Assembly: GCA_964016885.1 (NCBI GenBank)
Contig: CAXHJY010001629.1
Location: forward strand, 53,362 to 117,361
Length of the DNA stretch: 64,000 bases
Direction of reading: 5' to 3'
Source of the DNA: Eledone cirrhosa
Taxonomy: Eukaryota
The notes below the pieces were generated by a model. It was not told the DNA's origin. It made no database searches and worked only from the letters and a program-made list of their open reading frames with translations. Shown in pieces: positions 1 to 64,000 of this stretch. Numbering within the stretch: the first letter of the stretch is position 1; each line of letters begins with the position of its first letter. The translations under genes and the position numbers were made by a program.

Positions 1-1529
1 ACCTACACGATCTCATTTGTTTCGGCCTGGATGGCGCGGCACCAACATAACTTTACATAGAATGGGGTGGTGTGGATGGGGTGAGGGTGGTGGGACGGGG
101 TGTATTTTGTTAGAGATGCCTACTGGCTGGAGTAGGTTTTACTATATATTTAGGTAAGGCGGGTCTTCTCTGTTACTGAGTACCGCCAAAGGTCTCGGTC
201 CAGTGACATTGTCTTGGAGAGGTGTAAGTGTGTGATGTCGGAGTTTATCAGCTCGTCCCAGGTTTTTCTAGGTCTGCCTATTCCGTGACTACCGTCTATC
301 TTTATTGCCCTGCACTTTGTTATACAGCTATCGACTTTCATGCGCATCACGTGTCCATACCAACGTAGCCTTCTCTCGAGTAAACAACATCTGATCCCTC
401 TTATCTCTAATTTTTTCCTTAGTTCGTTTATGCTTTGCCGTTCACGTATATTACTGTTACACATTCAGCGGAGCATGCAAGCTTCGTTCCTCTCTAGTCT
501 GCGTATATCCTCTGCACACAATGCCCAGGTCTCACTGCCATGCAACATTGCTGTTCGTATGCAGGCATCGTACAACCTGCCTTTCATTTTTAGGGAGAAC
601 CCTTTAGCAGCTAATAGTGGTATAAGCTCTCTGAACTTTTTCCAACCAGTTCTGACTCTAGCTACAGTACTTTCAGAGCACCCTCCCCCACTGCTGATTT
701 TATCGCCCAGGTAACGGAAGCTGTCCACTATTTCTATAGAACCCTCTGCGCAATTGAAAGAGCTAGTATTTTGTGGGCACTTGCTGCTACTTATTGCACC
801 AGAACACCGGCCACATGTAAAATCTATGTTCTTAGTTAGCTTACCTGTGATCCCACTACATCTTTTATGCACCCATACTTTGCATTTAGGACATAAAATG
901 GAGTTTCTACCTACGCCTTTCCTACACACCGAGCACGACCATTTCCCAGAAGGGACCGCCGCCTTGTTTTCTTTCCTACAAACTAGAACTTTGGTCTTAG
1001 CCAGGTTAATTTTAAGTCCTTTTGACTCTAGGCCGTGCTTCCATGTTTGGAATTTCTTCTCTAGCTCGGCCATTGATTCCGCTATGAGTGTCAGGTCGTC
1101 TGCGTATAGGAGTTCCCATGGGCAGCCTGTCTTGAACTCCTCTGTTATAGCCTGAAGGGCAATAATAAATAGTAGGGGGCTGAGAACAGAGCCCTGATGG
1201 ACGCCAACTTTTACGCTAAACTCTTCACTATATTCGTTGTTAATTCTAACCTTGCTGACTGTTTCTTTATACATGGCTTGTATAGCCCTCACAAGCCATT
1301 CGTCAACGCCTAGTTTTCTAAGAGCCCACCAGATAATGGAGCGGGGGACTCTGTCGAAGGCTTTCTCCAAGTCGACAAAAGCTAAGTAGAGGGGTTTACC
1401 TTTAGCTAGGAACTTCTCCTGTAGTTGTCGTACTATGAAAAGAGCGTCTGTGGTGCTTTTGCCTGACACAAACCCGAACTGCATTTCATCTAGGTCAATT
1501 CTCTCTCTGATTAGTTGCGCTATTACTTT
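1..1529 (-). mobile_element. RTE-clade LINE, 3' half of the RT ORF plus 3' UTR; one premature stop
   Basis: ORF 465-1484 has non-LTR RT motifs QFGF, FVDLEKAFDRV, GVHQGSVLSPLLF, YADD, INLAKTKV, FRYLG. It continues in frame through TGA (465-467, at the expected Trp) into ORF 150-464 with the RTE C-terminal LRWYGHV..GRPRKTW..DRDLWR. Confidence 0.93.
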
Positions 1530-1530
1530 T

Positions 1531-2445
1531 TAATAATAATAATAATGAAATTATTGTGTACAGTGCTCAGGTGCACTACAACTCATCAAAGGTGCATAGA
1601 TGTACAAATGCCAGGAAATGAACAGTGTACGAGTCATGAAATACATGTGTGCGTGTGTAGGGAGGGGGGACAGCAGGTGTAGTGTTGGCGAATTTCAGGA
1701 AGCATGGAGGTTTTAAAGGATGCATTGTCTCGACAGCTAACAACTGATGCAGGGAGTTTATTCCATACTTCAGCGACTCTGAGCATGAAAAAATGTTTCT
1801 GAAAGTCATGGGAACTGCGTTGTTTTCTGACTTTGTAGGCATGTCCACGGGTGTTAGACACATGGAATTCATAAAGGTGCTCAGGGTTGTTGTTGGCAAG
1901 ATGGTTAATAATTTTGTGGGTGTTTATCAAGTCAGTTGCCAGACGTCGGAGCTTCAATGTATCCATGCCCAGGGAAGCAAGGTGTTCAGAGTATGGTAGA
2001 TGCTTGATGGAGAGTATTCGCTTGGTTGCATGTCTCTGAACAGTTTCCAGGCAGTCAAATTTCTGAGCAAGATTGGGGTTGCAAATTTTAAGTGTAGCCA
2101 CACCATAGCTATATACAGCTTTAAATAGATAGCTGGAGAGCGGTTGACAAAGGTCTTGCTGAGTGATGCTAAGACACCCTTGGCCTTCTTGACAATTTTA
2201 GAGATGTGTTTTGTCCAACGCAAAGCGCTGCTGACAGTAATGCCCAGGTCACGTTCACAAGAAGACTTCTTGATATTAGTGTTGTGGAAAGAGTATGCGG
2301 ATGCTGGGTTTTTATTCCCAAAATGCATGGTGGTACACTTGTCCACAGCCAACTTGAGTTGCCAGTCTGTGATCCATTGTTGCATTGTGTTCAGGTTTGA
2401 TTGCAGGAAAGATCTATAGGAAAGATCTGTGGTAACCTGGTTCAT
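1531..2445 (-). mobile_element. CR1/L2-type LINE, 5'-truncated and frameshifted
   Basis: Overlapping ORF pieces WQLKLAVDKC, ERDLG, LETVQRHATK, TRGHAYKV, RVAEVWNKLP. It ends in an (ATT)n tail abutting the RTE. A sister copy lies at 60335-60987. Confidence 0.88.
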
Positions 2446-2759
2446 TCAGTGACAAATCCAGGTTTCACTGCTCGACAAGCTGAAGCTAGTAAGCTGTGAA
2501 AGTATCACCCACTCTCCAATAAGTTTGTCCTCAAACCTGTAGTAGTGAAAACTTCTGGGATTCATGGTCTCTGAACCACCTCCTTACTCATTGGGAGGAA
2601 TTGGCTACCTGCAGGAATGAGCCCTGTAAGATGGAATGGCCATTCCAACACATTTCCCTTGCTATCCTCCAAGGCTTTTTCTATGCTGTCTGCTGCCTGC
2701 TCCCCTACACTGTCCAATGTTTGAACACACTTTTTGGATTTAAAGCAACTTAATATAGA

Positions 2760-3060
2760 AGACCCAGCTTCTCATGGGTACAAGCCAAAGCTGAAGCATA
2801 TAGACAGAATGCCCCCCCCCCCTCCAACTGTAAAGTGGTCGTGTAGGTGACATAACAAAAAGCACCCTGTACTGACTGTAAATGAGGTTGATGTTAGGAA
2901 GGGCATCCAGCTGTAGAGATCAAGCCCTAATCAGTTCTGTATAAGCAAGACATCGGTCACCTGCCCAGGCATTGCCTACAACAGGACAACTCATCTAGCC
3001 CATGCTAGCGTGGAAGAATGGACGTTAAACAGTGATGATAAGGATGATGATATGATGACA
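2760..3060 (+). mobile_element. RTE-type 3'-tail SINE or LINE 3' UTR fragment
   Basis: gttaggaagggcatccagctgtag...catgctagcgtggaagaatggacgttaaac followed by a degenerate (GAT)n tail. An inverted homologue is at 41810-42070, and the tcgtgtaggt motif is shared with the RTE 3' UTR at 1-10. Confidence 0.65.
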
Positions 3061-3989
3061 CATTTGTAAAAATATCTTACTGTCTACTAGCTGGAACAAG
3101 TGACTTAAAGGTATTCATGTTTCACATAATTTTGCTTAGTTCCACTTCTGCTTACATGTATTCTATAATGGAATTCTGTATTTGGTCATTGTAGACACCA
3201 AACATAATTACACCCTTATGCATTTCATCAGGATGAAATTTTGTGCAGTCATAGGATTGCCAAATTTCTAGATGAATACAAAACATATACTGGTGATGAC
3301 TAATGTAATGGTGTAATGGAACACTTTAGATACGCATCTTCTACATTTGGAAACCTCTGTGTACTAGCTCAATCTTCCTCAAATCACACTCAATTAATCT
3401 AAGTTTCTATAAGTATACATTGTTTGCTTTTATTTACAAATAGGTAGAGAGGAAAAAATGGGTAAGGAGAAAGAGTTAAAAATATCTAAAAAGGAAACTT
3501 GGGGACAACCCTTTACATCTTTGGCATTGCAGATAAAATGGCAAAAGCATCATTGCAAAGAAGAGTTAGAGAAACCTGGTGCATCAGCTATTCAACCTCT
3601 GGTGAGATGTTCTCTTCCTGATTTTGTGGAGGAAAATGTCAGTATAGGGGCTGAGGACACTGGAGGCCTTAATGACAACCAGCACATTATGGAAACTGTC
3701 AGTCCAAGCCAGGGGCTTAGTTAGCTAAAATATCAGTATAAAACTAATCCTTTTTTTACAAGATCTGCTTGAAGAAAGGTGGAATATATTCTGAAAGGTA
3801 GGTATGTTGCTTGGCTTGAATTGGGAGAGAGATGATATATATGTTATCATCACTATTGTCATTGTTTTTCATCTGCTTTTCTATGCTTGCATCGGTTTGA
3901 TAGGTTTTTTCCAGCACAGCTTCCCTCACTGCATTGTGGTCCTTTATCATCTCCCCTGTAATCTTCACTGATTTGAGATCAGGTTTTAC

Positions 3990-5760
3990 AACCACTGCCT
4001 AGGTCTTCTTCGGTCTCCTTCTACTGCAGTTTCCTTCCCCTGCCCATATCAATGCAGTCGCCTGTCCAGCGCACTACATTTGATTTCTCTTATACCCAGA
4101 TTTTCTTTCAGCTCATTTATGCCTTGTTCATTCAAGCATCATTGAACATCCAGTGGAGCATGTTTGCTTCATTTCTCTCCAGCCTTTGCATATCCTTTGC
4201 ATTCATTGCCCATGTTTGATTTCCATGGAATACTGGCCTTTCGTTCATAGAGAGAAAACCATAGTTGTCAACAGAGGCTGTAACTCCCTGAAAGTTTCCA
4301 AGTCTGTTCTTATCCTAGCTACTATGCTTTCAGAGCAACTGCCTCTTACTGCTAATTGGGTCAACTAGGTAGCAAAAGCTATCAACCACTTTTATGGATC
4401 GTTCATCTTCCTGCAATCCCACTACACCTTTAGTGTACCCAAGTTTTACATTGTGTACATTGTATAGAATTACTCCTTGCTCCTTGTCTACATATTGAGC
4501 ATGACCACTTCCATGTCTTCTTTCCTACTTCCCAAGTCTTTGCAGTTTACTCTTAGTCCTTTTAATTCTAAGTGTTGTTTTCAAAGCTGAAATTTCTTCT
4601 CTAGCTAATTCAATTATGAAAACCAGGTTGCCAGCATATAAGAGTTCCCATTGTCTCAAACTCCTCAGTTATGGCTTGGGGGGCTATAATAAATAGAAGT
4701 GGTTGAGATGGGGTTCCTCTGAACTGTCTTTAGAGTAACGTTACTCGATAGAGTGCGTAGCTCAGAGATCAGAGAGTCACTCCAGGTAAAGCTGCTGCTT
4801 CTCTGAATTGAGAGATCACAGCTCTGATACTATGGGCATGTGGTTAGAAAAACCGACCTGTAGGAGACCCAGGGGTAAACCATGAGCAAGATGGTTGGAT
4901 AACATCCAAGAGCTTGGCTGGTCTCACTTAGGGATCCAGCCAAACCAGTTGGAGATGGTTGTTTCTGATAGGACCCACTGGTGTTTGAAGACTTTGCCAC
5001 TACAGCCCTCTCAGGAATAAGTGGGCAAAAAAGGAGGAGAAGAAGAAGAAGAAGAAGAAGAAGGGTTGAGGAATGAGCCTGATGAATCAGAGAGGGCTTT
5101 GGGGGCAAAGTCCTCAAACACTCCTTCCAGCGGTTCCTGTCAATAAACTCATTACCAACTCTCATTTTACTGACAGCACCTTTGTTTATGGCCTGCACTG
5201 CTCTCACAAGCTGCAGTTTTCTTAAGGATCACCAAATAACCGATTATTGAACATTAGGAACTTCTCTTGTAGTTGTCTCACTAAAAATATGGCATCTGTG
5301 GTGCTCTTTTCTGGCACAAAACCAAATTGCAACAAATCTAATTTGACTCATTTCCTTTTTAGTTGTGATAAAACTCTTTTTGTCAGTCTCATAGCTTGGT
5401 CCATCAGTTTTATACCACTTTTGTTGCTCCTGACTTGTGCATCACCTTCTCCATTGTAACACTTAATGAGTATATCACGATACCAGTCATTGGGTATGAC
5501 CCCATCATGTATCACCCGATTGATTATGTGTGTGACTAGTTCAACTCCTGCTTACTCAGAGGATTTCAGCATTTTAGTCCAGTAGCTTTATCATTTTTCA
5601 TCTCCTTGATTGTTTCTTTGACTATAACTGCCAATTTTGATAGCTGGTCCCAACTTTTACTAATCTCTCTTCCTCCCACTCATCCTCCACATGCATTAAT
5701 CTCTCATAATAGCATTTACAGGACTCTGTCTTTTGTGTGTCAGAGGTTGTAAAGACAGGA
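3990..5760 (-). mobile_element. Older degenerate RTE LINE, same group as 1-1529, interrupted by a nested insertion
   Basis: Remnant motifs QFGFVPEKSTTDAIF, IHQ..PLLFII, KWSCSICRQGARSNSIQCTQCKTWVH and an R..RPKKT-like C-terminal motif, with many stops and frameshifts. Confidence 0.8.
4708..5063 (+). mobile_element. Nested 5'-truncated RTE-type 3' fragment with (AGA)n tail and TSD
   Basis: IERSQL.YYGHVV..RPRGKP..RWLDNI remnant. The (AGA)n tail is at about 5035-5063, and ggttgag is duplicated at 4701-4707 and 5064-5070. Confidence 0.75.
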
Positions 5761-5799
5761 AACTGTTGGCATCTCTTGTGCAAGTGTTCATCCTTTGAA

Positions 5800-6205
5800 C
5801 TGTAAGAATGTTTTACAAATTTTGAAGGTTCCAGATATGGCGGCCATTTCTAGCTTATAAATTAACCCTTTAGCATTAAAACTGGCCATATCCAGCCAGA
5901 ATTCTCTCATCTCTTTCTGTTTAAACTGGCTGTAACCAGCTGCTTATACTGATGTTAAGGTATTTTTCTCAAAATAAATAATATCAAAATCTCATAGATT
6001 CGATATTATGTGAGACAAAGTGTTTACCATGAAAATATAATAGTATATATAAAGTAATGTAAATGTTAAAGGGTTAAAGAGCGACATTCTTTCTCCACAA
6101 ATCCAAGCTCAGTTATACTTTGGTCCAGGAGAATTGGTATATAACCCGCAGCTCCAATACTGACTGGTATGAAGCAAGGCATATATCTAGGATACTGGAT
6201 CTGCA
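5800..6205 (-). mobile_element. R4/NeSL-like RLE retrotransposon C-terminal fragment, copy 1 (contains the MITE)
   Basis: YPRY..FIPVSIGAAGYIP..LDQSITELGF; similar to 6320-6480. Confidence 0.65.
5866..6073. mobile_element. piggyBac-type MITE
   Basis: TTAA|CCCTTTAGCATT ... AATGTTAAAGGG|TTAA. The paralogous sequence at 6324-6480 lacks the insert (empty site). Confidence 0.85.
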
Positions 6206-6319
6206 AACTGTATGTATGTATTAATGTACGTTCTCTTTTTCTTAATTTTGAGTACATTTTTGACCGGCCACCTTCCTGGTGACAAGGTTGTAAAAGAAAA
6301 GAAATTGTCATCCCTTGAA

Positions 6320-6870
6320 TCGCAAGAATGTTTTACAAATTTTGAAGGTGACAGCTATCGCAGACATTTGTAGTCTATGAATTAGGGAGCTGCATTCTTT
6401 GTCCACAAATCCAAGTTCAGTTATACTTTGGTCCAAGCGGGTTGGCATATAACCTGTAGCTCCAATAATGATGGGTATGAAGCTGAAGGTGTATCAGAGA
6501 TGTCCTTCCTTCTCCTGTATTTTTCTTACACCGTTGACATCAAGTGGGCAGCTGATCTCTACAAAAAAGCATGTTTTCAATGTGTGGTCCTAAACAACAA
6601 TATCAGGCCAGTTGTGCTTTAATTTGGTGGTAGTTTTTATATTCAGGTTCCACCAGTATTCCTTAGTGCCATCTGTCTCAACATATTGCTCCTCATTTGT
6701 TTTTAATTTTGTTTTCCTAAGTGCATTCCAGGTAGTTCTAGCTATTACATCGTGTCTCATAGTAATGAGACAACATTTTTCCGCTGTTGGCAACAATGTG
6801 GCTAACATCTTTGATTTACAAAGCCTACATTTATTCTCGACTGATGGCCCTCCTCTTTTGTGTAGCAGAT
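6320..6870 (-). mobile_element. R4/NeSL-like RLE retrotransposon C-terminal fragment, copy 2
   Basis: RHDVIA..YWWN..KHNWPDIVV (RHD plus PD endonuclease motif) and FIPIIIGATG..TFKICKTFL. Confidence 0.75.
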
Positions 6871-6885
6871 ATTTGGTAGAGATTA

Positions 6886-6961
6886 TGTATGTATGTATGT
6901 ATGTATGTATGTATGTATGTATGTATGTATGTATGTATGTATGTATGTATGTATGTATGTA
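6886..6961 (+). repeat. (TATG)n microsatellite
   Basis: Perfect tetranucleotide array. Confidence 0.95.
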
Positions 6962-7194
6962 TTAATGTACGTTCTCTTTCTCTTAATTTTGAAAACTCTG
7001 ATATAACACCTGCAACCCTGATGGTATCCAATGATGTTGACTTGTTCTTCTTTTTGGTAAATATCATCTTGGTTAAGAGAGTGGGACCGGCTTTGTGCAG
7101 TGCCTTTGCTCACTATTAAAGCTTCACGGCACAGGCATTGCTTTGTATCTGGAGATCTCTCTGCACTTGTCGTCACATGGTACCATGGGCCCAG

Positions 7195-7372
7195 CACTAT
7201 GTGTCAATAATTGTCACAAGTGTAGTGTTTGTACCAGAGTTTTCAAGCCGCTGGCTGGACTAAAAAGTCACACTCGTTCAGCGCATCGGTAGGGGTTCTC
7301 CTACATGGATATAAAGTAGTGGCCGTACTCGAAAACGAGTTGGCAGCCACCATGTAGGTATGTATGTATGTG
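7195..7372 (+). mobile_element. RTE/BovB-like 3' end with C-terminal C2H2 finger
   Basis: HKCSVCTRVFKPLAGLKSHTRSAHR* followed by a short UTR and a (TATG)n tail. Confidence 0.55.
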
Positions 7373-7479
7373 TGTATATATACACCTATATATATATACA
7401 CCTATATATATTATGTGTGTGTGTGTGTATTGAACAATGAACACAAAACAAAAGTCAGAGATAAGTATTTAATTAGTTC

Positions 7480-7870
7480 ACTGTTTTGCGATCAAGATAC
7501 AGACAGACAAGAAATTAGAACACAATAGGCCTGACCTGGTGGTTTTGGACAAGGAAAAAAGATCGTGCCTGATTGTAGATGTAGCCTGCCCCTTTGTCAC
7601 GAGAGTGCAAGAAAAGGAGAAGGAGAAAATTAACCGATACAAGGTCGTCCTGATTGTTATAGGAGCACTAGGTACTATCTCAAAGAGTTTTCAAGGATGG
7701 TTAAAGAACATTAGTCCAGTCCCCTTCAAAAGGCATGCTTGCTGGGAACAGCAAGAACCCTCCAATACGCCCTGGATATCTGAGGTGCAGGTAGTGGCTT
7801 GATGTTTATTTGAACAAACTTTCCAGTTAAATAACATCAATGACTGAGACGCCAAGAAAATAATAATAAC
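7480..7870 (+). mobile_element. R4/Dong-like restriction-like endonuclease fragment
   Basis: TDKKLEHNRPDLVVLDKEKRSCLIVDVACPF..EKEKINRY..IVIGALG, followed by a (TAA)n-like tail. Confidence 0.8.
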
Positions 7871-7975
7871 AATAATGGTTTCAATTCCAATTACTTGCTC
7901 CATGGGAGCAGATTTAAATCTACTCCCGTACAAACAAGTCTATTCGATCGATTTTAAAGTCTCTTATAGGATTAC

Positions 7976-8015
7976 TCCCTTGATGATGGGTTTTTAAACC
8001 TGAAAATATTTGGGA
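7976..8015 (+). ncRNA. Minimal type I hammerhead motif, probably inactive (C3U)
   Basis: tccc-TTGATGA-tgggtttttaaacct-GAAA-atat-TT-ggga; stems I and II pair and stem III is palindromic. Confidence 0.55.
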
Positions 8016-8161
8016 TCGTTAAATTTGCTGAGGTAAGATTCTTTTGTTATCTTAGCAATTTAACGATCTTCATAACACATTGTGTTGGTCTTCAAAATTT
8101 AAATTTGTGTTTCCTATTAAACAATGCTTCAAGCAAGCTATAAAACTCTGTTATATATACA

Positions 8162-8790
8162 TCTATACTATAAAGCTGACGGCCGTATGTAGGTAACAAA
8201 CTTTCCGCCAAACCGCTGGACCAAACAGCACCAAATTTGCACCATAGATGTAATTTTTTCCAAGTAAAAAAGTGAGGGTATTTTTGTCTACTGAATTTTG
8301 CTAAAAGATTAAAGACATTATTTAAATATTCACTTCTTTAAAATTTCAAATGTTAACACTTCCGGTCATACGTCATTCCTCACCTTTTCTTATGACGTCG
8401 CACAACATTCCTCTCTTTTTCATAGTCTGTCTTTTTAGATAGATAAATAGTTATAACGTAACGCCTTTATAATATGTATCTGTATGTCTGGCTGTCTGCA
8501 TTAGATAACGTTTTTCGAAATATTTACTTCTGCGTTCACAGACGGATTTCTTTAGTTTCAGAAGACCCCGTTAAGGGTGAAAGCAGCGATTCTTTGCTTA
8601 AAATTTAATCTGTTATTTTAATATATATATTCGTGTACAGATATTTTTGCATACACAAAAACAAAAACCTATTTATTTCACGAAAGCACAGACGGCTTAT
8701 CGTCATTGTTACTGTTCGAGATTAGAGGACCACAGTCTTTCCAAGATCTGAGAACCATCAATGGCAATCAATGTTCCACTTACCGTTTGA
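8162..8790 (+). mobile_element. Helitron 5' end plus RepHel coding remnant
   Basis: A|TCTATACTATAAAG start; LLLFEIRGPQSFQDLRTINGNQCSTYR matches the RepHel motif. Internal segments are shared (inverted) with 15318-15390 and 49091-49205. Confidence 0.75.
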
Positions 8791-10392
8791 CGAATGATGA
8801 TTATAAAGACAAGACGAGCTTTAAAGGAGGTGGAAGTGGAGCCAAAATAGGTGAAGGAATTGGTGTCAGTTATAACTTTACATTCGTAAATTAAGTTTTT
8901 ATCAAGACAATGGTTGTTGAGAGCACATTTATTTTTAGCAGGGCAATTGCAATTGCGATTAGAGAGATTATTAACGAGTGACCTAGTGTTATCTATAGAA
9001 GGAATTGGATTGGAGAAGTTATTGGCGATAGGAATAATAGTTTCTTGATTTAGAGTGGGATTAAGAACATTTAGCGAAGTTGTGTTTGACGTTGTATTTG
9101 GGTTTGCAGAAATTAGCCTAGAGTTTACAATGACGTCGGGAGTACTATTACTATTATTATGATATTCATTGAATTTGATAACAGCATCAAACTAGCTAAT
9201 TTCTTGGATGTATCTCTTAATCTTGACACTGGCCTAAAACAATGAGAACCTAAATTATGTTAATTTTAAATCTAACCACCCTACCAATATTAAGAATGCC
9301 ATAGTTAGTAATATTGGAAAAAGAATATCTAACCTATCTTCTAATAAAAACATCTTCGATGCTAACGCCAATTACTATAATAACGCTCTTTCTAAAGCCG
9401 GCTATCCTGATAAAATCAAATATAATAAAGAAACAAATTCTAGAAGATCTTACAGTAGAATAATTAATCATGATCATTCCAATAACTTTAATAAAAGACC
9501 TAGATACAAAAACACAATCTGGTATAATGCTCCTTTCTCCATCTCTATTAATAATAATATTCCTAAATTATTCTTTAGTGCCTTAAATAAATGCTTCTCT
9601 CCCTTACATATCTATAGTAAAATATTTAACAAACACACTATAAAATTTTCCTATTCGACATCCTCCAACATTATCTCTAAACACAACAATAAGATAGTAA
9701 ATACTAAATCTCTTCCATCCAACACTGAATATCATAATAATAGTAATAGTACTCCCGACGTCATTGTAAACTCTAGGCTAATTTCTGCAAACCCAAATAC
9801 AACGTCAAACACAACTTCGCTAAATGTTCTTAATCCCATTCTAAATCAAGAAACTATTATTCCTATCGCCAATAACTTCTCCAATCCAATTCCTTCTATA
9901 GATAACACTAGGTCACTCGTTAATAATCTCTCTAATCGCAATTGCAATTGCCCTGCTAAAAATAAATGTCCTCTCAACAACCATTGTCTTGATAAAAACT
10001 TAATTTACGAATGTAAAGTTATAACTGACACCAATTCCTTCACCTATTTTGGCTCCACTTCCACCTCCTTTAAAGCTCGTCTTTTAAATATAAACTTAAA
10101 AGAACCAACACGGCTCTCTCAGAACTCATATGGTCCTTGAAAGACAAAAATATTAAATATAACATCTCTTGGAAAAGGGTTTCCTCTGCTTCTTCATACT
10201 TGAACAGTTCTCTATCCAAGACTTGCAATCTCTGTCTAAATGAAAAATTTACCATTATTTCTAATTTAGATTCTATAATAAATAGACGCACTGACTTGTT
10301 TTCTATCTGCTTGCATAAATTCCACAGAATTTTCCATAAAGTATACAGCTAATATGATAAACTTTATCAATTCAGAATCCTTTTCTCAAAGG

Positions 10393-10471
<79 letters not shown>

Positions 10472-10768
10472 TTCTTTAAAAATATACCCATCTTTCTACC
10501 TTATTTCAAAGTTATTTATTATATTTATTATATTCTACATCACTCCTAATTTCTAACCCCTAATCTGTACCTTTTCTCACTGTGCCTAACATAGAAACAA
10601 TTATTACACAATACACCATATTCTTACTTCATATCACCTTGAAAAAATCATTCGTAGACGTTAGATTATTCATCCTCTATTCATTATTTTTTTCTCCTTT
10701 TCATCTAACCTATTCATGCTCATCTCACAATATATCCTTACTTACATTACTTCTGTTTTTTTAATAAT

Positions 10769-10938
10769 ACATATCAACATTTTCTTTCCATCGCACATAT
10801 TATTAAACCCTTAAATATTATTCTTAATACATATTAACATTTTCTTTCCATCGCACATATTATTAAACCCTTAAATATTATTCTTAGTACATATTAACAA
10901 TTTCTTTTCATCGCACATATTATTAAACCCTTCAATAT
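10769..10938 (+). repeat. 60-bp tandem repeat, about 3 copies, in the PLE 3' UTR
   Basis: ttcttt(c/t)catcgcacatattattaaaccctt recurs with period 60. Confidence 0.9.
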
Positions 10939-11300
10939 ACAAACCTTAACTTTACATTATTTTTCTCTTCGTTAATTTTCAAATTCTTTTAATTTATACA
11001 TTATCTTCCAACGGTTTTTTCAACCTCTCTATGTAAAACAATACATTTTTCTCAGTTATAAAAGCTATCTCTCTCTCTCTATCACCCATCTCTCCTCCTA
11101 TCTCATCCTTCCTCACTATACTCCTCCCCCTCCACTTTTTACTCTCATCTCCTCCTCTTTTTCATCCTTTCCAACCTCACCCCCCCCCCTCTCAAAATTT
11201 TTCCCCCCAATATCACACATCAATCTAAAACTACTTTTCATATGTTGATTTAAAACTGCACTATCCACAAGTGTTTTTTAACCTTCATATCATGTCCTCC

Positions 11301-11371
11301 TATTTTATCTGATGAAAACACAAATGTTATTGCATGATGATATTTGTTTTTGAAATGCGCATAATAAAATA
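11301..11371 (+). ncRNA. Type I hammerhead ribozyme (PLE pLTR)
   Basis: tattttat-CTGATGA-[stem II hairpin]-GAAA-tgcgca-TA-ataaaata; 8-bp stem I and palindromic stem III. Confidence 0.85.
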
Positions 11372-11764
11372 CATGGAACTCATTTAACCATCTTTTGATC
11401 TTATATATTATGTATACTCCAGTCCTACAAACTGTAGAGTGCTTCTTATCCGATATCTGCATTGCTTTATTGTTCTACAATAAAACTCACCTCCTATATA
11501 TATAATATATATATGTTGAAAATAGAAATTGTAAGATAATGAAGTAATTGTAAGTAATTGTAAGATAATGAGGTAATTGTAAGATAAGGAGGTAATTATA
11601 TTGTATTGTTTATTATAGATTAAATATTTAGCTCTGTAACTTACATAGAGCACTCTTCATTCCTCTGACTTTTTCAATTTTCAACGGAAACTTCAATACT
11701 TATATATATATATTGAGTACTCTGGTGCGTTATGGTCCATCTGCTTCCTTACCACACCCCTTCG

Positions 11765-11840
<76 letters not shown>

Positions 11841-12339
11841 CTATAATAAAGGAAGGTCTGCGGGACTGCGTATGTTTTTTTTTATCCCGTTAGTAAAATA
11901 AGTTGGATTACTTTGAATAAATAATGAATGAATATTACATAATTTATCTACTAAATTTCGTAAACAAAAATAATTTTGTAAAAATAAATAATTTAAAATT
12001 GACTTCTTTTCAAAGTTGCACTTCCGGTATATCGTTGCCACCACCACCACTTCAACTACCATATATATATAGAAAGAGAGAGTGGCGATCACTTAAATAA
12101 ACAAACAAATTTTCTGTCACTAATTTTCTCCTAATGCAGTTTATATATAATATCGTCTTATTTTAATATATCATGGATTACGTTACTGATTACAAAAGAC
12201 AGTGTAACGCAGTTTCTCTTCAATTTCTGTGCATATTGTCAATTACGATTTTATTTGATGTATCATATTTACATGTATATATACTTGCGTATTATATCAA
12301 TATACACACTACACATGCTAGCAGAAAATCGCCCGAAGG

Positions 12340-12470
12340 TTTATTAGGTTCACGCTCCTGAGAGTGGGTGGATGGGTGGGGAACGACGTTTCGGGCATAA
12401 GCCCTTCTTCAGGATAAATAGGTTAGGAAGAGAGTTCCGAGGGTGTGTGGAAATACATTTTATATATATA
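12340..12470 (-). mobile_element. PLE pLTR fragment with HHR core at 12384-12412
   Basis: Minus strand reads CTGAAGA-agggcttatgccc-GAAA-cgtc; same family as 29063 and 32475. Confidence 0.75.
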
Positions 12471-12496
12471 TAAATGTAATATGAGGTTTTCGAATA

Positions 12497-12651
12497 TTAA
12501 TAATAATATTCGATTCGTTTCCAATTATGCAAACAGCCTCTTTTAAGCCATGTCAGTAGAATGAAACCATCATTCTTGCTCTTATGTTCTACTGACATGG
12601 GTGAAAAGAGGCTGTTTGCATAATTGGAAACGAATCGAATATTATCATTAA
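12497..12651. mobile_element. Hairpin MITE-like element, 65-bp arms, TTAA at both ends
   Basis: 12497-12561 pairs with 12587-12651; a second copy is at about 35634-35790. Confidence 0.7.
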
Positions 12652-12840
12652 GGGCGGTGAATTGGCTGCATCGGTAGAGCGCCAGACACCATGCTTTACA
12701 GCATAGAGTTATGGCCCTTTAAGTTTTGAGTTCAAATCCCGCCGAGGTTAACTTTGCCTTTCATCCTTACGAGGTCGATAAAATAAAGTACCAGTAATAC
12801 ACTGGGTAATTGCTGGCCTTGTGCCAAAAGTAGAAACAAT
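12652..12840 (+). mobile_element. tRNA-derived SINE (Nin/Deu-like core)
   Basis: A-box-like tggctgcatcgg, B box gagttcaaatcc, core gcctttcatcctt..gtcgataaaataaagtaccag, tail ggccttgtgcc..tagaaacaat. Confidence 0.9.
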
Positions 12841-12841
12841 T

Positions 12842-13104
<263 letters not shown>

Positions 13105-13112
13105 GATATAAT

Positions 13113-13175
<63 letters not shown>

Positions 13176-13179
13176 AATA

Positions 13180-13231
<52 letters not shown>

Positions 13232-13499
13232 AATATAATTTAGCGAGAATCGCATTTCGGCGGGTAGAAATTAGCGAAACGTAACTTCCATATTGTGCTG
13301 ACAAGCGCTCCATGGATATGAAGAAGAAGATACCAGAGCTATAAACATAAGTTAAAATGGCCATACACGCTGAGACGATGGTTAAGAAGCCATTAACCAC
13401 CATAGCCAAAAAAGCGGACAAGCTAAACAGGTCAAACAAAATGAGATATGATTGAAATATATATATATATATATGTTAAGTATTTCCAATGGGAATATG

Positions 13500-13675
13500 C
13501 ACAGAGAAAATCCAGGATGTTCGTTCATGCAGAAATGCAGGAGAATGTCCCCTACAGGGCAAATATAAGATAAAATCTATTGTATATGAGGCTAAAGTGA
13601 CACCTGTAAACACCAACCAGCTACTGGTGAGCGATATGTAGGTATGACTCAAGATAAATTCAAACAACGATTTTT
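13500..13675 (+). mobile_element. PLE GIY-YIG fragment
   Basis: SCRNAGECPLQGK..SIVYEAKVT..YVGMTQDKFKQRF with a frameshift. Confidence 0.75.
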
Positions 13676-13767
13676 TATTTTTTATTTTTTTAATGTATAT
13701 ATATATGTATATATGTATTTTTATGTATATATATATATACATACATGCACACATATATATATGTACG

Positions 13768-14075
13768 TATGGGTTTACCGAACATTTATTATAATGTTCG
13801 GTTTGTTTGTAAACAAACAGCCCGAATTACGCCGTACAGTGCTCGGCAACCATCGTCGCCCTTTTGTTCAACACTGACACAGGAACGATGTACTAGTTTG
13901 AAGCTTATCAGCTATCGTCAGCATCGTATACCTTTCTGTCAGATGGATTGAATGTCTGAAAGTATATACTTTCCTTATGCATATTAACGGCTGAGCAGCC
14001 TAATTTGCATATCGAGTGAGTTAGTCGTCCGGAGTACCGAAAACGATAAATGGAAAAGAATGAAACGAAATTTCA
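13768..14075 (+). mobile_element. Probable Tc1/mariner 5' end
   Basis: Starts TA|TGGGTTTACCGAACATTT, the same terminus that forms the hairpin at 14201-14311. It ends at ATGGAAAAGAATGAAACGAAATTTC (MEKNETKF, mariner-like start). Confidence 0.45.
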
Positions 14076-14200
14076 TTTCTCACTCTTAGTACGGCTGATA
14101 CCTAAATATAAGTATGTATACGTACATACATATATGTGTACAGACGCACAGTAGTATGTATATATATATATACATACATGCACACATATATATATGTACG

Positions 14201-14311
14201 TATGGGTTTACTGAACATTTATTATAATGTTCGGTTTGTTTGTAAACAAACAGCCCGAATAACGCCTTACAAACAAACCGAACATTATAATAAATGTTCG
14301 GTAAACCCATA
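14201..14311. mobile_element. Minimal TIR-only hairpin (MITE) derived from the 13768 element end
   Basis: 45-bp arms tatgggttta(c)..tttgtaa / ttacaaacaaacc..aaacccata with TA at both ends. Confidence 0.7.
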
Positions 14312-14800
14312 GAATACTGTAGAAGATATTCTTTATGGATTTGGAAGAGAAGAGTTGATTCAGCTATGCATTTATAAACTCATCAAAGGTCAGCTAATGA
14401 AATAAAACCAGCAGGAGAGTAGATTTATGACTACCTTCTCAAACACCCTTATGTTACAACCTCACCATTTTCTGAGTGTATATATATATGTGAGTGTGTA
14501 TGTGTGTGTACGTGTGTGTGTGTACGTGTGTGTGTGTGTGTGTATGTATGTATACTTTAATTCCTCAGGACCTTCATCATCATCAACACTCATTAACGCC
14601 ACACCCCAGACACATCCAAATCTCTCTCTTATATATAATCACACATTTCAACACAACCTGATCTCAGTTTGACAATCGCCACAGACAGACGAATGCGAGA
14701 AAGTTCTCCAACCCAAGTTAACCAGGAATCTCTAAAATTCTTCCCACCGAAGTTAACAAAGAACTTACTGGATCTACCAACTCATAACATTATAATATTA

Positions 14801-15600
14801 CTAGCAGTGGTACCCGGCGTTGCACGGGATAAGGTATTATGGAACGCGGGCTGCCAACAGACCTAATTGTGTAAAAACTGCATGCCTGGACAATATGTAA
14901 AGAAAATAAACCGAATACTCTGATGGCTGGATAATCTTTAAGATTTTCCTTGATGAAGCAGGAAAAATGCAGGTTTTCACCTAATGCGGGCCCTAGGGGA
15001 TCAAGAAAATAATATTTTTTATGTGCTCACGGTATGAAGAAGAGACTAATACATAGTTACAATTTCAAGGAAATCGGTCTGACGTAACGCCTCAAAAAAT
15101 CCATAAAAAGCTTAAAAAACGCAGTTTTTCACTTAATGCGGGCCCTAGGAGATAACAAAATTGAATTTTTTAATGTGCATAACACTCCTTGAAACATAAG
15201 TAATACACATGTAAAGTTTGAAAAAAATCGGTAGGGTACTTCTCGAATTTTAGGGATTCAAACTCAGACACAGACACACACAAACACACAGAGACAGACA
15301 TCCTCAGGGAAGTGACGTAATGCAGACAGCCAGACATACAGACAGATATTATAAGGGCGCGACGTTATATGTATGTATCTATCTAAAAAGAGAAAAATTA
15401 AGAATTATAGAGAGAGATCGCTAAATCGCCTAATGCGGTCCCTAGGGCATTGAAAATTTGAATTTTTTTGCTCAGAACACTCCCTGAAACACAAGTATTA
15501 CATGTGTAAAGTTTGAAAACAGGCGGTTGGGTGGTTCTTGAGTTTTAGGGATTCAAACTCACACACACACAGACGACATCCTCAGTTTTATATATATAGA
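14801..15600 (-). mobile_element. Complete non-autonomous Helitron, 800 bp
   Basis: Minus strand: A|TCTATATATATAAAAC ... hairpin cccgtgcaacgccggg ... CTAG|T. Internal repeats taatgcgg(g/t)ccctagg lie at about 14983, 15134 and 15431. Confidence 0.88.
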
Positions 15601-15711
15601 TATTATAACTGTTTCTACCGATACTGCCAATCCACCGCCCTATATAGATATTATAACATTAAATCATAACATTTTTTAACACTACAAGTAAAGACATTCT
15701 TTTCCTTTTTT

Positions 15712-15739
<28 letters not shown>

Positions 15740-15745
<6 letters not shown>

Positions 15746-15906
15746 AAGTTTTATTTAAATTGTTGGGTTACAACGAGTAAATATTTATAACTGATATAAA
15801 AGCACTCAACAAGTATTTGGAGTATATTTACGATATTAAATAAATGGAAACTATATTTATAAAACCATATTTATTTCATTATATATATTCCAGGGATATC
15901 ATATTA
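15740..15906 (-). mobile_element. PLE pLTR fragment (family of 18219/21914), HHR 5' half missing
   Basis: Reverse complement of about 21945-22110. Confidence 0.75.
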
Positions 15907-16365
15907 ACAATACTATTCTTGTCTTTACTCTACATGATTATCGTTCAAGCATAAATAGACAACAGATATCAATATATCAATAAAAATATTAAAAAATATT
16001 AAAAAAAATATTGAAAAATAAAACACAGTATGCCCCGCAAATCAACCACAGAAAACAACCCTTCAAAATTAATTGACAATATATTGCCAAGTTCATTATA
16101 AGCATCAGAATCAAAAGCAAACAAAACCAAAATTATTTACCAAATCCTGTCTAGCAGAAATCATTCCAAAAGTTTAGGATACCCATTTGATCTACAGATG
16201 GTCTTATATTTATTATAGAAGTTTATCTAGTGTAAAATTTATTCGATATATTTGGAGCATCATCTTTTAGGGTAGTTTAATTATTCATGAAGAATGTTTA
16301 AAAAAAAGAAATCGAAAGATTTATCGGCGAGTTTCATAAATAATTACAAATCATAAGTAAATATA

Positions 16366-17306
16366 CTACATTTTAAATTTATATTTATATTTAAAAGTTG
16401 AGTTCAATCTATGTCTGCAGCAACTGAATAAATTTGTCCGTAAATTAAGGGAATTTTTAGATTTTAGTATAAAGAATATCTCCTCCGCGCAGAGGTCACA
16501 TGTCTCAGAAGATGAATTAAAAGGAATCCCTCTTGAGACTATATTCCAAGCCGTCGAATATCCAACGTTATCATGCTTAAGTTGCCAGAGTAAGCCTGAT
16601 AGTGATGTTGAAGATTTTTTGCTTGGATCTGTGAAAGAATTCTTGTGGTTATTATAGCGAAGTTTAAATTCTGTCGAGGTGGAACCAACATAGTTAAAAG
16701 AATTTAAGTCCGTTTTAACATTACAGTTGTATATTATATTTTTAACTAAGCAATTGTTATTTAACGGACATTTAGATCTATCTCTACAGTTACATTTGTT
16801 TACTTGGATATTATTTATGCCATTATCGGTATTTTGGCTAGGTTTTAAATTCCTATTATTTATTCTATTAATATTTTGTGCTAAATTTTTGGTGGATGAG
16901 TAAGTTAATTTTATAGTATGTCTATTGAAAATTGAGTGATACTTATGTGTTCTAGGGAAGCGATTATCAAGAGCATTAAAAAATAGTTTAGCGATGTGGG
17001 TTTTAATGTTTAGTGAGAAGGGGGGGGGGGGGGGGGGGGCAAACCATATTATATTCCTAGTTCTATTTCTTTTTTGGCTTTTGGAATTATTGTAATGCTT
17101 TCTATTATAGTTGTTAAAGTTGTTGCCGTAATTAAAATTGTTGTTATTTTGGTTAGTTTGTCTATTATTATCTATGTACATGATTTTATCACTATATCCT
17201 GCTCTAGCTAACGCTTCATTGTAATACTGGGCTTTTTCGTCGAAAATCTTTTTATTAGATGAGATTCTAAAGATACGTTTTTGAAAGACAAGAATAGTAT
17301 TGTTAA
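16366..17306 (-). mobile_element. PLE C-terminal ORF fragment (thumb plus GIY-YIG endonuclease), open frame
   Basis: KRIFRISS, IIWFAPP, IFNRHTIKLTYSST, CNCRDRSKCPLNNNCL..IIYNC..YVGST..FKLRYNNH, CDLCAEE, LNLR..CRH. Confidence 0.92.
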
Positions 17307-18218
17307 AATTAATGTAGATTCTATATATATTTGTGTGTATGTACACATATATGTATACTAGAATTTTTATAGCACAATGAGAATGTTTTCATGTGAAATA
17401 GGAATTTGCAGAGTTGATCACGTAAATTCACATGGATGTCTATAGTATCGAATCTGGGATAACCTTCTATTTTCTTTTTTCTTTTTTCATGAAAGTGCAT
17501 ATATACTTATGTATTTCAATTTGTTGAAGTTTTTATCTCAGTTTTTTATCTCAGTTCTGATTATAAACCTAAGAATTTTAAACTAGACATATGATCATTA
17601 TTTTTCACACATTATTGATACGTGTCTCATTCATGAATACTGATATTTACATTATAATACCTAATTCATACGAATTGATATTTTAGATGATGAAACATAA
17701 TGTTTTAAATCTGCCTCGTTTATCTCTGGATATTTTTCTTTTCTCTCTATGTAACGGCTGTTTCCTCTCCTAACCACATATATCTCTCTCTACCTTAATA
17801 CTAGAACTAAATAAATAAATAAATAAATAAATATATCATTGATACGTCATTCAACTGGTGCCCAACTACCTATTTTTCTCTCTCTCTATTTCTCTCTCTC
17901 TCTATCTATATCTATCTCTCTCTATTTTTTCTCTCTCTCTCTCTTCTCTCTCTCTCTCTATCTATCTCCCTCTGTTTTTTCTCTCTCTATCTATCTCTCT
18001 CTGTTTTTTCTTTACATGAATTTCTTCTCTCTATCTATCTCTCTATATCTCTCTCTCTCTGTTTTTCGTTGCATGCATTTCTTCTTTTTCTTCGCTTTCT
18101 TTCTTTCTTTCTTTTTATAACTGTCCCTAACATTTTTCACTACCAAATCAACTTTTTAAATGGAAGTTGAAGTTGTAAGGTATGTCAAATCTATCTATTT
18201 ATAAGACTGTTTATATTG

Positions 18219-18284
18219 TATTTTGTCTGATGAAGGCATACCATATTTTTAATATGATATCCCTGAAATATATATAATGAAATA
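18219..18284 (+). ncRNA. Type I hammerhead ribozyme (pLTR about 18180-18327)
   Basis: tattttgt-CTGATGA-aggcataccatat..atatgatatccct-GAAA-tatata-TA-atgaaata. Confidence 0.75.
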
Positions 18285-18396
18285 AATATGGTTTTATAAA
18301 TATAGTTTCCATTTATTTAATATCGTATATATATATATATGTATATACAGAGAGAGAGAAAGAGAAATAGAAAAAGTGAGAGAGAGAGAGAGATAG

Positions 18397-18427
<31 letters not shown>

Positions 18428-18727
18428 TAGAGATATATATATAGATAGAGAGAGAGATAGAGATAGATAGATAGATAGAGAGATAGATAGATAGATAGAG
18501 AGAGAGAACCGAACTTCATAACTATACATGTATAACCACAACTACATATAATCTGTGCAAAATCCAAGGGAATTAACTAACGATAAACTTCAAAGTTACT
18601 TCCCTTCGACAATATTCCTTACTGCAATTATCCGTAGTCAAAGTCACATAAGTTCAGTTTCTTTTTATAGTTGTGAAGCTACTCACAGGACTAGAGTTTC
18701 ATAGTGTGTGAATGTGTGTGTGTGTGA

Positions 18728-18832
<105 letters not shown>

Positions 18833-19219
18833 TGTGTATGATTGTATGTATATGTGTAGTAAAATGATATTTGAATTTACAGCTCACATCAATGAAGATT
18901 TTTACAAGGATGTATCTGATAGACGGTTTCTTGGGTGATTTAATGACAGGGACCTCGATTTTATTATGAAAATGAACGGGAAATAAAGCCTCTTGCTCAA
19001 TAATACAATGAGACGTTTCATTTCACGTTGCGTTTCATAAGACTGACTCCTATCATTAAGAATCCTCATATGAAATATAGACACGTAAGATATGAGTTTG
19101 ATGCAACCCCTTTGAAAGATGCTTTCCAGATATCTGTTCATATAATCAGCGTATGCTTGGCGTGAGGTATTAAGTTTGCAGGCGGATGATACTTCTATCC
19201 AGTGTTGAACCAACAAACC

Positions 19220-19296
<77 letters not shown>

Positions 19297-19353
19297 CGTT
19301 TCTGAATTTGTTTAGCAAGATTCTTTATCTGAAAACGTGTGTTGAAACTGATG

Positions 19354-20832
19354 TTGTTATACTTTGGGAGGGTCATGTTGCCAATAGCACACGCACCAGT
19401 TGCTTTCACTCGCACAGTTGCTTCCAAATATCTGATCCACCGAAACAGCTGAGTTTCGGTGGATCAGATATTTGGATGTCATGGGTTTGGCATAATGGGA
19501 ATGGAGGTTTTGTTTTTTGTTATTAATAGTTTCTAACCAGAGCTCTGTGTCTAGTACAGGTAATCGATGGTTGGGGTGTTTGCTTGGGTAGTCTATAGTA
19601 AGTCTAATACTCTGGTGGATGGAGTTAGCTATTTGCTGGATGCTTTCCATGGTGTTTTTCTCTAATTCCTGACTGTTCTCTAGTGGGGGTGATTTTACTA
19701 CGATGTTTATATCATCAATGTAGCGAAAGTACATTATCAGGGTTAAGAGGTTGCTGTCTTCTAATTGTTCTTTAAGTTTATTGTTCCACCATACCATGAA
19801 TAGGTTAGCTATGTCACCTGCAAAGCTAACACCAATGGCTGCTCCCTCCTCTTGGGCATATGTTTTTCCATTAAATTTGAACATATGTTCCTTACGGGTT
19901 AGTTTTATACTGGCCCCCACCGCATGTGCAAGCATTTTCTTTAGTTCATCATGGTTTTCGGGGGTCCGTATGGCTCTGGTCCACCCGTTCCATCTTTCTC
20001 TGTGGATTTTCTTGGCCATTGAGGTAATGGTAGGTGGTCTGCCTCTTTCTGGCCTTGTGGGGCAGAGGTTCCTAAGGTCATACGTATCTAGATAATCATT
20101 ACTATAAATAAGTTTAAGTAGGAGTCCCAGCTAACTCCATCCACCAGAGTATTAGACTTACTATAGACTACCCAAGCAAACACCCCAACCATCGATTACC
20201 TGTACTAGACACAGAGCTCTGGTTAGATACTATTAATAACAAAAAACAAATCCTCCATTGCCATTATGCCAAACCCATGACTTCCAAATATCTGATCCAC
20301 CGAAACTCAGCTGTTTAGGATCACACCAAAATCAACATACTGATTACGGATTTAGTATGGGTGATGAGAAACGTGTCCCGCATGTGCAACCCCAAAGAAC
20401 TAGAGAGACACATACAACACTTCATCCACCGTATGCAGTTCTCCGGTTACAGAGAGATAAAATCAGAGTATATAGAGGAGCCAGAACCAAATGAGAAAAA
20501 ATGGTAAATAATGATACAAAAGAGACCTGCCCCTTGTATAGGAGCAAATTTTGGAATAGAATAGAAAGAACTAGGAATAAGGTTAAAAAACAAGATGGCG
20601 TAGGATAGAACAAAAGAGAGGCACAAAACAAAGAAAAGTATCCCCAGTCACTTAAGAGGTCACAGAATGTGTGACGAAAGAACTTTGACAATATATAAAC
20701 AACCATCCGGTCGTGGAACCAACCAGCAGGAAATTTATAAATTTTTAAATTTACAATTTTATTCATAATAAATTGGAGTGAAAGCAACCGATGTGTGTGT
20801 TTCTCATTAGCAACATGACCCTCCCAAAGTAT

Positions 20833-20837
<5 letters not shown>
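19354..20837. mobile_element. PLE RT fragments in inverted arrangement, bounded by 28-bp inverted repeats
   Basis: Minus ORF 19357-20019 has QEEGAAIG, FRYIDD, LPVLD, HYAKPM. The plus segment 20129-20595 re-copies 19443-19630 and continues (RMQFSGY..PLYRSKFW). ttgttatactttgggagggtcatgttgc is at 19354-19381 and its reverse complement at 20810-20837. Confidence 0.8.
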
Positions 20838-20894
<57 letters not shown>

Positions 20895-21628
20895 TAGAAA
20901 AAAGAGAATCAGTGTTGCGACGAAAGTAATTTATCGAACATATTACAATTGTTTCTCGGGCGACCAGCTCGAGGCACGATCGATAAGGTGATCAAACCTG
21001 ACTCTGAAATCGCGTGGTCCTCGGATACGTCTCGATTCTACGAAGCAGATTTTCCTATTGTTCTTTAACATCGAATATCTTCATTTGTTGATTTAGATCC
21101 TGTTGTTGTCATTCTATGAGTGGTCAAGAATTGTACACGTCACCGGTATTTCTAGCCACTCATAGTTGCCCACTTCTTGATTCTTCTCGTTCTCCACCTG
21201 TCAATCAAAATGTCTTCATATATCAGAATTACTACTGTGGTGGGAGAGGGGCTGTAATCTTGAACGGCTGCATCACTTCGACGTCTTCATTGCCCCTAGG
21301 CGCCTTAGTCTACATCGGTCAGGAACACACCCGCAAGTATGCTGTATGCGGCAGTCATCATAAATAAGGTTTGGCGGGAATTAAAAAAAAAAAACCATAG
21401 GGATATTTAGCATAACATATGGAGGACACAGCCTTAGAAAACCCTCCACCATACATATTTTAAAAAGAAAAAGAAAAAGAAAAAGAAAAAGAAAAAGAAA
21501 AAGAAAAAAACCTGTATAAAGAACGTTTTTAAAAGAAAGCTTTCAACAGCCTTTCAAATAGAAGGGCTATATCAAAGGTGTTTTCAACAAATACACCCAA
21601 TTCTACCACACACTGGACTCAGGGGAGC

Positions 21629-21662
<34 letters not shown>

Positions 21663-21668
<6 letters not shown>

Positions 21669-22025
21669 GATATTAAACAAATGAAAACTATATTTATAAA
21701 ACCATATTTATTTCATTATACATATTTCAGGGATACCATATTAAAAATATGGCATGCCTTCGTCAGATAAAATACAATATATAAACAGTTTTATAAATAA
21801 TTTTGACGTACCATAAATATAAGCGACCATTAAAATAGGAGGCTGGCTCCTATTTTAATGGTCGCTTATATTTATGGTACGTCAAAATTATTTATAAAAC
21901 TGTTTATATATTGTATTTTATCTGACGAAGGCATGCCATATTTTTAATATGGTATCCCTGAAATATGTATAATGAAATAAATATGGTTTTATAAATATAG
22001 TTTCCATTTGTTTAATATCGTATAT
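21663..22025. repeat. Fold-back palindrome of an HHR-bearing pLTR (about 180-bp arms, 5-nt loop)
   Basis: Centre ggag-gctgg-ctcc at 21844; one mismatch seen between the arms. Confidence 0.95.
21914..21979 (+). ncRNA. Type I hammerhead ribozyme; mirror copy on the minus strand at 21709-21774
   Basis: tattttat-CTGACGA-agg[hairpin]cct-GAAA-tatgta-TA-atgaaata. Confidence 0.8.
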
Positions 22026-22130
22026 CTACTCCAAAAACTTGTCGAGTGCTTTATATCGGTTATAAAATATTTACTTGTTGTAACCCAACAATTTTAAATA
22101 AAACTTTTGCATATATATATATATATACGG

Positions 22131-22180
<50 letters not shown>

Positions 22181-23015
22181 TATATGTATATATATATATA
22201 AAGTATTAAAAAAATAATGAATAAAACAATGAAACAGTTCCTTATATTAAACAAAAAAAGTTCATTATTTAACGATCGTTTCTAGGACATATATGTGTTA
22301 GAATTGGCATGCATATTCAACAGATCTATGTACAAAATTATACAAAATTATACAAACTATCAAATATAATATACATACCAACACATACATATGCCGTCTT
22401 CAGAAATAATGAAATATATTTATTGATAATAACAACAATTCAAAATTACAGGTCTGTTTGGGAACAGAGTTCAAATTGACCAATGAAATACACAAAAATA
22501 TATCAAGAAAATACAGTTAGGTGTGTGTATATATGTAAGTAACTTCGTTCATAGATATGCATAAAAATATATGTTCACATGCATACGCATGCCGAAAAAA
22601 TGTATGTAAATACAAAAATTCAGGGCTAATGTCTCTGTATGTTTATAATCTACAGATAAAATACACATACGTATATAAACATATATACATTCATATATAC
22701 ACACATATACATACATTCACACACACACGCGCATATACACATAAACATACATATACCCACGAACATACACACACACATACACACATATGTATATATTATT
22801 ATTATAACTATATGGATATTAAGGCGCACACATAAACACTGCCACATATATATTTACATCTAGATGCAGAAGTAGGTAAAGGGGGTCAGTAATTACTAAG
22901 GGTGTCAGACAACTGCCTATTTATAAAATGTATCTATAAATTTAGAAATAAAAAGAAATATATTAAAAAAAATATAAACAAGTAAAATATATACTCATAC
23001 ATAGAATACACACCG

Positions 23016-23058
<43 letters not shown>

Positions 23059-23378
23059 CATACACATACATATACATATATAAATACATAGACACATATA
23101 CATATATACATACACACACATATATATACACACATATATACACACATATATATATACATATACATACACACACATATATATACACACACACATACATATA
23201 CGTATATATACACACACATACACATATCCATGTATGTATATACACATACAACCACACACTCACACAACTCAGACATACATAAATAAAGAGATATACATAC
23301 ACACATATACATATATATATATATATAGATATATACATACACATAAATATATATACACACACACACATATACATACAC

Positions 23379-23430
<52 letters not shown>

Positions 23431-24469
23431 ATAAATAAATAAATAAATACACACAGTCAGACAATTATGTACACATATATATATATATACATACACACAT
23501 CTCTACAAATATATATACACACATACACACGCACACATACATATATACATACACACATATATATATAGACATATATATACACATATATATACATATATAT
23601 ATACATATATATACATACACATATATATATATATATATATACAATCATACATACTTATTTACATGCGCACATATGTATTTTTATACTCACATACAAACAC
23701 CCAAACATACATATCTACTTACATACACATACATACATCCACGCTTACAAATACAAATAATTATAGAGGGGGGGGGGGATTAAAATTATTAGTGGGAAAT
23801 AGTAAATATAGGTTTCAAGGAACATAGAATATTAATCTGCATTTAGATTATAATATGTGTTTACATAGTAGTTTCAGTATTAGGAAATGTAAGAAAGAAG
23901 GCAAAATTATGCATTTTAATATAAGTAGACTATTAATTATAGGTTAACTAAATTAAATATAGTTAATATATTGATTTCAAAGGTGTATACTACTTAGGTT
24001 TATAATATTTGAAGCGGAATTTTGAAGTTAAACAGTAGTAGAGTATTAATTATAGCATAACTAAATTAAAAATATTAACATTATGGTATCAATATTAGGA
24101 AATGAATTTAGTAATAGGGAAAACCAAATCAAGTATTTCATCGGTAGTAGAATATAAATTATAGGTTAACTAAATTAAAAATTATATATTAATTTCTATA
24201 GTATATGTTAATTAGGTTTATAATAATTAAAGCAGATTTTGTATTTTATCTATAGTAGAATATAATTATAGGTCAACAAAAATTAAAATTAATATATATA
24301 TATATATATATATATATTTAATTGTAAAGAATATATTAATTAGGTATATATTTAAAAATTTATCTCAGTTTATGATTACATGATATTCTGCAATCCATCT
24401 GTATTAGAATTTTAATTTTAAGCTAATTAAATTAAAATTATAGGTTAACTAAATTAAAATTAATATAGT

Positions 24470-24969
24470 ATACCACCATAAGTATACCACCAATACATCA
24501 AACTAACCATAATATCTCCTCAAATACAGAATTAACGAAAGGTTGTAACTGTAGAAACAAAGCAAACTGCCCATTAAAAGGAAATTGTCTTGTTAACAAC
24601 ATAGTTTATAAATGTAAAGTTAAAACTAAAGATTCTATTTGCTCATATATAGGAGCTACTTCTAACAATTTTAAGGTAAGGTTTAATACCCACAAACATA
24701 GTTTTAAAAATGCCGCACTGGCTAATACAACATCTCTAGCAGAAAAAATTAATAGTTATAGAAATAAGAATATAGAATATGATATGACCTGGAGTGTGCT
24801 CAAAAGAGCCACCCCTTATCAAAATAATAGAAATGAATGTAGATTATGTTCCCAAGAACTATTTGAAATAATGAAATCTAAGGATATCCTATTAAATAAG
24901 CGACAGGAATTAATTATATCGTGTAATCATAAACTGAGAAAAACATTTAAATATTATAAACCTAATTAA
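24470..24969 (+). mobile_element. PLE GIY-YIG endonuclease C-terminus (spacer of the large IR)
   Basis: GCNCRNKANCPLKGNCL..IVYKC..YIGAT..FKVRFNTH..CRLCSQE..LLNKRQE..SCNH..KYYKPN*. Confidence 0.92.
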
Positions 24970-26297
24970 TAATATATATTTTAGAAATTAATATATAATT
25001 TAATTTAAATGTAGTTAACCTATAAATTTTAATTTAATTAAAATTCTACTACAGATGAGATTATAAAATATTGTGTAATCATAAATTGTGAAACACTTTA
25101 AATATTATTAACATAATTAATATATACTTTGTAAATTAATTTATAGATTAATTTTAGTTTATTTAACCTTTTATTAAAATTCCTTTACAGATGAAATATA
25201 ACAAAATATCGTGTAATCAATAACAGAGAAATATTTTTTAATATTATAAACCTAATTAATGTACAATTTAGAAATTTATTTATAAATTAATTTTAATTTA
25301 GTTAACCTATAATTTTAATTTAATTAGCTTAAAATTAAAATTCTAATACAGATGGATTGCAGAATATCATGTAATCATAAACTGAGATAAATTTTTAAAT
25401 ATATACCTAATTAATATATTCTTTACAATTAAATATATATATATATATATATTAATTTTAATTTTTGTTAACCTATAATTATATTTACTATAGATAAAAT
25501 ACAAAATCTGCTTTAATTATTATAAACCTAATTAACATATACTATAGAAATTAATATATAATTTTTAATTTAGTTAACCTATAATTTATATTCTACTACC
25601 GATGAAATACTTGATTTGGTTTTCCCTATTACTAAATTCATTTCCTAATATTGATACCATAATGTTAATATTTTTAATTTAGTTATGCTATAATTAATAC
25701 TCTACTACTGTTTAACTTCAAAATTCCGCTTCAAATATTATAAACCTAAGTAGTATACACCTTTGAAATCAATATATTAACTATTTTTAATTTAGTTAAC
25801 CTATAATTAATAGTCTACTTATATTAAAATGCATAATTTTGCCTTCTTTCTTACATTTCCTAATACTGAAACTACTATGTAAACACATATAATCTAAATG
25901 CAGATTAATATTCTATGTTCCTTGAAACCTATATTTACTATTTCCCACTAATAATTTTAATCCCCCCCCCTATAATTATTTGTATTTGTAAGCGTGGATG
26001 TATGTATGTGTATGCAAGTAGATATGTATGTTTGGGTGTTTGTATGTGAGTATAAAAATACATATGTGCGCATGTAAATAAGTATGTATGATTGTATATA
26101 TATATATATATATATGTGTATGTATATATATGTATATATATATGTATATATATGTGTATATATATGTCTATATATATATGTGTGTATGTATATATGTATG
26201 TGTGCGTGTGTATGTGTGTATATATATTTGTAGAGATGTGTGTATGTATATATATATATATGTGTACATAATTGTCTGACTGTGTGTATTTATTTAT

Positions 26298-26355
<58 letters not shown>

Positions 26356-26789
26356 GTGTATGTATATATGTGTGTGTGTGTGTGTATATATATTTATGTG
26401 TATGTATATATCTATATATATATATATATGTATATGTGTGTATGTATATCTCTTTATTTATGTACGTCTGAGTTGTGTGAGCGTGTGGTTGTATGTGTAT
26501 ATACATACATGGATATGTGTATGTGTGTGTATATATACGTATATGTATGTGTGTGTGTGTGTATATATATGTGTGTGTATGTATATGTATATATATGTGT
26601 GTATATATGTGTGTATATATATGTGTGTGTATGTATATATGTATTTGTATGTATGTGTGTATGTGTATGTACATATATGTGTGTATATATATATGTGTGT
26701 TGTGAATATATGTATATATATTGTGTGTATGTATATGTGTCTATGTATTTATATATGTATATGTATGTGTCTCTATATATATGTGTATG

Positions 26790-26893
<104 letters not shown>

Positions 26894-27127
26894 TGTATTC
26901 TATGTATGAGTATATATTTTACTTGTTTATATTTTCTTTAATATATTTCTTTTTATTTCTAAATTTATAGATACATTTTATAAATAGGCAGTTGTCTGAC
27001 ACCCTTAGTAATTACTGACCCCCTTTACCTACTTCTGCATCTAGATGTAAATATATATGTGGCAGTGTTTATGTGTGCGCCTTAATATCCATATAGTTAT
27101 AATAATAATATATACATATGTGTGTGT

Positions 27128-27165
<38 letters not shown>

Positions 27166-27514
27166 TCGTGGGTATGTGTATGTTTATGTGTATATGCGCG
27201 TGTGTGTGTGAATGTATGTATATGTGTGTATATATGAATGTATATATGTTTATATACGTATGTGTATTTTATCTGTAGATTATAAACATACAGAGACATT
27301 AGCCCTGAATTTTTGTATTTACATACATTTTTTCGGCATGCGTATGCATGTGAACATATATTTTTATGCATATCTGTGAACGAAGTTACTTACATATATA
27401 CACACACCTAACTGTATTTTCTTGATATATTTTTGTGTATTTCATTGGTCAATTTGAACTCTGTTCCCAAACAGACCTGTAATTTTGAATTGTTGTTATT
27501 ATCAATAAATATAT

Positions 27515-27667
27515 TTCATTATTTCTGAAGACGGCATATGTATGTGTTGGTATGTATATTATATTTGATAGTTTGTATAATTTTGTATAATTTTGTACAT
27601 AGATCTGTTGAATATGCATGCCAATTCTAACACATATATGTCCTAGAAACGATCGTTAAATAATGAA
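27515..27667 (+). ncRNA. Type I hammerhead with extended stem II; mirror at 22261-22413 (-), third copy 63861-64000 (-, cut by the window edge)
   Basis: ttcattattt-CTGAAGA-[114 nt]-GAAA-cgatcg-TT-aaataatgaa; perfect 10-bp stem I and palindromic stem III. Confidence 0.78.
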
Positions 27668-28384
27668 CTTTTTTTGTTTAATATAAGGAACTGTTTCATT
27701 GTTTTATTCATTATTTTTTTGAGAGGTATAGAGGTATAGAGATTGTTTTAGCAAGAAGCTAACGGCATTCTATAACATATATGCGACTATAACGTCAAGA
27801 TGGGAAAAGTAGTTAACGAAAGATTTAGGAAAAATAACTCAAACTCATCTCAAAAGAGAATCAGGATACAAATTCATCCACAGAATTTAGTAAAATCCAG
27901 GGAAAAATCTATAGACCTTTAACTCATGATAAAACAAAGTTTGAAACACTTATCCTTCAATTTGGAATAACATCAAATGCTCTGTATAGTCTTAAAAGAC
28001 TATTTCATGAAAACTTTCAGTGGAGATGGTCACGGTTGGAACATCATTCATCAGCAGAGCTCAACAGAAAACCAGGGCTCTCACAGTAATATAGTTCGAA
28101 AAAGGGAATTCTAAAACTGGCTAGTTCGCCTTCATGTGTATTTATGAAAAAGCACATGAGGAAAAAACGGGGCTAGTGACGTCAGGATGGAAGTGAATGT
28201 TTATTTACAAGAAATAGCAGTCAAATACATTCTGAAAAAAAAAACTCTACAAAGGAGTTCAGCAAAATAGCAATAATTATCACAGTTTTTATGAAAAAAA
28301 CCGGGATTAGTCACAGATAGTTTAAGCACTCTAGGAAAAGAATCCGAGTATAAATTTGACCACTTCCTGTTGCGCGCGCACCCC

Positions 28385-29185
28385 ACATCTCTCCTCTTTC
28401 GACCATCGCTTCATGGAATACTCGTACGTAGAACTTGACCACCACAGAATCCACTAAACATCACCGTATTTTACCAACTTTTCAACCATCCTCTTACGTA
28501 ATCACCTATATAACTCACCCACACACACACCCCCAAACATTTTTTTTTCTCCACACGCCACCTACACCCACAACACGCTTAAACCCCACACACACGTGCT
28601 TTCCACCACATATTTACACCCTCAGCCTCCTGATTCCTCTCCCCCACCCCTCTATCCACACACGCACAGACACTCCGACCTACAACCCCCCCACCCCACC
28701 TCTTCCTGAACATGCAACTCCGTTCTTCCCCCAACCCTTACTTTCACATACACACATACACACGTACACCTACACACACCACCTTCAGCCCTCCCCGCTC
28801 GGACACCCCGTCTCCCTCTCCCCACTCCACCCGACACCACCCCTACACACCCCACACCCTTCCACCACCTGTTTTACCCCCCTTTTAATTTCAGTTTATT
28901 TTGATCATGCTTTTATATTTAAATTTATTTCATTCCTTGTATTTTGATCATGCTTTATTTTTATTTTTATTTTTAATTTCATTCGCACCGTTTCCTTTCG
29001 CTATATGTCTCTCCACCACTCCCCTACACACCCTTTGAACTCTGTTCCCACACACTTCTCACCTGAGGAAGGGCTTATGCCCGAAACGTCGTTCCCCACC
29101 AACACCCCACTCTCCAGAGCGTGAAATTAATAAACATTCGTTGTACTGCCTCTCTGTTTTGTTCCTGTTCAAATTTTTCCATTAT
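28385..29185 (+). mobile_element. PLE 3' fragment and pLTR with HHR core at 29063-29092
   Basis: C/A-rich UTR; CTGAGGA-agggcttatgccc-GAAA-cgtc; ends at (TA)n. Duplicated at 31925-32595. Confidence 0.78.
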
Positions 29186-29210
29186 ATATATATATATATA
29201 TACATATATA

Positions 29211-29828
29211 TCTTTAAAGCGATGAAATACCAAGGAAGGTTGGAAGATCACTGATGAAGGACTAAATTTATTCATATGTAACCCATTTGCAACCACGCAA
29301 CACGCCATGTTTTCATATTCATATATATTTTCCTCCGCTGTGACCCGTCTGTTTCTTTCTTACTGCTTCCCCTTTTCTCTGTATCTCTCACTTCCTTTTA
29401 CCCCCTCTACCAGTCACTCTCTCTGTTAGCTTCTTCCTCACACTTTCACTCACTCACTCTCTTCTACTCCCTCCCCTACTTCCTCCCGTTTGACCTGTGC
29501 GAAATTCTTTCCTTGCTCACATTTCGACCAGGTTTGATGGTCTTTATTCTCTCTCGTCCACGATTTCACAGAACTTATGTTCATCGATTTCAGAGACTTG
29601 ACTCCTTTTTCCTCGCTTTTCGTGTCATTACCGTCTTTGTTTGTTTACTGTCTTGCTCATTCCTCCTATTTATGTGTCCCAACTACTTTCTTTAGCCGTT
29701 GCTCGCACCAACCAGAGGTATTGGTCTTTAAAGTGATGAAATACCAATGAAGGTTGGAAGATCACTGATGAAGGACTAAATTTATTCATATGTAACCCAT
29801 TTGCAACCACGCAGCACGCCATGTTTTC

Positions 29829-29832
<4 letters not shown>
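29211..29832 (+). repeat. Non-coding unit with 108-bp direct terminal repeats, embedded in (TA)n
   Basis: 29211-29318 matches 29725-29832; each repeat contains ctgatgaaggactaaattta. Confidence 0.8.
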
Positions 29833-29877
<45 letters not shown>

Positions 29878-30633
29878 AATATCCACGGTTAGTTGTGGGG
29901 TCTAGTCTGCATGAAAAACTCAATGTAATCCATATGTTGAAAATGTTGTAAGTTAAAATAAATCCCGGAAAACAATAAAACATCTAAAGGAAAAAATAGT
30001 CATGATATAAGTTAAAACAATGAAATAAAAATTCAAGTCATTAGGAATATACTTCACTGCTTTATGATCGTTTCTAGGTGATAATAATACATCGTACGCA
30101 TATTTCGTTATCGATCTATGTAAGGTTAGTTACAAAATATCAAATAAGGAATATATTTACCTACGTGTATATCGTCAGCCGTTGTCAAAAGCAATGAAAA
30201 TGTTATTCAAAATCAATAGTAAATTGAGTTCTATGACCTTATTTGGAGGTAGCTGAAGATCAAACCAATCAAATGGTGTTTAGCCATGTGATGTTAAGAC
30301 GAAATATAACTCTCTTTACTTGAGGTCATGACCTTTTGAAAGGAATGGTTGAATGGTGTTAAAAATAGAATTACTATGAAGAACCTATGAATAAAAATGG
30401 TTGTTGTATTGATAGTGGAATGTAGATGGTGGAGTGAAGTTTAAAAAGGGATGTAAAAATTATGTTGAGTTGTGTTGTATGGAGTTTTTAGGTGAATATA
30501 AATAAAGATATATAAAATATACAGAAATAACCAGGATAAATATAGATAGGTAAAGTAATGGTCCTAACTAGGAAGGATAGATATTAAAAGATGAAAATTA
30601 TAATAAGATAATAAAATACAATAATATAATAGA

Positions 30634-30824
30634 ATTGTTTCTACTTTTTTGGCACAAGGCCAGCAATTACCCAGTGTATTACTGGTACTTTATTTTATCG
30701 ACCCCGTAAGGATGAAAGGCAAAGTTAACCTCGGCGGGATTTGATCTCAGAATGGCAAGGGCCGTAACTCTATGTGTCAAAGCTTGGCGTCCGACCCTCT
30801 ACCAATTCTGCCAATCCACCGCCC
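30634..30824 (-). mobile_element. tRNA-derived SINE
   Basis: Full-length copy of the 12652 family. Confidence 0.9.
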
Positions 30825-31206
30825 TGTAATATAATATAGTGCAGTATGGTACATTGTATATAGTATAATATAGCGTATGATGCATCATAAAATATAAAAT
30901 AGTAAATACTTTCAAGTGGGTCTATGTATAAGTAATCAAACTCAGATAAATGCATGTTGACATATAGCCAAAACGCATAATTTTCTTAGTTCACAAAAGT
31001 ACATATACTCACATATATAGATAGAGGTATAATTACATTGATACTCCATTAAAAACATATATACGCATACATAGATATATACATATACATATACATACAT
31101 ACACGCCCACATACATATATATATATACATACATATACCTACATATATACATGTACACACACATACATGTACATACACATACACACACACATACACATAT
31201 ACACAC

Positions 31207-31238
<32 letters not shown>

Positions 31239-31239
<1 letters not shown>

Positions 31240-31911
31240 GTAAAAATAACGGAGCAAAGGACTCGTAATTAAATGAGCTCAAAGGAAATAGTTTTCCTGG
31301 GCACTTTAAAATGAAATATATAGAGGGGAAAGACACAGGAGAGTTTGTTTTTCATTACAGGAATTTCGAACCACCAGCGTGAGAAGAATATAAGCTACTA
31401 GAGGCATTGGTAAAACATGAAAATTAAAAGTATAAATTGAAATGAAAAACCATCCTCACCTAAATCACGCGAGTCCTTTGCTCCGTTAATTTTACTTGAT
31501 ATTTGCTCCTTGCGCCCTCTCTGCTGTTGAGCACCTTAAATTGAGTAGTATAGGCTGTCATCTCTAGCAGCTTGTTCTGTTCATTCCACCAGTTACTGCT
31601 CCAAGCACGCATTCCTCTTATGTCTACATGTGCGAAGGGTGGTTTATTTTAGTTCTCTCTCTAGTAGTGCGGACAATATTGACCTTCCACATGCTGAGGA
31701 CCAACCCGGCCGTATTGGAACCCACTAAAATGGCGAAACATGCTCCTGGTGAGTGTGTACATGTGTGATTTAGGTGAGGATGGTTTTTCATTTCAATTTA
31801 TACTTTTAATTTTAATGTTTTACCAATGCCTCTAGTAGCTTATATTCTTCTCACGCTGGTGGTTCGAAATTCCTGTAATGAAAAACACACTCTCCTGTGT
31901 CTTTCCCCTCT
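31239..31911. repeat. Interleaved inverted repeats (A B A' C B')
   Basis: B 31322-31468 pairs with B' 31765-31911; A 31239-31265 pairs with A' 31470-31496. Confidence 0.85.
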
Positions 31912-31924
31912 CTCTCTCTCTATA

Positions 31925-32591
31925 TATATCACCTAAATAACTCACCCACACACACACCCAAACAAATTTTTTTTTCTCCCACACGCCACCTACACCCACA
32001 ACACGCTTAAACCCCACACACATGTGCTTTCCACCACATATTTACACCTTCAGCCTCCGGATTCCTCTCCCTCCACCCCTCTATCCACACACGCACACAC
32101 ACTCTGACCTTCACCCCCCACACCTCTTCCTGAACATGCAACCCCGTTCTTCCCCCAACCCTTGCTTTCACATACACACACACACACACACACACGTACA
32201 CCTACACACACACACCCCGTCTCCCTCTCCCAACTCCACCCACCACCACCCTACACACCCACACCCTTCCACCACCTGTTTTACCCCTTTTTAATTTCAG
32301 TTTATTTTGATCATGCTTTTATTTTTATTGCATTTCATTTTATTTTGATCATGCTTTATTTTAATTTTTATTTTTAATTTCATTCGCACCGTTTCCTCCC
32401 ACCCCCTTTTCGCTATATGTCTCTCCACCACTCCCCTACACACCCTTTGAACTCTCTTTCCACACACTTCTCACCTGAGGAAGGGCTTATGCCCGAAACG
32501 TCATTCCCCACCACCACCCCACTCTCCAGAGCGTGAAATTAATAAACATTCGTTGTACTGCCTCTCTGTTTTGTTCCTGTTCAAATTTTCC

Positions 32592-32595
<4 letters not shown>
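31925..32595 (+). mobile_element. Second copy of the PLE 3' UTR/pLTR with HHR core at 32475-32502
   Basis: Direct repeat of about 28500-29185. Confidence 0.8.
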
Positions 32596-32654
<59 letters not shown>

Positions 32655-35442
32655 TCTTATCATACATACATAGATACATGTATACCCATGCAATGACAGG
32701 TGGTTATGTACCTTGATGCCCTTAGTCCGTAACGCATAAATCTATGGAAGCTAAAAAATTAAAAGGTTAAAATATTAACAGGAAGGCGTATAATTAGGGA
32801 AGGGGATACTAACAAAATGGTACGTCACATAGAGCTATAGTGAGCTGCTATTTAGAATGTTTAATTAGGTTTATAGTACTTAAATATTTTTCGTATACGG
32901 TGATTACCAGCTATAATCAGTTCTTGTCTTTTATTCAATAAATCGTCCTTAGATTTAGTAATTTCCAAGATCTCTCCAGAACATAATCTGCACTCTCTCC
33001 TGTTCCCAAGATATGGAGTTCTTTGCAGAATGGTATCCCACGTTAGCTTGAAATCTATTTGTTTATCTTTTTATAGTTATTTACTGCTTCAGCTAAAGAT
33101 GTGATGTTAGCTAGTTTAGTATTGTTAAAGCTACTGGAGTGTGCGAAATATCTTTTCTTAAATGTGTTCGATGTAGATCCTTTTTATAATTTGTTGGAGT
33201 CAGTAGTAGACACAGTGCATTTATATATTACATTATTAATCAAACAGTTGCCATTTCAGGAGCAACCGCTTCTATTTCTGCAATTACAACCATACGTAAG
33301 ATGGTTGTTGGAGGTACCTACATAATTCTCATTAATCCTGGAGCTATTCTTATTGTAATTAATGTTAGAGAGAGAATGAGTGCTGCTTTGTGGGTGATTT
33401 AGTGCTGGGGTTGTATTGTGATTTTGTGTTATGTTGCTTTTGTGTTGGTGATTTGGGTGGTTGTGTTTTCCAGGTTGAAGAATTGTATTATTTGTCCTTT
33501 TAAAAGGTGCAGTCTTATTTAAATTATGTTGTGGTGGTGTGGTCATATTATTTTTAAATTTATAAATGTTGTAATTGCTTATTTTCTGTTGGAGATTGTT
33601 TGATGTAGAGTATGAGAATTTAACTGTATACCTGTTAAATATTTGGTGGTATCTGTGGTATTTTTTGGTGTTTGTAGCTTTTGCTAGGTTTTGTAGTATG
33701 GTCCTTAGTAGTGTTGGGGATATATGAAATTTTTTCTTTATATCCACTTCTAGTTAGGGCCTCGTTGTAGAAGGGTGCATTTTTGTAAAATATATCCTCA
33801 TTGGAAGATAAATTAGAAAGTCTAAGAGATATGTTATATACTAAGTTTTTGAGTATAGAGCCAGGGTGGTTAGAGCGTCAATATACATAGTGTAGATTCT
33901 GGTTGGGTTTGTGGTAAGGTTGATAAATATTCGTAGAGAGGTCTAAGGTAACGTCAAGGAAGTTAGCTACTTTTGAGGTGTTTTCAAAGGTGATATTAAG
34001 GTTGTAATAGTCCTTAAGGAATTTTCTAATTTATTTTTTGTTTTTCTCTATATTAGAATTGCTAAGATTGTTAGATATCAATAGACAATCATCCCGATAA
34101 AGACCACCTTTGAGGTGGGGAAAAGAGGAATGAATATTATAGAGGAGAAATAGTCCAACGAGGTCTGTAACTTGAACAGAGTCCATGGATCCCATCGTTA
34201 TCTCGAATAAGTTGTTATATGTGTTTCTTGTCCAGTGTTCTTCTTCGAAGTTTAGTTAGGTTTTTCTAGCGTGTGTTATGATGTTGATTTCCTCAGTAGA
34301 TAAATCCGATCTATTTCTGGCGAAAATCAGTGCTTTGTTTAAGAGAATTGGAGAAATCGAAGAATAGTAAGAATCGGTGTCAAATTGTATGAATGAAGCT
34401 GAGTTTTTATTCTCGATGTTAGTGAACCATTCAATAACCTGGGAAGTGTTATCCCATAATGGAAGTATCACAAATTTTCTAATCTGTGGAATGATTCGAT
34501 CAATAATTTTCTTGCTGATAGTACCGATATCAGATTTTGATGGGCATATCAGTCTAATAGATGGGTTCGAATTAATGTCAAATTTGTGGTCCTTCAGGTT
34601 GAAGTGTGGGCTTTTAGGTGTGAATGGCTCCGTCCTATCTTCAATATGGATTTTTTTTTACTATATCACATGATGTGTTGTTCAAGAATGTCAGTGCGGT
34701 GGTGCTGGTTTTCTTGTAGTTTTTTCTAAGTTCTTTATAAATGAACTGGTTATATTTATCGATGTCCATATGGTACAGATTACCAGTTTTGTCAGAATGG
34801 ACATGGACATTGTTTGAAATTTTCAGTTGCTGAAGGGTAGAGTCTAATTCCTTTTGGAATTCAGATTTATGTTTCCTGAACTTTATGTTTTTAATCATGT
34901 TCAGTAGGGCGCTCCCCAAATTTTCAAGTTGAATATTATGAGGAAGATTTTTGTATGTGTTGAATCCATAGCGTGATTTCTTTTCATTTGTATTGGTTTT
35001 GTTGTCAAAATGATAGGCTCTCCATCTCTTTCTCCTAATAAACTGGTTAGTTTTTTGTATGAGCAGGAGTAGATATTTGTCTTTAGGTAGAATCGGAATA
35101 TTCTTCAACGAAGTACCCAAATATTGCTTTTCCATTGTGATGCAGGAATTAGATAATAGAAGAGCTCAACTAAATATTATAATTACAGAAGTGGAGACAG
35201 GTATTAAAAATATATTGAAGGAGCAAGATGAACAGAAATATCCACGGTTAGTTGTGGGGTCTAGTCTTCATGAAGAACTCAATGTAATCCATATGTTGAA
35301 AATGGTGTAGGTTAAAATAAATCCCGGAAAACAATAAAACATCAAAAGGAAAAGAGAGTCATGATATAAGTTAAAACAATGAAATAAAAATTCAAGTCAT
35401 TAGGAATATACTTCACTGCTTTACGATCGTTTCTAGGTAATA

Positions 35443-35633
35443 ATTGTTTCTACTTTTTTGGCACAAGGCCAGCAATTACCCAGTGTATTACTGGTACTTT
35501 ATTTTATCGACCTCGTAAGGATGAAAGGCAAAGTTAACCTCGGCGGGATTTGAACTCAAAACGTAAAGGGCCATAACTCTATGCTGTAAAGCATGGTGTC
35601 TGGCGCTCTACCGATGCAGCCAATTCACCGCCC
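35443..35633 (-). mobile_element. tRNA-derived SINE (part of the duplicated cassette 35441-35877)
   Basis: Near-identical reverse complement of 12652-12840. Confidence 0.9.
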
Positions 35634-36057
35634 TTAATGATAATAATATTCGATTCGTTTCCAATTATGCAAACAGCCTCTTTTCAGCCATGTCAGTAGA
35701 ACATAAGAGCAAGAATGATGGTTTCATTCTACTGACATGGCTTAAAAGAGGCTGTTTGCATAATTGGAAACGAATCGAATATTATTATTAATATTCGAAA
35801 ACCTCATATTACATTTATATATATATAAAATGTATTTCCACACACCCTCGGAACTCTCTTCCTAACCTATTTATCCTAGTTCTGAATTAGGAGTTCAGAA
35901 CTAGCTGTCGAAACGGCCGGAGCCCACCTGTTGGGGTCCTGACTCTTTTCCTATTACCCACTCTACTACCCAAAGTATCGAGTACTCTGGTGCTTTATGG
36001 TCCACCTGGTTCCTTACCACACTTCCTTCGTATTATATATATATATATGTATATATA

Positions 36058-36202
36058 TAGAAGTGGTTACACAACAGTTAGTTCACCATACCGAGAACAA
36101 TTGTTTCACCTCTAGCAGATCCTCAGCTCGTAATGACTTTACGAGCTGAGGATCCGCTAAGGTGAAACAATTGGTGAACTAACTGTTGTGTAACCACTTC
36201 TA
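36058..36202. repeat. Fold-back palindrome containing an HHR-like motif in each arm
   Basis: Minus strand 36092-36130: cgag-CTGAGGA-tctgctagaggt-GAAA-caattg-TT-ctcg. The plus arm lacks the cleavage-site segment. Confidence 0.8.
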
Positions 36203-36260
36203 CCTAACTCGTCCCATGGACTGAGTGCTCTACCACTACGGATATTACCTTCCAGTGTTC

Positions 36261-36330
<70 letters not shown>

Positions 36331-36342
36331 TCTCTATCTCTC

Positions 36343-36378
<36 letters not shown>

Positions 36379-36667
36379 GCTCTCTCTATATATATATATA
36401 TATATGGGATCCATTCCATAGCACATTTTGCAGCCAGGGACTTGTATCCCAAATTCCACCACCGTAGTTCTTTCTGGACCCTCTTTGGTGTATAGGAATA
36501 CACAACCATTTTACGTCTATCACATGTCTCACAGAACGGGATGCAGGGAAATCACCAGTCTTTTTGTCATTATTAAATCGAAATTGCTACATCCGAATTG
36601 CTACATAGATGAGAAAACTATAGATTCTCGCCTGTTTTCAAGTCCAGCAGTTGCAAGAGCGTGTGGG

Positions 36668-36711
36668 ATCGTCCTGATGAGAAGAAGTTTAGTCCGAAAT
36701 GCATCGACGAT
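36668..36711 (+). ncRNA. Type I hammerhead motif, weak stem II
   Basis: atcgtc-CTGATGA-gaagaagtttagtcc-GAAA-tgca-TC-gacgat. Confidence 0.65.
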
Positions 36712-36877
36712 TGTCCCCCTTGTTTCTGCTGAACACCGCCAGGTGGCGATAGCCTGCGGTGTTTTTGCATAGCCGCGGCTTTCTAAATGTTTTTTTTTAG
36801 AAACATACCGTATTTCTTTAGAAATACAAAATTCCAATACATATCTGTCTACAGTTATGCCTGAAGCTAAATCCTAA

Positions 36878-37817
<940 letters not shown>

Positions 37818-37930
37818 ACTGCCCAAACAGTAAGATGTCATCAATGTCTTTGATCCCCTTTTCCACCCTAACCCTTTACAATTTAAACAGGGTGTTTAAA
37901 TCATAAAGCTATGACATTATTTAGCTATAA

Positions 37931-38542
37931 GGGCGGGGAATTGGCAGTATCGGTAGAGAGTCGGACGCCATGCTTTCTAGCATAGTTACGTCCCTTTACA
38001 GTTTGAGTTCAAATCCCGTCGAGGTTAACTTTGCCTTTCATCCTTCCGGGGTCGATAAAATAAAGTACCAGTAATGTACTGGTGATGGCTGGCCTAGTGC
38101 CTAAAGTAGAAACAATAATATAATATAATACAATATAATTGTTTCTACTTTGGGCACAAGGCCAGCAATTACCCAGTACATTACTGGTACTTTATTTTAT
38201 CGACCCCGTAAGGATGAAAGGCAAAGTTAGCCTCGGCGAGATTTGAACTCAGAACATTAAGGGCCGTAACTCTGTGCTGCAAAGCATGGCGTCCGACCCT
38301 CGACCGATACTGCCAATCCACCACATAACTTAATATAATATAGTATAATGTAATATGATATAATTCATTCTACTTTAGGCACAAGACCAGCAATTACCCA
38401 GTGTATTACTGGTACTTTATTTTATCGACCTCGTAAGGATGAAAAGCAAAGTTAACCTCGACAGGATTTGAACTCAGACCGTAAAGGGACATAACTATGC
38501 TGGAAAGCATGGCGTCCGACTCTTTACTGATACTGCCAATCA
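37931..38542. mobile_element. Cluster of three SINEs (37931-38116 +, 38138-38322 -, 38367-38542 -)
   Basis: A box tggcagtatcgg, B box gagttcaaatc and the same core; copies separated by (TAATA)n. Confidence 0.92.
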
Positions 38543-38938
38543 CATAATATAATATAATGTAAAATGTAAATGGCAATTTATGTCTCTCTGTCTATTTGTG
38601 TATTCTGTGTATAACCATTGGCGCCTACACCAGTGATCCGATCATGATGAAACTTTACTCACATGTTAAGCTAATATTCAGAAACAGGATTGAATAATTG
38701 GATTTCAATAAAAAATCAATAAGGGAACCCCTGGGGACATCTTTACAATGGAGGAGGAAAGAGGGAAGAGGAGATACTACTACTCTATGTTAAACCTCCC
38801 TCCTACTAGACCCCTTCCTCCTCCCACAATTCAGTCCTCCAAAACGAGGCAACAACTTATTTGATTTTGGTTCTTCATTCTGTAGAGAAAGAGAGAAATG
38901 GGTTGAAAGCGAGGGGGATGAGAGAGAGAAACAGAGGG

Positions 38939-39008
<70 letters not shown>

Positions 39009-39322
39009 GATAAGAGAGAGAATGGAATGAGAGAGAGAAAGAGAAAGAGAATCAAAGAATGAGAGAGAAAGAGAGAAAGAGAGCCAAAGAAAGAGAGAGG
39101 GGATTAGGGAAGAGCGAGAAAGAAAACAGAAAAATGATAGCATAGTTCGATAACTAACTTTTATTTATGTTTTAAACACTTCTTAACTCACCCCTTTCTT
39201 AAATTTACTTCTCTTTCTCTCTCTCTTTCACAAAAGTCGTAATGAGACTGTGTGTGTGTGTGTGTGTGTGTGTGCACGAGTGCGTATGTGTGTCGGCGTT
39301 CTTAAATTAGAGACAAGTGTGC

Positions 39323-39563
39323 GTGTGTGTTTATCACTGTACTTAGGTTAGAGACATATATATGTTTGTTTGTAATATATATATATATCTCGTTAACTTT
39401 AGAGAGAGGAAAAAGTTGAAGAACGTCTACACACACACAGACACATACATATATATCTAACCTAAGAACGGTGACACAAACACACACACATATATATGTG
39501 TGTGTGTAGATATTCTTCAACTTTTCCTCTCTCTAAAGTTAACGATATATATTACAAACAAAC
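39323..39563. repeat. Interleaved inverted repeats (A B A' B')
   Basis: A 39323-39352 pairs with A' 39456-39487; B 39364-39438 pairs with B' 39498-39563. Confidence 0.8.
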
Positions 39564-39627
39564 TCTGGGAAAATCCATGAATTTGTTTTGCAAGAGTTTT
39601 GATATGAAATCATGTGTTGAAACACAT

Positions 39628-39952
39628 ATTGTTATATTTGGAGAGGGTCATGTTGTCCAAAATAGTAATAAAACACACCCACTATTTGGTTTGGTTTTCA
39701 CTTCGGTTTAGTATATCTATATATTTTTATAAATAATTTAGCGGGCACCGAAAAATTAAAACCGTTATAGAAACAGAATGGAAGGAAATCACTGGAGATG
39801 TCACAGAAAAAATGTGTGGCGAAGGAACTTTGAGAAATTATATCTATATTTATAAGGTTAACGGTTGGTCAATCAATGAAAGCCATTGATTGCCAGCTAA
39901 ATCATTATTTTGGCAAGACTAGGACAACATGATCCTACCCAAATATAACAAT
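39628..39952. mobile_element. Element bounded by about 31-bp imperfect IRs related to the 19354/20837 termini
   Basis: attgttatatttggagagggtcatgttgtcc ... ggacaacatgatcctacccaaatataacaat. Confidence 0.65.
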
Positions 39953-40011
39953 ACCTGGAAAAATCATATTGTCGGATAAATTTGTGCATTATTTTTCCAA
40001 TGTTATGTGAC

Positions 40012-40112
40012 TTAGATAATCGATGGGTAGTCCCACAAAACAAAATGTTGTATCAACTTCTAACAGCTCATATCAATGTTGAGTATTGCAGCTCTGTCAA
40101 AGCAATACTATA
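40012..40112 (+). mobile_element. Helitron Rep-domain remnant
   Basis: DNRWVVPQNKML..AHINVEYCSSVKAI matches the Helitron DNRWVVPYN..HINVE.C motif. Confidence 0.75.
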
Positions 40113-40124
40113 TACCTGTTCTAT

Positions 40125-41419
40125 ATACCTGCTCCTTGTGGCTACTGATGCAGATATCATGTCCGCTATCAGGTCCTTCCTAGCTAGCAGCTGCGGAGGT
40201 GTTGATGGTCTCCGACCAGGCCACCTCAAGGAGTTGACATCCCCCCTCTCCGCTGAGGCCGGGCGCCGCCTCTGAGTGCAATTGTGGCGCTCACCAATCG
40301 GCTCATTCATGGTGCATCGACCCTTACGCCCAAGGCCTCTTTTTTTCGGCCAGCCTCACCGCTCTCGGGAAGAAAGAGGGTGGCATACGCCCCATTGCTG
40401 TGGGAAATGTCTTCCGGAGGCTGGCTAATAAGGTGATCTGCAAGTCCGTCACACACGAACTGGGTGAGGAGTTTAGTCCGGTGCAACTGGGTGTCGGCGT
40501 GTCCGGTGGCTGTGAGGGAGCCTCTCATGCAATCAGGCAGTTCTTCAGCAGCTGCCAATCGGTACCGGCATCCAGGGACTCTAGGCACCTCATTGTCAAG
40601 CTTGACATGAGGAATCCTTTAACTCTTTACGCCGGGATCATCTGCCTGAGGCCTGCCTCAGCCGAGCCCCCTCTGCCTACCCGCTGGCCTATCTGTCATA
40701 TGGAGCCCCGAGCATGCTGATACGGTCATACCCTCGGCTACTGGGGGTCCAACAGGGCGACCCTTTGGGACCCCTCCTGTTCGCCCTTGCTATTGACCAC
40801 ATCGCTCGGAGTATCACGGCCCCTCTCAACGTTTGGTATCTGGATGATGCTACGTTGGGCCGGCCCGTACGGACGGTCTGCCAAGACCTTCAATCGGTGA
40901 TTCCTGCCCTGGCGGGAATCGGCCTCCAGGTCAACTCGGCCAAGTCGGAGGTGGTGAACGTCAGCCTCGATGCTGTGAGCTTTGCAGCCTCCATCTTGGA
41001 CGTGCAATCGATTCTCCGCCAGGTTCAGGTGACCCCCAAAGAGGATGTCCTCATCCTCGTGTCACCGATCCACCTGCCGGCAATCCGCTCCACCATCAGG
41101 TCCAGGCTTCAACAGCTCCAGACTCCCACGAGCCGACTGGGCTTGATTGACGGCCACCCAGCTCTCTTTCTGCTGAGGAACTGCTTCGCCATGCCGAAGC
41201 TCCTCTATACACTCCGCAGCGCTCCATGCTACACCCAGACATCTCTCCTCGCTGACCTCGATACTTGTATCCGAGAAGCAGCTGAGGGGATATGCAACGT
41301 GAAGTTTGACGACATAGGGTGGCAACAGGCCACTTTACCGGCCAGGTATGGCGGCCTAGGCCTCCGATCCCCGATCTCACTAGCTTTGCCGGCGTATCTT
41401 TCGTCGGTAACCTCGTGCC
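40125..41419 (+). mobile_element. CRE-clade non-LTR retrotransposon RT fragment (copy 1), frameshifted
   Basis: GGVDGLRP, GGIRPIAVGNVFRRL, QLGVGVSGGCE, KLDMRN, GVQQGDPLGPLLFAL, WYLDD, QATLPARYGGLG; markedly GC-rich. Confidence 0.88.
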
Positions 41420-41631
41420 CCCGGGGTGGCATATGCAACCCGCCTCCCCGTTGAGAACCTTTAGTATAGAACATAACAAAGCAGAGACACAAAATAAGAC
41501 ATCAGTCACTGAAAGGCTCACAGAATGTGAGACGAAAGAGCTGTGACCCCCCCCCCCCCCCCCAGTGACTGATATCCTATTTGGTGTCTCTCCTGTGTTA
41601 TGTTATATACCATGGAAGTTGATTTTGTCGT

Positions 41632-41806
41632 GGAAACCCATGACCTCCAAATATCTGATCCACCGAACCTCAGCCATTTCGGATAACATGAAATTCAACA
41701 TACTGATTGCGGATTTAGTAAGAGTGGTGAGGAACGTGTCCCGCATGTGCAATCCTAAAGAATTAGTGAGACACATACAACACTTCATCCACCGCATGCA
41801 GTTCTC
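41632..41806 (+). mobile_element. PLE RT-thumb fragment (family of 19354-20837)
   Basis: KPMTSKYLIHRTSA..LVRVVRNVSRMC..RMQFS. Confidence 0.8.
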
Positions 41807-41809
41807 TTT

Positions 41810-42070
41810 TACCGTGCTAGCATGGGTTAGACGAATTGTCCTGTTGTGGGCAAAGCCAAGTCAAGTGACCATGTCTTGCTCATATAGAACTGATTTTGGC
41901 TTGATTTCGACAGATGGATGTACTTCCTAACACCAACCTCATTTACAGTGTGGACTGGGTGATTTTTTGTGCTGTGACACCTACACGACCACTTTACAAT
42001 GGGAGGGGGGTGCAGCATACTGTCTATATGCTCCAGCTTCGGCTTGTACCCATGGGAAGTGGGGGTCTTC
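41810..42070 (-). mobile_element. RTE-tail SINE or 3' UTR fragment
   Basis: Inverted homologue of 2760-3010. Confidence 0.65.
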
Positions 42071-42241
42071 TGTATCACCACGTAACGCCAGATGTCTTGG
42101 CCCCGTGTCATCACCTTTCAGAAGTTCAATTGGGCAAGATCGGCTTTTATCACCTCATCCTAGTCTTATTCGGTGTCCCCCACTCCAAGGTTTGCATCGA
42201 CTTTGAGTGCTCTGCACCATTTTATTCAGTTGTCATCCTTC

Positions 42242-42272
<31 letters not shown>

Positions 42273-42433
42273 CGTATAAATTACTTCGAGTATTTGTAGT
42301 TAATTACCGACACTTCAGTATACAGGGTAGAGCACTCGACGAAGTGCACAGGTGGGTCTGTTTACTCCAGACTATATTTATAAACATGAAGTACAAATCA
42401 ACAGGTTAAGATTAACTTCGTTCAATCATAGAC

Positions 42434-42492
42434 GCTGTTATATATATTTCGGTGATAACCATTATGCAACTGCTATTACCTCATCAGACAGC
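42434..42492 (-). ncRNA. Type I hammerhead ribozyme
   Basis: gctgt-CTGATGA-ggtaatagc..gttatcacc-GAAA-tatata-TA-acagc. Confidence 0.85.
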
Positions 42493-42919
42493 TAGAATTT
42501 GAAACAGAAAATAACGGAAAACCGTAAAGATGGAACAAAGTTTACTTCTGTTGTTTTGCTTCATTGATATGCTCCTGACTGAAATTTGATGTTGCTTTCT
42601 CGTAGCATATGATTTAGAATGAAGAAACTTATAGCATCAGTAGAAGTAACACCTTCCTATTGGTCAGATTTAGCCCTAATACAAATTACTAATTGATGCT
42701 GGGCTGAGAGCTCATAAACATAATTGGAATTAACACATATTAGTATAGATTAATACACATTAATACACCACCACCAACACACATGTATAAATATATACAT
42801 AAGATATGTTGAAATATATAGCAAGAAAAATAACTCTTTGTATTAGTTATTATAAGTTATTTCCCTTTGACAATGTTTTTTTTGCGGAATTGCGTCATAA
42901 TGTATACACACACACACAG

Positions 42920-42950
<31 letters not shown>

Positions 42951-42952
42951 CA

Positions 42953-43018
<66 letters not shown>

Positions 43019-43505
43019 TATATATATATGTATGTATATAGTAATATATATGTATAAATAAAGACAGTAAATCTCATGTCTAAAATTACGAGGGTATAAG
43101 ATACCACTAATGTTTTAAAAATGTAATCTTAACCATACAGTATGATATATTAATTTTATACTGACCGTATCAAACACATTTCATCTCTCGGACAGATTTT
43201 AGACTCAATCTGTTTCGCCCTGAAAAAATTGTGTTTGTAACAGATAATCTGTAGGCTATCATCAGCGAGAGATAGATCAAATGAAACAAAGCCCCCCCCC
43301 CCCCCCCCCCCCCTAACAGCAATTTGAGGACCAAAGATATGTCCCTCGTGGTCTGCACGCTATACGTGGTATGAGTAGTTATGCTAGAAATAATAGCCTT
43401 ATCCCACTCAGTTTATAAGCTCACCCATTCAAGGAGCCGAAATACAAATGAAATAGAGTTATTAACTCTAGATAACGTTTATTTATACATCTATATTACT
43501 ATATA

Positions 43506-43744
43506 ATTGTTTCTACTTTAGGCACAAGGCCAGCAATTACCCAGTGCATTACTGGTACTTTATTTTATTGACCCCGTAAGGATGAAAGGCAAAGTCAACC
43601 TCGGCGGGATTTGAACTCAGATCGTAAAGGGACGTAACTATGCTGGAAAGCATGGCGTCCGACCCTCTATATTACTATATAATTGTTTCTACTTTAGGCA
43701 CAAGGCCAGCAATTACCCAGTGCATTACTGGTACTTTATTTTAT
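43506..43744 (-). mobile_element. SINE plus partial tandem copy
   Basis: 43506-43668 and a duplicated tail 43682-43744, with the flank ctatattactatata also repeated. Confidence 0.85.
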
Positions 43745-44494
43745 AATGCTCAGTATTTATACTTTGAGCTTGCTTTAATTGCAGGGTACCTATATGAATT
43801 AATAACTCTATATTTTATTTGTGTTAGTTTGGTGACAACTCGCTATATTATACTAAAAGAAGAGAAATAAATAAAGAAATATATAGAAATATACACTTTT
43901 GTAAATAAGACAATAGAACCGTGTGGAAATGGAAGCACCAATTGAAACATAAGTTTTAAATCTCCGAAGCCGTTTATGAAAGTATTGAAGAAGACAAGAA
44001 AACACACTTCGATCTTCCGACGTGGAAAAAGCTCCTATCAGAAGAAACAGTCACCGAATCATAATTTTTCTTACCTGTTGTACAAACCTGGCTGGACACA
44101 GAACACTGCACAAACATTCTAATAGTTCTATAGAGTTATGAAATAATACATATGAATAAGCCATAGATGACGCACATCATTAAGTAATGTCAGTTTCATG
44201 AGGAGATAAAACGCCTCCATCCTTTTGAAAGAAAAAAAAAAAAAAATGAGTATAAATCCTGGAAAACTGTAAGTCCGGTATTGGAAAAAAAAAAAAAAAA
44301 AAAAAAATCACAAGGGATTGACTCCAAATTCACTATTTTCCTTTTACTTTGCTCCACTTTTCGGGTTGAATCACGCGACGGTTCAGTTGTATTCAAGTGT
44401 TGTGAGCGCGTCCATTGAGAATATCGTCTTTGACAAACTGCTCAGTTGCTCGCATGTGTGCGTGCTGAATTCTTGTTCCCTCCCCCTTCATTCA

Positions 44495-46315
44495 TGATGC
44501 CCTCGACCCTTACGCCCGAGGCCTCTTTTTTTGGCCAGCCTCACGCTCTCAGGAAGAAAGAGGATGGCATACGCCCCATTGCTGTGGGCAATGTCTTCCG
44601 GAGGCTGGCTGCCAAGGTGATCTGCAAGTCCGTCACACACGAACTGGGTGAGGAGTTTAGTCCGGTGCAACTGGGTGTCGGCTAGTCAGGTGGCTGTGAG
44701 GGAACCTCTCATGCAACCAGGCAGTTCTTCAGCAGCTGCCCATCGGTAGCGGCATCCAGGGACTCCAGGCACCACAATGTCAAGCTTGACATGAGGAATG
44801 CCTTTAACTCTTTACGCCGGGATCATCTGCTCGAGGCCTGCCTCGGCCGAGCCCCCTCTGCCTACCCGCTGGCCTACCTGTCATATGGAGCCCCGAGCAT
44901 GCTCCTAGCTACTGATACGGTCATACCCTCGGCTACTGGGATCCAACAGGGCAACCCTTTGGGATCCCTCCTGTTCGCCCTTGGTATTGACCACATCGCC
45001 CGGAGTATCACAGCCCCTCTCAACGTTTGGTATCTGGATGATGCTACGTTGGGCGGGCCCGTACGGACGGTCTGCCAAGACCTTCAATCGGTGATTCTGC
45101 CCTGGCGGGAATCGGCCTCCAGGTTAACTCGGCCAAGTCGGAGGTGGTGAACGTCAGCCTCGATGCTGTGAGCTTTGCAGCCTCCGTCTTGGACGTGCGG
45201 TCAAGTTTGACGACATAGGGTGGCAACAGGCCACTTTACCGGTCAGGTATGGCGGCCTAGGCCTCCGATCCCCGATCTCACTAGCTTTGCCGGCGTATCT
45301 TTCGTCGGTAACCTCGTGCCGCGTCCTCGTCAGCAGGGTTCTTCAAAACACAACAGAACCCTCTGTGTTCAGAGAACGTGAGGTCGCCTGTGAGACGTGG
45401 GACTGTCTGGAACTTGGCCCAGTAGACTTCCCTCCTCCTTCTCCCCCTGTTGACGTCAAGTCCCCCCAACGCAGGATGCCTGCCAGCGCAGCCTGGCCTC
45501 AGACAGGCTCACGCGCCAGCTCAACCAGCACCGCCTTGCTTGTTTTCGTGCGGCCTCCAACACCCCACAGTGGTGCCTGGATCCATACTCTGCCCTCCTT
45601 CTCCACTAGCACGCAGCTAGAGAACCATAGCCTGCGAATCGGCGTTTCCCTGAGGCTCGGCCTCCGGATCTGCAAGCCACACCAATGTCGCTGCGGTTCC
45701 ACCGTGGGCTCTTTCTGCCTCCACCCGCTTTCCTGTCGCCACAGAGCCGGCCGCATTCCACGCCATACTGCTCTCAACGAGGTCATTAAGCATGGCTTGG
45801 ACGCTGCAGGATTCCCTTCCCAGCTCGAGCCGGTGGGGCTGGATCGAGGGGACGGCAAAAGGCCAGATGGCATGACCATCTTCCCGTTCCGCGGTGACAA
45901 CCCCCTCGTCTGGGATGCCACTTGCACCGACACTTTCTGCAACCGCAACCTGGTGCAGTCTGCGACTGACACAGGTTCTGCTGCACGTCGGGCTGAGGGG
46001 GCCAAACTCCCCAAATACCGGTCGCTCTCCGACAGGTTTGCGGCCGTTCCCCTGGCAGTGGAAACTTCTGGTGTCCTCGGCCCCAGGGCTACCTCCTTAC
46101 TCACCACCATAGGCGCTGAGCTGGCCAGCCGTAGGTGTGAGCCCCGCGAGTTGGAGTGTCTTTTCCAGCGCGTCTCCCTTGCCGTCCTCCGGGGAAACGC
46201 CTTCTCCATTCTGTCTGGCGGGGCTGTGGATGGGCCCCATCGCGTACCATTACATTAGTTAAATACCATTCTTTCATCCCAGTAGAGTTAAATAAACATG
46301 TTTGTGGTTCTATAT

Positions 46316-46320
<5 letters not shown>
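44495..46320 (+). mobile_element. CRE-clade retrotransposon (copy 2): RT with internal deletion, CCHC knuckle, RLE, 3' end
   Basis: Highly similar to copy 1 but lacks about 41005-41300. CRCG..HPLSC..RH, KRPDG, WDATC, K..KY, PLAVETSG; ends with aataaa and then (TA)n. Confidence 0.9.
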
Positions 46321-46366
<46 letters not shown>

Positions 46367-46425
46367 ATTTGACAACATAATACATTATAATATAACATAA
46401 TATAATATGACGTAATATAATATAA

Positions 46426-46502
46426 TTGTTTCTACTTCTGGCACAAGGCCAGCAAATACTCAGTACATTACTGGTACTTTCTTTTATCGACCCCGTAAGG
46501 AT
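46426..46502 (-). mobile_element. SINE 3' fragment within (TAATA)n
   Basis: Core and tail only. Confidence 0.8.
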
Positions 46503-46966
46503 ACAATATAATATGACATAACATAATATAGAGAAAATACAGTATGCTACAAACTGGTTTAAACTGGTTTACATGGAGATATGAAGCAACAATACAGCAT
46601 TGTCTCAAGTCAAGCATAAAATTCGGTGGTTTCTTAGAAATGAAGTGTTAAACTAAGTATCATTTTCTATTACGAAAAGTATATTGATGTGGGCGTGGTC
46701 ATCTTTTCAGAGTTGTTTTCATTGGTTTCCGATTTAGAAAGAACCACAATTACGTAGTGCAAGAATTTTAGCCAATAGCTGCAGTGGAGGATTGGAATAC
46801 CTCTATATAGAAGAGAGCAAGCTATCCCAGACAGGATTTGTTATTCCGTTGCTGAACAATGAATAGAAATATGATTTATTCACTTTTTATCGCGTTTTTT
46901 ATGGTTTCAGCAGGTATGAATGATTTTTTTCTTAATGTTAATTTTTGACGTACACACACTGTACAT

Positions 46967-47005
<39 letters not shown>

Positions 47006-47203
47006 AACACACTCACATTTATACATACATTCATACATACACACACACACACACATATATATATATGTATGTGTGTGTGTATGTATGTATGTATGTATAT
47101 AGGTGTACATGTATAGATGCATATATGTATATATGTAGATGTATATATGTATATATATATATATACGTATATATATTTGTACATAGGTATATATATATAT
47201 ATA

Positions 47204-47242
<39 letters not shown>

Positions 47243-47243
<1 letters not shown>

Positions 47244-49090
47244 CTCTACTCTTTTACCTGTTCCAGCCATTCGGCTGAGGCCATGCCGGGGCACCGCCCT
47301 TTTTGCTACACATTTTATCTCCAGCCTGTATTGGTTGGCCACTGGTGTAAGAGGGAGTTTGTTTCCCTCATGCCTTGCTGTGGGCTCATCCGGGATCCTG
47401 GATAGCAAGGTGTCGAGATGTTTCTTGAAGACATCCATCTCCACACCATGCAGATCTCTCAGATCCTTCGGCAGCTTGTTGAAGAGTTGAGGGCCCTTGA
47501 ATCCCAGGCTATTGCAATATCTGCTCCTTATTCTAGATGTGGAAGACGGGACCTTTGGCACCACAAACTGACGTCCTGTTCGACGGTTGGTCCAACTCCC
47601 AATGCCAAAGTTACGTGCTGGTCCCTCCAGGATTTTCCACATGTAGGTCACTGCTTATCTCTCCCGTCTTCGTTCCAAGGAGTAGAGGTTCAGTTCTTTT
47701 AGCCTCTCCCAGTAGCTTGTCTCCTTCATCGTGGCAATCCTCTTGGTGTAGCTTCGCTGGATTGCCTCAAGCTCCGTGTTTAGTTTGACACTATGTGGTC
47801 ACCACAACTGGGAGCAATAGTCCAGGCGGCTTAGGACAAATGTCCTCCATAGTGTCAACATGGTGTCTCGGTCTCTTGTCCGGAAAGTACTCAAGATCCA
47901 GCCAGCGAGTCGTCTGCACATTGTCGCCACTTTCATGATGTGCGAGGAAAAAGATGCATCATCGCTCATGTCTATACCCATGTCTCGTATCTATTGTGAC
48001 ACGAGGATATCGGTCCCTCCTGGTCCTGCGTAACTGTGTTGTACTGTATTTGTGTTTGCAGGTTTGTATTGTAGGGCTTGGAATTTGTCAGCATTAACCG
48101 CATGTTGTTTTCTTCCGCCCATTTGTATATGACATCCAGATCTTGTTGTAAAAGGGCAGCGTCAGTCGGGTTTTTGATTGCCTGTGCTACCTTAGTGTCA
48201 TCAGCATAGCTAGTGAGGGATGTTGTTGTATGTACCACAGATGGCATGTCTGAGAGAGCCACCAAAAACAGTAGTGGTCCCAGGACTGTCCCTTGGGGCA
48301 GCCCACGTGTTATTGATGTTTTGTTTGAGAGGGCCCCGTTTGCTGCGACTGTCTGGCTTCTGTCCTTTAAGAAGTCATGCAGCCACTCACCTACTTTTCC
48401 AGTTATGCCGAGTCCGTGCAGTTTGTGACATATCATTCCGTGGTCGACCTTGTCAAAGGCTTTCGCAAAGTCAAGATACATCACGTCCACATGTGAGCTG
48501 TCTAGTAGTTGTCTCAGTACCCAGTCGTAGTGATGTAGCAGCTGTGTAAGGCAGCTTCTTCCTGGGCGGAAACCATGCTGCGTGCTAGTCAGGCGGTCAT
48601 TTCCCTCGAGGAAAGTGATCAGTTTCTTTCTGACGACTCGCTCTATGACCTTACTGATATGTGACGTCAGGAAGACTGGCCTATAGTTTTTGGCCTCCGC
48701 TCTGCTACCTCTTTTATGGATAGGGCATATTGTGCCTTCTTTCAACTCCCTGGGTATTATACCGCTAGCCAAGGAGCTTCTGAAGAGCATCTTCAGTGGA
48801 GTTGCTAACGCCCGCTTACATGTTTTTAAGAGGACTGCTGGGAATTCATCAGGTCCAGCAGCTGAGTCTGTTCTAATTTCATCCATAGCGTATACCACAT
48901 CCTCCTTCGTTATGTGGTTGATGGTCGCCATTTCTTCATGTAGTGTTGTGGCATCAAAGAACTCCTCTGGTATTGTTATTTGCATGTGCCTCAGTGGACA
49001 TGTGAACACACTTTTGTACTGTTCGTTCAGTATTTCACATATCTCTTGGGGATTCTCGGTTAATGAAACGTCTGTATGGAAGAGTGGCTC
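47243..49090 (-). mobile_element. CR1-group LINE, 5'-truncated, frameshifted RT
   Basis: [63 protein letters not shown]; tail ggtaaaagagtagagt runs into (TA)n. Confidence 0.92.
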
Positions 49091-49330
49091 AATATTAAAA
49101 TAACAGATTGAAGTTTAAGCAAAGAATCGCTGCTTTCACCCTTAACGGGATCTTCTGAAACTAGAAAAATCAATCTGTGAACGCAGAAGTAAATATTTCG
49201 AAAAACCGTTGCAACCGAAGGAAAACAAGAAGACAATACTTTGGTTCGTGAAGACGTTCCCTGGCAACGAACGGAAAAAAGCGAAGATAATACGTCGTTA
49301 TATGTAGCTAGGAGAATAAATACTCGCAAA
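49091..49330 (-). mobile_element. Helitron-family internal fragment
   Basis: 49091-49205 is the reverse complement of about 8510-8625. Confidence 0.6.
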
Positions 49331-49418
49331 GACAAAACATGTTTATGATATAAATGAAGTTGTAGACTAATATTCTATTTAGAAAACCGAATGATTCTCG
49401 GCTTCGGAGTTAAGAATA

Positions 49419-49558
49419 ATTGTTTCTACTTTTGGCACAAGGCCAGCAAATACCCAGTGCATTACTGGTACTTTATTTTATCGACCCCGTAAGGATGAAA
49501 GGCAAAGTTAACCTCGGCGGGATTTGAACTCAGAATGGCAAGGGCCGTAACTCTATGC
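49419..49558 (-). mobile_element. 5'-truncated SINE
   Basis: B box, core and tail present. Confidence 0.88.
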
Positions 49559-49589
49559 GTATAGATATATAGATGTGTATTTGTAAACA

Positions 49590-52370
49590 TGTTCAGGCTG
49601 AGACGATGGGGAGGTCAGGGTTGTCGGGCTTGTGTAATTTGGGGGGGGGGGGGAGTAGAGGTCCGTGGGGTGCAGAGAATAATGTGGGTAGCCGAGCTGG
49701 GTAGAAGAGAGGAAGCTAGCAGCTGGTGTATAGATTTGACCTGTTGCTTGTATTGAGGAATGGGATCAAGGACAAGGAGGCGTTAGAAGAGGGTGTTGCC
49801 GATATGCCTCCGTTTTGTAGAGGTCCACGCGTCACACGACCACAGCGCCACCATTGTCGACCAGCTTAATGATAATGTCATGACGGTCAAGAAAGGAGCG
49901 GAAGGAGGCGAGTTCGTCCTGTGAGATGTATCGTTTGTACCGTTTACAGAAATTGAAACGGTTCACAGCGTGATGGCAGACATCAACGAACGTATTCAAG
50001 ACACTGAATTGTCCGGGAGATGGTGTCCAGTGTGATGATCACCGGACCATCAGGGTGTCTAGGGAGGTTCAGAGCCGGAGGGTTATCTAAATATGCGTGT
50101 GCAATTTGATGTGGTGCAGGAACCGTTCAATGTCCGTGTGGGTCAGAAATTCGTCGCCACAAGTGGAGTGTGGTATGAAAGATAGACCTTTACTGAGGAG
50201 TGAACGCTCAGAATCAGACAGCGGAAGGTCGGAGGGTAGAATGACAAGTTGTGGGTGGGTGGGATTTAGAGGATTAGTGGGAAAAGGGTGAGAAGTGGGT
50301 GGGGGAAACAGTGGAGGAATGGAGATGGAAAAGTGTGAAGGTGAAAGATTTTGAGATGAAAGAATGTGTGTGAGTGCAGGGCGGAGGGAAGGAGAGAGTG
50401 TAGCTTACGGACTTTGGTGGAGGTTAGGAAGGGGAAGAGTTGTTGGTTGAGATTTAATATGAAAAATAAGATGGAAAGTACGAGGAAAGGGTGACAGGTG
50501 AAACAGAGAAGAAGAAAGTTTTGAGGGAGATGTCGGTTAATAATGCGGATCTGGGAGGGATGAAAGGGTGGTGCGTATGAGAAGGCGGCAGGAACGAGTG
50601 AGGATGGGTTCAATAGTAAGGGACGAGTAGTTTGTGGGCTGGAAGTGGAGACGGAAACCTCGTGGGATGAGATGGTGATAAAGGCAGCGGCTGAGGAAGT
50701 TGACATGGCTGGAGTAGCATATCTTAGAAAAGATAAGATATGACAGGTGGAATACAGGTTGGATGTAGAAGGGGGGAAGTGCGGGGCAAGGTAGAGTTTT
50801 AAACAGTTGTACAGGTGGCAGAGGAAATTTCTTTGGCTAGGCATTGTGGGAAAAGAGGATTACCAACAGATGATGGCGGCGGCCATGGGTACAAGTATGT
50901 GCCCCAGCTACGCCAACATATATGTCAGCTATGTTGAGGTTCAAATCTTTTCACATTACTCTGGCCCAACCCCGAGCTGTACGGTCGTTACATTGACAAC
51001 TGTTTTAACGCCACGTATCTCACCCGAGCCCAGCTCGACTCCTTTTTGTCCTTTCTCTGCTCTTTCCAGCTGCCTTCACTCGTGGCTGTGCCGTCGATCA
51101 CACCGCCGCCCTCCTAACAACCGACTGTTCTTCTCCATCACCCACCATCCTTCTACCTTGCCCCTCCAGAAGACGATCCTCTGTCTTTTCCGCCGCCTAA
51201 CGTCTGATTCCTCCACCTCAACCATTTCCCCCTCTCACCCCTCTCTTCATTTAAGCACGCTTGGAACCTCCTCGTCCGCAGCAACTTCACCCCCTATTAC
51301 ATCTCCTGGATTCCACCCATGTTCCCAACCCCGCTGCCATATATGCAGGTTTATATCGAACACCAACACCCTTTTCCATCCTAATGACCGGTCCTTCCAG
51401 GTTAGGGTCTCCTTCAGGTGCACCTCCACCATCCTTGTCTATGGGCTCTGTTGTACTCTGCGCGGAGTTATCTACCTTAGTCAAACTGGCTGTCGTCTGG
51501 CCGAAAGATTTTCTGAACACCTTCGTGACATCCTGGTCAGCAACCCGACTCCGATCTTTTGACATTTTCGATCTACCGGCCAATCCACCCGCCACCTCGG
51601 TGTCTTCGGGCTCGAACATAGACTCGTGCCAGTGTAGAGAACGGCAACTTATTTTCTCCTTACAAATATTTCTTCCGCCTCACCCTAATGCCCCACCCAT
51701 CTTGCTTTAATCTACTCTGCCATATACTCTCTATCACATACTAAACTACTTACTTTATCCTATGACACATACTCGTTAATACATACACTCTTACATACAA
51801 ATCACAGATACTTTACACGTACACATTATAAACTTCAACACACTTTAAACTTTAATCATACACTCACACATACAAATCCACACATCTCACGGACATACGC
51901 TAACACTGCCAGATACTTTACACACACACACACACACAAAATAACTTCAACGCACTTATACAGTACACACATTCAACCTTACATCCACTCACACATACAA
52001 GTCCACTACCACATACGCCATGGATATACACATAACATAGACTTTCATACTTTACACAATATACCTTTTACAAATACACACCTTTAAACAACACTTACAT
52101 TCACACATTATATCGACACTAATACACACACACTTCACTTTACCTTCCAACTCGTTACCAAGACTACCTAACAGTTTGTCTTGGCTTTATTTTTGATGTC
52201 TTCTCTACTTGAACTCCTTTATTTCTGTATCTCCTTTGTGATCTTGTCTCTATTTTGTACTTCTGAAGAAGAGCTAAAGTCCGTCACGTCAAACTTCCTT
52301 TCCTCTTTTTATATAAAGCATGAAACTAATAAGACCTTTTGAACCTCTGTTGCTCCTTGAACTATACACA
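49590..52370 (+). mobile_element. Decayed PLE (Poseidon/Neptune-like) with inverted 5' half
   Basis: Minus 50830 to 49590: LLSKGLSF, IIIKLVDNGGAVVV, PKLHKPDNPDLPIVS. Plus from about 50835: YQQ..AMGT..PSYAN, RYID, C..C..VY..RLAERFSEH. A degenerate HHR (ctgaagaagagct) is at about 52263. Confidence 0.82.
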
Positions 52371-52519
52371 CACACGCGCACACACACATATATATATACA
52401 TATATATATGTGTCCGTGTGTGAGTGTCTATATGTGCATGTATATGTACATACGCATATACATATATATGTATATATGTGTGTGTGTCTATGTAAGTAGG
52501 GATATATATGTATGTAGGG

Positions 52520-55133
<2,614 letters not shown>

Positions 55134-55812
55134 TGTTTGTGTAAATTAACCGGAGATTATCCATTCTATTATATTGTATTATATAGTATATAATTGTATT
55201 GTTTATTATTGATTATATATGCTACTTATAATTATATCATATTATTACCCCATGTATATTGGGTAGATGTATTAGTATTATCATTATTATTATTCTCATT
55301 CCTATCATGCTCATTTTCATATTCAAACTCTTGATAAGGTTAAATTTGTGCAGTTGAAGATAGATGTGTGTATTGTTGTAGGTGTATGTGTGTGTGTGTG
55401 TGCACACATATATACATATGCATAATGTACCTTTTGATTTTCCATTGTAACTTTAATGTTGGTAAAGGTATAATTATATTATATTACATTATATTATATA
55501 TGATTCCTGATCTATATAACCACTTTTGTCTAGCTCTAGGTTTTTTTTGCTTTGGACTATATTTGTAATATGGTTCTTAATGTCACATACATCCTTAGTA
55601 ATTTTCATTATATATTTTTATTATTTTTATTATATATTTTTGCAATACTTTAGTATATGTACACTCCATATTCTTTGGAGCTTCTGGCTTGTATCTGCCG
55701 TTATTACTTCTTGTTGTTTGAATTGCCCTGATGAGTCCTTAATAGGACGAAACATTGTCGGCTAATAAAGACTTTTGATGTATTGAAGGCTTCTTTGTTT
55801 TACTCTCTTAAC
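55134..55812 (+). mobile_element. Solo PLE 3' UTR/pLTR inserted in (TA)n
   Basis: T-rich UTR ending in an HHR and AATAAA; TA arrays on both sides. Confidence 0.65.
55725..55762 (+). ncRNA. Canonical minimal type I hammerhead ribozyme
   Basis: gcc-CTGATGA-gtcct-taat-aggac-GAAA-cattg-TC-ggc (GUC site). Confidence 0.88.
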
Positions 55813-55867
55813 ATATATATATATATATATATGCTTATATATATATATATGCATATATATATATATA

Positions 55868-55948
<81 letters not shown>

Positions 55949-55954
<6 letters not shown>

Positions 55955-56908
55955 GGCTGACGCTGCCCTCTTACAGCAGGATCTGGATGCCATATACAGA
56001 TGGGCGGAAGAAAACAACATGCAGTTTAATGCTGGCAAATTCCAAGCCCTACAATACAAACCTGCAAACACAAACACAAATATAGCGGAACACAGCTACA
56101 CAGGACCAGGAGGGACCGATATCCCCGTGTCAAAATCGATACGAGACCTGGGCATAGACATGAGCGATGATGCATCTTTTTCTTCACACATCATGATGGT
56201 GGCGACAGCATGTAGACGATTCGCTGGCTGGATCTTGAGGACTTTCCTTACAAGAGATCGAGACACCATGTTGACACTGTGGAGGACCTTTGTCCTAAGC
56301 CGCCTGGACTACTGCTCCCAGCTGTGGTCACCCCATAGTGTCAAACTAACCACGGAGCTTGAGGCAATCCAGCGAAGCTACACCAAGAGGATTGCCAAGA
56401 TGAGGGAGACAAGCTACTGGGAGAGGCTGAAGGAACTGAACCTCTACTCCTTGGAGCGAAGACGGGAGAGATACGCAGTGATCTACATGTGGAAAATCCT
56501 GGAGGGACTAGCACCAAACTTTGGCATTGGGAGCTGGACCAACCGTCGAACAGGACGTCACTGTGTGGTGCCAAAGGTCCCGTCTTCCACATCTAGAATA
56601 AGGAGCAGGTATTGCAATAGCCTGGGATTCAAGGGCCCTCAACTCTTCAACAGGCTGCCGAGGCATCTGCGAGACTTGCGCATGACGTGGAGGTGGATGT
56701 CTTTAAGAAACATCTCGACACCTTGTTATCCAGGATCCCGGATGAGCCCACAGCAAGACACGAGGGAAACCTAAGGGCAGCAGCAACAAACTCCCTCCTA
56801 CACCAGTGGCCAACCTATACAGGCTGGAGATAAAATGTGTAGCAACAAGGGCGGTGCCCCAGCATGGCCTCAGCCGGATGGCTGAAACAGGTAAAAGAGT
56901 AAAAGAGT
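55949..56908 (+). mobile_element. CR1-group LINE 3' fragment (sister of 47243-49090) inside (TA)n
   Basis: [36 protein letters not shown]; tail ggtaaaagagtaaaagagt. Confidence 0.92.
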
Positions 56909-56923
56909 ATATATATATATATA

Positions 56924-57166
<243 letters not shown>

Positions 57167-57288
57167 TCTATATATATGTGTGTGTATGTACGCACACACA
57201 CACACACACACACACACTTATCTTAATAGCCATTTGACACACATCGCTGCTGGCTATTGTCGCAGCATCGAACACCTTACTACTACTA

Positions 57289-57376
<88 letters not shown>

Positions 57377-57417
57377 ACACACACACACATATTTGTTGTG
57401 AAAGAGTCATTTCTCAA

Positions 57418-57652
57418 TCTTGGCGCAAAACCAATTTTTTATCCACATGACCTCTACCGACCAATCAAAATTGTTTTGACCAATAATTTTTGCTGGAGCC
57501 ACTTTTCTAACATTTTAACATAAAAACAGTCTTGGCGCAAAATCAACTTTTTACATTCACATGACCTCTACCGACCAATCAAAATTGTTTTGACCACAAG
57601 CATTTTTGCAACACAAAATAACGCTGGAGCCATTTTTTTAACATAAAAACAG
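57418..57652 (+). repeat. About 115-bp tandem duplication
   Basis: tcttggcgcaaaa..catgacctctaccgaccaatcaaaattgttttgacca..aacataaaaacag occurs twice. Confidence 0.85.
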
Positions 57653-57893
57653 GTAGAATTCCCAAAACTAATCAGATCAGAGCAAACAGCACGGACACTC
57701 TATCTCAAAATTATTTTGAAAAGCATTTAGAATGCGCAACCGGTAAAAACTTAAAAACTTAAAACCACAACTGAATACTAACCCATACAATCACTAATAC
57801 TCTTTTATTCTAATTAAACCATTTTTCAACTGTGAACAATTTGTCAGCATTTTCTATTCCGTTTACCAATATATATATATATATATATATATA

Positions 57894-57954
<61 letters not shown>

Positions 57955-58024
57955 CTATATATATATATATATATATATTATGCATATATATATATATATA
58001 TATGCATATATATATATATATATA

Positions 58025-58106
<82 letters not shown>

Positions 58107-58217
58107 TATATATATATATATATGCTTATATATATATTTCGTTTCTGAATTTGTTTAGCAAGATTCTTTATTTGGCAACATGACCCTCCCAAAGTATAAC
58201 TTATATATATATATATA

Positions 58218-58277
<60 letters not shown>

Positions 58278-58433
58278 GTATATCTGTTAGAACACGAAAA
58301 GTGTGAAACAACAGAATGTTCACTTTTCGTGTTCTAACATATATGCCTAACTTCTTCATAAATTTTTCGGGGATAGCCGTGGTGGTGGTGATCGTATGTC
58401 ATTGGCTAATTTTCAACCAATCAGAGTAAGTGT

Positions 58434-58467
<34 letters not shown>

Positions 58468-59809
58468 TATTCCCCCTCTCTCTATATATATCTTACGCTT
58501 TCGCTTTACACTCCTTCCCTTCAATAACACATTTCCCCCCCTCTCTATATATCTCTTCCACTGTTACTTACGCCTGTTTCTCTCTATCTGTTCCGTCTCT
58601 ATATATATCTCTCTACTCTTCCGCTTTGCACTCCTCCCCTTCAATACCATCTCTCCCCCTCTCTATATATTTGTTACTCTATCGCTGCACGCTCCTCTCC
58701 TTCAATATATCAATTACACACGCTTTACACTCCTTTATCCCCAGCGCCCCTTATATATACCCCCCCCCCCCCCTCCCGCATCTATATTTTAATGTTCCGT
58801 TGCACCGTGAATATATGTGTCTATATATATATACATATATATTGTATATACACATTCATGTATGTGTATACACCACTCATGTATGTATATACACTGGTTT
58901 TATGTGTGTATTGTAAATTTGTACTGTTAAAACACGAAACTAACATTCGATTAGACACTTTGATTACCTGTACAGGCAATAGTTATTAGAATGCTGTTGA
59001 AGTGTGTATATATTTTTGGGGACATCCTGTATATACACACATTATATATAATACAATAAACAGATAAATACACACATATATATATGAGCTTATTTAATTA
59101 TAAATATTGTGAATTTTTAACTCAGTTCAATTATATATATAAATGGCTTCTACAGGACTAGAACTGTTTCATTCGAAAGAAATCATCATAATATTGAGAG
59201 GGGGACTAGATAAAATATTTCAAATCAAATGTGTATAAGTTATAAGTTAAAATGTATAAATAGAGACGATAGTGGAGGTATATCTGTTTAGTGGAACAGT
59301 AGACGATAGAATTAAATACAGACGAGAATCTCCCTTTAATGAAACAGCAGACGATAGAATTAAGGCAATTTAAATTTTAAGCATTTGCATTTTTGCCTTT
59401 CATCGTTACGGGGTCGATAAAATAAAGTACCAGTAATACACTGTCACTATAAGTAGACGACTTTCAAATTGAATTGTTGGTTCCATTTCTTTAGTATTTT
59501 CAATTGTAGTTATCTACTTAAAAAGCGTTACACGGTTAGAGACATAATTGGTAAGTTATATCTTCCCTATTAAACCATTGCATTATTTCGCCTACAATAG
59601 AACAAAAATGAAATGTTCTTTAAAGAAACAGGAATATAACTTTATAAAAAAAAAAGTTGCATCCGCTTCTTTTATCATTGATAATTCTTTCGTTTTAATA
59701 TTAATTGTTTTTTGTAGTTGTTTATATTAAAAATCTTACTGTAATATTTACTTAAACGAAGGCAGACATCTAAACTTATAGATTAATCTTGAGCGAAGGA
59801 CTAGATAAA

Positions 59810-59847
<38 letters not shown>

Positions 59848-60334
59848 GAGAAAGCAGCTTACCGGATGCGGAATCGGGAGAAGTTGAGACAAAAACAGGC
59901 CGATTATAGAGCTGTGAATTTTGCTAAATTAACACAAAAACAGGCCAAGTACTAGATGTTCAAAACGGTATGAGTTGGCAAACAAGCAGGCCCAAGTATA
60001 GATCTGCAAATTCAGCTATTATATCTCAAAAGCAAGCCGAGCGTAGAGCTTCTAAACGTACCGAGTTGGCTAAAGAGCAGACCAAGTACAGATCTGCAAA
60101 TATCTTATTGCACAAACAATAATTCTGCACAAATGTTGCTCCATTATTAGATCTAATGTTGCAACGATACAGTTAAATGTTGTCTGTGTATTTTAAAAAA
60201 GATTTGCTTATAATCTTTTCAAATTTCATTACGCCAATGATTCAAGCTCAAATTGACATTATCTAAAAAATTGTACAAACAGCGGTGGATTAGCAGTAGT
60301 GAACAGATAAATCAGTCAATTTATTAAGATTGAC

Positions 60335-60987
60335 TTGGCATCAATCAGCAAGACCTTCATTAGCTGCTCTCCAGCCATCTATTTAAAGCTGTATACATCT
60401 ATGGTACGAATACACTTGGAGTTCGCGTCATCAGTCTGGAACCCCTATCTTGCTCAGAACATTGACCTCCTGGAAACTGTTCAGAGACATGCAACCAAGC
60501 GCATACCCTCCATCAGACACCTACCATACCCTGAATATTTTGCTTCCCTCTGGCAATGGACTTGGTAAACACCCACAAAGTTATTAACCATCCGACCAAC
60601 AACAACCCCGAACATCTTTTTGATCTCCATGTGTCTAACACGTGGACATGCCTACAAAGTCAGAAAACAACACAGCTCCCATGACTTTAGGAAATATTTC
60701 TTCATGCTCAGAGTTGCTGAAGGATGGAACAAACTTCCTGCATCAGTTGTTAGCTGATGACACACTGCATCCTTTAAAACCATCATACATTCCGAAATAC
60801 ACCAAAACTACACCTGATGTCCCCCTTCCATACACATGCACATATGTGTATATCATGACTCATGCACTGTTCTTTTTTCATGACGTTTTTATATTACCCT
60901 ATGTATTATATATGCACTTTTGATGAGTTGTAGTGCACCTCAGCATTGTACACAATATTTTCATTATTATTATCATTATTATTATTA
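60335..60987 (+). mobile_element. CR1/L2-type LINE 3' fragment (sister of 1531-2445)
   Basis: HLEFASSVWNPY..LETVQRHATKRIP; same 3' UTR and (ATT)n tail. Confidence 0.88.
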
Positions 60988-61454
60988 CACTCATTGATCC
61001 ATTTTGCACTAACTCTGCATCAAGCACCTTCACCTAAATATTAACCAATCAAGGATCCAATACAGCTATCTGTTGGATGAGTATTGTATAGTGCCAAAAA
61101 CGAAACCAATCAGTTTACCAGAAAGTTTCCAGACAGGAAACACGCATATTTTGCTATCCTCAAACACGTTTACACATGGCATGAAATATAACTAATCCGG
61201 GATGGCTAGGTTTCATCTTCTAACTGGATATACGAAATCCATTATGTCTTGACAACAACATGAGGTAACATTATGTTATTCACAGACACACTTTGTACAC
61301 TGTTCCATATCAGAATGTATTTCCTTCGTCACATTCACAAACAGTATTGAAAATATGTTCTTCGGCAAATAAAAATGTTTTGTTCATAATATTTCAACTA
61401 GCGATTGCTCTACTCCACGCACGACCACCATAAATTAATGACCAGCTCAACACA

Positions 61455-61622
61455 AGTATTGGTAGAGCGTCAGACACCATGCTTTGCAGTATTGTTATGG
61501 TCCTTTGCACTCTAAGTTCAAATCCTGCCGAGGTTAACTTCGACTTTCATACTTACTAATTCGATAAAATAAAGTACCAGTAATGGACTGCCGTAATGGA
61601 TTTGTGCCGAAAAATAGAAACA
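61455..61622 (+). mobile_element. Diverged SINE copy (another fragment at 59391-59443)
   Basis: gttcaaatcc B box and gataaaataaagtaccag core. Confidence 0.8.
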
Positions 61623-62174
61623 CTATTAATGTGCAATAAGAGCAAAATATAACGACATTGCTCAATTATTTTATCTAATGTTGTAATAACACAAGGAAAT
61701 GTTGTTTGTGTATTTTTTTTTTATATTTGCTCATAGGCTTTTACAATTTCGCTCAGCCAACAACTATTAAAAAGTGAGTTGCTTAAGATAACAATTTAAT
61801 CACAAATTGTTGCTATCTTTTAATACACTCCAACAAGTCATCAAATTATGTACAATAAAAACATCTTATTAATTTGCTCAGGGAATATAAAGAAAATGTA
61901 TATACACTGATAATTGCAATTGTATGTAAATATTTTGTTTTTGTATTGTTTATTTTATGTTTTCTATTATGTATATTGATTTAATATTGATTGTTTTTTG
62001 TAGTTGTTTATATTAAAAGTCTGAAAATATTTTTATACATCTTACACTAATATTTATAAGATAATTTATAATAACAATTACATAATCTAATTACATTACA
62101 ACGATAATTTATTATTAATATATATCCTGTTTAACTAGAGTTATTACAAGCGTTGCCTTAAAAAAATATTAAAC

Positions 62175-63121
62175 TAGACATGAAAAATGCGCAAGCTCAA
62201 AAGTGCCACAGAATGTTATAATAAACCTTCAAAAGTGTGGGACTAGAGTTGTTGCTAAAAAATATTGTAATCATTATATATCGTACATTCTGTGGCATCC
62301 TTTATAAAAATAGCTTAAACCAACGAAGCCTTTATTTTTACGCTATTTCACTTAGTTAATTCTTAGAGTGTAACATATAAAAATAAATACATCTATGTTT
62401 AATGTAATAACAGCTATAAATAATTACGTAATATTATTATCATATACTCATAGTAACAAAATAATTGTGTTGAAAATTAATATGATGCTTATATGAACGA
62501 TCAAATCTATAATGATAATTTCTTAAATATACTAATAGTAAAATAATTTAGTTATCTATTGTTACATTTTCATAGAACTATAATATTAACAATCGTATTG
62601 CATTATCAAATTTTTATCACTACAAACTTTCATATTGGAATTACCTTAAGCCACTTATTATTACTTCGCTTTCGTACTTTTACAGCTGTAGATATTGCGC
62701 TGTATCTTATATCTAATATCAATATCTCATGGTAATTTGCATGCAGTGTAAAATAGGTTTATTAATAACTTTAATATGAAATGTATTATACAGGGCTGCG
62801 GAGTCGGCCAAAAATTGACTGGCTCCAACTCAGGATCCGATACTCCATTATTTCCTAAATTTCAGCTCCGCAGCTCTGTTATTATATTAATTAATTTACT
62901 TTATAGTTGTAAATCATATTTTTATATGTTACACTCTAAGAATTAACTAAGTGAAATAGCGTAAAAATAAAGGCTTCGTTGGTTTAAGCTATTTTTATAA
63001 AGGATGCCACAGAATGTACGATATATAATGATTACAATATTTTTTAGCAACAACTCTAGTCCCACACTTTTGAAGGTTTATTATAACATTCTGTGGCACT
63101 TTTGAGCTTGCGCATTTTTCA

Positions 63122-63127
<6 letters not shown>
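62175..63127. repeat. 211-bp apparently perfect inverted repeat with 531-bp spacer
   Basis: 62175-62385 is the reverse complement of 62917-63127. Confidence 0.93.
62791..62878. mobile_element. hAT-like MITE, 88 bp
   Basis: TIR cagggctgcggag / ctccgcagctctg; 8-bp flanks gtattata and ttattata. Confidence 0.7.
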
Positions 63128-63796
<669 letters not shown>

Positions 63797-63799
63797 AAA

Positions 63800-64000
63800 A
63801 TATTAAAAAAATAATAATGAATAAAACAATGAAACAGTTCCTTATATTAAACAAAAAAAGTTCATTATTTAACGATCGTTTCTAGGATATATATGTGTTA
63901 GAATTGGCATGCATATTCAACAGATCTATGTACAAAATTATACAAAATTATACAAACTATCAAAATTAAATATACATACCAACACATATATATGCCGTCT
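63800..64000 (-). mobile_element. PLE pLTR end (third copy of the 22208/27720 terminus)
   Basis: Near-identical to 22204-22400. Confidence 0.9.

Follow-up and report, generated by a model that had tools for sequence, protein, structure and literature searches.

Insertions of EN+ PLEs are described, in the available parts of PMC8557442, PMC3846280 and PMC2377424, as carrying an inverted 5'-truncated pLTR, a palindrome at the inverted joint and a one-sided tail of 30-40 bp. The Hydra clade is marked, according to the available part of PMC8557442, by a C-terminal EN, the motifs DKT, RWK, CxCX5C, CxxC and CxH, a hammerhead, (TA)n targets and a length generally <3 kb. PLE hammerheads are type I, with a large helix II and a small palindromic helix III predicted to act as a dimer (PMC4209133, available part). 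In the accessible text of PMC3846280 the motif TCACT is called Inr-like in rotifer pLTRs and antisense self-priming is suggested for such palindromes, and the accessible text of PMC2377424 places the promoter of Drosophila Penelope in the pLTR. In vitro, a PLE nicked both strands and extended them, starting at two internal sites between which the tail lies (PMC11167929, available part).

Here we analysed a palindrome in a stretch of 64,000 nucleotides of Eledone cirrhosa DNA (assembly GCA_964016885.1, contig CAXHJY010001629.1, positions 53,362 to 117,361), referred to below as the window. As far as the accessible parts of the three papers on EN+ PLE insertions go, it resembles these in having a head-to-head copy inverted by the 5' end, a palindrome at the joint and a one-sided tail, as well as heavy 5' truncation, microhomology joins and a TCACT Inr-like motif in the pLTR. 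It differs from them in that the tail is 86 nt long instead of 30-40, both copies are reduced to the pLTR, which makes the insert a palindrome over nearly its whole length, and the inner ends pile up at one site. The insertion layout is already published, and the palindrome is a further family member of a known element class.

Two other classes were considered and rejected. The palindrome is like the animal non-LTR retrozymes in being non-coding, having a type I hammerhead and deriving from a PLE pLTR, but retrozymes are direct tandem units with at least two same-strand hammerheads (bioRxiv 10.64898/2026.07.22.740005, available part). It has one hammerhead per strand and no direct tandem, and was not kept as a retrozyme for this reason. 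MITEs and foldback DNA transposons have inverted repeats at both termini and a constant interior; the one-sided tail, the variable centre and the RT-bearing parent spoke against this class.

The palindrome and its hammerheads

The features of the locus are given below. Element positions in the text are counted backwards from the tail end, with 22111 as 0.

21631 to 21667, no strand: left (TA)n target tract, from the sequence; its last 5 bases are common to the element end, which makes the border ambiguous
21663 to 21853, minus strand: inverted 5'-truncated pLTR copy, spanning -86 (the inner fixed end) to -271
21709 to 21774, minus strand: hammerhead motif belonging to the inverted copy; the core is at 21766 and cleavage is predicted at 21717
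21842 to 21848, no strand: head-to-head joint, made of a 5-nt unpaired centre and a 2-nt microhomology (CT)
21847 to 22025, plus strand: sense pLTR copy with a 5' truncation at -264, so that it misses the putative RNA start by 14 nt
21914 to 21979, plus strand: type I hammerhead with stem I of 8 bp, core CUGACGA at 21922-21928, a long bulged stem II, GAAA at 21960-21963, a self-complementary stem III of 2 bp and cleavage predicted after 21971
22026 to 22111, plus strand: PLE tail of 86 nt, on one side only, leading into the ORF in the parent
22112 to 22200, no strand: right (TA)n-rich target tract, from the sequence

The original prediction described arms of about 180 bp with a 5-nt loop and one mismatch, and measurement bore this out: the arms at 21663-21841 and 21847-22025 are 179 bp long, differ at one position (21684/22004) and enclose the 5-nt centre GCTGG. 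Among hairpins with a loop of at most 12 nt, this was by far the strongest one in the window that is not a simple repeat, with a score of 175; the only other hairpin kept scored 73. The GCTGG 'loop' was found to be extra antisense element sequence rather than new sequence. The left arm is 7 nt longer, reaching to -271, and the right arm starts from -264, with the two overlapping by 2 nt (CT) at the joint; the longer arm is the one without the tail. As predicted, only the right arm runs on, for 86 nt more (22026-22111) before (TA)n, and this extension corresponds to the PLE tail. Both flanks of the palindrome are (TA)n, where a TSD leaves no readable trace.

Each strand had been said to read an antisense and then a sense hammerhead, and the type I motif was indeed found in both arms. 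With our own descriptor, six distinct hammerhead cores were detected in the window, compared to 0-2 in 30 shuffles, and the hammerhead was present in the pLTR of the family, its cleavage being predicted. Rfam gave no hammerhead match to the motif, and none among the 150 of 287 window matches that were listed. Compared with the PLE hammerheads in the available part of PMC4209133, the motif is alike in being type I with a large helix II and a small palindromic helix III; here stem I has 8 bp, stem II has about 13 bp with bulges, and activity is predicted. The core was intact in 58 of 62 sense arms and 70 of 77 inverted arms.

It had also been proposed that the long hairpin would, as RNA, sequester the ribozyme and might present double-stranded RNA to ADAR or Dicer. 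The first of these points holds as a prediction: the computed energy cost of forming the hammerhead was 4.0 kcal/mol in the isolated motif and 5.9 kcal/mol in the sense arm with its tail, against 95.1 kcal/mol in the full hairpin, and the ribozyme would thus be buried if the palindrome were read through.

Hammerhead cleavage was considered as a source of the inner ends. Three ends coincided with the predicted cut site, but one of them (L123) reflects an insertion that came later and carries a 9-bp duplication. This leaves a single locus, L076 (G000:C2 near 353433870), where both arms end exactly at that site, and a raw-read joint from 21821 to 21972. These two cases are too few to establish cleavage as the source, and were kept as a hint that some templates may be self-cleaved RNAs.

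Other inverted structures in the window

The same geometry had been claimed for 36058-36202 and 22208-27720, which proved similar only in part. The first is a stub of another family with an imperfect palindrome (81% by BLAST), in which the plus arm lacks 11 nt including the cut site. The second, 5.5 kb long, is an inverted structure whose hammerheads lie at 22403 (minus strand) and 27525 (plus strand), with 96% identity over 1473 columns; it represents the long form of the layout, with an endonuclease fragment in a non-palindromic spacer. This structure belongs to a Hydra-like family with a hammerhead stem II of about 110 nt and a 3' UTR whose long microsatellites are copied into both arms, and a third copy of the family begins at the window end (63815-64000).

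A copy of a related subfamily at 15745-18305 has the same two fixed ends, with the tail on the minus strand at 15745, an endonuclease ORF fragment (16366-17388, minus strand) and an inverted partner with an intact-looking hammerhead at 18227 (plus strand). Further inverted pairs with 84-100% identity were located at 8811-10083, which flanks a PLE endonuclease-region ORF, and at 19440-20319, 31322-31911, 37151-37422, 37940-38317, 62175-63127 and 47247-56901; the hammerhead scan covered the first six of these pairs and found none in them. Three more type I hammerhead cores, of other families, lie at 11309 (plus), 28054 (minus) and 42487 (minus). A repeat family of about 200 nt has roughly a dozen copies, lying in either orientation, some of which end in palindromes (12510-12860, 30620-30840, 35438-35790, 37928-38570, 43490-43744, 46417-46502, 49411-49560, 59392-59443 and 61455-61622). 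The segment 40238-46258 holds what we take to be a related pair of non-LTR retrotransposon fragments encoding RT and, at the end, a restriction-like endonuclease.

Parent element, copies and outer ends

A search of the 3.0-Gb genome of the source returned 1280 candidates, and all 40 that were scored were full-length, 95-100% identical and located on many contigs. A 29-nt hammerhead motif had 1772 exact genome matches and the pattern of the same centre type was found at 71 loci spread over the chromosomes, with 0 matches for the controls in both cases. The object is therefore ordinary, one of about 70 near-identical stubs and of well over a thousand pLTR copies.

For the analysis of ends, loci were chosen by a 22-mer of the tail (165 matches) to avoid selecting for palindromes, and 90 of them were examined (the first 30 and 60 of the next listed). 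This sample represents one subfamily, the tail 22-mer matching about a tenth of reads at one base. Both arms of one locus (L093) have seven rare variants in common, which mark a distinct source copy.

The longer copies extend upstream via the 3' UTR into an ORF with RT and a C-terminal endonuclease, forming a continuous length series from the stub up to ORF-bearing copies. Two of them (L061 and L103) have outer ends identical to those of the window copy and enclose most or all of the ORF; in a third (L070, minus strand) the pLTR and tail lead directly into the ORF, as in partial tandems. The ORF pieces of these three copies are tied to the same pLTR and were recognised by motifs and by eye as RT and GIY-YIG-type endonuclease. 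Frameshifts were present in all parent copies read. Pfam gave no match for either L070 ORF piece, and one weak RVT_1 match on an unrelated window ORF. Upstream of the element in L061 (544-1537) are fragments that we presume to be of a PIF1-like helicase, possibly a Helitron remnant.

The parent protein has the Hydra-clade marks DKT, RWR, CxCX5C (CNCRNKSKC), CxxC (CDLC) and CxH (CRH), with SDKTNN in L061 and L103, DET in L070, and RWR as a variant of RWK. By eye, neither a CCHH motif nor an IFD was evident, and the RT follows Hydra-1_Obim motif by motif in the available part of the supplement of PMC8557442. Set against the clade description in the same source, the family is alike in DKT, RW plus a basic residue, CxCX5C, CxxC, CxH, the hammerhead and the (TA)n targets; it differs in RWR instead of RWK and in size, L103 measuring about 4.1 kb from ATG to tail end with its long 3' UTR, compared to 'generally <3 kb'. 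Classified by motifs and by eye, the palindrome is the shortest form of a Hydra-clade PLE insertion in (TA)n.

The outer ends of the copies were fixed. The sense copy ended exactly at the tail end in 81 of the 90 loci, and at least 66 had an inverted copy adjoining the 5' end, 59 of which start at one inner site; the figure of 66 is a lower bound, as the rule missed the inverted arms of L074, L048, L121 and L123. BLAST placed the inner site at -83 to -94 and its true position is -86, the -83 ends being over-extension into (TA)n; 'mismatches' at position -85 were excluded as an artefact of the same kind. Insertion was into (TA)n, with TATATA following 72 of 89 tails and ATATATAT preceding 46 of 59 inverted arms. 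Both start sites lie, in the parent, in TATAT patches. A similar 35-nt motif follows each fixed end at the 86-nt spacing (L070), scoring 48 compared to a mean of 29 and a maximum of 49 in 2000 shuffles.

This arrangement is comparable to the internal initiation of Poseidon_Ac, as presented in the available part of PMC11167929, in that two start sites flank the tail where the pLTR meets the ORF, both target strands are cut and extended, and the targets are AT-rich. The Poseidon_Ac start sites are not homologous to the target, whereas here both lie in TATAT patches matching (TA)n, and the joining of the two Poseidon_Ac cDNAs is not treated in that part of the paper. The proposal that the palindrome is a recurrent product of PLE reverse transcription is supported.

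Arms, joints and origin of the palindrome

Both arms were present in 65 of 89 loci, one duplicate (L081) having been dropped. The inverted arm was longer by more than 20 nt in 31 of these, the tail arm was longer in 11, and the two were within 20 nt of each other in 23. In the 31 copies each arm carries sequence that is absent from the other, and in seven of them (L035, L038, L097, L108, L110, L112 and L122) the arms have almost no overlap. The arms disagreed at 7 of 245 comparisons of subfamily markers, compared to about 107 expected for independent templates; these comparisons cover five linked sites and a set that also includes the window and 23 palindrome-picked loci. Divergence was 0.9% from arm to arm and 1.8% between loci. 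Judged by both measures, the two arms come from one source, although gene conversion between arms could account for part of the concordance.

An overlap of at least 2 nt was found in 23 of 33 clean joints, compared to 19% in the null (p about 1e-9 without the reference locus); the 32 of 65 joints with unmatched letters were left out of this count. By hand count, the stretch from -278 to -254 holds 48 of 154 inner ends, and the stretch from -291 to -279 holds none. The inner end of L046 was read by eye as -277. Among the 50 of 71 centres that were listed, several inner ends reach -278 and none, by eye, goes further. This wall, which comes from the assembly alone, coincides with the A of TCACT. 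A TATAA lies 26 nt upstream of it; as the region is AT-rich, TATAA is weak evidence. Genomic ends alone thus point to -278 as the likely RNA 5' end. A strong pause of RT at the wall would look similar.

Based on these results, the palindrome is quite likely a doubly 5'-truncated insertion of a Hydra-clade PLE in (TA)n, in which two separately primed cDNAs of sense RNA were joined head-to-head. The endonuclease would nick both (TA)n strands, and the two target ends would each prime on a TATAT patch able to pair with the (TA)n target, one of them at the tail end and the other 86 nt further upstream. Where priming takes place in the 5' pLTR copy of the RNA, synthesis would run off at the RNA 5' end (about -278), and this run-off would give equal short arms. 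The two cDNA 3' ends may then anneal over 1-7 nt and be filled in, so that the palindrome would be a by-product made afresh at each insertion. The inferred run-off at -278 is the reason to favour a sense template over the antisense self-priming of PMC3846280 (available part). In some copies, for example L055 and L060, the arms overlap far beyond the pLTR, which needs strand displacement or two sibling RNAs, and because of such far-overlapping arms a template of 'one RNA' is not established.

An improbable, though the least unlikely, alternative is that a single cDNA was extended to the hotspot, folded its 3' end back over 2 nt and copied itself into the second arm. Such self-priming has been proposed for these palindromes in the accessible text of PMC3846280, the joint geometry (2-nt pairing round a 5-nt loop) suits it, and it explains the arm concordance directly. 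Short fold-back stubs of about 5-45 nt are also present at the inner-end hotspot (L031, L136, L138, L139 and L141). These stubs indicate that intramolecular snap-back happens as well, and the copies with a longer tail arm fit it. However, where the inverted arm is longer yet tail-less (31 of 65 copies, several of them with almost no arm overlap), neither arm can be a copy of the other. At the window locus the strand able to fold back begins at the inner site and carries no tail that could be copied. Self-copying also leaves unexplained the common stopping point of 59 of 66 inverted arms, a single site within an AT-rich repeat. The snap-back part of the original prediction thus survives for the stubs at a few loci. 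It does not hold as a general rule, since the window copy and at least 31 of 65 copies contradict it.

That the palindrome is a small non-autonomous ambisense ribozyme element moving as a unit, as had been suggested alternatively, was found to be very improbable. High copy number, fixed outer ends and mostly intact hammerhead cores would be in line with such an element, and some centres do recur (4, 2, 2 and 2 of 30). However, the 30 copies fetched had 24 kinds of centre, and the exact 21-nt centre junction at the window locus was unique in the genome. Its 15-mer core, for which a genome search had been advised, occurred 10 times, 8 of them in the family, in different subfamilies and several in short stubs. 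The recurrent centres fall on natural microhomologies in different subfamilies, and the six same-centre groups examined had no rare variant or arm-specific mismatch in common, so that copying of the whole palindrome as one unit seems unlikely. The continuous length series up to ORF-bearing copies and the predicted burial of the ribozyme by 95 kcal/mol also argue against a mobile unit, and this part of the prediction was abandoned.

A fold-back artefact of assembly or library preparation can hardly be credited. The window lies on a small unplaced contig, and in a check of raw RAD reads that another study had obtained from three samples, no read or contig spanned the exact joint of the locus. 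In these samples, however, 5855, 6754 and 8721 reads leave the element after 22025 into (TA)n, about 11,000 continue past 22025 into the tail, and a family fold-back joint was found in all three. The raw-read confirmation that had been called for was accordingly obtained for both outer ends and for a family joint, but not for the joint of this locus. Moreover, the arms are unequal (one-sided tail, 7-nt offset and one mismatch), and both ends are at family-fixed sites, with 71 such centres over the chromosomes. DNA repair or recombination between two ordinary copies after insertion, by a hairpin-capped break or an inverted duplication, would suit the (TA)n tracts, the microhomology joints and the concordant arms, but is scarcely plausible, since an inverted duplication would also copy the tail and flank, whereas the mirrored arm stops at the second fixed end in 59 of 66 copies.

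Returning to the joining of two primed cDNAs, the palindrome lacks the ORF as well as the core-promoter-like bases further upstream, and in all likelihood it is inert. The stubs may hold a record of the PLE insertion cycle, a reading to which we give an even chance: with the sense RNA of a single source as template, both ends of a cut (TA)n would prime, telomerase-like, by pairing with two TATAT patches; the cDNAs would run off where transcription starts, at the A of TCACT, and be connected through microhomology. If true, this would settle the choice between a sense template and antisense self-priming for head-to-head PLE palindromes, and would map a promoter from genome sequence alone. In the open literature, which was the scope of the search, no paper was found that tests a two-cDNA run-off model beyond the available part of PMC3846280.

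The value of the palindrome is as a readout of how PLEs, the closest relatives of telomerase, make their inverted ends. From the statistics of ends, a candidate RNA start emerges together with two candidate priming sites. If read through, such inserts would be a putative genome-wide source of perfect double-stranded RNA.
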